Shown: positions 1 to 64,000 of the stretch, piece after piece
Layout of the letters: each line of letters opens with the position of its first letter
Numbering within the stretch: the first letter of the stretch is position 1
Assembly (NCBI GenBank): GCA_039189765.1
Contig: JBCCYL010000005.1
Coordinates: 1-64,000, forward strand
Source: Cyanobacteria bacterium P01_F01_bin.150
GTDB lineage: Bacteria; Cyanobacteriota; Cyanobacteriia; CAKZMO01
Length of the DNA stretch: 64,000 nt
Direction: 5' to 3'
Translations under genes and position numbers: made by a program
Notes under the pieces: model-generated
Database searches by the model: none
What the model saw: only the letters and a program-made list of their open reading frames with translations
What the model was told of the DNA's origin: nothing

Positions 1-141
1 CCCCACCCTACAGCCGCCTCTGGCGTGTGCCCGTAAGGGACGCGTTCCGCTTGGGGTTGGCCGGTCACCATCCGTATTTTTGGCCAAGTGGAAGGGGCTA
101 CCGCACGCGCGCAATGTAGCCTAGCGTGACTCCAAAAGGAC

Positions 142-1542
142 ATGGCCATGGCCGAACAAGCAAAGTTCCTGCAGGGCAACCTCTTCCGGCACATCTCGGT
201 GATGTCGCTGACCGCCTCGGTCGGGTTGATGGCGGTGTTCTTGGTGGACTTCGTCGACATGATCTTCATCTCGATGCTCGGCAAGGAAGAGCTTGCCGCC
301 GCCGTAGGCTATGCGGGCGCGATCCTCTTCTTCACCACGTCCTTTGGGATTGGCATGGCGATCGCCGCAGGCGCCTTGGTGGCGCGATCGCTGGGCGCGG
401 GCGACGAGGTGCGCGCCCGCCAGCAGGCCAGCCATGCGCTCGTTTACGCGGTGATCTTCGGGGCGATCTTTGCGGGGCTGGTCTGGCTGAACCTGGAGCC
501 CTTGGTCCAGCTCATGGGCGCCAGCGGCGAAACCCAGGATCTGGCCGTGGGATACCTGGCGATCATCGTGCCGTCGCTGCCACTGTTGATGATCGGGATG
601 ATCGGTGGCGCGATCCTGCGCGCCCATGGCGATGCGCGGCGCGCGATGATGGCCACGATCTATGGCGGGCTGGTGAATGCAATCCTGGACCCGATCCTGA
701 TCTTCGGCCTCGACCTGGAACTGACCGGCGCTGCCTGGGCGAGCGTGGCCGCGCGGGCCGCCATCGCGGGCACGGCGCTGATCCCGATCTTCCGCCACCA
801 TGGCGGGCTGGAACCGCCCGAGGCGCGCGGCATGGCCGCCGACCTGCGGCCGGTTCTGGTGATCGCCGTGCCCGCGATCCTGACGCAGCTCGCCACGCCC
901 GTGGGCCAAGCCTATGTCACGCGCTCAATGGCCGAATACGGCGCTGAGGCGGTTGCGGGCATGGCCATCGTCGGGCGCCTGACGCCGGTGGCCTTCGGGG
1001 TGATCTTTGCGCTCTCGGGCGCAATTGGGCCCATCATCGGCCAGAACTACGGCGCCGGGTCGCACACCCGCGTGCGCGGCGCGTTCCGCGACGGGCTGAT
1101 CTTTTGCGCGGTGGTGGTTCTGGTGATCACTGGCGTTTTGTTCGCCCTCCGCGGCCCCATTGGCGCGCTTTTCGACGCCTCTGGCGTGACGCTGACGCTC
1201 GTCTACCTTTTCTGCGGGCCACTGGCGCTCGCGTTCTTTTTCAACGGCGCGATCTTTGTGGCCAACGCGGCGTTCAACAACCTCGGCCACCCGTTCTATT
1301 CCACCTGGATCAACTGGGGCCGCCACACCCTGGGGACGATCCCGCTTGTCCTGATCTTCGGCGCCTGGCTCGGCGCGCCGGGCGTCTTGATCGGCCAAGC
1401 GCTGGGCGGGGTGATCTTTGCGCTGATCGCCATTTGGCTCGCGCTGCGGGTGATGCGCACGTCGGAGGCTGGCGCGGTGGAAAGCGCAGAGCCCTTCGCC
1501 CGCCAGTCGCGGCTGATGTCGCTTTTGCATCTGCGGAAGTAA
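142..1542 (+). CDS. MATE family multidrug/toxin efflux transporter
   Basis: 466 aa with about 12 hydrophobic segments. MATE-type motifs include VDMIFISMLG, ILRAHGDARRAM, NAILDPILIFG and IGQNYGAG. High-GC codon usage. Start could be 148. Confidence 0.92.
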   Translation: MAMAEQAKFLQGNLFRHISVMSLTASVGLMAVFLVDFVDMIFISMLGKEELAAAVGYAGAILFFTTSFGIGMAIAAGALVARSLGAGDEVRARQQASHALVYAVIFGAIFAGLVWLNLEPLVQLMGASGETQDLAVGYLAIIVPSLPLLMIGMIGGAILRAHGDARRAMMATIYGGLVNAILDPILIFGLDLELTGAAWASVAARAAIAGTALIPIFRHHGGLEPPEARGMAADLRPVLVIAVPAILTQLATPVGQAYVTRSMAEYGAEAVAGMAIVGRLTPVAFGVIFALSGAIGPIIGQNYGAGSHTRVRGAFRDGLIFCAVVVLVITGVLFALRGPIGALFDASGVTLTLVYLFCGPLALAFFFNGAIFVANAAFNNLGHPFYSTWINWGRHTLGTIPLVLIFGAWLGAPGVLIGQALGGVIFALIAIWLALRVMRTSEAGAVESAEPFARQSRLMSLLHLRK

Positions 1543-1617
1543 CGGCGACGCGGCCGGCAAGCTGCCCCTGGACAAGGGCACGCCGCGCGCCATCTCTCGC
1601 CCCAACGGGAGAGACAC

Positions 1618-2838
1618 ATGACAGCATGGATCGCAACGCGCGCGGCAGGTCTGGCCCGCATGGAAGAGTTCGGCCCGCGCATGGGCCGCCGCTATGCCAG
1701 CGGGCGGAATTATGACCGGGGGCCCGGCAAGCACAGCGCTGTGTCGGGACTGTCTCCGTACCTGCGGCGGCGGCTGATCACCGAGCGGGAGGTGGTGGGC
1801 CTCGCGCTTGATCAGCACGGGCCCGAAGGCGCCGAAAAGTTCATCCAAGAGGTCGTTTGGCGCGGCTATTTCAAAGGCTGGCTGGAACGCCGCCCGTCCA
1901 TTTGGGCTGACTATCGCCGCGGGCTTGATGCGGACCGGGCCGCGCTTGACCGGGATCGGCGCTTGCGCAAGGCCGTGGAGGCGGCGGAGGCCGGGCAAAG
2001 CGGGCTCGACTGCGTGGATGGTTGGGCGCGGGAGCTGGTGGAGACCGGATACCTGCACAACCACGCGCGCATGTGGTTCGCCTCAATTTGGGTGTTCACG
2101 CTGGAATTGCCCTGGCGGCTCGGCGCAGATTTCTTCCTGCGGCATCTGTTGGACGGGGATCCGGCATCAAACACGTTGGGTTGGCGTTGGGTGGCGGGGC
2201 TGCACACCCGCGGCAAGGCTTACCAGGCGAAGGCCTGGAATATAGCGAAGTTCACCGACGGGCGGGTTCACCCGCGCGACGCGGATCTGGCCGCGGGGAT
2301 CCGGCCCTTGGAGTTTACCGAGCCCGAGGGCCTGCCACAGGTTGCACCGCTTCGCGCGCCCGTGGCGCCAGCGACGGGCACGCCCACGGCGCTGTTGATT
2401 GCGGAAGACGAGTGCAAGCTCGAAGACTTCCAGCCGGAGCGGCTGGACCTCGTCGGTGCGGCAACGCTCGCGGCGAGCCACCTGCGGTCCGACGCGCCGG
2501 TGGGCGACGGTGTGGTCGACTTCGAGACGAGCGCTCTTGCCGACGCGGCCGAACGTTTGGGGCTAGAGGCGACGGCGATGCGCGCCGGAAGCCCGGCTGA
2601 CCTGGTGCGCTGGGCCAAAGGCCTCGGCGCGGCGCAGATCGCCAGCGGCTATGTGCCCACGGGCCCGCTTCGCGACTGGCTGGACGAGGCCGCGCCGGCC
2701 CTGGCCGAGGCTGGCATCACGCTGACCGAATGGCGCCGCGACTGGGACGCGCAGGTCTGGCCGCACGCCACCGCCGGGTTCTTCAAGGTCAAAAAGATCA
2801 TCCCGCGGCTGATTCACCAATTGGACCTCGCCGCATGA
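1618..2838 (+). CDS. Photolyase-family protein with N-terminal FAD-binding domain (NewPHL-like inverted domain order)
   Basis: FAD-binding motifs lie in the N-terminal half (VSGLSPYLR, FIQEVVWRGY, ETGYLHNHARMWFAS, LLDGDPASNTLGWRWVAG). An alpha/beta-like segment follows (TALLIAEDEC...) rather than preceding them. Confidence 0.8.
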   Translation: MTAWIATRAAGLARMEEFGPRMGRRYASGRNYDRGPGKHSAVSGLSPYLRRRLITEREVVGLALDQHGPEGAEKFIQEVVWRGYFKGWLERRPSIWADYRRGLDADRAALDRDRRLRKAVEAAEAGQSGLDCVDGWARELVETGYLHNHARMWFASIWVFTLELPWRLGADFFLRHLLDGDPASNTLGWRWVAGLHTRGKAYQAKAWNIAKFTDGRVHPRDADLAAGIRPLEFTEPEGLPQVAPLRAPVAPATGTPTALLIAEDECKLEDFQPERLDLVGAATLAASHLRSDAPVGDGVVDFETSALADAAERLGLEATAMRAGSPADLVRWAKGLGAAQIASGYVPTGPLRDWLDEAAPALAEAGITLTEWRRDWDAQVWPHATAGFFKVKKIIPRLIHQLDLAA

Positions 2839-2958
2839 CCGACGCCACGCTCGCAACCGAAAACGTTCAGGACTACCCGCGCCCGCCAGCGCTCGAACCG
2901 GTGCCGCAGCGGATCGAAGTGCGCTTCGGCGGGTCGGTCATCGTGGACACGACCCGCG
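2835..2958 (+). pseudogene. DUF427-family protein, 5' fragment cut at the junction
   Basis: ATGA overlap with the photolyase stop. Translates MTDATLATENVQDYPRPPALEPVPQRIEVRFGGSVIVDTTR; ENVQDYPRPP is the typical DUF427 N-terminus. It then runs into unrelated repeat DNA. Confidence 0.8.
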
Positions 2959-4683
2959 TTTCCTCTCTCGGGAGGGGCTAGGGGTGGGTTTCCCCTCTCG
3001 GGAGGGGCTAGGGGTGGGTTTCCCCTCTCGGGAGGGGCTAGGGGTGGGTTTCCCCTCTCGGGAGGGGCTAGGGGTGGGTTCTTCTGCCTTCATCCTTCTG
3101 CCTTCTGCCTTTAATTCATCCTTCTGCCTTCTGCCTTCTGCCTTTAACAACACGTCCGTAGGGTTTTGAAGCACGTCATCTAAACGGCTAAGGGTGCCTT
3201 CTAATTCTTGAACATCGCCGCCGAGTTTAATAAGCTGCTGGACGGGTTGGGTAAACTGCTGCATTAGGGACTGAAAAGCCACCAGTTCACCGATGGTTAA
3301 GACTCCGTCCATGACTCGTAGTCCACCGATTACCAGCAGCAGCATGGTACTGATTCCGGTTAGGAACGAAGGCACCAGGGAAATACGTTGGGCGAGTCCA
3401 TCCATTTCTTGGCGGGCATTGAGGGATTTGGCGTAGTATCCGGCCCATTTGGTAAAAAAGTCTGATTCTAGACCTGAGGCTTTTAGGGTCTCCATGCTTT
3501 GCAGTCCGGCGATCGCCACCCCACTTACCTTTCCCTGCTCCTGCATTAGGCGAGTATTAGTATCCGATCGCTGCCGGGCCACCCACTGCATTGCCACTAA
3601 GTTAATGGCGATAAAGGCAATGCCAATCAGAGTGAGAACCCAGTCATAGCACAGCATTACCGCACCGTAGAAGAGGACCATTACGCCTGAAATGGTGGTG
3701 GTGGCCAGTTCCCCAGACAGGAGGTTGGCCAGCCGATCGTTGAGCTTGATACGGTTGCTAATTTCCCCGGCAAAACGCTGGTCGTAGAAGCTAACGGGCA
3801 GGTGCAAAATATGCCAGATAAACTGACTGGACATGCTCATGGAGAGCTTAATTTTAAGCTGGCGCAGCACCTGAAGCTGGAGGCGCGTTAGTAATCCCGT
3901 CAGTCCTGCCACGGCAATCATTGCCAGCACTAGGGGGCGCAGCCATCCGTCTCGACCTTGGATTAGCACCTGGTCAATAAAAATTTTGGAGAACGCGGGC
4001 ATGGCCAATCCTGGCAGCACCAGTAAAAAGCCCACTATCAGGCAAAAAATCAGAGAGGGCATAGACCCCTGTAAGCGTTCCTGTAGTGCCTTAACCACGC
4101 TGGGCTTTGCACCACCTGTTTCAAAGGCTGGACTGGGTTGGAAGGTGAGCACCACCCCCGTAAATGCCTCGCCAAATTCACTCCAGGTGACGCTGCGGGG
4201 TCCGGTGGCGGGATCGTTGAGAAATACCCGGCCTCGATGGAACCCTTCCACCACTAGGAAATGATTAAAGTTCCAAAACACAATAAAGGGGCGAGGCAGG
4301 CGTTCCAATTGGTTCAAGGGGGCTTTAAATCCTTTGGAAATTAAGTTGTAACGCTTGCCCGCATTCAGCACGTTGGAAGCTTTACTGCCATCTCGGGAGA
4401 TGCCGCAGGCTTGGCGCAATTCCGCTAGGGCAACAACTCGCTGGTGGTAGCCCAAAATCATTCCCAAGGAGGCCGCTCCACATTCCACCGCTTCCATTTG
4501 TAAAAGCGTCGGCGTGCGGCGGATATCTGGGGGCTTTATCCAGTCTTGGAGGAGAGGTGGCAGTTTGGGATGGAGCCAGTCCCGTATCGGGACCCAGCGG
4601 TTGTTTATGGGGTCTTTTATATAGGCTTTTATATAGGCTTGGAGCGTGGTGTAAAGGGAGGCGATCGCGTTAGCTTGGCTCAT
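2959..4683 (-). CDS. NHLP/bacteriocin-type peptidase C39-ABC transporter; ATPase domain missing (truncated at junction)
   Basis: C39 motifs QMEAVECGAASL, NHFLV and LNDPA are followed by an ABC transmembrane domain ending RLDDVL. Repeat-encoded linker follows, with no Walker A/B before the junction. Confidence 0.9.
2961..3080. repeat. 30-bp tandem repeat x4 (TCCCCTCTCGGGAGGGGCTAGGGGTGGGTT), REP-like palindromic unit
   Basis: Four head-to-tail copies read directly, the first with one mismatch. Internal hairpin CCCCTC..GAGGGG. The same unit forms the inverted arms at 54303-54396. Confidence 0.95.
3082..3142. repeat. Heptamer STRR-type repeats (TTCTGCC / GGCAGAA), in frame in the ABC linker (KAEGRRQK)
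   Basis: TTCTGCC/TTCATCC units are directly visible. The same heptamer occurs at 52843-52884. Confidence 0.9.
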
Positions 4684-4684
4684 T

Positions 4685-6184
4685 TTAGCTCACCCCCAAA
4701 AGGGTCTTTAGGAAGGGCAATACGTAGGTAATCGGCTGGCGTTTGTCTACGGTAATTTGAACTTCGGTCGTAGTGCCAGGACTAAAACACTGATGATCCG
4801 GGCCATTGGATGATGACCAGTTGTAGCGATAGGCGCAGTCGGAGGTGGAAGTGGAAGTGTCTAGTGATGTGGCTGGAACGGTCGTCAATTGCGCCTGGAT
4901 GGCCACCTGGGAGCCTTCACCCAAAATACCGGGGAGAACATTGGGATGTCCCACCAGGTCAATGGCCTCCTGTTGCGATACGGCAAAAGCGGAAACCTCG
5001 GTCACTCGACCGATAATGCCGCCATATTCCTCCCGCTTCACCGTGGTGGGTGTTACCTGAACATCCATATCTTCAAAAATTTTTCTGCCGTCCGACGCGG
5101 GTAAAAAGGCCACACTCATGGGGGGGTGATCCTGGTCATAGACGCCAATGGTGCCAATGGCCATTCCCGGTTCAATTTGTTGCCCCAGTTGAACGCTCAG
5201 CTCTAGAACTTGCCCGTCACTGGTACTAACAATGTCTTGATTGCGCGATAGCTCCAGGGTCAGTTGGGCAATGGTACGTTCTGTCTCCTGAATCTCCTGG
5301 GTACGGTTAGCGGTAGCCAAGGCATCCTGCTCCGTTTGACTGGCGATCCGGCTGTCTAATTCCTGGAGTTCCCCCTGGATTTGGGCAATGCGGTTGAGAT
5401 TTTGAGCATAGTCTCGCTGGGCATTGACATCATCCACCGCTAGCTGACTCAATTGCGTCTCCACCTGACGGATCTGCTGCTCCACATCTCGGTACTCCTG
5501 TTCCGCCTGAAGCAGTTCGTCCTGGGAAATAACGATGGCTTCGGCCTCTGTATTGGCCTGCTGGCGGAGCTGCCAGCGATCGCGATGGGTGCCCATTAAT
5601 CCCGTCAGTGTCTCCAAGCGACTTTCCAACGCCGATTGCTCCTGCAGGATCGAGGCTTGGGCTTTAGTTTGCAAAATCGGGGTCAGGGCTTGCTCCGCCG
5701 CCAGCTCCTGCTGTAAACTGCGCCGCTGTTGGTCGATGGCGCGTTGCTCCGAGCGTCCCCGCATCGTCTGGAGCCGGTCCGCCTCCTGCTGCTGGTCTTG
5801 GAGTTGGGATAGCTTTAACTGGGCCAGGGCCAACTGCTGCTCCAACTCCCGCTGATCCAACCGGGCAATCACTTGTCCTGGTTCAACTGCGTCGCCTTCT
5901 GCCACTAGAATCTCCTGAACTTGTCCTGATGTGGCAGATTGTAGCGGTGACACCTGGCTGGGATAGACTAAAATCCCCTGGCCCTCAACCCGCACGGGGA
6001 TTTGGCCTATTATGCTCCACGCGACCCCAGCGGTTACCAGTCCTCCTAGGGCTAAAAGGGAAATCCACCGTTTGGGATTAACGATTTGAATTAGCTGATC
6101 CAACCGTTCGGGGGAGGCATTATGGTCTAGGGCATCCTGACGGAAAATCGTATTTTTTGGGGGGGCTTTTTCTTGGGTAATCAT
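4685..6184 (-). CDS. NHLP bacteriocin system secretion protein (HlyD-family membrane fusion protein)
   Basis: N-terminus IFRQDAL..SPERLDQL, one TM helix, lipoyl-like halves flanking a long coiled coil, and VKREEYGGIIGRV, YNWSSSNGP and QPITYVLPFL motifs. Confidence 0.9.
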   Translation of the reverse strand: MITQEKAPPKNTIFRQDALDHNASPERLDQLIQIVNPKRWISLLALGGLVTAGVAWSIIGQIPVRVEGQGILVYPSQVSPLQSATSGQVQEILVAEGDAVEPGQVIARLDQRELEQQLALAQLKLSQLQDQQQEADRLQTMRGRSEQRAIDQQRRSLQQELAAEQALTPILQTKAQASILQEQSALESRLETLTGLMGTHRDRWQLRQQANTEAEAIVISQDELLQAEQEYRDVEQQIRQVETQLSQLAVDDVNAQRDYAQNLNRIAQIQGELQELDSRIASQTEQDALATANRTQEIQETERTIAQLTLELSRNQDIVSTSDGQVLELSVQLGQQIEPGMAIGTIGVYDQDHPPMSVAFLPASDGRKIFEDMDVQVTPTTVKREEYGGIIGRVTEVSAFAVSQQEAIDLVGHPNVLPGILGEGSQVAIQAQLTTVPATSLDTSTSTSDCAYRYNWSSSNGPDHQCFSPGTTTEVQITVDKRQPITYVLPFLKTLLGVS

Positions 6185-6187
6185 GGG

Positions 6188-7225
6188 CTATTGTATCCTT
6201 GCTGTAACCTGGGCCTGCTGCAATCGCTTTACCATCCACTCAAATCGAGCTTCGGCAAGGGATAGCTTCGCCAGCAGTTCGTGGTCTAATTCCTGAATTC
6301 CGAGGCTAAATCCGATGCGCTCACCAATACGCTCCAAAATCTGCTGTTGCTTATTGGCCAACAACAACCCGAGGACGCGATAAATGCGAGCGGCAAAGTC
6401 TGCATCGTAAAGGAGGCGAGCCATTAGCCGCCATCGCGGAATTGACAACACCGTCGTGTCTCGAATCGCACGGGCCGTAAATAACGGTGGATACGTATCA
6501 ACAAATATCCCTTCTCCAACTACACTGCCCTGGGTCAACCGGGCAAATTCCTTTTCCTCCACCGCCACTCCGCCAAAGGCGGCAACCATTGGAGCCTGTA
6601 CCTGTTCTGGAGCCGAGAGGGCGATCGCCCCATTTAGCACAATATGAAACCCATCCAACGGTCGTCCCCGCTGCACTAGGATGCTGCCCGGTTCCAGGGA
6701 GTGGCGATCGCCCACGCTAATCAACCAGTCCAAGTCCCCATCCTCTAGCGCCCCAAATACTGTTACCGCCTCTTTTAGCTGAAGCTGAGTCAGCAGGTCC
6801 AAACTATAGCCACAGCGCTGGGCGATTCCTTCCAGGCGATTGTTCAGGAGCTGAAGAGTGAACTGGTAAAAGCGAACGGCAAAATCAGCATCTTCTGCTA
6901 CATAAGCGGTCAGGGCCTCTTTGGGAATAGATAGCAGCGTAGACGGCACCACTGCTCTAACCCTGGCTGGAGGCAAAAAATGAGGCAGTCCTGGCAAGAA
7001 TCCCCAGATCTCGCCACTGCTAATCCGACTAATCTCTAGGGCTTGGTCGGCATTTTCTGGATTAAGTAACTCGACCGCCAGCCCTCCTTCCAACACAAGA
7101 TAAAGCTGGTGGGGACTCTCGTCTGCTTCAATAATGACGGTGTGGGGCGCGATCGTCTGTGAGGTTCCGCGAGCTAGGAACCAATCAATGTCCTGACTGC
7201 AAAACTCATCTAAAATAGTTTTCAT
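6188..7225 (-). CDS. Tandem cyclic-nucleotide-binding domain protein (bacteriocin-transport associated)
   Basis: Two cNMP-type repeats (LYLVLEGGL..ISSGEIWG..VRA; FHIVLNGAI..LTQGSVVGE..ARAIRDT) with no HTH. Sits between the precursors and HlyD. Confidence 0.85.
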   Translation of the reverse strand: MKTILDEFCSQDIDWFLARGTSQTIAPHTVIIEADESPHQLYLVLEGGLAVELLNPENADQALEISRISSGEIWGFLPGLPHFLPPARVRAVVPSTLLSIPKEALTAYVAEDADFAVRFYQFTLQLLNNRLEGIAQRCGYSLDLLTQLQLKEAVTVFGALEDGDLDWLISVGDRHSLEPGSILVQRGRPLDGFHIVLNGAIALSAPEQVQAPMVAAFGGVAVEEKEFARLTQGSVVGEGIFVDTYPPLFTARAIRDTTVLSIPRWRLMARLLYDADFAARIYRVLGLLLANKQQQILERIGERIGFSLGIQELDHELLAKLSLAEARFEWMVKRLQQAQVTARIQ

Positions 7226-7241
7226 ATGATATCTCCTGCTT

Positions 7242-7607
7242 TTACCAAAAACCCAAGGATTGAAAAAAGCTATCTAAGCGACTTTTAAATGCCCAGAAAT
7301 GGCCCATAGATTGAAACGATCCTTCAAACTGAAAGCCAAAAATGGAGGTCTGAGAACTGTAGTTTAATGATGATGAGCTAGCACCATCATCCATTACCGT
7401 TGTTTGGCTTGAAATGTCCGTAGATGTTTGTCCAAAAACATAGGAAATACTGACATCAATACCACCCGATATCTCATCTAATTCTAAATCCGATAGCTCC
7501 ACAAAATTGGAATCACTAATTTTCGATATATCAGAGTCTGAATGATGTACTGAAGCATCTATTTGGTTTTCCATAGAGATAGAATTAGGAAAGAAATTAT
7601 GCATCAT
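7242..7607 (-). CDS. Double-glycine-leader peptide precursor (bacteriocin/RiPP-like), 121 aa
   Basis: FVELSDLELDEISGG cleavage motif ending at aa 49. The 72-aa core is Ser/Thr/Phe-rich with an amphipathic aromatic tail. Co-oriented with the C39 exporter. Confidence 0.75.
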   Translation of the reverse strand: MMHNFFPNSISMENQIDASVHHSDSDISKISDSNFVELSDLELDEISGGIDVSISYVFGQTSTDISSQTTVMDDGASSSSLNYSSQTSIFGFQFEGSFQSMGHFWAFKSRLDSFFQSLGFW

Positions 7608-7816
7608 TTTAGTTTATCTAGGCATTGCTTAAACCGTCTTTTTACAGCAGTTAAATAAGACTATTTGCTTATCAATAATAAAGGAGTGAGTAGCAGTTGG
7701 TGCTCGACTCCTACCCACTCTCAAGCACCATTCCAGTTCCAGCGTACTAAAGTCATTTCTAAATTAGACGGGTCAGCCACTGGCAGGAAAGTTGGTTCTC
7801 GTAAACCGAAATCGAA

Positions 7817-8113
7817 CTAGCTTTCAAAATCAATGGTTTGGAACGCAAAACTTTCTTTACTGCTGTATCCAGCAAAGGAGGTGGTGCCTGCACCATCAGG
7901 ACCAGCAAAGGTGCTCTGTCCCGAGAAAAAATTCTCTTCTGAATAACCACTACCTGAACTTCCAAAGAAGCTATCAAATCCTCCAAAGTTCATACCAAAG
8001 CCACCAGACACTTCATCCAGTTGCCCTTCAGACAGCTCAGAAATACCAGTTTCTTCAGGATCTACAACAGGCATTTCAGTCATCATTTCAGGATTGATTT
8101 CGTTTGACATCAT
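7817..8113 (-). CDS. Double-glycine-leader peptide precursor (cyanobacterial tandem 'CTB'-like bacteriocin), 98 aa
   Basis: ELSEGQLDEVSGG motif ending at aa 38. The 60-aa core is Gly/Ser/Phe-rich and contains QSTFAGPDGAGTTS. An RBS-like GAAGGA lies upstream. Confidence 0.8.
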   Translation of the reverse strand: MMSNEINPEMMTEMPVVDPEETGISELSEGQLDEVSGGFGMNFGGFDSFFGSSGSGYSEENFFSGQSTFAGPDGAGTTSFAGYSSKESFAFQTIDFES

Positions 8114-8258
8114 TGCAATTCATCCTTCGATAAAAGTGATTAGATAAAACGCATTGTCTGTGCGCTTCACTTCTATTTACTGCTCAGGGCTTGGAACTTA
8201 TTCAATTTACCAAAGTTGGATATCAACTTTGGGCAGCTAGTGGATTCACTGTCACGAC

Positions 8259-8800
8259 TCATCGTCCCCTTTGAGAGCTCCTAGTCTCATTGAAATCCTT
8301 AGCAAGCACAGCTTCTGTCACCTCCAACGTTAAGAAATCTGCTTGCATGTCTGCTGTGCTAAGCGCACTCTTAACAAGTTCTACTAGATTTCCTCTAATA
8401 ATCTGCTCAACTGACACGTTAACAGAAATGTAATCGAGTTCCATGCCTTCCTTCAGCCAACTTCTGAGTTGTTTACATGCTGACACTAAGACAAACTGAC
8501 CAATTTCAGAGATTAGTCCTGTCATTTCAGCTATTGAAATCAGTTCTTCGACAAACACGCCAGATAACCCTGGATGATCGCAACGAAACAAAGCTTCCGT
8601 ACCGATAGTCTGCTTAGATGCTAAATCTACCAGTGGCTGATAGTGGATCTTAACCAATCCATCACGTAATGATTCACGAAGACAATTCTCTGCGCGTATT
8701 GTTTTGTCATTTAGCTGAGCGTCCAGTTCTCTTGTAGTCCCTTCGACTCTTACAATACGCCAGTTTTTGCCTTCTTCAAGATACTCAAGCAAATCAACCG
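8259..8800 (-). pseudogene. EAL (c-di-GMP phosphodiesterase) domain fragment
   Basis: HYQPLVDL, GTEALFR, ISVNVS and LEVTE are present. The ORF stops before the DDFG half of the domain and has no convincing N-terminus. Confidence 0.75.
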
Positions 8801-8802
8801 GG

Positions 8803-8925
8803 ATTGTTTTCGTGGCGGGGTTTATCGGTCTGGACCTTGCTACCATTACAGTGTTTCCGCTGTTATTTGATCAAGTCGCTCAGCTTTCTCAGCGGTTGCC
8901 CGATTGGGTCGATGCGAGTAAATAG
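8803..8925 (+). pseudogene. Internal fragment resembling an AI-2E family transporter
   Basis: Manual translation IVFVAGFIGLDLATITVFPLLFDQVAQLSQRLPDWVDASK* matches the TM + 'P.L..Q...L..RLP.W' pattern of AI-2E proteins. No start codon. Confidence 0.5.
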
Positions 8926-8948
8926 AAACACAGGTGGGAAGCGCTAAA

Positions 8949-9044
8949 GGGCATCTGATGATGGCAGAATACCCAGAGGTGGTCAACAAAGCGATCGCCC
9001 GATTCATTTCAGGGCTGGATACTCATTCTCAAACCCCGCCTTAA
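8949..9044 (+). pseudogene. C-terminal fragment of an alpha/beta hydrolase
   Basis: Manual translation GHLMMAEYPEVVNKAIARFISGLDTHSQTPP* matches the catalytic-His terminal motif GH...E.PE.VN.AI..F. Confidence 0.6.
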
Positions 9045-9242
9045 TATCAGCTATTTTTTCATGCAGATTTCCTATTTTTTCCAGATATCTTTATGATGTC
9101 AGTTACTGGGATACTAGTAGTCGTTTGAGTACACAACTGCTACTGTGAAGCTAGTGTGTTGCACTGCTATATCTACATTTCTGTGGAATAGCGATAGGGC
9201 CAAACCGATAGAAAAAATCATGACTCAATCTTTTCTCTGGCA

Positions 9243-9356
9243 AATAAAGTTCTGGAAGAGCTTAAGCCTTTCGATGGCAAAATCTTACAGACGTCACTAT
9301 CTCAAACGGATGAAGATAGCTTGAGAGCAGCCATCAAAAAAGCAAAAGCAGAATAG
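9243..9356 (+). pseudogene. C-terminal fragment of a DUF1269-family protein
   Basis: Manual translation NKVLEELKPFDGKILQTSLSQTDEDSLRAAIKKAKAE* matches the recalled DUF1269 end (DKVLEEL..F.G.VL.TSLS..DE..LR.A). Confidence 0.6.
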
Positions 9357-9502
9357 GTTTACCTAAACTATGGCAATATTATCGCCAACCGTGAAGCGTA
9401 TAGTTACGTGCCCCAGCTCGCTTGGGTGAATCATCAAAGCTAAAGGCGTACGTAGTCTATGAGCATCAATCACCGCCATGATTGCGAAAAGGATATCTAT
9501 TG

Positions 9503-10972
9503 ATGTCAGAACTATCATCCTATTGGACTTGGATCAGCCTCGATCGAGTTGGAGGATATCATAAACTGGTCCTTTCAGACCCCCAGACTGTGGTGAAGAC
9601 TCAGGTCTTTCCAATGGTAAACAAGACAGATTCTGATATCGAATCTCAGCTTCCATTGACGACTCAACCCCAAGGCCATCGGCAGATCCAAAAACAGTTG
9701 CTCGAGCATTGGCAACTGCACCCTCAGGAAAGGGGCGCACGTGATGCCCTGTGTTGCTATATTTCCCATAAACTGGAACGATGCTGTACGGATATCGCTC
9801 AGGCGTTTGGGCAACGGAGTGGGTTTAGCCGTGATGATTTGCTGCCTTGTGTGCTAATGGAACGGCGATCGCTCCACCAACTCTCCCCAGGGTTTCCGGT
9901 TGATTGGGCATCGGACAAACCTCTGCCTCTGGTGCTGAAAATTCTCAATACCTTCGATCCGAGCAAAGGTAGTTTATCCACTTGGACCCAGCAGCTCTTT
10001 AAGAGTGATCGCTTAATTAAACAATTTTTGTTAGACCACGGCATTGAACAGGTGACCGATTGGTTTTTATTGAACAATGCGACGCCGGGACGGCTACAGC
10101 GTATGTTTGAGACGCTAAATTTATCCCAGGCTGAACTAAATGCGGCTGTGGTGCTGTTGAACGTCTATCATTGCCATTATCGGGATGTTGTCTTAGCGCA
10201 ACGGAAACCTGGGTCCAGACGTCCCTTTTCACCGCCGTCGCCAGAGCAGTTACAAGAAATAGTCAACCACTTAGAGCAGCCGTTCACGACCGACACCGTG
10301 TTAGAGGCGCTACAGCAATTGGCCAATTGGATCCGGCAGGCCCAGTTAATGCGTCGCGGTCGATTTCAGTCTGCCTCAAATTTTCAGGATGTGGGGAACG
10401 CAACGGATGTAATGGCTCAAGATAGCACCGCAGAGTCGTCAGAGGATGAGTCGATTATGGCGTTGGTGCGATCGGGTCAAGGGATATTTCACGAGTGTTT
10501 ACAGGGGGCGATCGCCACTGTTATCAGTCATCGCCTCGTGCTGCTTCAACCCAAAGCCCAAACCCCTAAGTCCATTGCCAAAGCTCAGCAGAAGCAAGCG
10601 CGTTTACTCAATGCCCTGGCCCTATTTCACTGTGAGGGCAAAACCATGGCAGACATTGCCACTGCCCTAGATTTGACCGATCAGCCCCGTGTGAGCAAAC
10701 TTTTGGCGTTAAAGGCGTTACGGGCAGATATTGGCCGCAATTTGTTGTATGACCTACAGCGGAAGTTGGCCCCGTTGGCCGCATCATCCGGTGACGTAAA
10801 GACCCTCAAAGAGACGGAACAACGCATCCAAGAGGTGGTATCCCAAGCCTTTGAGTCCTTGGACGCCGACGCCCGGCGTGAAGCCCATGATGGGTTACAC
10901 CGAGGGGGACAAAGTCTCCTTGCTCAAGCTGTCTGTCAAGATGTTCAATCTCGCATGAGGCCAGCAAGATGA
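9503..10972 (+). CDS. Divergent sigma-70-like / HTH protein of cyanobacterial DUF1822 operons
   Basis: ATG at 9503 follows AAAAGGA. TFDPSKGSLSTW resembles sigma region 2.3, and LFHCEGKTMADIATALDLTDQPRVSKLL resembles the region 4 HTH. ATGA-coupled to DUF1822. Confidence 0.6.
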   Translation: MSELSSYWTWISLDRVGGYHKLVLSDPQTVVKTQVFPMVNKTDSDIESQLPLTTQPQGHRQIQKQLLEHWQLHPQERGARDALCCYISHKLERCCTDIAQAFGQRSGFSRDDLLPCVLMERRSLHQLSPGFPVDWASDKPLPLVLKILNTFDPSKGSLSTWTQQLFKSDRLIKQFLLDHGIEQVTDWFLLNNATPGRLQRMFETLNLSQAELNAAVVLLNVYHCHYRDVVLAQRKPGSRRPFSPPSPEQLQEIVNHLEQPFTTDTVLEALQQLANWIRQAQLMRRGRFQSASNFQDVGNATDVMAQDSTAESSEDESIMALVRSGQGIFHECLQGAIATVISHRLVLLQPKAQTPKSIAKAQQKQARLLNALALFHCEGKTMADIATALDLTDQPRVSKLLALKALRADIGRNLLYDLQRKLAPLAASSGDVKTLKETEQRIQEVVSQAFESLDADARREAHDGLHRGGQSLLAQAVCQDVQSRMRPAR

Positions 10973-12135
10973 GTAGTATTGACACCTGGATTGGGAATGA
11001 CTGGAGCCAAACCAATACCAGTCTGGAGTGGGTGGAGTTAATTCCTGAGCATTGTGAGCGAGCCTATGCTTTGAGTTGGTCTGGCGATCGCCCTTGGTCT
11101 CTCTATCAACAGGCATTTGCCTTATTCGGGTTTGCAACCTGGCTGCACCAACGGGCACCAGAGATTGACGGCCCTATTGAGTCACTGCTGTCGGCTATTT
11201 CGGTCTCTGAGCTATCTTCTGGCTTATGGGTAGGAGGAACCGTAATCGTATCGGTGGGGGACTTTCAAGTGTGTTTGTTGCCCGGTCCCAGTCTTAGTGA
11301 CGATCAGGTGGCGGTGCCCAGTGAGGTGCTTGAATCGTTCCAAAATGGTTGTCATTTTTATGTGTGGGTCGTGGTCAATCTTGAGTTAGAACAGGTGGCT
11401 GTCCGGTCTTTTCAACACTACGGAACCTTACGCCAAGCATGTGCATCAATCAACCCTGGACCAGATGGTACGTATTGGATCGATGAGGAGTATTTTGAAC
11501 CCAATCCGGATCAGCTCCTATTGCAATTAACGTGTTTGGCTCCAGAAGCGATTCCTCTGCCTGTTGTGAATGGCATCGAAGCCCCAGAGACCGCCTCTTT
11601 AGTCCCCGCATCTAGTGCACCATCCTCCATTGATCAAGCTACGGTGATTCCATTGGAAACGTCTGCTGAACCGCAAACGGCATGGGGAAGTCAATTGTCA
11701 AGTTGGGTCCAAGGAACCATTGATACCAGCTGGCAAACAGTGGAAGCGCTCTTTGGTTCGACACCGCTGCACTATGAGTGGCGCGTTTCCTCTGATGCAG
11801 CGGTGGCCCCTATTGTGCGCGGCAAGGTGATAGAGGCTCTCCCGTTACCTTCTGATAAACCCATCGTACTGTTGGTGGAGGTGTTGCCTGCTGCCGATCC
11901 TTCAGCAACAGACTTGAGTATTACCCTGAAAGTTAGCTCAGCGGATGGTCAACAATTTCTACCCGCCAGTCTAGAGTTAATGGTGCTGGATGAGGTGGGA
12001 GAATCAGTAATGCAAGTGCAGGCGCGGGATGAAAACCGCATGTTGGAATTGGGGTTTTATGCGGCAAGGGGCGATCGCTTTTCCGTTAGGCTCAACCTGC
12101 ACGATACGATTGTGGATGAGTACTTTACAGTGTAG
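10969..12135 (+). CDS. DUF1822 family protein
   Basis: N-terminal W.LYQQA.A..GF..WL, HFYVWVVV, QLSSWVQG...WQTVEAL, and a C-terminal Ig-like part (LPASLELMVLDE.GE...QAR...GDRFSVRL...EYFTV). Confidence 0.85.
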   Translation: MSSIDTWIGNDWSQTNTSLEWVELIPEHCERAYALSWSGDRPWSLYQQAFALFGFATWLHQRAPEIDGPIESLLSAISVSELSSGLWVGGTVIVSVGDFQVCLLPGPSLSDDQVAVPSEVLESFQNGCHFYVWVVVNLELEQVAVRSFQHYGTLRQACASINPGPDGTYWIDEEYFEPNPDQLLLQLTCLAPEAIPLPVVNGIEAPETASLVPASSAPSSIDQATVIPLETSAEPQTAWGSQLSSWVQGTIDTSWQTVEALFGSTPLHYEWRVSSDAAVAPIVRGKVIEALPLPSDKPIVLLVEVLPAADPSATDLSITLKVSSADGQQFLPASLELMVLDEVGESVMQVQARDENRMLELGFYAARGDRFSVRLNLHDTIVDEYFTV

Positions 12136-12153
12136 GACTGTTTATTCCCTCCT

Positions 12154-14670
12154 ATGGCTAAACGTGCTGTTGTTGAATTAAGGGGAAACTTACAGAAGCA
12201 GGGATTCTACGTCACGCTTCGCATTGAGACTATTTATAGAGCCGAGCATTCAGCCTCAACCATTGTGGAGGGACGATTACCCCCATCCTTAGCGCTCTAC
12301 GAAACGTTGACCCACTGGCAAAAAGACTACCGTTGGCTATCTGTTCCGAGTCGAGCTTTAAAGCCCCATACGATTCGTACAGATGGTCGAATCTTGCCCC
12401 TGGATGCCTGTGTACAATCAGCCCAGAGGCTTGTGTCGTGTTTCCAACAGTGGTTGAGCGCGGATACCTTTCGTCCCATTGACTTTCAGTTGCGTCAAGC
12501 GTTTATGCCAGACGATGCGATTGATGTGGTGATTCGGACCTCGGATGAAGCGGCCCAGGCGTTACCGTGGCATCAATGGGGCTTTATTGAAACCTATCGC
12601 TATGCGGAAGTGAGTATTAGCAGTGCGCCGATTTCTAAGCCAGGCCAAATAACATCCCCACCCCAGGAAATCAATATTCTAGCGGTGTTGGGCGATCGCA
12701 CCAATATTGATATCGAGAGCGATCGCCGTTTGCTCAATCAATTGCCTGGTGCCTCTGTGGAGGTGTTGGTAGAACCGTCCCATGTGGTCCTAAACGATAG
12801 GTTATATGACCGTCCTTGGCATATTCTCTTTTTTGCTGGACACAGTGAAACGGGAGCCAGCGGCCAGGGGATTCTGCGGTTAAATTCGACGACGACTCTG
12901 ACCATTGAAGAGGTACGGTATGCGCTGCAACGGGCGATTGGGCGGGGGCTACAACTGGCGATTTTTAATTCCTGCGATGGCTTAGGGCTAGCGCGGGCGC
13001 TGGACGCATTACAACTCCCTCAAATGATTGTGATGCGAGAAGCGGTTCCCGATCTGGTTGCACAGCAGTTTCTTCGCTATTTTTTGGAGTCCCTCTCCCA
13101 AGGAGCGGACTTACCTGTGGCAGTCAGACAAGCGCGGGAGCGGCTACAGGGCTTGGAAAAGACCTATCCCTGTGCCAGTTGGTTACCCATTGTCTATCAA
13201 CAGCTTCAGCCTTCTGTACTGAAATGGCCCCAACCGAACCAGCCAATAAACCAGCCAATAAGCCAGTCAATGAGCCGACCGGATAATGGTCGTGTTGCTC
13301 AAGATAATCAGCCTGAGCGATCGCCTATAACCATGGAAAAAGCTGATCAGCTTAAGCGATCGCCTGGAACCACGGAAAACGATCAGCAACCGGAAAATCA
13401 GAAACCGTCCTTTCTCTGGCCGTTCCTTAAACATATCGGCATCACCCTAGCCGTATCCAGCGTGGTGATGGTGGGAGAGGCTCTAGGAATGTTACAGCGG
13501 TGGGAGTTGCAGACCTTTGATCGATTGATGGAGGTACGGCCTGGGCAAGGAATTGCGGATGAGCGTATCTTGGTGATTGCCGTAGGCGAGGATGATATTC
13601 AGTATCAGGATAACCAGGGCTATGACCGCACCGATTCTTTAGCGGATGAAGCGTTGTTGACTCTTTTGGAAAAAATTTCTCCCCATCGGCCCACCGTGAT
13701 CGGTCTAGATATAATTCGGACCGTTCCGTTGAATGATAATCTCCAGGGTTATCTAGAGCAGCAACCACTGGTGGCCATTTGCAGCATCAAAAACATTACC
13801 AATGCGATTACCAGTGTGCCACCGCCGCCCCAATATCCGGCTGAATACCTGGGATTCAACAATATTCCTCTAGATACGGATGGAGTGATTCGTCGGCAAT
13901 TGCTGGGGATGGCCTCTAAGGATGTCCTTTGCCCTGCGCAGGAATCCTTTAGCTTTCATATTGCCCGGACATACTTGAGGCTAGCCCATGATATTGAAAT
14001 GGAGTGGGTGACCGACAATAAGGGAGACAGCCAAGTTCAGCTTGGCGCTCAAGTGTTTACGTCGTTGCGATCGCGAGCTGGTGGGTATCAACTTTCAGCG
14101 GGAGATATCGGCGGGAAACAGGTGTTAGTCAATTACCGTGCGGCCCATCCTGAGCAGGTTTCGCTAAAGGATATCTTGAGTGGTGCATTGGACACCCAAC
14201 TGCCGGAATTAGTTGGCGATCGCATCATCCTTATCGGCTTGGTTCACCATAGTACGGACAATCATCTTATCCCCCATAGTCTGGGACGGAGTACTCAGAC
14301 CCTTCCTGGGGTGATCGTGCAAGCCCATATGGCGAGTCAGGTCATCAGTGCAACTTTTGGGGAACGCCCATTAATCCAAGGATGGCCGGAATGGGCCGAT
14401 CGGCTGTGGATTGTCGGATGGGCGATCGCGGGTACAGTGATTGGCGTCGTTGCTGCTTCAGGTCAACCCTCTAACCCGCCACCGGAGAAAGCAGAAGGGC
14501 GATCGCTCTGGAAAACGATCGGGATTGTACTGATGGGCCTGGGTGGGGTGGGAAGTAGTGGAGTATTGCTGTTGGTACAGGGATGGTGGGTACCCAGTGT
14601 AGCAGCGGCGATCGCTCTGTGTGGAACAGCAACGGTTAGCTATTGTTTTCGCCCACCCCTGGATGAATAA
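12154..14670 (+). CDS. CHAT (caspase-like protease)-CHASE2 transmembrane receptor
   Basis: Cytoplasmic CHAT domain with His/Cys dyad (FAGHS, IFNSCDG), then a TM helix, a CHASE2 domain (ELQTFDRLM, VIGLDIIR, DTDGVIRR, PGVIVQAHMASQ) and three C-terminal TM helices. Confidence 0.9.
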   Translation: MAKRAVVELRGNLQKQGFYVTLRIETIYRAEHSASTIVEGRLPPSLALYETLTHWQKDYRWLSVPSRALKPHTIRTDGRILPLDACVQSAQRLVSCFQQWLSADTFRPIDFQLRQAFMPDDAIDVVIRTSDEAAQALPWHQWGFIETYRYAEVSISSAPISKPGQITSPPQEINILAVLGDRTNIDIESDRRLLNQLPGASVEVLVEPSHVVLNDRLYDRPWHILFFAGHSETGASGQGILRLNSTTTLTIEEVRYALQRAIGRGLQLAIFNSCDGLGLARALDALQLPQMIVMREAVPDLVAQQFLRYFLESLSQGADLPVAVRQARERLQGLEKTYPCASWLPIVYQQLQPSVLKWPQPNQPINQPISQSMSRPDNGRVAQDNQPERSPITMEKADQLKRSPGTTENDQQPENQKPSFLWPFLKHIGITLAVSSVVMVGEALGMLQRWELQTFDRLMEVRPGQGIADERILVIAVGEDDIQYQDNQGYDRTDSLADEALLTLLEKISPHRPTVIGLDIIRTVPLNDNLQGYLEQQPLVAICSIKNITNAITSVPPPPQYPAEYLGFNNIPLDTDGVIRRQLLGMASKDVLCPAQESFSFHIARTYLRLAHDIEMEWVTDNKGDSQVQLGAQVFTSLRSRAGGYQLSAGDIGGKQVLVNYRAAHPEQVSLKDILSGALDTQLPELVGDRIILIGLVHHSTDNHLIPHSLGRSTQTLPGVIVQAHMASQVISATFGERPLIQGWPEWADRLWIVGWAIAGTVIGVVAASGQPSNPPPEKAEGRSLWKTIGIVLMGLGGVGSSGVLLLVQGWWVPSVAAAIALCGTATVSYCFRPPLDE

Positions 14671-14711
14671 TAAGAACACAGCCTGCTGCTATTGCCCTCT
14701 GATGAAAGCCT

Positions 14712-15497
14712 ATGAACCGTCGTCCTTCCCCTCCTATGATTTTCTCAAATCGCCTAAAACACAAGGTTTTACCCATCATCTTGACTGGATGGATGGTCAC
14801 CATGGGTTTGCATGTCCTTGCCCCACAGGCTCAGGCAAATCTAAAGAATGAGGCTTCAGATGGAGGATGGGGGACTATGCATACGGGCAGTCAAACCACG
14901 GCGGGGGGACGGGATTACTGTCCTGAAGTGGATTTAGGGGCGATCGCCCTTATTCCTGCAACCCATTGGGGCATTGCTACAACTCAAACGCCTACGCTCT
15001 GGTTCTATCTGCCCTACACATCGGACCAAATGGCCTATGGCGAGTTTCTCCTGCTTGATGATCAGGGATTTGATCAGCTTGAGCCAATTCAGTTTACCGG
15101 AGCGGCAACCGCTGGCTGGGTGAGCATTACGCTTCCCGAGCTGGAGCTGCCGTTAGTGGATGGAACGGATTATAATTGGGCGATTCAAATCTACTGCCGT
15201 CCCAACCAAGTCAGCCCCCTAACCCTGGAAGGTTGGCTCCAGGTCACTTCCTCCAGTCCTTCAGTCACCGCTGCGCTTGACGCTGGGACTGTTCCAGCGT
15301 ATCAGGTGTATTGGAATGAAAGACTGTGGTTCGACGCAGTACACGACCTGATGCAGCAGCGCCTTGCCAATCCTGACAATAAAGAATTGACGACTCAGTG
15401 GTTAAGTTTGTTAAAAGAGGGTGGGGTTAGAGTGAATTCAGAGGATACTCAGGCCATTCTTGAATCTTCACCCATTATTGGACCTGTATCTAGGTAG
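14712..15497 (+). CDS. DUF928 domain protein (exported)
   Basis: Signal-peptide-like N-terminus, plus AGGRDYC, PTLWFYLPY, YNWAIQIYC, GWLQ, LWFDAV and W.SLL..G motifs. Confidence 0.85.
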   Translation: MNRRPSPPMIFSNRLKHKVLPIILTGWMVTMGLHVLAPQAQANLKNEASDGGWGTMHTGSQTTAGGRDYCPEVDLGAIALIPATHWGIATTQTPTLWFYLPYTSDQMAYGEFLLLDDQGFDQLEPIQFTGAATAGWVSITLPELELPLVDGTDYNWAIQIYCRPNQVSPLTLEGWLQVTSSSPSVTAALDAGTVPAYQVYWNERLWFDAVHDLMQQRLANPDNKELTTQWLSLLKEGGVRVNSEDTQAILESSPIIGPVSR

Positions 15498-15722
15498 TAA
15501 AAGCAGGGCGCGGGGTGCCCCACAACAGCGCCTTAAATATAGAGGCCAAACGGGGCAATGAAGTAAAGCCCGTCTGGACAATCAAAAAATGTTGCGTCTG
15601 AATTTGTACATAACCTCATTGACTTTAGGATAGGAGGCTATGGACAGGCGAGATGCTCACTTGCGCTCCCTACAATATTTATTTTCTTTACACCATAGAC
15701 CCCATTACTGAGGCCCAAGCTT

Positions 15723-18700
15723 ATGACTACCTTCACTGGAACTCTTCACGCCGTGTGGGAATCTGTTGACCAACAGCTCCAAGTATTTCTAAATGATGCT
15801 GATTTATTGGGAAAGCTCTCTTTAATTTTTGGGCCTAGTATTGATCATCAAAGTGCGATCGCCTTAATTCAAACCCTGATTGCAGACGATGGGCAACCGG
15901 AGGTAGAAGTGGTGTCTGCGGCCACGATCAATGGAGCGAATGGCGCATTTGCAGAGACAACAGGAGTAGTCTACTTAGCTGAAGAGTTTCTGGACAATAA
16001 TTCTTTAGACACAATCACTGCGGTGTTTTTAGAAGAGTTGGGTCACTACCTTGATGGGAGGTTAAATCAGGAGGATGCCCTGGGGGATGAAGGGGCATTA
16101 TTTTCAAGATTGGTAAGGGGCGACGACCTTACGCTTGAACAGATTCAAGCGTTAAAAAGTGAGAATGATTGGGCGATCGCCCAAATTCATGGCGAAGCAA
16201 TTGCGATCGAACAGGATATCAATTTTACCTACCAAGCAGTACTCCCAGGGAACCTGTCCACCATTATTGAAGCTGCTGGCACTGCATTAGAGGATTTACT
16301 CAATATCAGTGAACCTATTGAAGTAGAGGTAAGGCGGGAGAATTTCCAGGGGAATAGGACGTTGGCGAGTGCGACTCCCTCAGACTATAAAATTAACTTT
16401 GTCGATGAAGATGGGACGTTAATCGACGATTCTTCCTATCCCATTGCGTTGGCCAATCAGATGTCTGGTATTGATATCGAGGTGGGGGCACCAGACATAG
16501 AGCTAAAGATTAATGATGCGTTAACGGGAATAACGGGTGAGACGCTCAATAACCAAAAAATTTATTATGGACTCAACGATGGAGCCGCCGCCGACCAATA
16601 CGATTTTTTCGGCACTGTGTTACATGAATTAATCCATGGCCTCGGATTTGTATCCCTGATCAACCAAGATGGAACTTGGCTCAATGAGCCTAATATATAT
16701 AAATTTGATCAATTTATATATGACACAAGCACATCCACACGAATTGCAGATATCGATGAAGCGGTTAATCGAGAACCTAGTTTAGAAAGTAATTCCATCA
16801 CGTTTGGTTCGCCAACAGATCTTATTTACGCAAGAGCAAATAATAGCGGCAATGCGCCTCACCTTTATGCGCCCAATCCATGGGAAGAGGGTAGCAGCAT
16901 TGGTCACCTAGAAAACGATTCAATCATGGTCCCGGAACGCCCTTCAGGGGCAGGACATCGGACTGTTGATCCGGTTACCCTCGGCATCCTTAAAGATCTG
17001 GGGTGGGACATCAATGTCCCTGATGTCGATAATATTCAGCTTGAAGTCGCTGAGAAGAATGAAGGGACGGGGGAGGTTACGTTTACGGTTACGTTGTCTG
17101 AACCGAGTGATCAAGACATCACGCTCCAGTATCAAACCGTTGAAGACGAAACCTTAGGGAATGATACGGCCAAAAGTGGATTTCTGGCCTGGATAACCGG
17201 GACAAGGGACTATAAGCGACCCAAAGGCAACCAAAAGACGATTACGATTCCCGCTGGAGCAACATCCTCTGGCGATATCACCATTGAGTTGATTGATGAT
17301 AATCGGGAAGAGCCAGATGAGACCTTCAAAATCCAACTTTTTAATCCGGCAAACGCGCTGATTTCTCCTGATACTCTCAACCAGGGCATCGTTACAATCC
17401 AGGACAATGATGGCAATGCGCCCATCCAAGCCCAAGCCCAGGCACCTGCGACCCATGAAACAAATGCCGTTGTTCGCAGTGCTGTGACCCATTCCTCAAA
17501 TAACGCCTTTGCGGCCACTACAGATGCTAACGGCATTGCGGCGCTCAAGACTGGGTTGGGAGCAGTTTTAGCCAATGTTGGCGATACGTTGACACTGATT
17601 GAAGACGGCATTAGTGAACTGCTGGCGTTTCAAACGGGTGTCGATGAAACCCTTGGAATGACCGCATTGCCCTTGTTGGGGCAGTTCAGTGAATTAGGAG
17701 CTGCACCGTTGGCGTTTGTGGCAGAGATTCAAGCGGCGATTTTGGATGAGTTGGAGGCGATCGCCACAGATCTGCTCCAACCGCTCTACGATACGGTTGA
17801 GGATTTGTTGGGAGATACGGTTGATTTTTCCACTATCACGGATGACTCAATCAGTGACTTATTGGAGGAGTTGCTGAGAGTGGTAACCGCAGTGGATCTG
17901 ACCAATCCTGATCCAGTGCAGGTGGCTGAGGATTTTTTGGCGGAGATTAAGATCGTTTTGCTCGATATCTTTCCCTCCATTGACGCCACTAATCCTGACC
18001 TAGACGAAACCATCGAAGATCTGGTGATTGGGTTGAGCGACTACATTACTGATGAACTGAATGACCTTTTGCTAAAACCGTTGGCCCCTATTCGTCAGGC
18101 TATGGTTAATGCATTGGGCGATGGCCCCGATGGTCTTGGAGTTTTGAAGGATGTGAATAGTGATGGGACTATCGATATCGATGATATTGGGGTCAATATT
18201 ACCGATATTGAACAACTCCAGGATCTAGAAAATCTCGATTTGCAATTTGAGCTGAGATTGGGCAAGGACGAAAATTTCAACCAAGCGATTGCGGCTGACA
18301 TTGGATTTCCAGGATTGGGGTTGGATGTGGATGGCACGGCCCAAGCTGGATTTTTATTGGATTGGGAATTGGGGTTTGGCATCAATCAGGATGATGGGTT
18401 CTACTTTGATACCTCATTTGACAGTGAATTGGACATTGGCGTAGGGGCCGCATTGACGGCTGAAGGCGTAGACCCCCTGACGGTTGAAGGCGAACTGGGG
18501 TTTTTAAAGCTAAACGTGACCGACAGTATGGAAAACCCCAGCACGCTAGGCGCAAGCTTTACCGTCGATATCACTGACCCCAACGAGGATGGCAAGCTGA
18601 CCTTAGCGGAGATTTTGCAGGTGGGATTTGCCCCCACCCTCGATTTAGACGCCAATATTAATCTGGACCTGGAGACAAGTTTGGGCGAGGGGGCAATCTT

Positions 18701-21700
18701 TCCATCGCTGGAAACTGACTTCAGCCTATCTTGGGATGTTTCAGAGGCCCTGGACCCCAGTAATCTCCAGAATCTGGGCAGTAAACCCACCGTTGAATTT
18801 GGCGATGTCACGTTAGATTTAGGCAAGTTTATTAGCACCGTTGCCGATCCGGTTTTGGATACGATGCAAACGATTCTGACGCCGTTGGAACCAATTGTCG
18901 ATGTTCTTACCGAGGATATTAACTTAGGATTTACCCAGTTCAGTTTGCTCGATATCGCCGCAGAGGCCGGTTTTATTGATGAAGAGACGGTAGAGTTCGT
19001 GCTGGCATTGGAGCAACTGGGTAATCTGATCGATTTAATTGATTCGAATACGAGCAATGAGATAGTCAAAATCAACTTAGGCGGGTTTGATTTTGGTTCG
19101 ATTGATTTACGCGCTCCGAACTTTGATATTAGCCAGGTGACGCCAGAGTTCCCGTCTGGGTTCAATCTTCAGGATGAAATTCCCGAAAATAGTTTTGAAT
19201 CCACGTTCGTTGCCACGGCGGAAACGATTCCGGGCGGCGGCCTCCAGTTTCCATTGCTGACCGATCCGACCCAAGCGTTCAACCTTCTGTTGGGAAACGA
19301 TGTAACTATTTTTGCCTATGATTTGCCCTCATTTCTATTCACCTTGAGCCAAAACTTTTCCATCCCCGTTATCGGTCCCTTATTTATTGATTTCAATGCG
19401 TCGGTGGGGGCATCAGCGGGCATCAGTGGCTTTGGCTATGACACTACTGGACTGCGGCAGTTTGCTGATGGGCTTGATGGGATTCGGGGAACGGCGGATG
19501 ACTTTAGCGATGTCAGTCAAATTTTCAATGGGTTCTATGTGAGCGATCGCGACAATGCCGACGGCACCGGATCAGAGTATCCAGAAGTCAGCCTGACGGG
19601 GGGATTAGAAGCCTCGGCCCAGTTAAACGTGGGCATTGGCAGTGTCGGGGCTGGGGGTGGCCTCTATGCGGGTGTCGATTTTGACCTCAATGATCCCAAC
19701 GATGACGGCAAGGTGCGGGCCGATGAATTTGCCAGTCTGTTGGCGGACCCCCTCTGCATGTTTGATGTCAGTGGGGAGCTAACGGCCCGGTTGTTTGCCT
19801 ATCTCAAACTGGGTGTGGGCATTTTTTCGGCTACTAAGCGAGTGGATAGCCCGGACTTAACGCTGTTGGACTTTAACCACGGGTGTGACGGTAGCCGCGA
19901 TAGTAACGACCCCAATCCTCCTGCCATCGCTGTGAACAATGGCGGGGTTTTAGAGCTACAGACGGGGGGAGGCGACGACGACTTTGTGGTTAGCCTCGAC
20001 CCAGACAATAGCAATACCTTAAGAGTGACGGCCTTTGATGCCCGAAAAGATTTTTCAGCGGCGGCGATTACCAAAATTGAGGGAGATGGTAGAGGCGGCG
20101 ATGACTTTATCAGTGTCGATGAGGCCGTGCTAATTCCGGTTGAATTCTCTGGCAGTGGTGGGGACGATCGCCTGATTGGTGGCGGTAGAAACGATATGCT
20201 GTTTGGCAATCGAGGGGTCGATCGTCTAGAAGGGGGACTGGGCAACGATACCCTAGAGGGCGGTGATCAGGATGATATTTTAATCGGTGGCAAAGGTCGG
20301 GATAGCCTCCACGGTGGGAATGGTGAAGATACCGCCAGCTATATTACGGCGGACGCTGGGATTCGGGTCAACCTCAACGACACGACTCGGAACACTGGGG
20401 ACGCAAACGGCGATACATACACCAGAATCGAACAGATCGAAGGGTCGTTTTATGATGACGTTCTGATTGGCGATGATACGAAAAATGGCCTAGTGGGGCT
20501 TGGGGGTAATGACGAAATCGATGGTAACGGCGGCAAGGATGTGCTGGATGGGGGAGCGGGAGACGATACCCTCAGAGGCGGTGACGACAAGGATACCCTA
20601 GCAGGCGGAGCAGGCGCTGATTTCCTTCAAGGGGGCGGCGATAAGGACACCGCCACCTACACCGATTCGACTAGGGGTATTGTCTTAGATCTGCCAAACC
20701 CGGATCAATCTACTGGCCACGCGGCAGGGGATACCTTTGAAAATATCGAAGTGTATGAAGGGTCCTACTACAACGACACCATCAAAGGAAACAATCAGGA
20801 TGATGAGTTCTTGGGATTGGATGGCAATGACATTTTATTCGGTGGGGGTGGGGCTGATACCTTAGACGGAGGCGAAGGCTATGATATTGCCAGCTATAAC
20901 GACTCCCCCGACGGTCTGACGGTCAACCTGGATAAGCTGAATGACTCCACGGGGTTTGCGGCAGGGGATACCTACAAGGACATCGAAGAAATTCAAGGGT
21001 CCTCTTTTCGGGACACGTTGATTGGTGACGGCAAAGACAATATCCTGGATGGACTGGAGGGAAACAATACCCTGATTGGCGGCAATGGGGCCGATGATTT
21101 AAGGGCGGGAACGGGCAATGATTCCTACGAACTCAAAGGCAAAAAATCGGATGGTGGCAGCATTATTCGCGATCGCGGCGGCAACAACGATAGCTTGACC
21201 CTGGACAAGGTGGAGTTGACCCTGGCGAATCCCAGCAGTGGAACGGTGGGGTTGGGGCGACGCAACAATGATTTGATTATTGATATTAACAAAGATGGAG
21301 AGATCAAGCGGGCCGACGATCTCTCCATCGAGAACTTCTTTGCATCCCGCAATTTCGCGGTGGATGATGTCACGCTCCTGGAAGGCGATAGCGGCACCCA
21401 GCAGGCGGTCTTTACAATTACCGCAGATGGGGCCAATTCGGGCGCAGGCATTGGCTTTATTGAGCGGTTGGATAACCTGTCGGGAACCAGCGTGATTCAA
21501 TTCTTTAATACGGTCAAGGTCGAGTATGAAACGGTTGACGGCACCGCCACGGTCGCCGATCAGGATTATCAAGCGGCCAGTGGCACCCTAAGCTTTGCGT
21601 CCGATGAAACCGAGAAGACGGTGGTGGTGGATATCGTTGGTGACTTAACGGAAGAACTCAATGAGTCATTTACCCTGAGCTTGAGTTCCGAGGACAGCAA

Positions 21701-24700
21701 TATTCTGGACGGCAGCGGACGCGGCACCATTAACAATGATGACACGTCCATTCTGATTGATAGTCAGATGGTCAATGAGGGGGATGGGGATCCCGTCACG
21801 GCAGAGCTGATGGTGCGGTTGTCTACCCCCAGTGAGGAGGTGGTGACGGTGGAGTACACCACCCAACCCGATACGGCTTCAGCAAACGAGGACTATCAGC
21901 CTGTTAGCGATCAACTGCGGTTTAATCCAGGAGAGACAGAGAAGGCGATCGCCATCAACATCACCGGAGACACTGACAGCGAGATCGATGAAACCCTGAC
22001 GGTGCAGCTTAGTAACGCCACCAATGGGGATGTGGGGAATGGTGAAGGGGTGATTACCATTCTGGATAATGATGACCCGACCCTGACCATTAGCGATGTC
22101 ACCCTATTGGAAGGGGACAGCGGCACCACGGCTGCAACGTTTACCGTCAGTTTGGCAAACCCGGCGGCGAAGACCGTATCGGTGGAATATTCGACGCATA
22201 ATCAAACGGCAATCCCAGGTTTGGATTATGTCCCCATTAGCGGGGTGATCACCTTTGCCCCAGGGGAAACCAGTCAAGAGATTACGGTGGACGTGATTGG
22301 TGAACAACAGATTGAAGCCAATGAGCAATTTACGATTGAACTGAACAATAGTGTCAATGCCACGATCCTTGATGGTCGAGGCGTGGGCACGATCCGCAAT
22401 GACGATCGGCTGGAGCTATCCATTAATCAGATTATTGCTAACGAAGGGGATGCGGGCGATAGTACCGACGCCGTCTTTACCGTCAGTCTGTCGGACAGCG
22501 TGGACGACGTGGTGACGGTGGACTACCGCACAGCGGGTATTACGGCAGTTGCGGGAGTGGACTATGAAGACACCAGTGGAACGTTGACCTTCAATCCCGG
22601 TGAAACGGAACAGCAACTTCGGGTGGAGGTGCTGGGGGATGAGGTGATCGAAGCAGATGAATCGTTCCAAATTACCCTCAGCAATGCCAGTGACGGCACC
22701 ATTGTGACCCCGACCACCATTGGCACGATTCGCGATAATGATACCCCTAACCTGGCGATTACCGATGTCATCGTGGTGGAGGGGGATAATGGTCTGACGG
22801 CGGCAGAACTGACGGTGCGATTATCTGAAGCGGGGGGCAGCGACATCACCGTGGACTACCGCACCGAGGACGGCACCGCTGAGCTTGATTTGGATTATCG
22901 CGGCACCCAAGGGTCGTTAACCTTTGCACCGGGGGAACTGGAGAAAACGATTCAAGTGCCGATTGTGGGAGACACTCGGGTTGAACCCAATGAAACCCTA
23001 TCGGTGGTGCTCAGTAATGTCAGGAAGGCGACGGTGGTGAAGGATACGGCCACTATCACCATTGAGAATGATGATTTTGTGGACCTATCGGTGGAGGATA
23101 TTACCGTACGGGAATCCTTTGATGCCGCCCAAATTACCGTGTCCCTGTCTGGCCCCAGTGATACCGAAGTGACGGTGGACTATCGCACGGTGGATCTCAC
23201 CGCAGCAGGGGGGCTGGACTATGGTGCGGAAACCGGAACGGTTACCTTTGCGCCGGGGGATACCAGTGAGCGGATTACCATTGGCTTGGTGGATGATGCC
23301 ATCGCTGAACCCACTGAGCAATTTGGGGTAGAGCTATTGAATGCCAGCAGTAATGTGATGGTGACAGGCGATCGCAGCCGCGTCACCATCCTCGACAATG
23401 ACGCCATTGCTCACTGGCGGCTGGATGAAACCACTGGGAACACCGCCATTGATAGCGTGGGAGGCAATGATGGCATTCTACGCAATGCCCCCACTCGTAT
23501 CCCCGGTCGAGTGAATGGGGGGTTAGAGTTTGATGGAGTGAACGATTTTGTGGCCGTGCCTGATAACAATGAATTAGATATCGGCACCTCCGATTTTTCC
23601 ATTAGTGCCTGGGTCCGATTTACAGATGATGGCCCCGGTACAATTGTGGACGATCGCACCCAAGTCTCTGGTCCGCTCCAAGGCTATGTGCTTTACCACG
23701 ATCGGGGCCGCATTGGCTTCCAACTGTCCGATGGCACGGGCAACCGGGTTAACTATTTAGGGTCTACGCTGGTGATTGATGGCGAGTGGCACCAGGTGAC
23801 GGTGTCGGTGGACCGGGATGATATCAGTGGCGGTACGGTTTATATTGATGGGCTGATTGATGGCAATTTCGATCCCACTGGAGTGAAAGGGTCGATCAGC
23901 AACAATCGCAACCTGAGATTTGGCCGACGTTCAAATAATCCCGCTCCTGAATATTTTGATGGGTCGTTGGATGAGGTGCAGTTGTTTAAGACGGCGTTGA
24001 CAACGGGGGAGGCGATCACGCTGTACTCCAATACCCCCTCTGCCGCCGCATCCGTTAATCCCTCGACGGTCACGCCGTTGAATCCAGTGTTGACCTCTGG
24101 CCCTGAGCAAACCGCTGCGGTGAGTGAGGATTCCTCAATTCTTGTGGTTCGATCTTCGGCGGTGGGTGATTCAACCATTGCAAGTATGGCTGCTGGAACG
24201 GTGGGCAGTGCCAACCCCACGGCTGCGGCTTTGCCCCCTGAGAGGGTAGGCAGTGCCAATCTTACGGCTGTGGCTTTGACCGCTGAGACGGAGGATGGGA
24301 CGGGGACAATTCAGGGGCGGATTTGGTATGACAACAATGGAGACGGCAATCAGGATGCGGTTGAGGCAGGGTTAGAGGGCTGGGCTGTTTTTCTGGATGG
24401 CAATCAAAATGCCATCTTTGATGCCGATGAAGCCTTTGCCATCACCGATGCAACGGGAGCATATACGTTTACCGATGTGCCCACTGGCACCTATGCAGTC
24501 ACCCAGGTGCCCCATGTCAACTGGCAGCAGACCTATCCGCAGACGTTTATAAAGGATGACTTTGAGTCAGAAACATTTGAGGGGTGGTCCACCACTGGGG
24601 ATGCGTCGATTGAACCCAGTGCCGTGGGTGCGTCTTACTCCCTGGGAGATTTTCAGGCTCAAGTCACCAGTGGCCAAGGTGCCGTTCCGGTAGAAGACCT

Positions 24701-27700
24701 GGAAACGTTTTTAGGACTCAGTAATGGGCAGCTCGATGCAACTCTGGCCACGTTGGCGACCACGTTCCCAGATGAGGATGGGTTGCGTACCACCGTGACG
24801 GAAGGCTCTGCCATTACTAAAGAACTCACCGTGGAAGCGGGCGATCGCCTCACCTTTGACTGGCTCTTCGGCACCTTTGATTACGTTGGCTATATGGATG
24901 CGGGCATCGTTTCAATCAGCTCGGACTCAACTGAAATCCTTTCGACGGTCCTCAGTCCCATTGAGGTATCGCCAGCCAATATCTATGAGGAAACGGGTTG
25001 GGAAACATTTTCCTATACGTTTACCCAAGGTGGAACCTTTACGGTGGGGATGGGGGTAGTCGATGCGGGCGATCGCGTCGTGGATTCCCTGCTGCTGATT
25101 GACAACATTACCGTGACCTCCAAGGACTATATTGTCGAGATGGAGGATGGCGAGGTGATTGACGACCTCGATTTTGGTAATGTGCTCACCCCCGCCGATC
25201 AAACCGTCGAGTTAGGAGCCGCTCAGTATACCGTCGCGGAAGGAGACGCTGCGCTGGAAGTCACTGTCACTCGCAGGGGGGACACCAGCGTATTGACCAG
25301 CGCAACGATTGAACTGGTAGACGGCACGGCTCGGAGCGGGGCTGATTTTGATGGGACCTCTCAGAGCGTTGACTTTGGTGTTGGCGAGAGCCAAAAAACG
25401 GTGCTGATTCCCATCAATGATGACACCCTGGTGGAAGCCGCCGAAACCTTTATCGTCCGCTTCGTCAACGGCAGCTCTGATGACAGCACGGCGACGGTTC
25501 CCATTAGTGGCCCCCCCACAACCGTTATTGGTCCTCCAACCCCCCCCATCGCTGAGGTCAACTATCGCCCTGCTGAAATAGGGGCTCAGGATACGGCGAT
25601 CGTGACCATTACCGATAATGAAACGCAGCTCGACTTTTCCCAATCCACTTACCGAGTTCGAGAAGATGGGACCCCGGCAGGCATGGATATCACCGTGGTG
25701 CGCACTGGCAATACCCAACTAACGTCATCGGTGGAATTAGCCCTAAGCGATGGCACCGCCACTGGCGGAACCCCATTCTTTGAATTTGGCGAAGACAGTA
25801 ATGGAGAGTCCACGGTTCAACTGAGGTTCCAAGAGGGCGTTGATTTTGACCGCAGTACTTCGGTTATTGAGGAAACCGTTGTTAATCCTGACGGCACCAC
25901 AGCCATCCAACAAACGGAGGTGAATACCCGGACCCTGGTGTTTGCACCGGGCCAAACGAGTAAAACGGTGACCATTCCAATTCACGATGATGATATTCGA
26001 GAAGGGATTGAATCCTTCACCATCGACCTGGTGAATGCGTCCTCTGGAACGACACTTGGCGATCGCCCCCAGGCCACCATCGATATCCTGGACAACGAAG
26101 GGGGCGAAATTACTGGAACCGTCTGGCATGACTGGAATGCCAATGCGTTATGGAACACGGGCGAAGTAGGATTACCGGACTGGACCGTCTATATTGACAC
26201 CAATGAGAACCAGCAATTGGATGGGGACGAACGCTTCACCACCACCGATGCCAATGGCTTCTATTCATTCCCAGACTTGGCCCCTGGCACTTACACCATT
26301 GCAGAAGTGATTCCCGCCCCCTGGCGACAGACCTATCCGGGAGGGGATGTCAGCTCCCATCAAGTCACCGTCACCCGTGGAGAACAGGTCAACCAAATCA
26401 ACTTTGGCAACACCAATCCCACCTTTGGTTCCATCGATGGCTATGTGTGGAACGACCGGGATCAGGACGGATTCCGAGATGACGAAGAATTCAACCTACC
26501 GGGTTGGACGGTCTATCTAGACATCAATGGCAATGGCACCCTGGATGGGGACGATCTGGCCACGGTCACGGATTCAGAAGGCACCTATCGATTTAATGGC
26601 GTTACCCCTGGGGCCTATACGGTGCGGGAAGTGCTTCAGCCCAACTGGCAACAAACCTATCCTGAGGTTAATGCCGTGGGCGATCGCGTCCACTCTATTG
26701 TGCTTAATCCAGGCGGAGAAGTAACGGATTTGGGCTTTGGCAATGTGAATATCGTCGATCCGGTGGCTTGGTGGCGACTGGATGATCAGACGGGGGCGAT
26801 CGCCACAGATAGCGTTGGCTCCAACGATGGCACCCTCCGCAATAATCCCACCTGGATCAATGGCCAAATTAATGGCGGTCTGAACTTTGATGGGATTGAC
26901 GACTTTGTTACGGTGCCCGATGCCGATGATCTGGATTTTGACACGGATGACTTTTCGATTAGCACCTGGATCCGGCTCACCAATGATGGCCCTGGGATTA
27001 TTTTAGATAAGCGGGTGGAAACCTCGGGTCCGGTTCAGGGATATGTGCTCTTTCACGACCGGGGCCGATTGGGCTTCCAAATGGATGATGGGGTTAATAA
27101 CCAGCGAGTCCAATATATGGGCAATGACCTAATCATTGATGGCGATTGGCACCATGTGGCGATCACGGTGAAGCGTGACAGCCAGACCGGAGGAACGGTG
27201 TATATCGATGGCGTGGAGGTCGATACCTTTGACCCGACGGTGGTTCCAGGTTCCTTAAGCACCGATCGCAATTTGCAGTTGGGTCGCCGCTCTGATAATG
27301 CAGCAGCGGGCTTTTATCGAGGGGCACTGGATGAGGTGCAGCTTTTTAAGGCCCCCCTATCACCGGATCAGGTCTTCGATTTATATACAGAGGGCCGTCA
27401 GGACAGAGTCCCCGGCCCCGGCCAAACCGATGATTCGTTGACAGGCATTAATCCGGTGGTCACCGATCCAACGCTGACTCCAACAACCGATGATCTGTTA
27501 AACAGCGGTGCCTCTTCTGCGCTCAATCTCAATATTGACAACAATGGACTAGGGCAGAACAGCACTAATGCTGAACTCATCAATCCTCTAACAATTGATC
27601 CTCAGGTTGATGGACTGCCTTTAGGCACCATCGATCAAGATGCAGGGAGTGTTAAGCATGATGGACTGTTGGGCGATATGGGACTGTTGAGTTCGTCCTT

Positions 27701-27761
27701 CAGTCCTCAGAGCAGTTTATTGTTGGAGGGGAATGGCGATCGCCCCCTCATCATTGGGTAA
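15723..27761 (+). CDS. Giant (4012 aa) secreted RTX / Calx-beta / LamG / SdrD-B-like protein with putative zinc metallopeptidase domain
   Basis: N-terminal LEELGH domain and HELIHGLGF (HExxH, ~16623). GGxGxD RTX nonamers at ~20070-21130, about nine Calx-beta repeats, two LamG domains (~23400-24030, ~26760-27390) and three SdrD-B/Cna-like repeats. No Sec signal. Confidence 0.9.
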
Positions 27762-27809
27762 CTCATCTAACCCCTGGTGACCAGTTTCCGGTGAGGTACC
27801 ACCACTATC

Positions 27810-27914
27810 CTGGTGCCCAGACTCCGGCTGGGTACTCTTCAGGAGACTCCGGCTCCGCTGCCTTGCCTGAGCCAGAGTCTCAGGCGGGCTTCCCAGCGAG
27901 ACACTGGGAAGGAG
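27810..27914. repeat. REP-like three-hairpin dispersed repeat (CCCAG..CTGGG / GAGACTC..GAGTCTC / TTCCCAG..CTGGGAA)
   Basis: Clear similarity to 44796-44901, and a half copy at ~52755-52785 on the minus strand. Confidence 0.75.
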
Positions 27915-27922
27915 AAAGGGCG

Positions 27923-28362
27923 ATCGCCATTGTGGATACCTCTGGAGTCAATCTCCTAACCACGCCAAGGAACTCTGGGCCGGAATGATGGCCACATCAA
28001 AAACATTCAAAGTACCTATTATTGGCGGACATCCCAATGTTCATAGCCCCTACGAAGCCTTGTCTGTGGAGATTTTGAGCCGAGCGAAACGGTTAATCAC
28101 CAGCTTCAATGCCCAGCCTGGAGATGTGCGACCGATTTGCAGGGCAAAGTCCACCCCAAGAAACCCTTCTGGGATGCAGCCACAGAAGCCGCCCCACAAC
28201 AGCTCCAGAATGATTTAGCGTTCCTGCCTCAGATCGTATAAGCGGGACTCTGTGATGCGGGGAACGATGTCAGCATGGGCGGATGGTGGGAACAACTCTG
28301 ATGTTGCTGGAAGCGTCGGAGTGTGGAGCAGTCGTTCATTTTGACCAGGTACTCCTACCCCT
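27923..28362 (+). pseudogene. sll0787-family AIR-synthase-like protein, internal fragment with frameshifts and a stop
   Basis: Stitched frames give AIVDT/LWSQSPNHAKELWAGMMATSKTFKVPIIGGHPNVHSPYEALSVEILSRAKRLITSFNAQPGD/DLQGKVHPKKPFWDAATEAAPQQLQNDLAFLPQIV*AGLCDAGNDVSMGG/VGTTLMLLEASECGA. This includes the PurM-like VPIIGGH and DVSMGG motifs. Confidence 0.8.
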
Positions 28363-28607
28363 CAAGCATCTCTCTATCTCGATAGTTGCTGAGCTTTCTC
28401 AGTTTTGGCTTTATTCTCAGTATTCGTCCGTCACAGGCAGAAAAAATCAGTGCTTATTTCGAGAACGAGACTTAGTTAGTAAAACAATCGGCTTCGTTGA
28501 TGAAAGCACGACACTCAAGCTCAATTGGAATCATGAATCGAAGGTCTTTGGGCATTTAGCTACGCAAAGATTGACAGGATTTAGACTATAAAAAATATCA
28601 TCTAAAT

Positions 28608-29300
28608 TTATCTAATAGCTTGACTATCTAAGCTATTGCGAACAAGTGAATATAATTTCACAGACCAACCACTGTAAAATTTAGCGCTACCATTTTTTTT
28701 TAGCTCTATCAAACAACTCTTTACTTCACTTTCTAAAAGTTTAACACGAAATTTTACTTGTTGAACTGAATATTTCTTATTGCCAATAAAATCAGAAAAA
28801 TCCTTTCTAATATCACACTCACCACTTACTGAAATTCTAGCTAAACTATTGCTAGCTATACCAACGTCACTTACTTGCATTTCTGTCAGTTTAAATGATT
28901 TTGCCTGCTTCTCTATCTGCTCTGCCCAGTGTAGAGGATTAACTAAAGAGTCTGTAATGATAAGCCCTAGACCAATCATTTCAGATAACTTGGAAATAAG
29001 GGGTTTAATAGTTCTTGGTGGGTTTAATAGTTCTAATCCTAGGTACCTGCCATTAGTTATATTAAATTCAATAATCATATATTCAATCCTTTGGTTTCTA
29101 ATATTTTCACCAAATGGTCGTTCTTCAGATACATAATAAATATTTTTCTGAATAAACTTCCCTTCGATGGAAGAGCTATTAGATCTAGAAATTATAAAGC
29201 CTTCACCAGCTTCTTCAGTAAATTGCGAAGCTAACATCATAGAACCGATCAAGCTAATTGGGACACTCCAATCAACAAAAAACCATTTATACTTTATCAT
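28608..29300 (-). CDS. Hypothetical protein, third gene of the AT-rich putative defence operon
   Basis: 230-aa ORF with AT-rich codons, 10 bp downstream of the 377-aa gene and preceded by an AGGTAAG RBS-like sequence. Confidence 0.75.
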   Translation of the reverse strand: MIKYKWFFVDWSVPISLIGSMMLASQFTEEAGEGFIISRSNSSSIEGKFIQKNIYYVSEERPFGENIRNQRIEYMIIEFNITNGRYLGLELLNPPRTIKPLISKLSEMIGLGLIITDSLVNPLHWAEQIEKQAKSFKLTEMQVSDVGIASNSLARISVSGECDIRKDFSDFIGNKKYSVQQVKFRVKLLESEVKSCLIELKKNGSAKFYSGWSVKLYSLVRNSLDSQAIR

Positions 29301-29310
29301 TAATTCTTAC

Positions 29311-30444
29311 CTAATTACTGTATTTTTCAACAACCTCCTGGTAAGCAGATCTTGCAGATTTTTCAAGTAGATCTAACATGCTTTTATTTTCTGATTGGCT
29401 GAATGATTTTCGAGTAATTTGAAAACTATCATCATTTCCACGTTCAAAATAACCTTTATAAGAATATGCAAAATGGTTGCAATTAACTGGCTCTTTAAAT
29501 AAAGCCTCAAACTCAACTTTTCTAGAATTAGTGATGTGTCTATCAACAGAAGTCCATACAATTTTAGATATAAAAAATCCTTTATCATGTAACTGATTAA
29601 ATTCTGAAGAATGAAGTACTCCGACACCATCAAGGACAGCCTTTCGAATATAACCTGTGACTTCATTTTCTAATTCTTCTTCCATTTCTAATTCTTCATC
29701 AGGCTCTAATTCTTCATCAGGCACTAAATTCTCCTTGTCAGAGACAGTCATTGGTAAATGATAAATACTTACTATCACAACATCATCTAGCTGGTAGCCT
29801 TCAATAGAATGGATTAAACGCTCAAAGAAAAAGCTACGAGCCTTAGGATCTGGGAAACCCAATAAGGATATATTCTGTGTTTTTAATTCTGCTCCAGTAA
29901 CAGAAGATATATTTCTTAATATTTTATCCACGCAATCATCAGACTTATCATTTGCTGGCCGTCGAATAATTAGCGACGTATCAGTTGATTTAATTTCAAG
30001 CTCTATCTTTTTTGTATTTTTTTGCCTTAACTCATTTTTAGAAAAGTCAACTTCTTCATAAGTAATAGATACTTGAGTAGTGTCACCTGATTGATTGATC
30101 TCACATACTTCTCCTACCTGATGAGAATCATCTTTAAATGTTTGGCATGCAGATATAAGGTCTGACATATTTACATTTGCATCAACAACACTGCTTGTCA
30201 TTTTCTCTTTTCTTTTTCCACCTTCCAAGAAAGAATATATCTCTTTCAAATCATGATAATCAATGTAACTACGTGAAATATAAGCTGCGATTTCTGCTTG
30301 ACTTGCATTATGAGAAAGAAATATTCCTCGCTTTCGGAGAAAATTTAGCAACTTATCTTTTGAGATCTTTTTCTGCATTAAGCCATCGAATATACTTTTA
30401 TCAGAGATGAAAAAAGTTGATGGGCCAAAATGTTTGTTATTCAT
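29311..30444 (-). CDS. Hypothetical protein, GapS4b-like partner of the nuclease
   Basis: 377 aa; start overlaps the upstream stop by 8 bp. The LRKRGIFLS...K.EK.TS pattern is recalled from GAPS4b-like proteins. Contains an acidic EELE repeat. Confidence 0.55.
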   Translation of the reverse strand: MNNKHFGPSTFFISDKSIFDGLMQKKISKDKLLNFLRKRGIFLSHNASQAEIAAYISRSYIDYHDLKEIYSFLEGGKRKEKMTSSVVDANVNMSDLISACQTFKDDSHQVGEVCEINQSGDTTQVSITYEEVDFSKNELRQKNTKKIELEIKSTDTSLIIRRPANDKSDDCVDKILRNISSVTGAELKTQNISLLGFPDPKARSFFFERLIHSIEGYQLDDVVIVSIYHLPMTVSDKENLVPDEELEPDEELEMEEELENEVTGYIRKAVLDGVGVLHSSEFNQLHDKGFFISKIVWTSVDRHITNSRKVEFEALFKEPVNCNHFAYSYKGYFERGNDDSFQITRKSFSQSENKSMLDLLEKSARSAYQEVVEKYSN

Positions 30445-31417
30445 TTTTTCTCATTCCTATCTCAGTTAAATTAAAAGATGTCTCACGTGCTGATATAGTA
30501 CGCATGGATATATCATCTAATCTTCTTCTTCGAGTTATATCACTTCCCCATTCACTCAAATATTTGTCTTTGGCAGCATCAAAAATATTGGCGGAATTCT
30601 CAACGGAGTTAATCAATCTTACTCTTATAGGAGTATCCTCTAGAAGCATCTGAAATCTAGAAAGTGCATCTAGGAAATAAACGTATTCATCAATATCGTC
30701 TCCATCCCTCATATAGTAAATTAAATATCCTTCCTTATTTTTTTCTGTAGCTTTGTGCTTAATAATTAACCAAGGCCCTGTTATCATTTCAATAGAAGCT
30801 GCATGAGACCATGAATCTCCATGAGCTTTTGCAAGAACCAGATCTGGATAGAAAAAGGTGTAATTTTCAGGTCGTGTCATCTTTTGATCAGCGACCAGGC
30901 TCTTTAAATCATGAACAATATTGAAGAGCATCATGATTCTTTGAGGTTCAAGAATCACAATTTTATTTTTTTCTGATATATCTAGACTTTTCAATTTTAT
31001 CTTGAATAGATGTTTATATAGAGATGTATCAAACCGACCATCATGGTTATAAATGAACAATAATCCAATGACTTCTGCAGAACCAGCATGGGACAATAGA
31101 AACTTATTTTGCCAATCTTTACTAATGTTTGCACATTCGACAGCCATACTCAGAGACTTTAATGATTTTTCTAGAGCGCCTTTAGTTATGCTTTCTTTTT
31201 TATAACTCTTCAGATCAGTATTCAAATAGATGACTTTTCCTGTGTAAGGATCATCATAATAAAAAACGACATCACTAGGGTGTGTTTCTTTTTCATGATG
31301 TATTGAAACGCATTCCCAATTAGTATCTTTTAACGGTCGATGACACCATTTTAGCCATGAAAAAATATCTTCAGAAATTTGATCGGCTAGAGCTGCAATG
31401 TTTGATGTTTCGGACAT
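30437..31417 (-). CDS. PD-(D/E)xK-fold nuclease, GapS4a-like
   Basis: 326 aa; N-terminal E..NIA..A, THPSDVVF and NTDLKSY give a PD...(D/E)xK catalytic arrangement. Confidence 0.6.
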   Translation of the reverse strand: MSETSNIAALADQISEDIFSWLKWCHRPLKDTNWECVSIHHEKETHPSDVVFYYDDPYTGKVIYLNTDLKSYKKESITKGALEKSLKSLSMAVECANISKDWQNKFLLSHAGSAEVIGLLFIYNHDGRFDTSLYKHLFKIKLKSLDISEKNKIVILEPQRIMMLFNIVHDLKSLVADQKMTRPENYTFFYPDLVLAKAHGDSWSHAASIEMITGPWLIIKHKATEKNKEGYLIYYMRDGDDIDEYVYFLDALSRFQMLLEDTPIRVRLINSVENSANIFDAAKDKYLSEWGSDITRRRRLDDISMRTISARETSFNLTEIGMRKNE

Positions 31418-31860
31418 TCTATTTATTAATTAATGCATGAAAAATTAAATCTATTTAGCCATGCTATCTATTGAGTCCAACAAATAAAGCTTTAACATGG
31501 CCTGATAAATAAATCTTCTAAAATCTTAAAGCTGTGAGATGCTTCGATAAGAATGCGAATGCCTGAATGGAATGGAATGCCTGTCTTCTGTGTGAATATA
31601 TATAAATCCGTGTTCCCCTAGTCAAATAAATGCTCATATTGGAATATGTTAGAGTTGCGGTTGTATTTCTGAAGAAAATAAATGGTTTTATTGCTTTAAT
31701 CTGTTTTTTCTCTCAAGCATTGATAAGCCATGTTCAACTCCCTAATGCAATTATCATAAGCATTATGGTTAAAAAAACTGAGGTATGCTGTTTTTCTCTC
31801 TAGATGAGTTCGCTGTATGTTTTTGCACTCCTTTACAAGGATTGAATATAGGGAATGGAA

Positions 31861-32010
31861 GCACGATCGCCTCCACTCCAGATTGCTTGAATCGGTGATG
31901 GAGATGCGATCGCCCCTTCTCCTCCTCCAGCCTGATTTAGATGTGTTGGTGGAAAATGCGATCGACCTTACTTCAGAATGATTGGATGTGTTGGTGGGAA
32001 TGCGATCGCT
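31861..32010. repeat. Cluster of four HIP1-like sites with short direct repeats (GATGTGTTGGTGG..AATGCGATCG)
   Basis: Four CGATCG cores about 45 bp apart, two of them preceded by the same 13-mer. Marks the right border of the AT-rich island. Confidence 0.65.
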
Positions 32011-32103
32011 TTATCTTTACATAACAAGATTCAGTTTGATGGGTAAAGTCCCGTTCGCTATATTTAGGGAGTACAGACTGGTGTCTCGATTTAGGGGCTT
32101 GGT

Positions 32104-32328
32104 ATGGATCTCACAGCGACGCTGAATGAAATTACCGCTTTGAGCACTGAGGATAAAATCCTTCTCGTGCAAGCGATTTGGGATAGCATTCCCGCAGAAC
32201 AGGCTTATCCTGAACTGACCGAAGCTCAAAAGCATGAACTCGATCATCGGATTGATAGATATGAAGACGATCCAGAAAACGTTCTCTCTTGGGATGAGAT
32301 CAAGGCATCAGTTAGGAAGCGGAAATGA
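32104..32328 (+). CDS. Addiction-module antitoxin (TIGR02574-like)
   Basis: 74 aa with LSTEDKILLVQAIWDSI, LTEAQKHELDHRI and SWDEIK. Confidence 0.88.
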   Translation: MDLTATLNEITALSTEDKILLVQAIWDSIPAEQAYPELTEAQKHELDHRIDRYEDDPENVLSWDEIKASVRKRK

Positions 32329-32348
32329 AATATGTACTCGGGTCATAG
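32325..32348 (+). pseudogene. Remnant of the cognate RelE/ParE toxin start (MKYVL...)
   Basis: ATGA overlap with the antitoxin stop. Reads MKYVLGS* and then unrelated sequence. Confidence 0.45.
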
Positions 32349-32460
32349 TCCAGCCGGATGATCGTGACAGCCATTTTTCATGGCCGCAGAGAGCCGAAAT
32401 CGTGGCGATCGCGGACTTAAGAAAAGGCTTTATATAATGTAGGGGGAGGAAGAGATAAAC

Positions 32461-32865
32461 ATGGCACTACTAGAATTTAAGAGTACATTAATTGCTGTAG
32501 ATAATGATCTTCAGCAGGTCCAGCAACGCTTAGAAGATATGGTGCAGCACTCTAGCACCATCTTGTTGAAGAATCTAGTTGAAGAGACGCGATCGCAAAT
32601 TGCCCAAACATACATCAAATCAATAACTGATCGAGAAAGGGCAGCTATCTTCGCCTCAATCAATCAGGCTTGGCTTAGACTGTGGGAACAATTCAAACAT
32701 ATCCCAGAAGTAAAAACAATGATCATCAGCTACGAAGCTCAGGAGGGATTTCCCATTAGGGTAAATCCTGCCCAGGCAATTGGATTAGGATTTTGTTGCA
32801 TGGTGCTTAACATGGCCTGCCGTAAAGCCTGCGCTCGGTTTGGATTATTCAAAAGCTCGGTATAG
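32461..32865 (+). CDS. Hypothetical helical protein, probably a 3'-truncated fragment
   Basis: Good RBS (GGAGGA) and a helical N-terminus. The last ~40 codons are antisense to the CHAT gene end. Confidence 0.4.
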   Translation: MALLEFKSTLIAVDNDLQQVQQRLEDMVQHSSTILLKNLVEETRSQIAQTYIKSITDRERAAIFASINQAWLRLWEQFKHIPEVKTMIISYEAQEGFPIRVNPAQAIGLGFCCMVLNMACRKACARFGLFKSSV

Positions 32866-35201
32866 AAAGCCATCATCAGTTGGGAGGTGGGCTCATCGGG
32901 AACAGCCCACAGGGATACCACAACATTGGATGCTCCTGCCCCAATAAACGATCGGGCCAAGCCAATTACTCCGTCCCCAGTGATATCGCCTCGACCTGTA
33001 TTGCAAGCGCTAAGAACGACCATCTCAGCCTGCAACTCCATCGCCATAATTTCGCCAGAGGTCAACAACCCATCGGTCGTCTGGTCCAGGTCATCGTTGT
33101 CCGTCTCTTGCTGTTCTTTGGCTACGTTAGGTGTAGATGGCATAGAGGGGGCCAGGGCGATCGCCCCTGGCATATCTCTCACCGCAGATTGGCGTGGATT
33201 ACCATAGTCCAGGAGTCCATGGGTTGCAAGGTGAATTAGGCGGGCGTCTGGCATTTGTTGAGCGATCGCCGCTTCTGTTGCCTGGTCTCCGACCATGGCC
33301 GTGGCGTTGATCATTTGGGCGATCGCGTTGGCTTCTTCCTCCGCAGAAGCGAGGGGGGGTAACCGTGCGGCAGGAACGGATGCCGACAGGGCAACCTTGG
33401 GCATGGTGGGATTGCCCACAATTAATGCAGGGTTTAAAGCCTGTAAAGAGTGCTCCATCGATAGCGATGGTTTATCCCTATCCCTGGCATTAACCACTCC
33501 CAAAATTTGGATGGATGGGGCCATCAGCATCGTATGCTTTTCGATCAAAAACTGCCCTTCGCTATCTTGCAAAGCCGCAAAGGACAGCATATGGAGTTCT
33601 TCCTGAGGCATAAATACAACAGGGGCTTCTGGCTGAGATGGTAATAAATCTGCAATGGGAGCAATCAGCCATTGATGTAAAGGACGATAGCCCCGTTCAG
33701 CCATTGAGGGAATAACGTGACGGCTTTGCTTTATCAACGCCTCCAGAGAATTTACGTTTGCTGAGCGGGATGTCGATGGGTCGTTCTGGCCCAACACCAC
33801 CTGACGAAAGTGAATATCACCGCTGGGCTGCACGACCCAGATAAAAATCTTGCCCACTTGTCCTCTTTGTTTACCTTGCACCTTAAATTCATCATCTGGG
33901 ACAAGGGTGTATTCCACCAAAGTGCTATTGGTCTCTTTTGCAATATTGCGAATATCTGCAACAGTGGGTGGTGCTGCCATTGACTCTGTTGAACGATCGG
34001 CTGAGCCATCCTGCGTTTGGTCCTCTTGACGTTGGGCCACAAGCTGCATAAAGGCCCGCGATCGCCCTCTCTCTGCCATTTCCAGGGCGGTCTCCACATC
34101 TCCCTGAGCCACTAAAATTTGCTGAAGTAAGTTAAAAGTGAGCACCTGGGTGTCCAATAGGGATACACGATATAAATCTGGCAGGTCACTGGAGCGAAGG
34201 ATTTCTAGGGCTGCGATCGCCGTTCTTAGCTGAGCTTCGGCTTCGGCTAAACGACCTGCATTAAATAAGGCATGGCCAAGATTATTGAACCCTTGGGCCA
34301 CGCTACGAGGATCCTCAAGCTGGTGAGCGATCGCCAAACTATCCTGATGGTAAGCAATAGCCTGGTCGTAGTTGCCCAAATCTTCGGCCACCAATCCCAA
34401 ACTGCTCAAGGCTTTGGATTCCATTAGACGATGACCCACTTCACGGGCGATCGCCAAACTTCTTTCGTAGTATGCCGCTGCTCTATCGATATCCCCTTGG
34501 GCATGGTAAGTGGCCCCCAAGTTAAGGAGCCGATGGCCTTCACCTTCTCGATCACCTAATCCTTTCGCTAGGGTCCAGCTTTGCTGATGGGCCGTCAATG
34601 CTTGGTCATAGTTGCCCTGGGTCGAATACACCGCGCCCAAATTGCCCAGGACCACCCCTTCACCGACGCGATCGCCCTCTGCTCTGGCAATGGATAGACT
34701 CTCCTGATAGGTCAATACGGCTTGATCATAGTCGCCGATGGCCTCGTATACGTTGCCTAAATTTCCCAGTAGCTGTCCCACCTGCTGCTGAGTTCCCACT
34801 TGTTTGAGAACGGCTAACGCCTGTTGATTGGCATTAATTGCCTGTAGATAGTTGCCGACATCACCATGGGCGATGCCTAAATTTGCCAGGGTAAAGGCGG
34901 TATTGTGCCGATCGTTTTGGGATTGAAAGAGGGGGAGGGCTTGCTGCCAGAGGGCGATCGCCCTGCGAGGATTACTGTTTCGATATGCGTCTAAACCCTC
35001 TTGAAGTAATGCACCGGGGGGTGGGGACGTTACTAGAGAAGGTTCCTGGCTATTGGTGATGGCATGGGCCGTATCAACAAGCCCGATGCTTGTCCCAACC
35101 TGAATCCCAAGCATTAATATTGCCAAGAGGTGGGGACTAACCAAACGAACGATTGAAAAAAAATCGGTTATTGCATTACGGGACTGTGGGTGTTCATTCA
35201 T
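32739..35201 (-). CDS. TPR-CHAT (caspase-like) protein, 820 aa
   Basis: N-terminal signal/TM segment, about 7 TPRs (LGNLGNVY..), ERGRSRAF, HLATHG, VLSACNTGRG and WAGF. Confidence 0.92.
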   Translation of the reverse strand: MNEHPQSRNAITDFFSIVRLVSPHLLAILMLGIQVGTSIGLVDTAHAITNSQEPSLVTSPPPGALLQEGLDAYRNSNPRRAIALWQQALPLFQSQNDRHNTAFTLANLGIAHGDVGNYLQAINANQQALAVLKQVGTQQQVGQLLGNLGNVYEAIGDYDQAVLTYQESLSIARAEGDRVGEGVVLGNLGAVYSTQGNYDQALTAHQQSWTLAKGLGDREGEGHRLLNLGATYHAQGDIDRAAAYYERSLAIAREVGHRLMESKALSSLGLVAEDLGNYDQAIAYHQDSLAIAHQLEDPRSVAQGFNNLGHALFNAGRLAEAEAQLRTAIAALEILRSSDLPDLYRVSLLDTQVLTFNLLQQILVAQGDVETALEMAERGRSRAFMQLVAQRQEDQTQDGSADRSTESMAAPPTVADIRNIAKETNSTLVEYTLVPDDEFKVQGKQRGQVGKIFIWVVQPSGDIHFRQVVLGQNDPSTSRSANVNSLEALIKQSRHVIPSMAERGYRPLHQWLIAPIADLLPSQPEAPVVFMPQEELHMLSFAALQDSEGQFLIEKHTMLMAPSIQILGVVNARDRDKPSLSMEHSLQALNPALIVGNPTMPKVALSASVPAARLPPLASAEEEANAIAQMINATAMVGDQATEAAIAQQMPDARLIHLATHGLLDYGNPRQSAVRDMPGAIALAPSMPSTPNVAKEQQETDNDDLDQTTDGLLTSGEIMAMELQAEMVVLSACNTGRGDITGDGVIGLARSFIGAGASNVVVSLWAVPDEPTSQLMMAFYTELLNNPNRAQALRQAMLSTMQQNPNPIAWAGFTLMGNPS

Positions 35202-35204
35202 CGC

Positions 35205-38200
35205 TTACTCCACGGTCAATGGCTCTGCGACGTTAGATTCAAGCTCAGGTTCTCCCCGCTGTTGCCCAGTGCTACAGGGATCGATTAGATCCTCGGAGGA
35301 TGAGCGATAGTTGGCAATTAGGGCCTCTTCGATGGTGAGTATGGCGTTGGATGTGGTACGGATGAGGCGATCGCCTTCCGCATCACAACTATCAAACACT
35401 GCCTCCGCTAAAAATTCTTGATCACTAAATTCGGATGGCGAAGAATCTTCGAGGGTTGAGTCTTCATTCTCTTCTCCAATCTTCTCCCCTGCCACAAGTG
35501 TATCGTCTGAGCTATCTTCTGCCGCTGGATTGGTGTCATCATTTTCGCCAGGGTTCTCTGCAACCGGGTCATCCGGTGCATCGTCAGGAGTCTCTGCAAC
35601 CGGGTTGTCTGTCGGTGTATCGCCAGGGTTCTCTGCAACCAGTTCATCCGTCGGTGTATCGCCAGGAGTCTCTGCAAACGAGTCGTCCGTTGGCGTGTCG
35701 ATGGGATTCTCTGCAACCGGGTCGTCCGTTGGTATATCGATGGGATTCTCTGCAATTGGATCGTTAATAACCGGATTATCTATCGGAATGTCCGTTGGGT
35801 TATCAGCCATTGGATCATCGACTGGAGGGGGTGGTTCTGGTTCAAAAAGACGATTTTGGAGCGAGCCTTGCAAGCTGGCATCTGTTGCAGTGCTGGAGAT
35901 TCCACCAACAGCTCCGCTAGCCTTTTCAGGCAGAGCATCCAACGGCGTTGCGTTAGCAACCAAATCTGCAAAGGGAAATGTATCCTCAGCCGTTTCATCA
36001 AAGGGCGGAATCGGCTCATCGTCGCTGGAGGGAAATGGGTCATTACTAATCAAAAACGGATTGGTCTCGTCGTAATCAGGTCCAACAATAAGTTCTTGTT
36101 CCGGATCGCCTTCAATTTCAATCAGCACAAACCCGCTCTCTGTCGTAACTGGATCAATAATAGGCTCTCGATTTTGCCCATACTTGATGCTAATTGGACC
36201 ATCAATTGATTCAAGACTCACGAGAAAATTACCAAGAAAGATTTGATCCTCAAAACTATCATCTGGATATCCTAAATCAGCTAAATAGTCAGCAAGAATT
36301 GGCGGAGCATCAAACGTCCTATTGCTGGATGAATCTCTAGCATTGAGAGCTTGTAACGATCCACCCGCATCAATATCAATACCTCCTTGCCCAGCCAAAA
36401 TGTAGCCTACTGTGATATCACCTGTCGTAGACGATAAACGAACCAAATTCGCACCTGGGTTTTCGGAATTATTGGATGTATTGCTGAAAATATTGCCAGC
36501 ATTAATATCCCCTACTGCGGCCAATCGAACAGACACTCCTCTAATCGATCGCTCATCAAAACTTTGCGTTAGCCTATCACCAACCGTAATATCGCCACCA
36601 GAGATAATCTCAACAGCGGCATCAGCAATCTCTGTTCCAATGCCCAAAGGATCTGCATCAATAGAGCCAGTATTAATATCACCAGGGGCTGATAGGATAA
36701 CAAAACCATCGGTTGTTTCAGTCTTAATTGAACCTAGATTGATAGTTGCTGGGACTGATGGAGTATTCGAACGATTGAAAATCGTGTCACCTATCTGAGT
36801 TTGACCAGAGATTACAGGATTTTGCAGCACAGTTTCTCCTGCACGTAGTATTAATGCAGAACCACTTGCCAGAGTAACGAAATCCGGATCGTCCCCTTCA
36901 AATGTGCCATTTGCACTGGTAATTTCAATATCGCCGCCCGTTATGCTACCCACAGCCTCAACTTTGAGAGCTGGTCCTCGATAATCCCCAAAATCAACAT
37001 CACCCAATGAGCTAATTAAAGATTGGGAATTAGACGTATAGTCTCCATTTTCTCCTGCCAAGTTTAAGACAGAAAATCCATTGTTAATAAAGCGAGAATT
37101 TCCCTCAATCAACCCATCACTAACAAGTGTAGTCATTCCCCCACTTTGAATCCGAGACTGACGGTTATTGATGGCATTGATCCTGACTCCATCATTGCCT
37201 TGAACAAAAAGATTGCCTCCTGCATCCACAATGGCTTCACCATCTGTTCCTATCCAATCATCAATATTGACAGAGACTTGAGATATTAGCTCCACATCGC
37301 CTCCAGCCAATATTTGATCAGAACCGAGATTCAAATCACTGATGGAGGTAAGAAAAACGTTACCTTGAGTGAGAATATCGTCGAATTCGATAGTGTTGCC
37401 ACTAATGCTCAGATTATCGATACGATTTTCTAGAGTTGAAGCCTCGTCAATTCCAACTTTATCAATACTGATATTTCCACTGCCCGCATTAAGCGTTAAG
37501 CTATGAGGCCCAGTATCAGCACTCAGAAGTGCCCCCTGAACTTCAATATTTCCTTCTCCTAGCCCTGTTGAAATAATAGTATCTTGAGTTAAGGTAATAG
37601 ACTCAAATCCTAACGTTACTAGTCCCTGGTCAGTGATAATATCACCACCTAATCTGATATCCCCAAAGAAACCTGTAACGTCCAAAGACGATAGAGGAAC
37701 ATTGCTGCCAATATCTCCGTTTAGAGAGACTTCTCGTCCATCTATAGTTAAATTGTGAGAGCCGTCAATAGAGCCGTTCACAACAATCCGATCGGATCCA
37801 AATCGACCTAAGTTAAGATCTCCCTCTAGGGTGACTGTCCCATTAATCGTAGTGTCTCCAGGAGCGTAGAACTCGCCTCCAGAAAAAATAGTATTCCCTG
37901 TTATGTCAGCATCAACAAGTAGTTGATTTGATTCACCATTGAATCGAACTTGACCATTTCCTGCATCAATAGGTAAAGAAAAGCCATTAATATTGCCATT
38001 GAACGTGATATTTCCATCTGTAATGCCAGTGCTAGTAATTTGAGTTGTAAAACTCGTGTCCACTTGTCCACTGAGAAAAATATCTCCGCCCTTTGAGTTA
38101 AGGATACCAGCAACATCAATATCACTTGCAAAAATATTAATGTTTCCACCTTCAGTCGATAACGTAGAGGATAGTCCGAGGTAGAATTCCTCTCCTGCTA

Positions 38201-39833
38201 TGAAATTAACCGATTGCCCTGATTGTGTCTTAAACGCGACAGAATCACTTACAGAGATATCTTCTGAAGCACTTAAAAGAATATTAGTGTTGCCAGATAA
38301 TGCTTCTAATGCTTGTACTGAAATTCGAAAGAAATCATTCGTCCCGTTAACATCACCTGCAAGAATTCTGCCATCTGTTACTTGATCATCATCGGATCCG
38401 GTTTGGGTGCTAAAAATGCTAATGTCAGTGGGGTCAAATAGAACGGTTCCAGCTATGCCATTGACGGCCGAGGTATCAACAGTACCGGAAAAGTTTAACT
38501 GTCGATAACCAGAAATTTCGACAAATCCACCATCACCAGAAACCGCTCCACCACGGGCAGCAATATCGCCGTAGAACCCAGTGACATCGTCGGCCCAAAC
38601 GATCGCCTCTCCACCATTCCCCGTCTCCAGCGCATCCACTGTCACCACCGAATTCGTATCCACTAACGTGCGTGATGCAGTAAGCGTGATTCCCTGCCCT
38701 TGGAATTCACCCCCAAGCCAGACGGTACCACCGCCATCGGTTCCTGATGCATCCACCGTGGCATTGAGGAGGGCAACGCGATCGCCCAGCACCTGCACCC
38801 GACCACCAACAATACCCTCCACGGTCGATTCCGGCGGCGCAGATTCCGACAGCGCAATATCAGACGACACATTGGAGGCATCGATGACTCCGGTTGTAAT
38901 CATAGTTCCTGGCGTCGGACTAACGGCTACATCAGACCCCGTTAGAGAAATAGAGCCATCGGCATTAACCATTACATCCGTTGCCCCCGTAGCGCTGCCT
39001 CCGGTTAGTAACGTCGGCAATGTTGCAGGAACAAACGGTAGGGCATTGGGCAACGCATCTACGGGCATCGTTGGATCAAGGGTTTGAAATTCTAAATTTA
39101 GCAATTGGTTTGCTTGGCTAAGGCGAACAATATTGTCCTCCGGCACTGCGGCCAGGGTAATCTGTCCCCCCTCAGTTGCCAATGTCCCCGTATTGACTAC
39201 GGTACCGCCGATTAGGGTGAGGCGATCGCCCCCTCCCACCATCAGTTCGCCCTCATTAACAATGGCACCGGGCCGGATTAGATTGAACCCAAGGCGATCG
39301 GGAGTACCCACCAGCGCTGCGTAGGTATTGGTGCCGACTGCACTAAACCACTCGCTCCCAAACCCAATTCCTGTTGCCGTAGTAGCGGTAAAATCCGCAG
39401 GCACATTTAGACTGGCATTCTCTCCAAAAAACAGCCCTGCCGGATTCATCAGATACAGGTTAGCATCCCCCCCAGTCGCCTGAATAACACCATCAATAAA
39501 CGAGGCATTGCCCCCGACTACTCGGGTCAGAATATTGTCAATATCGGGAGCTGATATAAAGTTGGCAATTTCAGACGGACTCAGACCAAACTGGTTAAGG
39601 CTATGGAAGAGGTTTTTGCCATCTGCGGATAATGTAGAACCTTGGATATCGTAGCGTTGACCGACCTGGGTAATCTGTGTGTTTGTATCCCCTGAAGGGG
39701 TAATCGACTGGGCCAGACTGGGATTGTCTCCAGGACCAAACAGAGCAAACGTTGCACCTAATGTGGCTGTACTTAGAGCAAAAATAGTGAAGGACTTGGA
39801 TGCAAATGATTCTGGAGCAAAATAAATCGACAT
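35205..39833 (-). CDS. Filamentous haemagglutinin N-terminal (TPS) domain exoprotein, 1542 aa
   Basis: Signal peptide ending AQ, NLFHSL.QFGL, NLYLMNPAG, GGFVEISG and FDPTDI motifs, beta-helical repeats and an acidic Pro/Asp tail. Confidence 0.92.
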   Translation of the reverse strand: MSIYFAPESFASKSFTIFALSTATLGATFALFGPGDNPSLAQSITPSGDTNTQITQVGQRYDIQGSTLSADGKNLFHSLNQFGLSPSEIANFISAPDIDNILTRVVGGNASFIDGVIQATGGDANLYLMNPAGLFFGENASLNVPADFTATTATGIGFGSEWFSAVGTNTYAALVGTPDRLGFNLIRPGAIVNEGELMVGGGDRLTLIGGTVVNTGTLATEGGQITLAAVPEDNIVRLSQANQLLNLEFQTLDPTMPVDALPNALPFVPATLPTLLTGGSATGATDVMVNADGSISLTGSDVAVSPTPGTMITTGVIDASNVSSDIALSESAPPESTVEGIVGGRVQVLGDRVALLNATVDASGTDGGGTVWLGGEFQGQGITLTASRTLVDTNSVVTVDALETGNGGEAIVWADDVTGFYGDIAARGGAVSGDGGFVEISGYRQLNFSGTVDTSAVNGIAGTVLFDPTDISIFSTQTGSDDDQVTDGRILAGDVNGTNDFFRISVQALEALSGNTNILLSASEDISVSDSVAFKTQSGQSVNFIAGEEFYLGLSSTLSTEGGNINIFASDIDVAGILNSKGGDIFLSGQVDTSFTTQITSTGITDGNITFNGNINGFSLPIDAGNGQVRFNGESNQLLVDADITGNTIFSGGEFYAPGDTTINGTVTLEGDLNLGRFGSDRIVVNGSIDGSHNLTIDGREVSLNGDIGSNVPLSSLDVTGFFGDIRLGGDIITDQGLVTLGFESITLTQDTIISTGLGEGNIEVQGALLSADTGPHSLTLNAGSGNISIDKVGIDEASTLENRIDNLSISGNTIEFDDILTQGNVFLTSISDLNLGSDQILAGGDVELISQVSVNIDDWIGTDGEAIVDAGGNLFVQGNDGVRINAINNRQSRIQSGGMTTLVSDGLIEGNSRFINNGFSVLNLAGENGDYTSNSQSLISSLGDVDFGDYRGPALKVEAVGSITGGDIEITSANGTFEGDDPDFVTLASGSALILRAGETVLQNPVISGQTQIGDTIFNRSNTPSVPATINLGSIKTETTDGFVILSAPGDINTGSIDADPLGIGTEIADAAVEIISGGDITVGDRLTQSFDERSIRGVSVRLAAVGDINAGNIFSNTSNNSENPGANLVRLSSTTGDITVGYILAGQGGIDIDAGGSLQALNARDSSSNRTFDAPPILADYLADLGYPDDSFEDQIFLGNFLVSLESIDGPISIKYGQNREPIIDPVTTESGFVLIEIEGDPEQELIVGPDYDETNPFLISNDPFPSSDDEPIPPFDETAEDTFPFADLVANATPLDALPEKASGAVGGISSTATDASLQGSLQNRLFEPEPPPPVDDPMADNPTDIPIDNPVINDPIAENPIDIPTDDPVAENPIDTPTDDSFAETPGDTPTDELVAENPGDTPTDNPVAETPDDAPDDPVAENPGENDDTNPAAEDSSDDTLVAGEKIGEENEDSTLEDSSPSEFSDQEFLAEAVFDSCDAEGDRLIRTTSNAILTIEEALIANYRSSSEDLIDPCSTGQQRGEPELESNVAEPLTVE
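35540..35820 (-). repeat. In-frame ~39-bp (13-aa) degenerate repeat, DDPVAENPxDTPT
   Basis: About seven units are visible in DNA (TCTCTGCAAC cores) and in protein. Confidence 0.85.
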
Positions 39834-40226
39834 GGTTGACTATGGGGGAATAGGAGGTCACTAGGAAGGCGATATGCGTCTTAAAGTTCAATGCTTCTTG
39901 AAACAAGCATTGAGTTAACTTGATTTTATTCGTAAACGGTCAGCTCTGCTCCGCAATAGTAATATTCCCAGAGATGTAAGTAGTGCTCTTTCAACCTTAA
40001 TTTTGGGGTAAATCCCCTGGAATTTACCCCAAAATTAAAACTTGAAGAAGCAGTAGGTAGGCCAAATTAAATTTAAGAGCAAGATGGCTGAAAGCTTCAT
40101 AAGGAGTTAAGGAAACAAAACGTTTTATGATGTGAAAGACATCAGCCAGGGTGTTTGAAGGGTCTCCACATTGATTGTCTAAGGTCATACAGTTGTCGTT
40201 GAGCAGTGGTTGGCTGCGCAAAGCCT

Positions 40227-43200
40227 ATGTCCAATCTGAAATCAGCATATCTGACCCCAATAGTCGAGACCGTAACCTCCATCGGCCTTAGCTGTCTGGG
40301 GATATCTATCGGAGCATTGGGGCTGGGGGTGCCCGCCGCGATCGCCCAAATCACCCCAGACCCCACCCTCGGCCCAGAGTCATCCACCGTGACCAATCAG
40401 CGCAATCAAGGACGAACCGTCATTCAGGGGGGAGCTGAACGAGGCCCAAATCTGTTTCATAGTTTTGATGCCTTTAACGTACCGGAGAATCGATCGGTCT
40501 TTTTCTTTACGGACAATGCCCAGGTTGAAAATATCTTGACTCGGGTGACCGGCAATACGGCATCTGAATTACTCGGAACCCTGGGAACCTTTGGGGGAAA
40601 CGAGCCGAATCTCTTTTTGATTAACCCCAATGGAATTACGGTGGGGGAAAACGCCCAATTAAACGTGGGCGGGTCCTTTTTTGCCACCACAGCAGAGGGG
40701 ATTCAATTTGGAACCCAGGGTGTCTTTAGCGCCCAAAATCCAGCCATTCCATCCAACCTGCTGACCATTGATCCATCCGCCTTTTTATTTGAACAATTGT
40801 CCCCCGATCCCCGACCCTTCATCAATCTTTCGTCCCGCTGGCAAGTCCCCAATGGGCAAACCCTGTTGCTGTTGGGCGGTGATGTGCTGCTGGATGGGGC
40901 ACAGCTAAGGGCAGCAGGGGGACGGGTGGAGATAGGGGCGATCGCCGACCCTGCGGTTATTCCCTTCACCGTTTCAGAGGGCATCAGTATTCCTGATGGG
41001 GTAAAACAGGGGCCGGTGACGATTGGCAACGATTCCACCATTGATGTCGCTTTCACCAACGGTGGCAGCATTAATATGCACGCTGCGACCATCAGCCTCA
41101 CCAATAGTGGATTGAATGCAGGACTGATGGGGCCAGGTGAGCCGAACAATCGGGCGGGCAATATCCAATTGGCGGCCACCGAGCAGATCCAAATTACCAA
41201 TAGTCAAGTGGTCAATGATGTCTCTCGGAATTCAAATGGGACGAGCGGTGATATTACTCTAAATGCTCACCACATTGACATCACCGATCTCTCCATTCTG
41301 AATACCAACCTTTTTGGCACCGGAACGGCGGGCAATATCCAGATTACAGCCAGTGAAGCAACCATACAAAATAGCCGATTGGCCAGTGCTGTAGGGCCTA
41401 ACGCCACCGGAACGGGGGGAACCATTGCCCTTACCACAAATCAATTGGAGATCGTTGATGGTGCTCAACTGTTGGCGAGTACCAGGGGCCAGGGCAATGC
41501 GGGGCTGGTGGACTTACGGGCCGATGGCCCAATTACCATACAAGCAAGTGCGATTTCCAGTGAGGTAGATGTAGGCGCAAATGGCAACGCTGGTGGCATT
41601 CAAATCACGGCCCAGAACCTAACGGTGGTGGACGGCGGCCAACTCTTGGCCAATACCACAGGAGAGGGAGACGCGGGCAATATTCTGATAACGATCAGTA
41701 ACGGTGTGGCATTTGATGGCACCAGCGCCGATGGCCAAGCCCCCAGTGGGGCAACCATTGCGGTTAGTGGGCGGGGACAAGGGGCTGGTGGGCTACTACG
41801 GATTGAGGCTAGCACATTGGATGTCCGCAATGGCGCACAGTTTAATGCCCGTACCCGAGGGGATAGTACAACGACCTTAAGTACCGGGGAATTAATCACA
41901 AATCCAGGACGGGTGGAGATTGAGGTTAGCGATCGCGTCACCTTTGCTGGCGTTAGCGCCGATGAAAACTTCTCCAGTGGGATTATCAGTTCCCTGGAAG
42001 GACGTGGTCAAGGGACAGGAGGACCGATTACTATTATCACGCCAATCCTGGAGGTGCTGGACGGCGCAGGCTTAATTTCCAGTACCAGCGGCGATGGTGA
42101 TGCCGGAAAGTTGGAGATTCGGGCAAGCGATCGCGTTACATTGGCAGACCGACGCACGGGCGGACGATTTTTAAGTCGGATGTCCAGTTCAGTTAATCCC
42201 CAGGGCAACGGCAATGGTGGGGTCATTGATATTCAAACTGAACGGCTAGAGGTCTTCAATGGTGGGCGTCTGGTCGCAGGCACCCTCGGTAATGGGAATG
42301 CGGGAAATGTTACGATTGCGCCTCTCATGCCGCCGCCGGATACTCCTGATGATGCTCAGTTTGAGGTAATTTTTAGCGGCGTCAGTGGGGATGGGCAGTT
42401 TCCTAGCGGCATCTTTAGCACTGTGGAAGCTGGGGCCGTGGGACGGGGTGGCGATATCACCATCGAAACTGAATCCTTATCGGTTCTGGATGGTGCTCAG
42501 TTACGGTCCAACACCGCAGGGATGGGCAGAGCTGGGAATATTACGCTTCAGGGAGAGCAGATCACCTTTACAGATCGCCGCCCAACCTCTTCGGGGCTAA
42601 GTGGAGCAGCCAGTGCCGTAGAGCGGACGGGCCAGGGCCGGGGCGGCAAGATTGAAATTCAAGCCAATGTATTGGAGGTACTGGGGGGTTCTCAGCTTGT
42701 GGCCGGAACCCGAGGCGATGGTCGTGCAGGCAATATTCAGATTATGGCGAGCGATCGCGTCACCTTCCAAGGCACCAGCCAAGATGGAGAAACCATCAGC
42801 GCCGCCCTAAGTGACGTGGATGCCACGGGAATGGGACACGGAGGTAATATTATCGTGGAGACACCGACGTTAGACCTTTTGGACGGAGCGCGGCTGGTTT
42901 CGACGACCCGAGGGGAGGGTGACGCAGGCAATATTAGAATCAATGCCCCGAATCGAGTGACGCTGATCGATACTCGCGATCAGGGACGTTTTTTAAGTGG
43001 GGTCTCCAGTGCCGTTGTGGGTCGAGGGGTGGGGAACGGTGGTCAAATCACCCTAGAAACTGGGATTTTAGAGATGCGGGATGGGTCACAGCTATTGGCA
43101 GGCACTGGTGCCAATGGCAATGCGGGCCGTATCAAGATTGAAGCCGGCGATCGCGTTATTCTGGAGGGCATTAGTCGCGATGGTCAAGACGCCACCGCGA

Positions 43201-44726
43201 TTATCAGTTCCGTGGATGCCCGTGGAGTGGGGAACGGTGGCCTTATTCAGGTGGCAACCAATCAGCTAGACGTCCTCAATGGTGCCCAGTTGGTCGTCAG
43301 TACAACGGGCCAGGGGGATGCCGGACAAATTTTCTTAGATGTGGGCGATCGCGCCGTGTTTTCTGGCACCCATGAAGGCTCTAATGGGGAAGCCCAGTTT
43401 ATTAGCGGGGCCAGCAGTTTGGTTAATCGACGGGGTGAAGGGGCCGGGGGGCCGATTGTGATTAATACAGGGATTTTAGACATCCTCGATGGCGCACGCA
43501 TCAGGGCCAGCACGGCTGGAACAGGAGATGCAGGCCCCATAACGATTCAGGCGGATGAACGGGTAACGTTAAGGGGCAACGGTCCTGATAATTCATTTAG
43601 TCGAATGTCCAGCTCCGTCGGTCGGTCAGGGAATGGCCAAGGGGGGCCGATTCAGATTCAAACCGATGAGTTGGCGGTTCTAGATGGGGCAAGACTATCC
43701 GTTAGCACCCGAGGCAATGGTCGAGGCGGCACCATTAACGCCCAGGTGAGCGATCGCATTACCCTTGATAACGGCACCATTGAAGCCCGCAGCGGTCGTG
43801 ATCAGCGAGCTGGAGATATTGATTTAAGTGCGGACTGGTTTGTGCTGGACAATCAATCGAATATTTTAACCCAGACGCTTTCTGCAAATGGGGGAAATGT
43901 AACCCTAAATGTGGGGAGCTTTTTGCTGTTGCGCGATAACAGTCTGATCTCTACGGAGGCAGGAATTGCGGGGGAGCTTGAAGGCGGGGCATCAGCCGAT
44001 AGTTTTACGGTGACAGGGCGGCAGCAGGCGAATCCAGGAGCGATCGCCCCCGACTCATCCTTCACTCGCAGGACATCCAGGGCGAACAGACAAACAGCCG
44101 CCAGAGGAAACGGGGGCAATATCACCATTAATGCCCGTGATGGGTTTATTGTGACGCTACTGGATGAAAATAGCGAAATTATTGCCAATGCCTTTGAAGG
44201 GAACGGAGGCAATATTAACATTACCGCTATTCGACTGTTTGGCACGGTGAAGAGAGATAGCCCCTCTCCTGAACTACGGGCCAATCGCACCAACGACATT
44301 AGCGCCAGCTCTCGTTTTGCATCTGATGGCATTATCGCAATCCAAAATCTAAATGCGGACCCGATTCAAGGCGCAGTTGCTTTGCCCACTGATACTGCTG
44401 CCCCTCCGTTGAGCCAAGGCTGTGAACCCGGCATTGACGGACGCGGTCGGTTTACTAATACCGAACGAGGGGGGATCCCGTCCAATCCTCTGGGCCCATT
44501 GGAAAGTGCTCGTGGGTGGGAGGATATTTATCCAATCCCGTCGGCCCCGTCGGCCTATGATACAGCGGTGGAGGAACAGGGCGATCGCCCCTCTGAACCC
44601 TCTATTTCACAAGAGATTGCAGAAGGGATTACAGAAGCAGAAGGATGGCAGCGGAACCAACAGGGGCAGGTGGTTCTTGTTCAGACTACCCCCACTAGCC
44701 ATCCAATATTCAATTGTCAGAGCTAG
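40227..44726 (+). CDS. Filamentous haemagglutinin N-terminal domain exoprotein (cyanobacterial 'S-layer family' type), ~1500 aa
   Basis: Signal peptide ending AIAQITPD, NLFHSF, NLFLINPNG, many GxAGxIxI beta-helix repeats, and a C-terminus with GGIP.NP and EAEGW...GQVVL...C. The ORF track starts at GTG 40206. Confidence 0.92.
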   Translation: MSNLKSAYLTPIVETVTSIGLSCLGISIGALGLGVPAAIAQITPDPTLGPESSTVTNQRNQGRTVIQGGAERGPNLFHSFDAFNVPENRSVFFFTDNAQVENILTRVTGNTASELLGTLGTFGGNEPNLFLINPNGITVGENAQLNVGGSFFATTAEGIQFGTQGVFSAQNPAIPSNLLTIDPSAFLFEQLSPDPRPFINLSSRWQVPNGQTLLLLGGDVLLDGAQLRAAGGRVEIGAIADPAVIPFTVSEGISIPDGVKQGPVTIGNDSTIDVAFTNGGSINMHAATISLTNSGLNAGLMGPGEPNNRAGNIQLAATEQIQITNSQVVNDVSRNSNGTSGDITLNAHHIDITDLSILNTNLFGTGTAGNIQITASEATIQNSRLASAVGPNATGTGGTIALTTNQLEIVDGAQLLASTRGQGNAGLVDLRADGPITIQASAISSEVDVGANGNAGGIQITAQNLTVVDGGQLLANTTGEGDAGNILITISNGVAFDGTSADGQAPSGATIAVSGRGQGAGGLLRIEASTLDVRNGAQFNARTRGDSTTTLSTGELITNPGRVEIEVSDRVTFAGVSADENFSSGIISSLEGRGQGTGGPITIITPILEVLDGAGLISSTSGDGDAGKLEIRASDRVTLADRRTGGRFLSRMSSSVNPQGNGNGGVIDIQTERLEVFNGGRLVAGTLGNGNAGNVTIAPLMPPPDTPDDAQFEVIFSGVSGDGQFPSGIFSTVEAGAVGRGGDITIETESLSVLDGAQLRSNTAGMGRAGNITLQGEQITFTDRRPTSSGLSGAASAVERTGQGRGGKIEIQANVLEVLGGSQLVAGTRGDGRAGNIQIMASDRVTFQGTSQDGETISAALSDVDATGMGHGGNIIVETPTLDLLDGARLVSTTRGEGDAGNIRINAPNRVTLIDTRDQGRFLSGVSSAVVGRGVGNGGQITLETGILEMRDGSQLLAGTGANGNAGRIKIEAGDRVILEGISRDGQDATAIISSVDARGVGNGGLIQVATNQLDVLNGAQLVVSTTGQGDAGQIFLDVGDRAVFSGTHEGSNGEAQFISGASSLVNRRGEGAGGPIVINTGILDILDGARIRASTAGTGDAGPITIQADERVTLRGNGPDNSFSRMSSSVGRSGNGQGGPIQIQTDELAVLDGARLSVSTRGNGRGGTINAQVSDRITLDNGTIEARSGRDQRAGDIDLSADWFVLDNQSNILTQTLSANGGNVTLNVGSFLLLRDNSLISTEAGIAGELEGGASADSFTVTGRQQANPGAIAPDSSFTRRTSRANRQTAARGNGGNITINARDGFIVTLLDENSEIIANAFEGNGGNINITAIRLFGTVKRDSPSPELRANRTNDISASSRFASDGIIAIQNLNADPIQGAVALPTDTAAPPLSQGCEPGIDGRGRFTNTERGGIPSNPLGPLESARGWEDIYPIPSAPSAYDTAVEEQGDRPSEPSISQEIAEGITEAEGWQRNQQGQVVLVQTTPTSHPIFNCQS

Positions 44727-44743
44727 AAGCGGGAGATCCCTAA

Positions 44744-47700
44744 ATGAAACATGGTCTAGGAAAGCATACCTCTGGTTCCCAGCCGCCTCTTCCCTCTAGT
44801 TCCCAGCCGGAGACTGGGAACCGCCTCTGGAGACTCTGGCTCCAGTACCATCCAGAGCCAGAGTCTCTAGATGGCATTCCCAGCGAGACGCTGGGCACGA
44901 GGAGTTCAAGAAGCACGCGAAGAAAGGGCAGAGCACTCGCACGATGGATGCTGTTCGGATTATGGTTTATCCTCGGCTGGATTCTGGTCATCGTTTTAGC
45001 AGGGCGATCGCCCCTCCTCCATGCCCTCCCTACCCCTGATCACCCTTCAGCCTCTGTCCCTTCTTCAGAGATCGCCTCAAATTCCCCCCAAGCGTCTTTC
45101 AATCAAGGGATACAAGCCTTTCAATCGGAACGCTTTGCCGAGGCGATCGCCCACTGGCACCAAGCGTTAGTCCCCACCTCTGTCCCCCATGCTCCCCTCC
45201 ACCACGCGTTAATTCTCAACAACCTATCCTTAGCCCATCAACACTTGGGGCAATGGTCAAATGCGGAAACAACATTGACCCAAAGTCTTGAAATCCTCGA
45301 ACAAGAATTAGAAACCTTTGATGAGGCGGAAGCGTCTTCTGGCCCAGCGTCTGCTGATCAAAAAAGCTGGAACTACTATGGCAAAGCCTTAAACACTCAC
45401 GGGTGGTTTTACTGGCGACAGGGACAGCCAGAGCAAGCATTGGAAGCATGGCAACAGGCGACATCTGCCTATAAAACCGCTCAGTTTGTTTCTGGCATAT
45501 TGGGCAGTCAAATTAATCAGGCGAGGGCATTGCAATCCCTTGGTCTTAGTGTCGCGGCCAAGGAAACCCTAGAGCACGTCCAGCAGCAGATGGACGGCCA
45601 GCCCGACTCTGCCGCTAAGGCGATCGCCCTGCAATCCCTGGGGAATGCCCTACGGCGGGTGGGGGCGCTGGCAGAATCCCGCGATCGGTTAATCCAGAGC
45701 TTGGCCATCAGCGATCGGCAAAGCCACGCCAATGCTCAACTCCAACCCCAAGCCCAACCCCAAATACCTCCCACCACTGCTTCAGCCCAGCCGCAGAGTT
45801 CCGGCCTCCAAAGTGCCATTTATTTAGATTTGGGCAATACCGAACAGGCCCTATGGGAACGAGCTGTCGCGCTTAACCTTGAGGATGACATAGACACTCA
45901 TCAGCAGTTGGCCCTGGCTTACTACCAGCAGGCAGAAGCCCTGGCTCCGTCAATATTACCCCGTGCCCAAGCCTTGGCCAATCGTCTCAGCTTCACGGTA
46001 GCGATGCAAGGAGCGATCGCCGATGCTAATACCCGTGGCTCTCGTTCCAGGGCTTCGGCAACGGGGCCAACGTGGGACGATCTACAAGGGCTATGGCACC
46101 CCCTTGCAGGACTGTTTGACGAGCTGCCATTGGGGCGGGCGGGGCTTGAGATTAAACTCCACAGTGTCCATAGTCTGCTTACGGCTCAGGCTCGTCTTAT
46201 CCCAGTTCAGGACCTGCCGGACACGCTTCAGTCTGACCTCGAACAGATCCTTATGCAAGTCCTTGAACAGTCTCGTCAACTCCAAGATGGGCGGACGGCA
46301 TCCTTGGCCATGGGGCAGTTAGGACGGCTGTATGAACACTCCCAACGGTGGGATAACGCGCATCAGGCAACCCTGGAGGCCATTACCTTTGCTGAACCGA
46401 TTCAAGCCGAGGATCTGCGCTATCGGTGGGAATGGCAAATGGGCCGAATTCTAATGGCTCAGGGTCGGCAGCAGGCGGCGATTCAATCGTTGGAAGAGGC
46501 CGTAAAAACCCTGGCAGAGGTTCGTCAGGATTTGTTGTATATCGACGCGGATGCCCAGTTCTCCTTTCGGGACGATGTGGAACCGCTGTACCGTCAGCTA
46601 ATTGACGTACTGCTCAGGGATTTGGATGCTCCCCAGCAAAATCTCCGTCGGGCCACTGAACTGGTGGATGCATTGCAGCTTGCAGAATTGGAGAACTACT
46701 TGGGCTGCAATATCGACCCGTTGCAGCTAACGGACAACGTTATTGATCCTAATGCGGCGATTGTATATCCGATTATTTTGGACAATCCATCGTCCGAACA
46801 GGCAGGCCAGCGCCTGGAAGTAATTTTACAGATCCCAGACCAGCCACTCCATCGTTCCCAGGTGGAGATGTCTCAAGACAATATTGAGGCATTAATCACC
46901 CAGTTATCTCGCACGCTCCCCAATCGTATTCGCTGGCGCACTGCCCAACAGGCTGCGGGGCAACTCTACGACATGTTGATCCGACCGTTTGATGCCATTC
47001 TCGCCGACACGGCGGATCAGCAGATCACGACCTTAGTGTTTGTGGCCGATGGTAGTCTTCGAAAGGTTCCTATGAGTGTGTTGTGGGACCGGGAGCAAGA
47101 CCAATATTTGCTGGAACGGTATGCAATCGCCACAGCTCCCAGTTTGCAGGTGGTAGCCCCTCACCCTCTATCCTATCCGCTGAAGGTACTGATGGCTGGG
47201 GCGTCGGAGTCGATGATTCATCCTTTTTCTGACCAGCCTTTTACCCCACTGCCAAATGTCAAGACGGAGTTGGACACGATTCAATCCTTACAACAGTCTG
47301 GGGTATTGCAAACGGATCTATTGTTCAATGAGGCGTTTAATCAGAGCAATATTAAGCAAAAACTTCAACAGCAAAGTTTTTCCATTGTTCATTTGGCAAC
47401 TCATGGGGAATTTAGCTCAGACTTGGATCGAACGTTTATTGCATCGAGCGATCGCCCTATTTTTGCCGAAGATTTGGATCAGCTCTTACGCTCCCAGGAT
47501 CCGGGAGATGACTCGATAGAACTACTAGTATTAAGCGCCTGTGAAACGGCCACAGGGGATAACAGGGCAACGCTGGGACTGGCAGGACTCACTGTACGGG
47601 CCGGAGTCAGAAGTACGTTAGCCACCCTATGGTCGGTAGATGATGAGGCCACTGCTGTGGTCATGGAGGAATTTTATCGCCAGTTGGTTAACCACCCACA

Positions 47701-47827
47701 GTACAGTCGAGCCGAAGCTCTGCGCCAAGCTCAACTCACGTTCTGGGAAAGAGGTGCGCAACAAGGACGAGATTGGAAACGACCTTACTTTTGGTCGCCT
47801 TTTGTGTTGGTCGGAAACTGGCTCTAG
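44744..47827 (+). CDS. TPR-CHAT (caspase-like) protein, 1027 aa
   Basis: TM helix, TPRs, YRWEWQMGR, FSFRDDVEP.YR, LQLAELENY, HLATHG, VLSACETATG and PYFWSPFVLVGNWL. Confidence 0.92.
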   Translation: MKHGLGKHTSGSQPPLPSSSQPETGNRLWRLWLQYHPEPESLDGIPSETLGTRSSRSTRRKGRALARWMLFGLWFILGWILVIVLAGRSPLLHALPTPDHPSASVPSSEIASNSPQASFNQGIQAFQSERFAEAIAHWHQALVPTSVPHAPLHHALILNNLSLAHQHLGQWSNAETTLTQSLEILEQELETFDEAEASSGPASADQKSWNYYGKALNTHGWFYWRQGQPEQALEAWQQATSAYKTAQFVSGILGSQINQARALQSLGLSVAAKETLEHVQQQMDGQPDSAAKAIALQSLGNALRRVGALAESRDRLIQSLAISDRQSHANAQLQPQAQPQIPPTTASAQPQSSGLQSAIYLDLGNTEQALWERAVALNLEDDIDTHQQLALAYYQQAEALAPSILPRAQALANRLSFTVAMQGAIADANTRGSRSRASATGPTWDDLQGLWHPLAGLFDELPLGRAGLEIKLHSVHSLLTAQARLIPVQDLPDTLQSDLEQILMQVLEQSRQLQDGRTASLAMGQLGRLYEHSQRWDNAHQATLEAITFAEPIQAEDLRYRWEWQMGRILMAQGRQQAAIQSLEEAVKTLAEVRQDLLYIDADAQFSFRDDVEPLYRQLIDVLLRDLDAPQQNLRRATELVDALQLAELENYLGCNIDPLQLTDNVIDPNAAIVYPIILDNPSSEQAGQRLEVILQIPDQPLHRSQVEMSQDNIEALITQLSRTLPNRIRWRTAQQAAGQLYDMLIRPFDAILADTADQQITTLVFVADGSLRKVPMSVLWDREQDQYLLERYAIATAPSLQVVAPHPLSYPLKVLMAGASESMIHPFSDQPFTPLPNVKTELDTIQSLQQSGVLQTDLLFNEAFNQSNIKQKLQQQSFSIVHLATHGEFSSDLDRTFIASSDRPIFAEDLDQLLRSQDPGDDSIELLVLSACETATGDNRATLGLAGLTVRAGVRSTLATLWSVDDEATAVVMEEFYRQLVNHPQYSRAEALRQAQLTFWERGAQQGRDWKRPYFWSPFVLVGNWL
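44796..44901. repeat. REP-like three-hairpin repeat inside the 5' end of the CHAT ORF
   Basis: CTAGTTCCCAG..CTGGGAAC..GAGACTCTGGCTC..GAGCCAGAGTCTC..GCATTCCCAG..CTGGGCACGAG; same family as 27810-27914. Confidence 0.8.
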
Positions 47828-47879
47828 AAGGAGAGTAAAAAACTTGAACCTGGCAGAACCGGTTAGGAGCTGTTCGTAT

Positions 47880-49712
47880 CTATGCCGTCAGACGAACAGG
47901 CAATTTAATCATAAATGTAGCCCCTTGTCCTGGCGACGACTGGCAACTCAAGCACCCTTTATGCTTCTCAGTTACAATTTGGTAACTCATTGAAAGGCCC
48001 ATGCCGGTTCCTTTTCCAACGGCTTTGGTTGTAAAGAATGGATCAAATATACGAGGGTAAATTTCATGAGCAATGCCAGGACCATTATCTGCAATATGAA
48101 TCGCAACCCACTCCGAATCGAGTAACTTGGTGGTAACAGTAATCGTAGGGACAGATCGATCAAGTTTCCTTTCTAAAGAATCAATAGCATTACTCAAAAT
48201 ATTCATGAACACCTGATTTAGCTGGCCCGCATAACACTCAACAGGAGCAAGGTTTCCATAGTGGCGGATGACCTTAATCTCTGGGGAGGTAGATGTTTTC
48301 TTGAGACGATTATTCAGAATAACTAGAGTGCTATCGATCCCTTCATGGAGATCAACCTGTTTAACTGTCGCTTCGTCTAATCGTGAGAACGTTCGAAGCG
48401 ATTGAACAATATCACTGATTCGTATTGTTCCAGTCTGCATAGATTGAATCAGTTTTGGAAAATCGTCCTGTATAAAGGGAAGATCAATATCCTTGATTGT
48501 TTCTTGAATCTCCGCAGTCGGTTGTGGATAACTACTTTGATAGAGACTGAGTAATCGAATTATGTCTTCTGTGTAGGCCAGGGCATGTGCCAAATTGCCA
48601 TGAATAAAGCTAACAGGGTTATTGATTTCATGGGCAATCCCCGCTACCATTTGTCCCAGGCTAGACATCTTTTCGTTTTGAACCAATTGTAGCTGAGCAT
48701 GCTGTAGATCAATCAGTGTCTGCTGTAAAGCATCAGCTTTTTGACGTAGAGATGCCTCAGACTCTTGCAGAGCTACAGTTCTTTCTTCAACTCGTTGCTC
48801 TAAGTTTTGTCGGGCGTCATTTAACTCAGCAGTATACTGCCCTGTCCAACGCACCAGTTGGTTTAATGCCTCCGCTAAAAGAGCGACTTCATCCTGAGTA
48901 TTAATATCAGCCTGAAGCTGAAAGTTGCTATCTTGGGTCACACATCGAGCAATGGTGGTGAGCTGTTCAATGGGCTTGGCAATTGCCCGACTGGTGAGTA
49001 GAACTAAGATAACGGCTAACCCAACGGAGATCGCCATGCTTAGTACGATGATAATTATTCTAAGTTGTTCAGCTTGCTCAAGCTGAGTCGTTGCCAGGTC
49101 ATATCGTTGGTCCGCAGTGTGTTGCAGGCGCGTTAACTTTTCAAATAGCTTTTCAAACTGGGTAGACAGTTGATTTGCATCATTACTAATGAGGGCGGCC
49201 GAAGTTAGTTCTTGAGCGACTTGCTTTTCCTTAACTCCCTCCAGTTGCGCCCAAAGATCCTGAATAAACTGCCGATAAACTGCAATGGTGTTTTTTGAGT
49301 CATTTAATAATACAGTGAATTCAGGAGATGCCTGACGATCTGATGCGATAAATTGCTCAATCTCGTTAAGTAACTGTTCAATCAATCTCAAATCAGAATT
49401 GTATTGACTGATTTCGTATTGAACCCAAATACTGCTTTCACCGACAATTGCAAACATTCTTAAAGGATGCTTTTCAAGCTTTAAAAGCTGATTTTCAAAA
49501 TCATTCAGTAGTTGTTTCTTGTGCAATACCTGCTGTGATTGAATGCGTGCCAGACGGGCATAATAGATGCCACCTATCAGCCCACTGCTAGTGCCAATAA
49601 CCGCAGTTCCCAAGGCCAGAATATAGCCAACACTGATTTTTTTTGCAATACTTCGATGTACTCCCAGTTGAGTACTCAACCAGTGGGTTAATTGGGAAAG
49701 AGATTTGGACAT
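47880..49712 (-). CDS. Membrane sensor histidine kinase (HAMP-HisKA-HATPase)
   Basis: Two TM helices, a HAMP domain, EKMSSLGQMVAGIAHEINNP, NQVFMNILSNA, DNGPG and FTTKAVGKGTGMGL. Confidence 0.95.
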   Translation of the reverse strand: MSKSLSQLTHWLSTQLGVHRSIAKKISVGYILALGTAVIGTSSGLIGGIYYARLARIQSQQVLHKKQLLNDFENQLLKLEKHPLRMFAIVGESSIWVQYEISQYNSDLRLIEQLLNEIEQFIASDRQASPEFTVLLNDSKNTIAVYRQFIQDLWAQLEGVKEKQVAQELTSAALISNDANQLSTQFEKLFEKLTRLQHTADQRYDLATTQLEQAEQLRIIIIVLSMAISVGLAVILVLLTSRAIAKPIEQLTTIARCVTQDSNFQLQADINTQDEVALLAEALNQLVRWTGQYTAELNDARQNLEQRVEERTVALQESEASLRQKADALQQTLIDLQHAQLQLVQNEKMSSLGQMVAGIAHEINNPVSFIHGNLAHALAYTEDIIRLLSLYQSSYPQPTAEIQETIKDIDLPFIQDDFPKLIQSMQTGTIRISDIVQSLRTFSRLDEATVKQVDLHEGIDSTLVILNNRLKKTSTSPEIKVIRHYGNLAPVECYAGQLNQVFMNILSNAIDSLERKLDRSVPTITVTTKLLDSEWVAIHIADNGPGIAHEIYPRIFDPFFTTKAVGKGTGMGLSMSYQIVTEKHKGCLSCQSSPGQGATFMIKLPVRLTA

Positions 49713-49741
49713 TAATGAGAATACCCCATTAGCTTGGCGTG

Positions 49742-50632
49742 TTATTCGATGGCAGAGCCCTGGCCGATAGCGTAATAGCTATCGCGCAACATCTGATAAT
49801 CAGAGTCTTCAACCTCTATCAGGTCTGATTCTTTAAATTTTTGATTGGCCCCAGACTCATACAACGCAGGTATTAATATATCTTGATTGGCAATCAACTT
49901 CGATTTCAATTCTGCCAAAAAAAACTCGCCCAAATTTGGGTTCGCAACAAAGATATCCGGTGGTAAGTGTTCTCCTTCAGCTACGATTTTTACGTCGTCT
50001 TTTAGTCCTCGTTGCGTCAATATTTTTTGGTATCGCGTATGGGACGTTACCCAAGCATCTACCTGTCCGCTTAACATCGCGTCCACACCATCTGCACCTA
50101 GCATTATCCCCTCATAAGCATCCGGCTTTAGACCTGCATCAAGTAACATCTTTGTTGGTACGATATGGCCTGCGGTAGCCCCTTCAGCCCACATAGCAAT
50201 TTTCTTCTCTTTCAAGTCTGTCAATGTTTCAATACCGCTATCAGCAAGAGTCACAAAAACTGAGTAATAATCTGAGCGAGTCACCCCTGCAATTGGCACC
50301 GCATTCGCTCTAGCTTTGAGTAAAAGATACTCAGATGGTCCAGCCATGGCAAAATCAAGCTCATTGGCGAGAAGGGCGGGAACTGCATCCACAAAGTTTT
50401 CTACTGGAAAAAATTCAATCGGAAGATCCAATACCGTCTCTAAAGCCTGACGAAAGGGACCAAAATCCTGCTCTAATTCATCTGCACCACTAATGTCGGT
50501 AACGGCAAATCGTAGCCAGTTTGGTCTATTTCCCTGAGATACAGAAGTAGAAACCGATGAAGTTGTCTGGGCTGCAGTACACCCACCCAAAAACAGCAGG
50601 CCATAACTTAAAAAAGCACGACGATTTAGCAT
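49742..50632 (-). CDS. PhnD/PtxB-like phosphate/phosphite/phosphonate-binding lipoprotein (Tat signal)
   Basis: LNRRAFL twin-arginine motif plus LGGC lipobox, followed by AGPSEY, YYSVFV, LTDLKEKKIA and TAGHIVP. Confidence 0.82.
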   Translation of the reverse strand: MLNRRAFLSYGLLFLGGCTAAQTTSSVSTSVSQGNRPNWLRFAVTDISGADELEQDFGPFRQALETVLDLPIEFFPVENFVDAVPALLANELDFAMAGPSEYLLLKARANAVPIAGVTRSDYYSVFVTLADSGIETLTDLKEKKIAMWAEGATAGHIVPTKMLLDAGLKPDAYEGIMLGADGVDAMLSGQVDAWVTSHTRYQKILTQRGLKDDVKIVAEGEHLPPDIFVANPNLGEFFLAELKSKLIANQDILIPALYESGANQKFKESDLIEVEDSDYQMLRDSYYAIGQGSAIE

Positions 50633-50846
50633 GAGTATTCCAAGAGTATATAGAGCGAGATATGACTTTTTGGCATGAGTGTACTGTTAGCGCATTTAGA
50701 ATTGCAATGTGAAACTTCAGAAAATCCTTATTACCTTGAGCTTAGCGTTCCCTTTTTTGATAGCGTTTACACGTTGTTTTTAGACTATTTTGTAAAAGTA
50801 TATTCATCGTAGATATTGGCTTAAAACTGAAGCCGGGAAGAATTTA

Positions 50847-50883
50847 ACGGGATACTGGGGGGCGGAGCGCCCCAGTATCCCGT
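50847..50883. terminator. Perfect 14-bp stem hairpin downstream of the response regulator
   Basis: ACGGGATACTGGGG-N9-CCCCAGTATCCCGT, 15 bp after the regulator's stop codon. The U-tract is weak. Confidence 0.6.
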
Positions 50884-50898
50884 CTTAAAATAACAAGC

Positions 50899-51546
50899 CT
50901 AGATATTGAAGGTGTAGGGCCAAAACCGACTGGCATACACTGCTGCTTGGGTGCGATCGCGCAATTGCAACCGGCTCAGAATACTGGTGATATGATTCCG
51001 CACCGTCCGCTCAGAAATAAAGAGGGTTTCGCCAATTTCGCGGTTGTTGAGTCCGGCTACGATTAGCTTGAGGACTTCCTGTTCTCGGGGAGAGAGCGAT
51101 CGCAAGTTTTCCGGCAGCGCTATTTCCTGGGAATGGGTCGATGATTCTGGTGTTTGAGCCGTCCCTAATGTTTTTTCAAACAGCCCCGGCCCCATATGGG
51201 TATAGCCTTGATAAACGGCTCGAATGGCCGTCACTAATTCTTCAATAGGCGTTTGCTTGAGTAAATACCCCTTAGCGCCCCACCTCATCGCTTGCTGCAC
51301 GTATTCGGTATCGTCAAAGGTGGTCAACACCAGGATTTTCACCTCTGGGAAGTCCGCACAGATTTGCTTGGTTGCGGCCACCCCATCCACCACGGGCATT
51401 CGCACATCCATCAGAATCACGTCCGGTTGCTTAGAGATTCTGTAAAGCGTTGAGACCCGATCGATAGCCTGCTGACCATTAGCAGCATCGCCCACCACCT
51501 ATAAATCCGGTTGACTTTCCAGCAGGTTGGCCAAGCCCTTTGCCAA
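50899..51546 (-). pseudogene. NarL/LuxR-family response regulator, N-terminally truncated with an in-frame stop
   Basis: Upstream of the ORF-track GTG the frame reads LAKGLANLLESQPDL*VVGDAANG, with TAG at 51501-51499. The MIR.LLVDDQ start is absent. The REC remainder (LMDVRMP) and LuxR HTH are intact. Confidence 0.8.
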
Positions 51547-51548
51547 TA

Positions 51549-52750
51549 CTACTCCAGAGGGCAGGGCAGGGGTAGCGTCACCTGAATGCGACAGCCAGTC
51601 CCTGGTGAACTTTGAATTTGGCAGGTTCCCCCCAGGGCGATCGCCCGCTCTCTCATCCCCCGTAAGCCAAATCCTGTGGTGTTTTTACTGAGTTCAAACC
51701 CCTGGCCATTGTCCTCCACCTCCACCTGAAGCCTGGGCACTTGATGGGATGGATGAGGGGACGATTTAGCCAATACCGTGACCGACAGTTCAGTGGCTTG
51801 GCTGTGTTTTACCACATTGGTCAGGGCTTCTTGCACAATCCGGTAAGTGGCTAGACTAAGGTCATCGGATAGGGCCGTGGGGATATAAATGTCACAGGTT
51901 GGCGTGATGGCAGACGATTGGCAGATTTTATTGACTAAGTCAGGAATGCTAGTCTGCAAGGGTTTATCGGTTTGAGGAGAGTCGCGCAGAGCGGTGACGG
52001 CGCGTGAAACCTCTTTGAGGGCCTGATAGGACGAGTCTTTGGCTTTAAGGAGATAGGATTTTGCCTGCTCTGGATCGGGGGCCCAAAACAGCAGGACGTT
52101 TTCCAGCAAAATCGTTTGCGCTGTAAGGGAATGGCCCAGGGAGTCATGGATTTCGCGGGCGATGCGATTGCGTTCCTGGAGGGCCGCTTGGCCTTCCACC
52201 TGGAGTGCATATTGCTGTAGCTGGGTGTGGGCGATCGCCAGTTTTTGTTGACTTCTATGGACGCTGAGCAGGGCATCCACTAGGAGGAAAACAAACAGCA
52301 ACGCCAAGCTAAACAGAATAATAGCGTTGGTCTGAAAGACATTCATCTGCCAGGCTTCAGGGCTAGGGAGAATCCGAGAGATATTCTGGCGGATGGCCGT
52401 TTGCCCCAGGGTTAGGGAGACAAACAAATGTAGACCAAAGGTAATGCCAGCGATCACGAGTCGCCCTTGGGTTTGAAAGAGTTGGCAGCTCCGGATCATA
52501 ATGACAAGGCCCAGGAGCGGAATTATTCGCAGCATCAATGGATTATCCAGGCAACGCAGCACTAAAAGGCCGAAGAGGACTAGCTTGATCGCGGTGTAGA
52601 ACATCTTGGTTCGCAGTTGCCTCAGGGGCAGATATAAGCCCATGACTCCAATCAATCCAAACAAGAGCAGTTCTGGCCAAAGGAGCTGAAAGCCTGGATG
52701 GAGAACCATTGCGGTAATGCTCACCAGGATGCCCATGCTGAGTAAGATCC
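51549..52750 (-). CDS. HisKA_3 (NarX/DesK-type) membrane histidine kinase, native 5' end apparently lost
   Basis: ERNRIAREIHDSLGH, QEALTNVVKH, DNGQGF and GFGLRGMRER with a multi-TM sensor. Homology begins at WILL. Upstream lies a REP half-copy, and the first in-frame Met after it is at 52736. Confidence 0.85.
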
Positions 52751-52842
52751 ATTGGCAGTTTCCAGCCAAAGACTGGGAACTAGAGATGGGAAGTGATACG
52801 TGCGATTTCTGCCTAGAAAACGCGATCGCCCCCCACTTTTGT

Positions 52843-52884
52843 TTCTGCCTTCTGCCTTCTGCCTTCTGCCTTCTGCCTTCTGCC
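52843..52884. repeat. Heptamer STRR-type repeat (TTCTGCC)x6
   Basis: Six perfect units read directly. Confidence 0.95.
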
Positions 52885-52908
52885 TTTATTCCGGGTAACG
52901 CAGCGAAA

Positions 52909-54111
52909 TTAAACGGACAGGGCGATCGCGTCTGGTTCCCCCTGCTCATCTGTCGAAGGCAGAGGTGGCGATGGGTGGGCGATCGCCAGCGTATAGGTAC
53001 AAAAGGCAGGCTTGACCTGTTCAATTACCCGCCGAATTAGCGCTTCATCAAGCTGGTTATACTCATCTGTAGACTCGGGTCGCAAAACCACATTAAAGTG
53101 AAACGGCTGACCGCCCCCCATCATCATGCCATCGCCAAAGGCCGCTTCTCCAAAAACAAACGCATCACTAGTATCGTCCGTAATACTAATTTGCTTTTCA
53201 GATTCTGGGCGATCCTCATCCAATCGTAAATCAGTGTAGAGATGGAGGTAATAGCGCACCCCCTTCCGCGTCCCTCGCCATCGATAAAGTTCAACCGCAT
53301 AGCGCATTAATCGCCGCTGCTGCTGTAGCGTCCAGCGCGGTTCCAAATCCCACGCCACCCACTTCGACAAAAATGGCAACATCGATCGAGGCGCGGTCAG
53401 TGGATCTAAATAGGCCCACAGCGACCCCAAAGTCTGCAAACTGGGGTCAAACGTTTGCTCAAAAATACTCAAAAACCGCACCATAAAATCTTCCGCCTGA
53501 AAAATTTCTGGCAATAGCGTCATATAAGTGCTGGCCGGTCGGACCTGAATTTCAAAGGACTGATAGCCCACGAGCTTCCTATTTTCCGATGCCCTGTCTG
53601 AGGCTCCCCCTGATTCTTCCTCCGCCCCGCCGTCCGACGCTTCCTCTTGGGCAAACAGATAGATCTCACCCCGATAATCCAACGTTAGCGTCTGCTGCTG
53701 GACCAGCGCCGACTGCGCCTCAAAAAAATCTTCCGGCACCCGCACATAGAGCGATTGGAAATGGCGATCGCCCGGCCCAATCTGACTGCTCTGCTCATAA
53801 TGTTTAACCAGCACCGGGGCAGTCACATCAGTATCTGAGATGGTAGCTAAGCTGCTCTCGCGATCGCCGTTGGACGGCAGCGGCGGACACCACGACTTAG
53901 GAAAATTACCCGTTAGTTCTAAGGTCCAATCGATAGGCCGATGACCCTCATTTTCTAGCTCCAGGACAATTTCCCCCGGCTGGCCCGGCAGCAAATTCAA
54001 CACATTTTCCCTTTCTTCAACGGTTGTCGTCCGGTGTTTGCGAATCCAGTCCATCGTATCGGGCAGCCGCATCGAGATCAGACGTAGGGGAATAGTAGGA
54101 CGGTGGCTCAT
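52909..54111 (-). CDS. Phage tail (P2 gpI-like baseplate wedge) protein of a contractile injection system
   Basis: Y..LLPEIFQ.EDF..RFLSIFEQ, LDPLTAP..MLPFL.KWV.W, LYRWRGT..G and IEQVKPAFC.Y motifs, plus an extra N-terminal Ig-like region. Confidence 0.88.
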   Translation of the reverse strand: MSHRPTIPLRLISMRLPDTMDWIRKHRTTTVEERENVLNLLPGQPGEIVLELENEGHRPIDWTLELTGNFPKSWCPPLPSNGDRESSLATISDTDVTAPVLVKHYEQSSQIGPGDRHFQSLYVRVPEDFFEAQSALVQQQTLTLDYRGEIYLFAQEEASDGGAEEESGGASDRASENRKLVGYQSFEIQVRPASTYMTLLPEIFQAEDFMVRFLSIFEQTFDPSLQTLGSLWAYLDPLTAPRSMLPFLSKWVAWDLEPRWTLQQQRRLMRYAVELYRWRGTRKGVRYYLHLYTDLRLDEDRPESEKQISITDDTSDAFVFGEAAFGDGMMMGGGQPFHFNVVLRPESTDEYNQLDEALIRRVIEQVKPAFCTYTLAIAHPSPPLPSTDEQGEPDAIALSV

Positions 54112-54128
54112 GGCAGGAAATAAAGGTA

Positions 54129-54160
54129 GGTGATGGGTGATGGGTGATGGGTGGTGGGTG
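54129..54160. repeat. Heptamer STRR-type repeat (GGTGATG)n
   Basis: About 4 units, GGTGATGGGTGATGGGTGATGGGTGGTG. Confidence 0.8.
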
Positions 54161-54214
54161 GGCTATTCATTCTGTGGCATTTTCGATCAAAATCGCTCAT
54201 GTATAAACGCTGCT

Positions 54215-54468
54215 GGTGGGCATTGCCTGGGTTGTTCATTTTGTTTGAAGATTCACGAAATAAGTTCATGTAGTTTTTTGTCTTTGCTTTAACTCTCTAT
54301 TGACCCACCCCTAGCCTCTCCCGAGAGGGGAACCGGACGTGTATGGAGATTTTAGCTACGTTCCGGTTCCCCTCCTTGGAGGGGCTAGGGGTGGGTTCCG
54401 ACGCAAAAGCTGTATGAATAGCTTTCTGTTAAAACGCCATAAAATGAACATTCCAGGCATTGCCCACC
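54215..54468. mobile_element. Nested inverted-repeat (MITE/REP-like) element
   Basis: Outer 28-bp arms at 54215-54242 and 54441-54468 (25/28 complementary). Inner ~38-bp arms at 54303-54340 and 54358-54396 are built from the repeat unit seen at 2961-3080. Confidence 0.7.
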
Positions 54469-54572
54469 GAACCTGAATGAATAAATGGATTCAAGAAGCA
54501 GGCGTAGGGTGTCATTTGCGCCAGTGTAACGTACTATTTTAGTCGCTTATTCTCGTGCCAATTTCTTCCCTC

Positions 54573-56999
54573 CTACTGCTGCATAAAATTAATAATATGG
54601 TCGGACTCTACATGGTCATGTTTCCAGGAACACAGCAGTCCCAGTGGACCTGGATTAACAATGGATTCCGCATGTTCAGAATGAAACCAGCCATCATAGG
54701 GATGGTAGCGAAGAGTAAACAAATTAACCCGACCCACATACTGTACTTCCGGTATGGACTGGATCTGGGCAATCACATCCGATGGACTTAATTCCCGTCC
54801 CAGCGGCCAGCCCTTGCCGTCCTCACCACCGCTTAAGGGATTAATATACCGATATAAATGGGTCTTAAGCCGCCTAGCAATCGTTGGTTGGAGTTGAGGC
54901 GACCGATACTGTTCATATAGCAACACATCTGCATTCACCTGAACCCCCACATAGGTGGGAGCTTCCAGCCGGACTTGAACCCCCAATAGCTTATGCTCTT
55001 CAAACTTCGCCGAGAGACATTTATACATGTCCGACTCCAGCGAAATTTCATAGTGTTTGGGGTCAATTCCGTTTGGGAAAGCAATGGCAAAATCTTGGGA
55101 ATGCCAGTCAGGGGGAGAGGCGATCGCCAACAGCCGCACCACCCCTGGAGAAATACACGGCAAACAGTGGGCACGATAAATACGAGAATGAGCATCTTGG
55201 GCCACTGCTTCAAAATCTGCCGGAATCATCGCAGTCTTGGCATTCCTCAATACCTGAGGCACCCGCAACACCGCCTCATCCAGCGACTCTGCATCTTTCC
55301 CTCCTTTTGCTCTGCCGTGATTTATCACCGACTTAACGTAGGGCACCGCTGTCTTGAGTTTTACCAAGGTTGCTTTTTGGACATTGCCGCGACTGCCGCC
55401 CCCAACGCGGTAGGCCGACATATAAATTTCAGCCCCCCTGGGCGGCACCTGACCATATTGCCATTCCCGCCGCTGCATCTGTTCCGAATCGTCCGATGCA
55501 ATCAGCTCATTGTCCATCTCCATCCGGGTTGAAAACTGCTGAATATCTCGCCCCCAAGGCTGATGACGGGTCCGCTCCAGGGTTTGATATTGGAGCTGAG
55601 ACGGTTCCCTTACCAGGGGGCCAAATTGAATTGTTCCCGTTTGGGAATCTAGGGTGTAGTGTCGCTTTTTATCCGTCTGGTTATTCTGGGATTGGGGGCT
55701 AGAGGAAGAATGGGAGGAATGGGAGGCGATCGCATCCAGCGCAGAATCACCAAAATCATCCACTTCCTGCCATACGTCACCATCCCCATAGGCTGAAGTC
55801 CCAAGCGCCGCGTCACCGGACGCTCCCATAAAGGCCCGTGTTCCATCCGGCACTTTTACGACAATATGCTCTGTTTCAGCATTCCGTTTGAGAATGGGAA
55901 ACCCCTCAAGCTGAAATTTTTGCCCCGGCTTCCCCGTACTAATGCCAACCAGCTCATCCTTTACCGTGACACACTCACTCGCCTCAACCGCCCCTCCAAT
56001 CGTCCTCACCTGAATCGCATTAATGAGGGGCGATCGACTGTAGAGATACTGAATCCTATTCGGTTGCTCATTGTCCACCCGTGGCTCATACACACACCGA
56101 ATCCAGTGTCCCCGGCAATCGGTCCCCAAATCTACCTCTGGCCACTGAATGGGTAAATGAAGGGTAATATCGGCTCCCTGGTCTGGATTTCCTCCTTGCT
56201 CCTGAAGTTCGTGGAAGCTAAAGCCTTTAGTTTTATCGTCCCCTCGCTCCATCAAAATATCATCTATCCATTCTTCTCCATTCCAGGCTTGCCAACACAC
56301 GGGCGGATCGTTTGGATCGATGCCCGTACTGCCTGCAATCACCCCCTTAAAATTCAGAACAATAACGTTACCATTAATGCGATTGCCATCCTCCTGCTCG
56401 GCGGCAAGCACCAGGTAGAAGCAATTTCCCACCTCACTGGTTTCAAAAATCCGCAGGGAATCCAACCTCTCCCATTCCGGATTATTGGACAACGGCTGGC
56501 TCCAATCCGAAGACTCTTGGTCCTTACGTTGCGCAGTAAATAAGCCCTTTAACACCGCTTTCCCGACCACCAAATCATCGCTAGTGGTAAACACCACCGA
56601 GGGTTCCGACTCCGTCCGCATGGTTGCCACCTCAGTCCCCTGAGGTACTGGCACCAGAGATCCCGTTCCCGCAACCACTGGTTTTGTTAAATAAAACGTC
56701 AGATCCACCGCTGCTGCCGCCGGAGGTTGTAACCGAATCCCCAGCAATTCCAAAAATGCAACGTAGTTAAGCCGGGGCACCTGGTTAAACCGCAACAGCA
56801 TTTGATCGGTCAACCAGGCAAACAGCTCAATCAGCGTAATACCCGGATCGCTGGGGTTATGATTGGTCCACTCCTGACAGTAGCGCGGAATTCGGAGTTT
56901 ACATTCCTGAATCAAATCGTTAAAGGTGCGATCGTCTAGATTCGCCTTGGGTAGATTGGGTAAAAATTCGAATTCTCGGAACAACTCAGAATTTGGCAT
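54573..56999 (-). CDS. Putative baseplate assembly protein (baseplate J-like) of a contractile injection system
   Basis: LPKANLDDRTF.DL, EWTNHNPSDPGITLIELFAWL, STGKPGQ.F.L, YRVGGG..GNV, GGKDAESL, INPLSGG.DG.GWPLGR. Confidence 0.92.
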   Translation of the reverse strand: MPNSELFREFEFLPNLPKANLDDRTFNDLIQECKLRIPRYCQEWTNHNPSDPGITLIELFAWLTDQMLLRFNQVPRLNYVAFLELLGIRLQPPAAAAVDLTFYLTKPVVAGTGSLVPVPQGTEVATMRTESEPSVVFTTSDDLVVGKAVLKGLFTAQRKDQESSDWSQPLSNNPEWERLDSLRIFETSEVGNCFYLVLAAEQEDGNRINGNVIVLNFKGVIAGSTGIDPNDPPVCWQAWNGEEWIDDILMERGDDKTKGFSFHELQEQGGNPDQGADITLHLPIQWPEVDLGTDCRGHWIRCVYEPRVDNEQPNRIQYLYSRSPLINAIQVRTIGGAVEASECVTVKDELVGISTGKPGQKFQLEGFPILKRNAETEHIVVKVPDGTRAFMGASGDAALGTSAYGDGDVWQEVDDFGDSALDAIASHSSHSSSSPQSQNNQTDKKRHYTLDSQTGTIQFGPLVREPSQLQYQTLERTRHQPWGRDIQQFSTRMEMDNELIASDDSEQMQRREWQYGQVPPRGAEIYMSAYRVGGGSRGNVQKATLVKLKTAVPYVKSVINHGRAKGGKDAESLDEAVLRVPQVLRNAKTAMIPADFEAVAQDAHSRIYRAHCLPCISPGVVRLLAIASPPDWHSQDFAIAFPNGIDPKHYEISLESDMYKCLSAKFEEHKLLGVQVRLEAPTYVGVQVNADVLLYEQYRSPQLQPTIARRLKTHLYRYINPLSGGEDGKGWPLGRELSPSDVIAQIQSIPEVQYVGRVNLFTLRYHPYDGWFHSEHAESIVNPGPLGLLCSWKHDHVESDHIINFMQQ

Positions 57000-57023
57000 G
57001 GGAGTTATGGGGTAGGGGGATAG

Positions 57024-57071
57024 GGAGTTATGGAGTTATGGAGTTATGGGGTTATGGAGTTATGGGGTTAT
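57024..57071. repeat. Octamer tandem repeat GG(A/G)GTTAT x6
   Basis: Read directly between gp25 and the baseplate gene. Confidence 0.85.
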
Positions 57072-57076
57072 CGCTT

Positions 57077-57107
57077 GTAGGATGGGTTAGCGACAGCGTA
57101 ACCCATC
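57077..57107. repeat. GTAG-foot REP palindrome
   Basis: GTAG-GATGGGTTAGCG-ACAG-CGTAACCCATC. Confidence 0.7.
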
Positions 57108-57146
57108 ATCGTTGGTATATTTTTTCGAGTTAATATATTTTTTTGA

Positions 57147-57242
57147 TTGGCATATTTTTTCGAAAAATCGCCTGAATGTTACAAAGATGATTAGTTGGTA
57201 TATTTTTTTGAGAAATCACCTGAATCTTATAAGGATGGTTAG
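57147..57242. repeat. Degenerate 48-bp tandem duplication, plus a partial third copy at 57112
   Basis: TTGG(C/T)ATATTTTTT..GA.AAATC.CCTGAAT.TTA.AA.GATG.TTAG x2. The second copy overlaps the gp25 stop codon. Confidence 0.8.
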
Positions 57243-57664
57243 TCATCCATGGATTCTAAATAAAACGGGTACACCATGCTGCGAATATCAGCTTCGTCTT
57301 TGGGTGAGTAGAGGATATGGATATTGACTAGCCCAGGGTCGTTAGCCATGCTGTCTGGTTCTGTAATCACCTGTCGCAGGGTAATTCGGGGTTCCCACTG
57401 CTCTAACGCTTCCTCAACGTAGAGACGAATCAGCGTCATCGTATGAGCATTCATGGGTTCAAAAACTAGCTCGGACAGCCGCGACCCAAAATTAGGACGA
57501 TAAACTCTTTCCCCCAACTTTGTGCCTAAAACAATTCGGATCGATTCCTCCAGATTGGGGGTATCTGCACTGAGCTGGATGCTGCCTTGAATATTAACCG
57601 TTGCGGGAAAGGCAAACCCTGCACCCACTATGGGATTAGGGACACCGTTCAATTCCTGTGGCAT
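57239..57664 (-). CDS. GPW/gp25 family baseplate protein
   Basis: GAGFAFP, ESIRIVLGTKLGERVYRPNFGSRL.ELVFEP, WEPRI and MVYPFYL. Confidence 0.93.
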   Translation of the reverse strand: MPQELNGVPNPIVGAGFAFPATVNIQGSIQLSADTPNLEESIRIVLGTKLGERVYRPNFGSRLSELVFEPMNAHTMTLIRLYVEEALEQWEPRITLRQVITEPDSMANDPGLVNIHILYSPKDEADIRSMVYPFYLESMDD

Positions 57665-57790
57665 GGTGATAATCCTGTTAGGAATACTGTCAAAAATTTA
57701 GCTTAAAATTGTCCCTCAGAATCATGAGAGATCCTTAATCTATCGTTCTGGCAAATAAGCAAGGGGAAATAAGGGGAACTTACGCCAAGC

Positions 57791-57816
57791 GATACTGGTG
57801 GTTCACCACCAGTATC
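57791..57816 (-). terminator. Perfect 11-bp stem hairpin after the beta-helix gene
   Basis: GATACTGGTGG-TTCA-CCACCAGTATC, 25 bp past the stop at 57842. Confidence 0.6.
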
Positions 57817-57841
57817 ATTTAGTGGTCGCCCCCACTTTGCG

Positions 57842-59257
57842 CTAGGACGCTTTATCAACAATATTCAAAAAGTCTGGAACAAAACAACTTTCTCGATCCT
57901 CAGCATTAATCTCCACAAGTTCAGACGTAAGATCGGCCACAATTTCACCGATTCCCCACATGTTTCCATGATGAAAAACTGTTGAGTCGTACCTCGCTCT
58001 TATTGTTTCTGAACTGTTGGGAACCACATTATCTAATAAACAAACATTTACAGCTGTGATACCAAAGGCTCCAATATTATTGAAACTGTCTTTGTTATGA
58101 CTTTTGATGTAGTTATGATAAGCTGTCACGTCCTCTGCATGATAAGCTGTCACGTCCTCTTCAATGGTCGTATAACCACCAAGACGTATGCCCCCTAAAT
58201 ATGCTCTTGCATCTGGGAAAATATTAAGGGGTTCATAATTTTCACAGTGATTGTTAGCAATAAAGATTTTGCTGGTAAATTCTGGGAGTGTCCCTTTAAT
58301 ACAAGCAGAACCAAATCTTCCCACAATTGTGTTATTGAAAACTGTAATTCCTTCAACAGTAAACCCTGGCTGATCATCTTCACCATCAGCACCTAGAAAA
58401 ATGCCTGTCACTGTTGGATTCTCAATATAATTATCATAGATAAGCACATTACGAACCGTATCAAAGTCATTAATGTCTTTATCACCCACAACAGTAATGC
58501 CATTGTCATTTACAAAATTCAGATGATTATTGCGAATCACCCAATTTTGTCCAGTTTGGCCAACTTTAATGCGCCCTCCCTGGGAAAAGTAATTATCCTC
58601 CACTAAAATATTATCTGAGTTAACAACAACAAGATATTGGCGTTGACAATTCCTTGCAATACATTCAACACCCGTTTGATCATAAATACGGTTGCCGCGA
58701 AATGTCACGTGTTCAACATTGGTGAACTGAAAGGCACTGGCAAAATTGCCGGGGTCACCATTCATATCAAAGCCACAGTTCTCAATTAAAATATTGCTAA
58801 GGGCGGGTTCTGTCACATTATATTCATGGGAACGAAATTTCCCACGCCAATTTCCTTTTCCCTTTATGAATATGGTGGAATCGGAGTTTTCACACTTGAG
58901 CTGCATGCCATCAAATATAACGATGTGTCTATTCAATGTGTAAACCCCCGCAGATGCAAAGAGATGCTTTCCTTCATCTTTTCCAGCTTGTATCCAGCGT
59001 TTTACACACCCGGTGCTATCGCCATTAACATGATCGGTATCGGCTTGATTACAGAACTCTTTAATATCAATGGCAGTGGCCTGATTGAAGGGGGTAGTGG
59101 CACCGACCTGCTCGTACCATGGCACTCGTTGATTTGCTGACTCTGATCCTGCTCCTGGCGCTATTTCAATCCTGATCGATTGGGCACTGAGAGGGGTTCC
59201 AGTACTCACAAAAGTTGTTGCGATAAAAAATGCTAGTAATCGTGAAACGTTTCGCAT
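57842..59257 (-). CDS. Secreted right-handed parallel beta-helix (pectate-lyase-like) protein
   Basis: Sec signal ending LSAQ, pectate_lyase_3-like start (DIKEF...NGDSTGCV..WI..G...LF..AGVY), and repeated NI.IEN / I.NN. beta-helix turns. Lower GC than its neighbours. Confidence 0.75.
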   Translation of the reverse strand: MRNVSRLLAFFIATTFVSTGTPLSAQSIRIEIAPGAGSESANQRVPWYEQVGATTPFNQATAIDIKEFCNQADTDHVNGDSTGCVKRWIQAGKDEGKHLFASAGVYTLNRHIVIFDGMQLKCENSDSTIFIKGKGNWRGKFRSHEYNVTEPALSNILIENCGFDMNGDPGNFASAFQFTNVEHVTFRGNRIYDQTGVECIARNCQRQYLVVVNSDNILVEDNYFSQGGRIKVGQTGQNWVIRNNHLNFVNDNGITVVGDKDINDFDTVRNVLIYDNYIENPTVTGIFLGADGEDDQPGFTVEGITVFNNTIVGRFGSACIKGTLPEFTSKIFIANNHCENYEPLNIFPDARAYLGGIRLGGYTTIEEDVTAYHAEDVTAYHNYIKSHNKDSFNNIGAFGITAVNVCLLDNVVPNSSETIRARYDSTVFHHGNMWGIGEIVADLTSELVEINAEDRESCFVPDFLNIVDKAS

Positions 59258-59306
59258 TGGTAAAACTCCTCCATGTTTATTTTCGCATTCATCATGGGCT
59301 TACAGA

Positions 59307-62300
59307 TCAACTAACCCCATATAAAACGTTGACGGTTCCTTCCCCGACACCGAGACCTGGAGGAGTAGCGAAGTTTTCTCTGGGAGCACCGATCGCTAAG
59401 TCAAAGGCTCCATTCCCATTGAAGTCACCAGCGCCTAGGCCTGCAGCAAAAACATCACCAGAAACACGACCATTATCAACAAAGCCTTCAGAGATACCTT
59501 CAACACCTGGTGAATTCTGAGACCAAACTTGGTTACCCGCTCGGGTTAAGCCATCAGGTGAGCCATAGATAATATGAGCTTGTCCAGCATTGGTATTTTC
59601 ACCTGGAGCACCAATGGATAGATCATCGTAACCATCGCCATTAAAATCACCAACGACCAAATCACTGCCAAAATCATCTCGAAACTCCGCAGTGTCTTGA
59701 ATACCAGCAGTGTTTTGAGACCAAAACTGATTTCCCGTGGCGGTCAAACCATCACTGGCACCATAAATAATATGAACACCGCCCTCAGCCGCTATGGAAT
59801 TCGAACCATTAATATCTTCATCCGCAACGCCTATGGCTAAATCATCAAATCCGTCATTATCAAAATCACCCACGGCGAGAGCCTCACCAAATCTATCGCT
59901 AAACTCAGCCGTCTCTAAAATGCCAAAGCTATTCTGCGACCACAGTTGATTTCCCGTGGCGGTCAGACCATTGCTGGAACCATAAATCACACTCACGGCA
60001 CCAGCGTTGGCAACGGAGCCAATATCTTCTCCGGGAACGCTAATCGCTAAATCTTCGAAACCATCGTTATCAAAGTCTCCGGCAGCTAGGACGCTCCCAA
60101 ATTCATCGTCTTCATTTTTTCCATTTAAGATCCCAACGCTATCTTGAGACCACAGTTGATTGCCAGTTGCCGTAAGTCCATTCGACGAACCAAAGATAAC
60201 ATTAACGGCTCCTGCATCCAGGTCTTCTCCAGGAACGCCAACCGCTAAATCATCAAAGCCATCGTTATCAAAATCACCAGATGCTAGGGCGCGGCCAAAA
60301 TAGTCACCGCCCAAAGAGAATTCTCCATCTGGGGCTGGATCGCGTTCAGCAGCGTCTTGGATTCCAGGAGAATCTTGAGACCAAAACTGATTTTCAAAAG
60401 ATGATAGACCGAAGATTGAACCGTATATGACGTTAGCACCACCACCATTGGCGATTGAACCAATGTCCTCCTCTGGAATACCCACAACCAAATCGTCAAA
60501 ACCATCGCCGTCAAAATCGCCAGTAGTTAGTTCACTACCAAAAAATTCGCCACTCTCAGCACTGTCTGCAATACCCGGCGAATTTTGAGACCATTGCTGG
60601 CGTCTAGAGGAGGTGAGGCCGCTATTTGAACCATAGATGACGTTTACTTCACCAGCCCTTAGGAGAGAACTAAAGTCTTCTCCAGGAACACCAACAACTA
60701 AATCATCAAACCCATCATTATTAAAATCACCGGATGTCAGGCTAGAGCCAAAACCATCCCCTTCCTCTGAGGTGAGATTTAACCGATCTTGGTTCCACAG
60801 TTGAGAATTTTGGGACGTCAGTCTGGGGGAGTGGCCACTTACAAGCAGAGTATAGTTTTGAGTGACGCCCCTAGGACCACCAATAACGATGTCATAGGTG
60901 CTACTCGGATTAGGATTATCGATCACCACTTGTTCAATATTGTCAACTCGATTCCGCGTCGTTCTGACTGCGGCTGCATTTGGGTTAGACGGATCTAGCG
61001 TCCAAGGATTCCATCTGCTAGTACTACCGTTAGCCTTAGTCTCTACGATGATCATATCGAGATCATTGACCAAGACGGGGGTATTAACGTCCAGCCCTCT
61101 GCCTTGAGGTGTCCCTGCTGGATCGGTCCATACGATGGTGGCTTTAAGGGGATTGCTACCGTCAGAGGCGACTTCAAATGTTTCAATAGATCCAGAGTAT
61201 GTTCTTTCTGAAATAAAGTCAGAGTTACCAGAAATAAGCTCACCATTATTTGACAGGTCTGAATTCACTGCATTTGTGAGGAAATTTGCCGCTGCTGTGG
61301 CATCAACCACTCCCCAACCAAAGGTGTAATCTGGTCCTACATTGCCTGCATCAAAAGCAGTATGGGTTAATAGACCCTTTGTCGTGGCACTGCGGGGTTT
61401 AGTCCCAAACAGGTTTTGATAGTGCTCGATCAACAACACGGCTGTGCCAGTGACATTTGGAGCTGCCATTGAGGTACCGGAAGATGTGCCATAAGTAGTA
61501 TCGGAGGTGCCGACGGATGAGAGCAGGCCGCTGCCATTAGCTACAACGTCAGGTTTAACTCGGCCATCATCGGTTGGTCCCCATGACGAGAAACTTGTTA
61601 TAACCACGTCACGATTGGTGTAGGGGTCCCGTTGTATATCGTTAATAGCCCCTACAACAAGATTATTTTTGGCAGTGCTAAAGTCTGAAATTGAATCGTA
61701 TCCGGTGCCTGCGTTGCCATCACTTCCTGGAGCTGTGACGAGGGCTGTTGGCACCTGATACCAGCCAGCACCAAATCGCCTCCAGTTAACGCCAGGAATA
61801 TTGGGGTCTGAGCTAAAAAAGGTGACAAATGTGGTTCTCCTAGGGCTAAGTCTGTCATTACGTTCGTTACCAGCAGACCAAACGCTCAACAAGTTGGGAT
61901 TACTGAAGAGTACCTGATCTAAGGATTGAGAGATTGCATTATATTTTCCATAATCCACGTCTTCTCGGGAAGAAATGCTATAGTCCTGAAGCCAAACGTC
62001 AATGTTTGAAACTATGCTGCCATTGGTCGTCGTTTGACGAGTTGCAAATTGCCAACCTTGAGCGAATCCGTAGGAGTGATTCGATGCATCAAGTAGTCTC
62101 GCATCTCTGTTGAGTTCAGCTATATCATCTCCGGCGCTATAGCTACGTAAGTTGACTTGGGTTGCCATACCACGAGCGTTATTGTCATCTGTGCTGGGAT
62201 TTGTTGCGATCGCCCCAGTCCCCCCAATCGTCCCTGCTACATGGGTTGCGTGGTTACTAAAGCCCGTTCCAGAGTCAACAATATTTACCCGCCCGTTCAA

Positions 62301-63830
62301 CTGCTCATGGGTATTACGAACTCTCCAACTATTTGTACCCCGCTCCACCGCTTCCCAGATCCCAACGGTTAACCCTGAACCCGTCAAGTTCAAACCAAGG
62401 GAACCACCGGGCTGGAGTTGCTCTGTATTAGTTGTATCTGCAGCCCTAATATTAGTGGGTCTAACAATATTCAAATCATCCGGATGAATACCCTCTCCCA
62501 GGAACCAAACGCCTTCACTGACTTGAATCGGTTCATCTTGCAACCCTAAATCATCTTCTAGGCTAATGGCTTCATCTTCAGGACTGTCTTCCTTTGGAGG
62601 GGTAATTTCAGATCCATCGTCTGGGCTGCCGTCATCTGGGCTGCCGTCATCTGGGGGGTTATTCTCAGATCCATCATCAGGGCTACCGTCATCTGGGGGG
62701 TTATTCTCAGATCCATCATCAGGATTACAGTGCTCTGGGGGGCTATTTTCAGATCCATCATCAGGACTACCGTCCTCTGGAGGGCTATTTTCAGAATTAT
62801 CAATAAGACTGTCGATGTCCACTGTATTGAAATCAACGCCTTTGAGAACGACTAATGATTTCCATTTCTGCCGATCGCCGACTCCATCCACATCGACCTG
62901 TACCACTGTCCGCTTACTTGAGCCTTTAATCCTTACAAAGTCATCAAAAGGAGTATCAGAACGAAAGCGATCGCCCTTAAGAACTCGCGACATATCTAAA
63001 ACATCAGTCCCAACCTCAAAATCAAGAATGACATCAGGTCTATCTTTGAGGTCAGACCGTTTGAATAGGAACGTATCATTACCCAGCCCCCCTCGATGCT
63101 TATCACGGCCCCGACCACCAATGAGTAAGTCATCACCACCTTTACCAATCAATCTATCGTTACCCTTACGTCCTTTCAAAATGTCATCGCCATCTCCACC
63201 AACTAACCTATCGTTACCTTTACTGCCCTTAAGAACAGCATTATCATCACCCCCCCCATCCTTGGGTGGGCTAGACTCGCACCCATCAGTGGGAGGTTCA
63301 ACGATTTGTGAATCTATGATGTTGGCAATGGCAAAGTTGTCCAGAGCAATTTCTTCATTATCCACACCACCGATTTCTGGCCCTTCGGTAACCCTGATTC
63401 GACTAATGGGGGTATCTGCGATAAGGCCAAAGAAAATAGGGTCTGACTCAGTGGCATTAGAGGGGAAAATATTGATTGATGTGGTATCGCCATCGGCAAA
63501 CGTGACATCCACAACAGCGGGGCCTGGCGTATTCGGGTCAAAGGAGGCAATGTCGAAACCGACTGCATTATAAAGTTGGCTGAAGTTAACTTCGTAAAAG
63601 GAATCTTCAGAGACTGAGGCACGATCTAAACCAAATAGACTTGTTCCATCAGACCCTCCAAAAGCAACCAGTCGGGGAAGATTTGAAGTGGCTGTTACCC
63701 CTGGCAAGAATTCAACACCCTCTAAGTTAGAGTTACGTGAGAATCCTTCAAAATCCTGTTCAAAAACAGATTCTAATCCTAATGTGTTGGCATAGGAAAT
63801 GCGATCATTGAATACATTAAATACTGACAT
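59307..63830 (-). CDS. RTX + S8 (subtilase) protease + FG-GAP repeat protein, 1507 aa
   Basis: GGxGxD nonamers followed by a T1SS-target-like domain and a Pro/Asp linker. S8 motifs HATHVAGT, SAGN, DDGRVKPD and GTSMAAP. About seven GDFDNDGFDDLAVGVPGE FG-GAP repeats. Confidence 0.9.
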   Translation of the reverse strand: MSVFNVFNDRISYANTLGLESVFEQDFEGFSRNSNLEGVEFLPGVTATSNLPRLVAFGGSDGTSLFGLDRASVSEDSFYEVNFSQLYNAVGFDIASFDPNTPGPAVVDVTFADGDTTSINIFPSNATESDPIFFGLIADTPISRIRVTEGPEIGGVDNEEIALDNFAIANIIDSQIVEPPTDGCESSPPKDGGGDDNAVLKGSKGNDRLVGGDGDDILKGRKGNDRLIGKGGDDLLIGGRGRDKHRGGLGNDTFLFKRSDLKDRPDVILDFEVGTDVLDMSRVLKGDRFRSDTPFDDFVRIKGSSKRTVVQVDVDGVGDRQKWKSLVVLKGVDFNTVDIDSLIDNSENSPPEDGSPDDGSENSPPEHCNPDDGSENNPPDDGSPDDGSENNPPDDGSPDDGSPDDGSEITPPKEDSPEDEAISLEDDLGLQDEPIQVSEGVWFLGEGIHPDDLNIVRPTNIRAADTTNTEQLQPGGSLGLNLTGSGLTVGIWEAVERGTNSWRVRNTHEQLNGRVNIVDSGTGFSNHATHVAGTIGGTGAIATNPSTDDNNARGMATQVNLRSYSAGDDIAELNRDARLLDASNHSYGFAQGWQFATRQTTTNGSIVSNIDVWLQDYSISSREDVDYGKYNAISQSLDQVLFSNPNLLSVWSAGNERNDRLSPRRTTFVTFFSSDPNIPGVNWRRFGAGWYQVPTALVTAPGSDGNAGTGYDSISDFSTAKNNLVVGAINDIQRDPYTNRDVVITSFSSWGPTDDGRVKPDVVANGSGLLSSVGTSDTTYGTSSGTSMAAPNVTGTAVLLIEHYQNLFGTKPRSATTKGLLTHTAFDAGNVGPDYTFGWGVVDATAAANFLTNAVNSDLSNNGELISGNSDFISERTYSGSIETFEVASDGSNPLKATIVWTDPAGTPQGRGLDVNTPVLVNDLDMIIVETKANGSTSRWNPWTLDPSNPNAAAVRTTRNRVDNIEQVVIDNPNPSSTYDIVIGGPRGVTQNYTLLVSGHSPRLTSQNSQLWNQDRLNLTSEEGDGFGSSLTSGDFNNDGFDDLVVGVPGEDFSSLLRAGEVNVIYGSNSGLTSSRRQQWSQNSPGIADSAESGEFFGSELTTGDFDGDGFDDLVVGIPEEDIGSIANGGGANVIYGSIFGLSSFENQFWSQDSPGIQDAAERDPAPDGEFSLGGDYFGRALASGDFDNDGFDDLAVGVPGEDLDAGAVNVIFGSSNGLTATGNQLWSQDSVGILNGKNEDDEFGSVLAAGDFDNDGFEDLAISVPGEDIGSVANAGAVSVIYGSSNGLTATGNQLWSQNSFGILETAEFSDRFGEALAVGDFDNDGFDDLAIGVADEDINGSNSIAAEGGVHIIYGASDGLTATGNQFWSQNTAGIQDTAEFRDDFGSDLVVGDFNGDGYDDLSIGAPGENTNAGQAHIIYGSPDGLTRAGNQVWSQNSPGVEGISEGFVDNGRVSGDVFAAGLGAGDFNGNGAFDLAIGAPRENFATPPGLGVGEGTVNVLYGVS
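62581..62795 (-). repeat. In-frame 42/15-bp repeats encoding SENNPPDDGSPDDG
   Basis: Repeated TCAGATCCATCATCAGG cores and the matching protein repeat. Confidence 0.85.
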
Positions 63831-63941
63831 TTATTAGTCTCCTGAAAGTTCTTTGTTTTTCCTAATAACAAACTTTTTGAAGATCGGGTTCTGTAGAGTG
63901 AAACGATCCAGGCCTGGTTGACTGACAAAACGTTGCCCCGT

Positions 63942-63989
63942 GGCAGTTAGAAACTGCGGCTATATAAACAAAACCCGCCTACGCGGGTT
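63942..63989. repeat. Cyanobacterial dispersed palindromic repeat arm
   Basis: GGCAGTTAGAAACTGC..AAACAAAACCCGCCTACGCGGGTT forms two small hairpins and is recalled as a common cyanobacterial intergenic repeat. Confidence 0.55.
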
Positions 63990-64000
63990 ACCAGAACCCT

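What the first reader, a model, noticed from the sequence alone, without database searches (positions are those of the whole stretch)
9503..15497. Candidate caspase-like protease signalling cascade: sigma-like factor, DUF1822, CHAT-CHASE2 receptor, DUF928
Seen: four co-oriented genes with tight spacing (ATGA overlap, 18 bp, 41 bp). Gene 1 has sigma region 2.3-like and region 4 HTH-like motifs. Gene 3 fuses a cytoplasmic CHAT protease with an intact His-Cys dyad to an extracytoplasmic CHASE2 sensor. Gene 4 is exported. Known: CHAT proteases control regulators by cleavage in Anabaena (HetF cleaving PatU3) and in type III-E CRISPR (Csx29 cleaving Csx30, which binds a sigma factor). Inference: DUF928 or a ligand activates CHASE2, the CHAT domain cleaves DUF1822 acting as anti-sigma, and the sigma-like factor is released, plausibly to drive the adjacent giant exoprotein. 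The gene families are common in filamentous cyanobacteria, but I know of no mechanistic description of this module.
Basis: partly seen in the sequence, partly recalled or inferred. Interest (0 to 1): 0.82.

Follow-up and report, generated by a model that had tools for sequence, protein, structure and literature searches.

The report
Caspase-gated sigma factor switch module
A four-gene cyanobacterial module joins a membrane caspase-like sensor protease to a diverged sigma factor and its partner protein, probably switching on chosen genes (here a giant surface protein) by regulated cleavage; the gene set has been noted in print but never tested.

Summary
Four co-oriented, tightly spaced genes encode a protein without a Pfam family (g1), DUF1822 (g2), a CHAT-CHASE2 membrane protein (g3) and an exported DUF928 protein (g4). 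The order is strongly conserved in 40 related cyanobacterial loci: DUF1822 follows g1 in 38 of 38, CHAT-CHASE2 occurs in 35 of 36, and DUF928 accompanies it in 33 of 35.

g1 is a diverged sigma-70-family protein. Its family profile matches plasmid proteins of Anabaena PCC 7120 and Nostoc punctiforme that carry Pfam Sigma70_r4, and its model resembles sigma factors.

New here is a bipartite promoter-like motif, T[AG]CATA[AG][CG]-N14-16-GATA. It lies upstream of g1 in 26 of 39 loci and upstream of flanking TPR-CHAT genes. The window's only copy lies about 90 bp before the giant exoprotein gene.

The module is not unknown. Kaur et al. (eLife 2021) list such operons (HTH/ECF sigma, DUF1822, EACC2-caspase-CHASE2) and propose protease-triggered transcription. 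The closest tested analogue is HetF cleaving PatU3 to free HetZ.

That DUF1822 is an anti-sigma factor, and that CHAT cleaves it, remain untested. The complex predictor was unavailable.

Verdict: a member of a computationally described but uncharacterised system, now with testable predictions.

The parts
9503..10972 (+). g1: 489-aa diverged sigma-70-family (ECF-like) protein. It has an N-terminal extension, an insertion between the sigma2-like and sigma4-like parts, and a C-terminal helical extension.
   Evidence: No Pfam or NCBIfam family directly. The family holds 694 clusters at E<=1e-3. The AF2 model has pLDDT 76.6. In Foldseek, 32 of 49 listed rows are RNA-polymerase/sigma entries, best E 0.015, none <=1e-3. 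The family profile hits the PCC 7120 and N. punctiforme 'sigma-70 family' proteins at E 5e-8 and 1e-7. Those proteins carry Sigma70_r4 above Pfam's cut-off, and the g1 HTH aligns onto it.
10969..12135 (+). g2: DUF1822 protein, the obligate partner gene of g1 and a candidate sigma-binding or inhibitory protein
   Evidence: Pfam DUF1822, E 2.5e-32. The ORF after a g1 homologue is DUF1822 in 38 of 38 loci. The AF2 model has an alpha+beta N-domain (20-200), a low-confidence linker (201-280) and a beta-sandwich C-domain. No PDB relative was found by sequence, and only generic Ig-like fold hits appeared.
12154..14670 (+). g3: membrane receptor-protease. A conserved N-terminal domain plus the CHAT caspase-like protease are cytoplasmic; then TM1, the periplasmic CHASE2 domain and three further TM segments.
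   Evidence: Pfam. Dyad H230/C274 invariant in 35/35. TM segments. The N-terminal 355 residues recur with other C-termini such as TPR, kinase+CHASE2 or none.
14712..15497 (+). g4: exported DUF928 protein, a likely periplasmic partner of CHASE2
   Evidence: Pfam DUF928, 5.2e-34. Signal-peptide-like N-terminus. A DUF928 homologue accompanies CHAT-CHASE2 in 33 of 35 loci. On plasmids it also lies next to CHASE2 genes that have other cytoplasmic domains.
15607..15632 (+). Promoter-like bipartite motif TACATAACCTC-N11-GATA, about 90 bp upstream of the g5 ATG
   Evidence: It is the only match in the window to T[AG]CATA[AG][CG]-N14-16-GATA; window shuffles give a mean of 0.15 hits, and 14 of 100 shuffles give at least one. 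It is the best half-site PWM hit in the window (18.7), a score reached in 2 of 40 shuffles. With one mismatch allowed in the first box it is still the only intergenic site. The -10-like half is weak, and the spacing is 1 nt shorter than the consensus.
15723..27761 (+). g5: 4012-aa exoprotein, the candidate target gene in this genome. It is not a conserved member of the module.
   Evidence: Pfam: 8 Calx-beta stretches, RTX repeats, 2 Laminin_G_3, SdrD_B. The motif lies upstream. No such gene lies beside the 40 related loci.

Best explanation
The four genes form a signal-gated proteolytic switch for a dedicated sigma-70-family factor.

Shown:
- g1 is a diverged sigma-like protein.
- It is always encoded with DUF1822, and almost always with a CHAT-CHASE2 membrane protein that has an intact caspase-type dyad, plus an exported DUF928 protein.
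- A lineage-specific bipartite promoter-like motif marks the g1 operon and neighbouring TPR-CHAT genes in related genomes. In this window it marks the giant exoprotein gene.

Inferred:
- DUF1822 binds the sigma-like factor and holds it inactive.
- An extracytoplasmic cue is read by CHASE2 together with periplasmic DUF928.
- This activates the cytoplasmic CHAT protease.
- The protease cleaves DUF1822. Candidate sites are the invariant Arg62 in W-L-x-x-R-x-P or the low-confidence interdomain linker.
- The freed factor directs RNA polymerase to T[AG]CATA[AG][CG]-N14-16-GATA promoters. Here that means g5; in other genomes it means its own operon and further caspase-like protease genes.
For: Gene order:
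- DUF1822 follows g1 in 38/38 loci.
- CHAT-CHASE2 is next in 33/36 loci, and present or split in 35/36.
- DUF928 accompanies it in 33/35 loci.
- The g1-g2 gap is -55 to +14 bp in 33 of 38 loci.

Sigma identity:
- Fold hits.
- Profile hits to proteins bearing Sigma70_r4.
- Sub-threshold colinear TIGR02937 hits in 3 of 7 relatives.
- ESM Atlas neighbours carrying Sigma70_r4, up to 87% of cluster members.

Protease: the dyad is invariant in 35/35.

Motif:
- It lies upstream of g1 in 26/39 loci with the strict pattern and in 31/39 with looser -10 forms.
- There are 30 further hits, 27 of them intergenic. Twelve sit at Pfam-confirmed TPR-CHAT or TPR genes and 2 at DUF928 genes.
- Shuffled loci give 0-6 hits in total.
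- Variant forms are shared by the g1 and TPR-CHAT promoters of the same locus.
- Window site.

Fusions: CHAT+TRADD-N+g1 in one protein (P0170), and g1+DUF1822 (P0138).

Tested analogue: HetF cleaves PatU3, which binds HetZ (passages read).
Against: - No binding or cleavage was tested. The complex predictor never ran.
- DUF1822 shows no known anti-sigma fold.
- The window has no motif upstream of its own g1.
- The g5 site has a poor -10-like half, and the window-wide chance of one hit is about 0.14.
- g1 does not reach any curated sigma model directly. hhalign against E. coli sigmas gives only P 0.03-0.13.
- The plasmid modules whose g3 is closest to the window's lack the motif.
- P0138 looks like read-through of a stop codon and may be an error.
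Confidence: 0.45

Rival explanations
1. Same module, different cut. The CHAT protease processes itself or the sigma-like protein (removing its N-terminal extension or a tether) rather than DUF1822. DUF1822 would then be an adaptor or scaffold. This covers the autopeptidase model of Kaur et al. and a pro-sigma model like SpoIIGA/SpoIIR/pro-sigma-E (the latter recalled, not looked up).
For: Kaur et al. propose autopeptidase activation. P0170 carries CHAT, TRADD-N and a complete g1 module in one chain, which would need a cut to free the sigma part. g1 has a roughly 130-residue N-terminal extension and a low-confidence loop at 288-315 after the invariant R278. g3 has a poorly conserved linker between CHAT and TM1.
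Against: This model gives DUF1822 no role, yet DUF1822 pairs with g1 in 38/38 loci and often overlaps it. In the tested analogue the protease cuts the partner protein (PatU3), not the regulator.
Confidence: 0.22
2. g1 is not a true sigma factor but an ordinary HTH activator or repressor (possibly HetZ-like), and the motif is its operator. The proteolytic logic may still hold.
For: Only the region-4-type HTH is well supported. Region 2 evidence is weak. The best PDB sequence hit is a DeoR-type HTH. In the passages I read, HetZ is described without any sigma label yet controls -35-centred DIF1 promoters.
Against: Fold hits span 350-430 columns of whole sigma chains. The matches are colinear from the sigma2 part to the sigma4 part. 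The motif is bipartite with fixed spacing, has an upstream A-tract, and lies 23-60 bp before many ORF starts, like a promoter.
Confidence: 0.2
3. The module is chiefly a conflict or programmed-death system. The signal is an invader or damage cue, and the output is a cascade of caspase-like proteases (TPR-CHAT, orthocaspases), with transcription only amplifying it. The link to g5 would be incidental.
For: Kaur et al. place these systems among counter-invader and apoptosis-like systems. The flanks hold Peptidase_C14 genes in 11 loci and TPR-CHAT genes in many. Many copies are on plasmids. TIR-, AAA- and WD40-type neighbours occur.
Against: No PADLOC or defence-island scan was run. The sensor faces the periplasm, not the cytoplasm. 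The tested relative, HetF, acts in development and division.
Confidence: 0.12

Closest known systems
EACC2-caspase systems with ECF sigma and DUF1822 (Kaur, Iyer, Burroughs, Aravind, eLife 2021, PMC8195603; passages and supplement rows read)
   Same: Constant N-terminal domain plus caspase with a variable C-terminus such as CHASE2 with TM helices. Neighbouring HTH/ECF-sigma gene and DUF1822-annotated gene. TPR-caspase genes downstream. [quoted passage not shown]
   Different: The paper is purely computational and brief. The word DUF928 occurs in none of the main text or the 12 of 13 supplement files searched. No promoter motif is given. The paper calls DUF1822 a TPR or TRADD-N+TPR protein, whereas the window's g2 shows no TRADD-like_N match and models as an alpha+beta domain plus a beta-sandwich.
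HetF - PatU3 - HetZ pathway of Anabaena PCC 7120 (PMC9457339, PMC7377430; passages read)
   Same: A membrane protein with a cytoplasmic CHAT domain, a TM segment and a periplasmic domain. The regulator gene and its inhibitor gene share an operon. The inhibitor binds the regulator and is cut by the CHAT protease after an Arg. The regulator is needed for promoters with a special -35-centred motif.
   Different: HetF's periplasmic part is TPR, not CHASE2, and no DUF928 is involved. g3 scores 31 bits against the HetF equivalog model, whose cut-off is 1200. The DUF1822-PatU likeness is only a language-model lead of 0.83. The g1-HetZ likeness could not be tested.
Protease / anti-sigma / ECF-sigma triads of CRISPR type III: Csx29-Csx30-RpoE and CalpL-CalpT-CalpS (search listing and abstracts)
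   Same: A signal-activated protease (a TPR-CHAT in Csx29) cleaves a sigma-binding protein and so changes transcription.
   Different: In those systems the trigger is target RNA or a cyclic nucleotide inside the cell. Here the sensor is periplasmic. The partner proteins are unrelated by any search made here.
Regulated proteolysis of anti-sigma factors (RseA/DegS/RseP with sigma-E; recalled, only the E. coli rpoE-rseABC annotation was seen)
   Same: An envelope signal leads to a protease, then loss of the anti-sigma factor, then an autoregulated ECF sigma.
   Different: The anti-sigma factor there is a membrane protein and the proteases are serine and metallo types. Here the candidate inhibitor is soluble and the protease is caspase-like and is itself the receptor.

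Membership tests
EACC2-caspase / ECF sigma / DUF1822 system (Kaur et al. 2021) | [quoted passage not shown] | tested here: met
   Residues 1-355 are conserved and recur with CHASE2, TPR, kinase+CHASE2 or no C-terminal domain. No library model called EACC2 exists, so the name is matched by description only.
EACC2-caspase / ECF sigma / DUF1822 system (Kaur et al. 2021) | Neighbouring genes for an ECF-like sigma/HTH protein and a DUF1822 protein | tested here: met
   g1 and g2 lie directly upstream. The pairing holds in 38/38 loci. Sigma likeness.
Sigma-70 family | Region 4 helix-turn-helix | tested here: met
   No direct Pfam hit. However, the family profile aligns its HTH onto the Sigma70_r4 segment (35.5 bits, cut-off 24.1) of the PCC 7120 plasmid protein at E 5e-8.
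Sigma-70 family | Region 2 (core binding, -10 recognition) | tested here: inconclusive
   Colinear weak matches: hhalign P 0.026-0.066; TIGR02937 sub-threshold hits in 3 of 7 relatives; Sigma70_r2 at 23.7 bits versus a cut-off of 24 in the PCC 7120 relative.
Sigma-70 family | Binds core RNA polymerase and directs promoter-specific initiation | not testable with these tools
   Only indirect evidence: a promoter-like motif linked to the family.
CHAT (caspase-like) proteases, PF12770 | CHAT domain with catalytic His and Cys | tested here: met
   48.1 bits against a cut-off of 24. H230 and C274 are invariant in 35/35.
CHASE2 sensors, PF05226 | CHASE2 domain between TM helices, facing outward | tested here: met
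   165 bits. TM segments at 428-447 and 750-823.
Anti-sigma factors (as a label for DUF1822) | Known anti-sigma fold, or shown binding to the sigma factor | tested here: not met
   No anti-sigma structure appears among the Foldseek or PDB sequence hits. Binding could not be tested because the complex predictor was unavailable. Failing this test does not exclude that it acts like one.
HetZ-PatU-HetF circuit | g3 is orthologous to HetF | tested here: not met
   NCBIfam CellDiv_HetF gives 31 bits against a cut-off of 1200, over the CHAT part only. Only the architecture is alike.
HetZ-PatU-HetF circuit | DUF1822 is related to PatU, and g1 to HetZ | tested here: inconclusive
   The ESM Atlas neighbours of g2 outside DUF1822 are 'PatU' clusters at 0.83, which the tool rates as a lead only. 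No HetZ or PatU sequence could be obtained.

The most novel reading that the evidence does not exclude
The sigma-like/DUF1822/CHAT-receptor/DUF928 modules are a large paralogous family of the hetZ-patU-hetF developmental switch. On this reading, HetZ-type regulators are cryptic sigma factors held by PatU/DUF1822-type partners and released by membrane caspase-like receptors. Filamentous cyanobacteria would carry many such circuits, each insulated by its own promoter code (TACATAAC..GATATA, TGCATAGG..GATAGG and others). The one in this window would switch on a giant Calx-beta/RTX surface protein in response to an outside cue read by CHASE2 and DUF928.
Probability: 0.22. Interest if true: 0.85.

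Novelty: new member of a known kind. Interest (0 to 1): 0.58.

Why it matters
Caspase-like CHAT proteases are among the most expanded protein families in filamentous cyanobacteria, yet only HetF has a known substrate. This module supplies a complete, conserved candidate circuit: sensor, protease, partner, sigma-like output and a predicted promoter code.

Copies exist on plasmids of genetically tractable strains (Anabaena PCC 7120 pCC7120alpha; Nostoc punctiforme pNPUN01 and pNPUN03). The open question of what bacterial caspase homologues signal to therefore becomes directly testable.

If the link to HetZ/PatU holds, it would also explain how HetZ controls promoters.

Tried and rejected
- **Direct family searches of g1.** Pfam and NCBIfam gave nothing. 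Pfam on 19 members gave one weak Sigma70_r3 hit and one weak r4_2 hit.
- **PDB sequence profiles of g1.** Profiles of 19 and 142 sequences found only a DeoR HTH (0.076, 0.011) and DMAP6 9y6s (1.9e-4), and no sigma.
- **hhalign against five E. coli sigmas.** Not significant.
- **The 522-aa 'sigma-70 family' proteins of Nostoc C052/C057.** No Pfam sigma hit and only P 0.016 to the g1 profile, so they were not used as a bridge.
- **DUF1822 as search anchor.** Only 3 proteins were found.
- **The search for related loci with A1.** This failed for lack of a conserved stretch and was re-sent with the 10-sequence A2.
- **Full 44-nt PWM and A-tract-inclusive half-site scan of the window.** No hit. Only the core boxes match.
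- **g5 as a conserved partner.** Rejected: none of the 40 loci has one. PCC 7120 has a giant Calx-beta gene nearby, but it is convergent and lies behind an IS element.
- **DUF1822 as a TPR protein (as in print).** Not seen in the model.
- **P0138 fusion.** Treated as weak evidence.
- **Complex prediction for g1+g2.** No verdict.
- **Literature.** The motif string with 'promoter' and 'Nostoc' gave 5 unrelated papers. 'CHASE2' + 'CHAT domain' + 'cyanobacteria' gave none.


Full report
**What is there.** The window holds four co-oriented ORFs at 9503-10972, 10969-12135, 12154-14670 and 14712-15497. They are separated by a 4-bp overlap, 18 bp and 41 bp. After a 225-bp gap comes a 4012-aa ORF (translations).

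Pfam assigns:
- DUF1822 to g2;
- CHAT (201-343) and CHASE2 (437-761) to g3;
- DUF928 to g4;
- nothing to g1.

NCBIfam adds only a weak HetF match over the CHAT part of g3: 31 bits against a cut-off of 1200.

Hydropathy places one TM segment before CHASE2 and three after it. The N-terminal 427 residues, including CHAT, are therefore cytoplasmic and CHASE2 faces outward. g4 has a signal-peptide-like start. g5 carries 8 Calx-beta stretches, RTX repeats, two LamG-type domains and SdrD_B domains.

**Conservation.** A 10-sequence alignment of g1 homologues (A2) retrieved 40 loci from one-genome-per-species contigs. All are cyanobacteria: Nostocales, Moorena, Lyngbya-like, Roseofilum, Symploca, Spirulinaceae and others. 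I called ORFs by script and scanned them with Pfam.
- The ORF directly after the g1 homologue is DUF1822 in 38 of 38 loci. Two loci have no downstream DNA.
- The next ORF has CHAT+CHASE2 in 33 of 36 loci. L005 has a binding protein and a histidine kinase inserted before it. L028 has it split in two. L009 lacks it.
- The fourth ORF matches Pfam DUF928 at E<=1e-3 in 19 of 35 loci.
- A jackhmmer run from the window's g4 finds 32 ORFs in 31 loci, and tblastn adds L013 and L015. DUF928 therefore accompanies CHAT-CHASE2 in 33 of 35 loci. The two misses end at or soon after g3.
- The g1-g2 gap is -55 to +14 bp in 33 of 38 loci.

The His/Cys dyad of g3 is invariant in 35 of 35 sequences, and the N-terminal roughly 190 residues are strongly conserved.

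**What g1 is.** Direct searches fail. The family is large: 694 clusters at E<=1e-3 among 1.84 billion representatives, nearly all 440-500 aa.

An AF2 model (pLDDT 76.6) is all-helical apart from a small N-terminal hairpin. In Foldseek against the PDB no hit reaches E 1e-3. Even so, 32 of the 49 rows listed are RNA-polymerase initiation complexes or sigma factors (sigma-S, sigma-A, sigma-32, SigB). The best E is 0.015, with 350-430 aligned columns and low TM-scores, as expected if the domains are arranged differently. The ESM Atlas gives cyanobacterial clusters of 340-550 aa carrying Sigma70_r4 (up to 87% of members) as feature neighbours at 0.91-0.94.

The decisive link came from plasmids.
- The CHAT-CHASE2 genes of Anabaena PCC 7120 pCC7120alpha and N. 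punctiforme pNPUN03 lie beside DUF1822 and a gene that RefSeq names 'sigma-70 family RNA polymerase sigma factor'.
- The g1 family profile (A3, 142 sequences) hits these two proteins at E 5e-8 and 1e-7 in single colinear alignments (Z set to 1000, 13 targets).
- Both proteins carry Sigma70_r4 and r4_2 above Pfam's cut-offs. Sigma70_r2 reaches 23.7 bits (cut-off 24) in one and E 0.012 in the other.
- The g1 HTH (FL.AL.LFHC.G.SM..IA) aligns on their region 4, and ILxTFDPxKxxLSTW aligns within their region 2.
- Sub-threshold, colinear TIGR02937 hits in 3 of 7 relatives agree.
- hhalign against E. coli sigmas puts the same two segments on regions 2.2-2.3 and 4.2, but only at P 0.03-0.07.

I conclude that g1 is a diverged ECF-like sigma-family protein with an N-terminal extension, an insertion between sigma2 and sigma4, and a C-terminal extension. 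Binding to RNA polymerase is untested.

**A promoter-like motif (new here).** K-mer counting on the 350 bp upstream of g1 homologues revealed AAAAAATACATAACCTC-N10-AAAGATATAG with fixed spacing. Variant forms occur: TGCATAGG..AGATAGG in Moorena, Mastigocoleus and the Calothrix parasitica chromosome, and TACATAACTTC..AAACTAGAT in Lyngbya-like genomes.
- The pattern T[AG]CATA[AG][CG]-N14-16-GATA lies within 700 bp upstream of g1 in 26 of 39 loci. With looser -10 forms the count is 31 of 39.
- In the 716,462 bp of the 40 loci there are 30 further hits, 27 of them intergenic. Ten Markov shuffles of the loci gave 0-6 hits in total.
- By my reading:
  - 12 hits lie just upstream of, or at the 5' edge of, Pfam-confirmed TPR-CHAT or TPR genes, typically 23-60 bp before the ORF;
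  - 2 lie before DUF928 genes;
  - 4 lie before large ORFs that I did not scan;
  - the rest lie before small ORFs, two of which precede a LanM-like gene and a radical-SAM gene.
- Variant forms are shared by the g1 and TPR-CHAT promoters of one locus and follow the g1 tree. C. parasitica has one variant on its plasmid copy and another on its chromosomal copy. Shared ancestry could produce the tree pattern; reuse before different genes could not.
- In the window the pattern occurs once, at 15607-15632 (+), with about 90 nt between it and the g5 start codon.
- The -35-like half is a perfect TACATAACCTC. The -10-like half (GGATAGG) is weak and sits 1 nt closer than in the consensus.
- Chance alone gives at least one hit in 14 of 100 window shuffles. 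The half-site score is reached in 2 of 40 shuffles. That the single hit falls in the 225-bp gap next to the module is my added argument, not a computed probability.
- No such site precedes the window's own g1. The plasmid modules of PCC 7120 type lack the motif.

**The partners.**
- DUF1822 models as an alpha+beta N-domain (20-200, high confidence), a low-confidence stretch (201-280) and a beta-sandwich (282-388).
- Foldseek gives only generic Ig-like hits and PDB sequences give none. No anti-sigma fold and no TPR are seen.
- Its one invariant Arg (R62, in 33 of 33 sequences) lies in W-L-x-x-R-x-P. The window reads Q-R-A-P-E. HetF cuts PatU3 after R117 in Y-R-S-P-E. This resemblance is my observation and may be chance.
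- With DUF1822 clusters excluded, the Atlas's nearest neighbours of g2 are clusters named PatU, at 0.83. The tool rates this as a lead only.
- Fusion proteins exist: CHAT+TRADD-like_N+g1 (P0170, intact dyad), AAA_35+g1 (P0037) and g1+DUF1822 (P0138). The last looks like read-through of a stop codon.
- DUF928 also sits beside CHASE2 genes whose cytoplasmic parts are AAA-like or TIR. It is present in the PCC 7120, A. cylindrica, N. flagelliforme and pNPUN01 modules. In one plasmid locus centred on DUF928 no CHASE2 gene lay within 4.5 kb.
- The N-terminal 355 residues of g3 have at least 5946 relatives among 8000 scored. Most of the best 120 are CHAT+CHASE2 at 46-67% identity; some instead have TPR, kinase+CHASE2 or no C-terminal domain.

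**Flanks.** Elsewhere the module is flanked by Peptidase_C14 genes in 11 loci and by TPR-CHAT genes on one or both sides in many loci. It is never flanked by a giant Calx-beta/RTX gene. In the window, TPR-CHAT genes lie further on, each behind a TPS-domain exoprotein gene.

**What is in print.**
- Full-text searches for DUF1822 or DUF928 found three papers, and a search for EACC2 found one relevant paper.
- Kaur et al. 2021 describe EACC2+caspase proteins with variable C-termini such as CHASE2. [quoted passage not shown] 'DUF928' occurs in none of the 12 of 13 files searched.
- The gene order is therefore already recorded. The motif, the general DUF928-CHASE2 pairing and the HetF parallel were not found in the searches made.
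- From passages of the PNAS 2022 and PLoS One 2020 papers: HetF has a cytoplasmic CHAT domain, a TM segment and periplasmic TPRs. It cleaves PatU3 after R117. patU3 shares an operon with hetZ. PatU3 binds the C-terminal part of HetZ. HetZ is required for DIF1 (-35-centred) promoters.

**Verdict.** The module is a member of a computationally described but experimentally untouched system. Its most likely working is a CHASE2/DUF928-gated CHAT protease that frees a sigma-like factor from DUF1822. The predicted promoter code points, in this genome, at the giant exoprotein gene.

Noticed in passing
window 32739-47827: Two divergent pairs, each a TPS-domain (two-partner-secretion type) exoprotein gene followed by a TPR-CHAT gene: 35205-39833(-) with 32739-35201(-), and 40206-44726(+) with 44744-47827(+). 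On cyanobacterial plasmids CHAT and 'filamentous hemagglutinin N-terminal domain' genes also lie beside CHASE2/DUF928 genes. No motif site lies in their shared intergenic region.
   Followed up: partly
window 2938-7225 (- strand): An ABC transporter with a C39 peptidase domain, a HlyD-like adaptor and a protein with two cNMP-binding domains lie upstream of the module. N. punctiforme pNPUN01 has NHLP bacteriocin export genes upstream of its copy, and PCC 7120 has a HlyD gene nearby. A possible export link to g5 was not examined.
   Followed up: partly
window 28000-32000: A low-GC stretch (0.34-0.37, against about 0.5 around it) directly after g5 holds three minus-strand ORFs (28608-31417) with no Pfam family.
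   Followed up: no
window 1-4000: A GC-rich stretch (0.67 and 0.61) holds a MATE/MOP-type transporter ORF (142-1542) and an ORF matching only the FAD-binding half of photolyases (1618-2838). Its composition is unlike the rest of the window.
   Followed up: partly
window 52909-63830 (- strand): Phage-tail-like baseplate genes (Tail_P2_I, Baseplate_J) and a 1507-aa protein with subtilase, FG-GAP and RTX domains. This may be a contractile injection-type cluster.
   Followed up: no
window 8259-8846 (-): A 195-aa ORF matches only positions 4-133 of the 236-position EAL model. It looks like a truncated EAL gene directly upstream of the module.
   Followed up: no
g1, residues C85, C95, C377, C478: Four cysteines are invariant in 19 of 19 homologues and at least 90% conserved in 142. 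They lie in the sigma2-like helix, at the start of the sigma4-like HTH and in the C-terminal helix. They could form a metal or redox site tying these parts together.
   Followed up: no
Tolypothrix PCC 7712 plasmids CP063787 and CP063788 (hits H5, H6; L042): A published table of the few sequence differences between strains PCC 7712 and PCC 7601 lists a 19-bp insertion and a SNP in two DUF1822 genes. Both genes lie next to g1 homologues.
   Followed up: partly
L026 6919-6945 and L030 12139-12165: The promoter-like motif also precedes small ORFs that are followed by a radical-SAM gene (L026) and a LanM-like lanthipeptide synthetase gene (L030). This hints that peptide-natural-product genes belong to some regulons.
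   Followed up: no
L034 and L038 (Calothrix parasitica NIES-267 plasmid and chromosome): One genome carries two copies of the module with different motif variants, TACATAAG..GATATA and TGCATAGG..GATATA. This is what would be expected if paralogous circuits are insulated from each other.
   Followed up: partly
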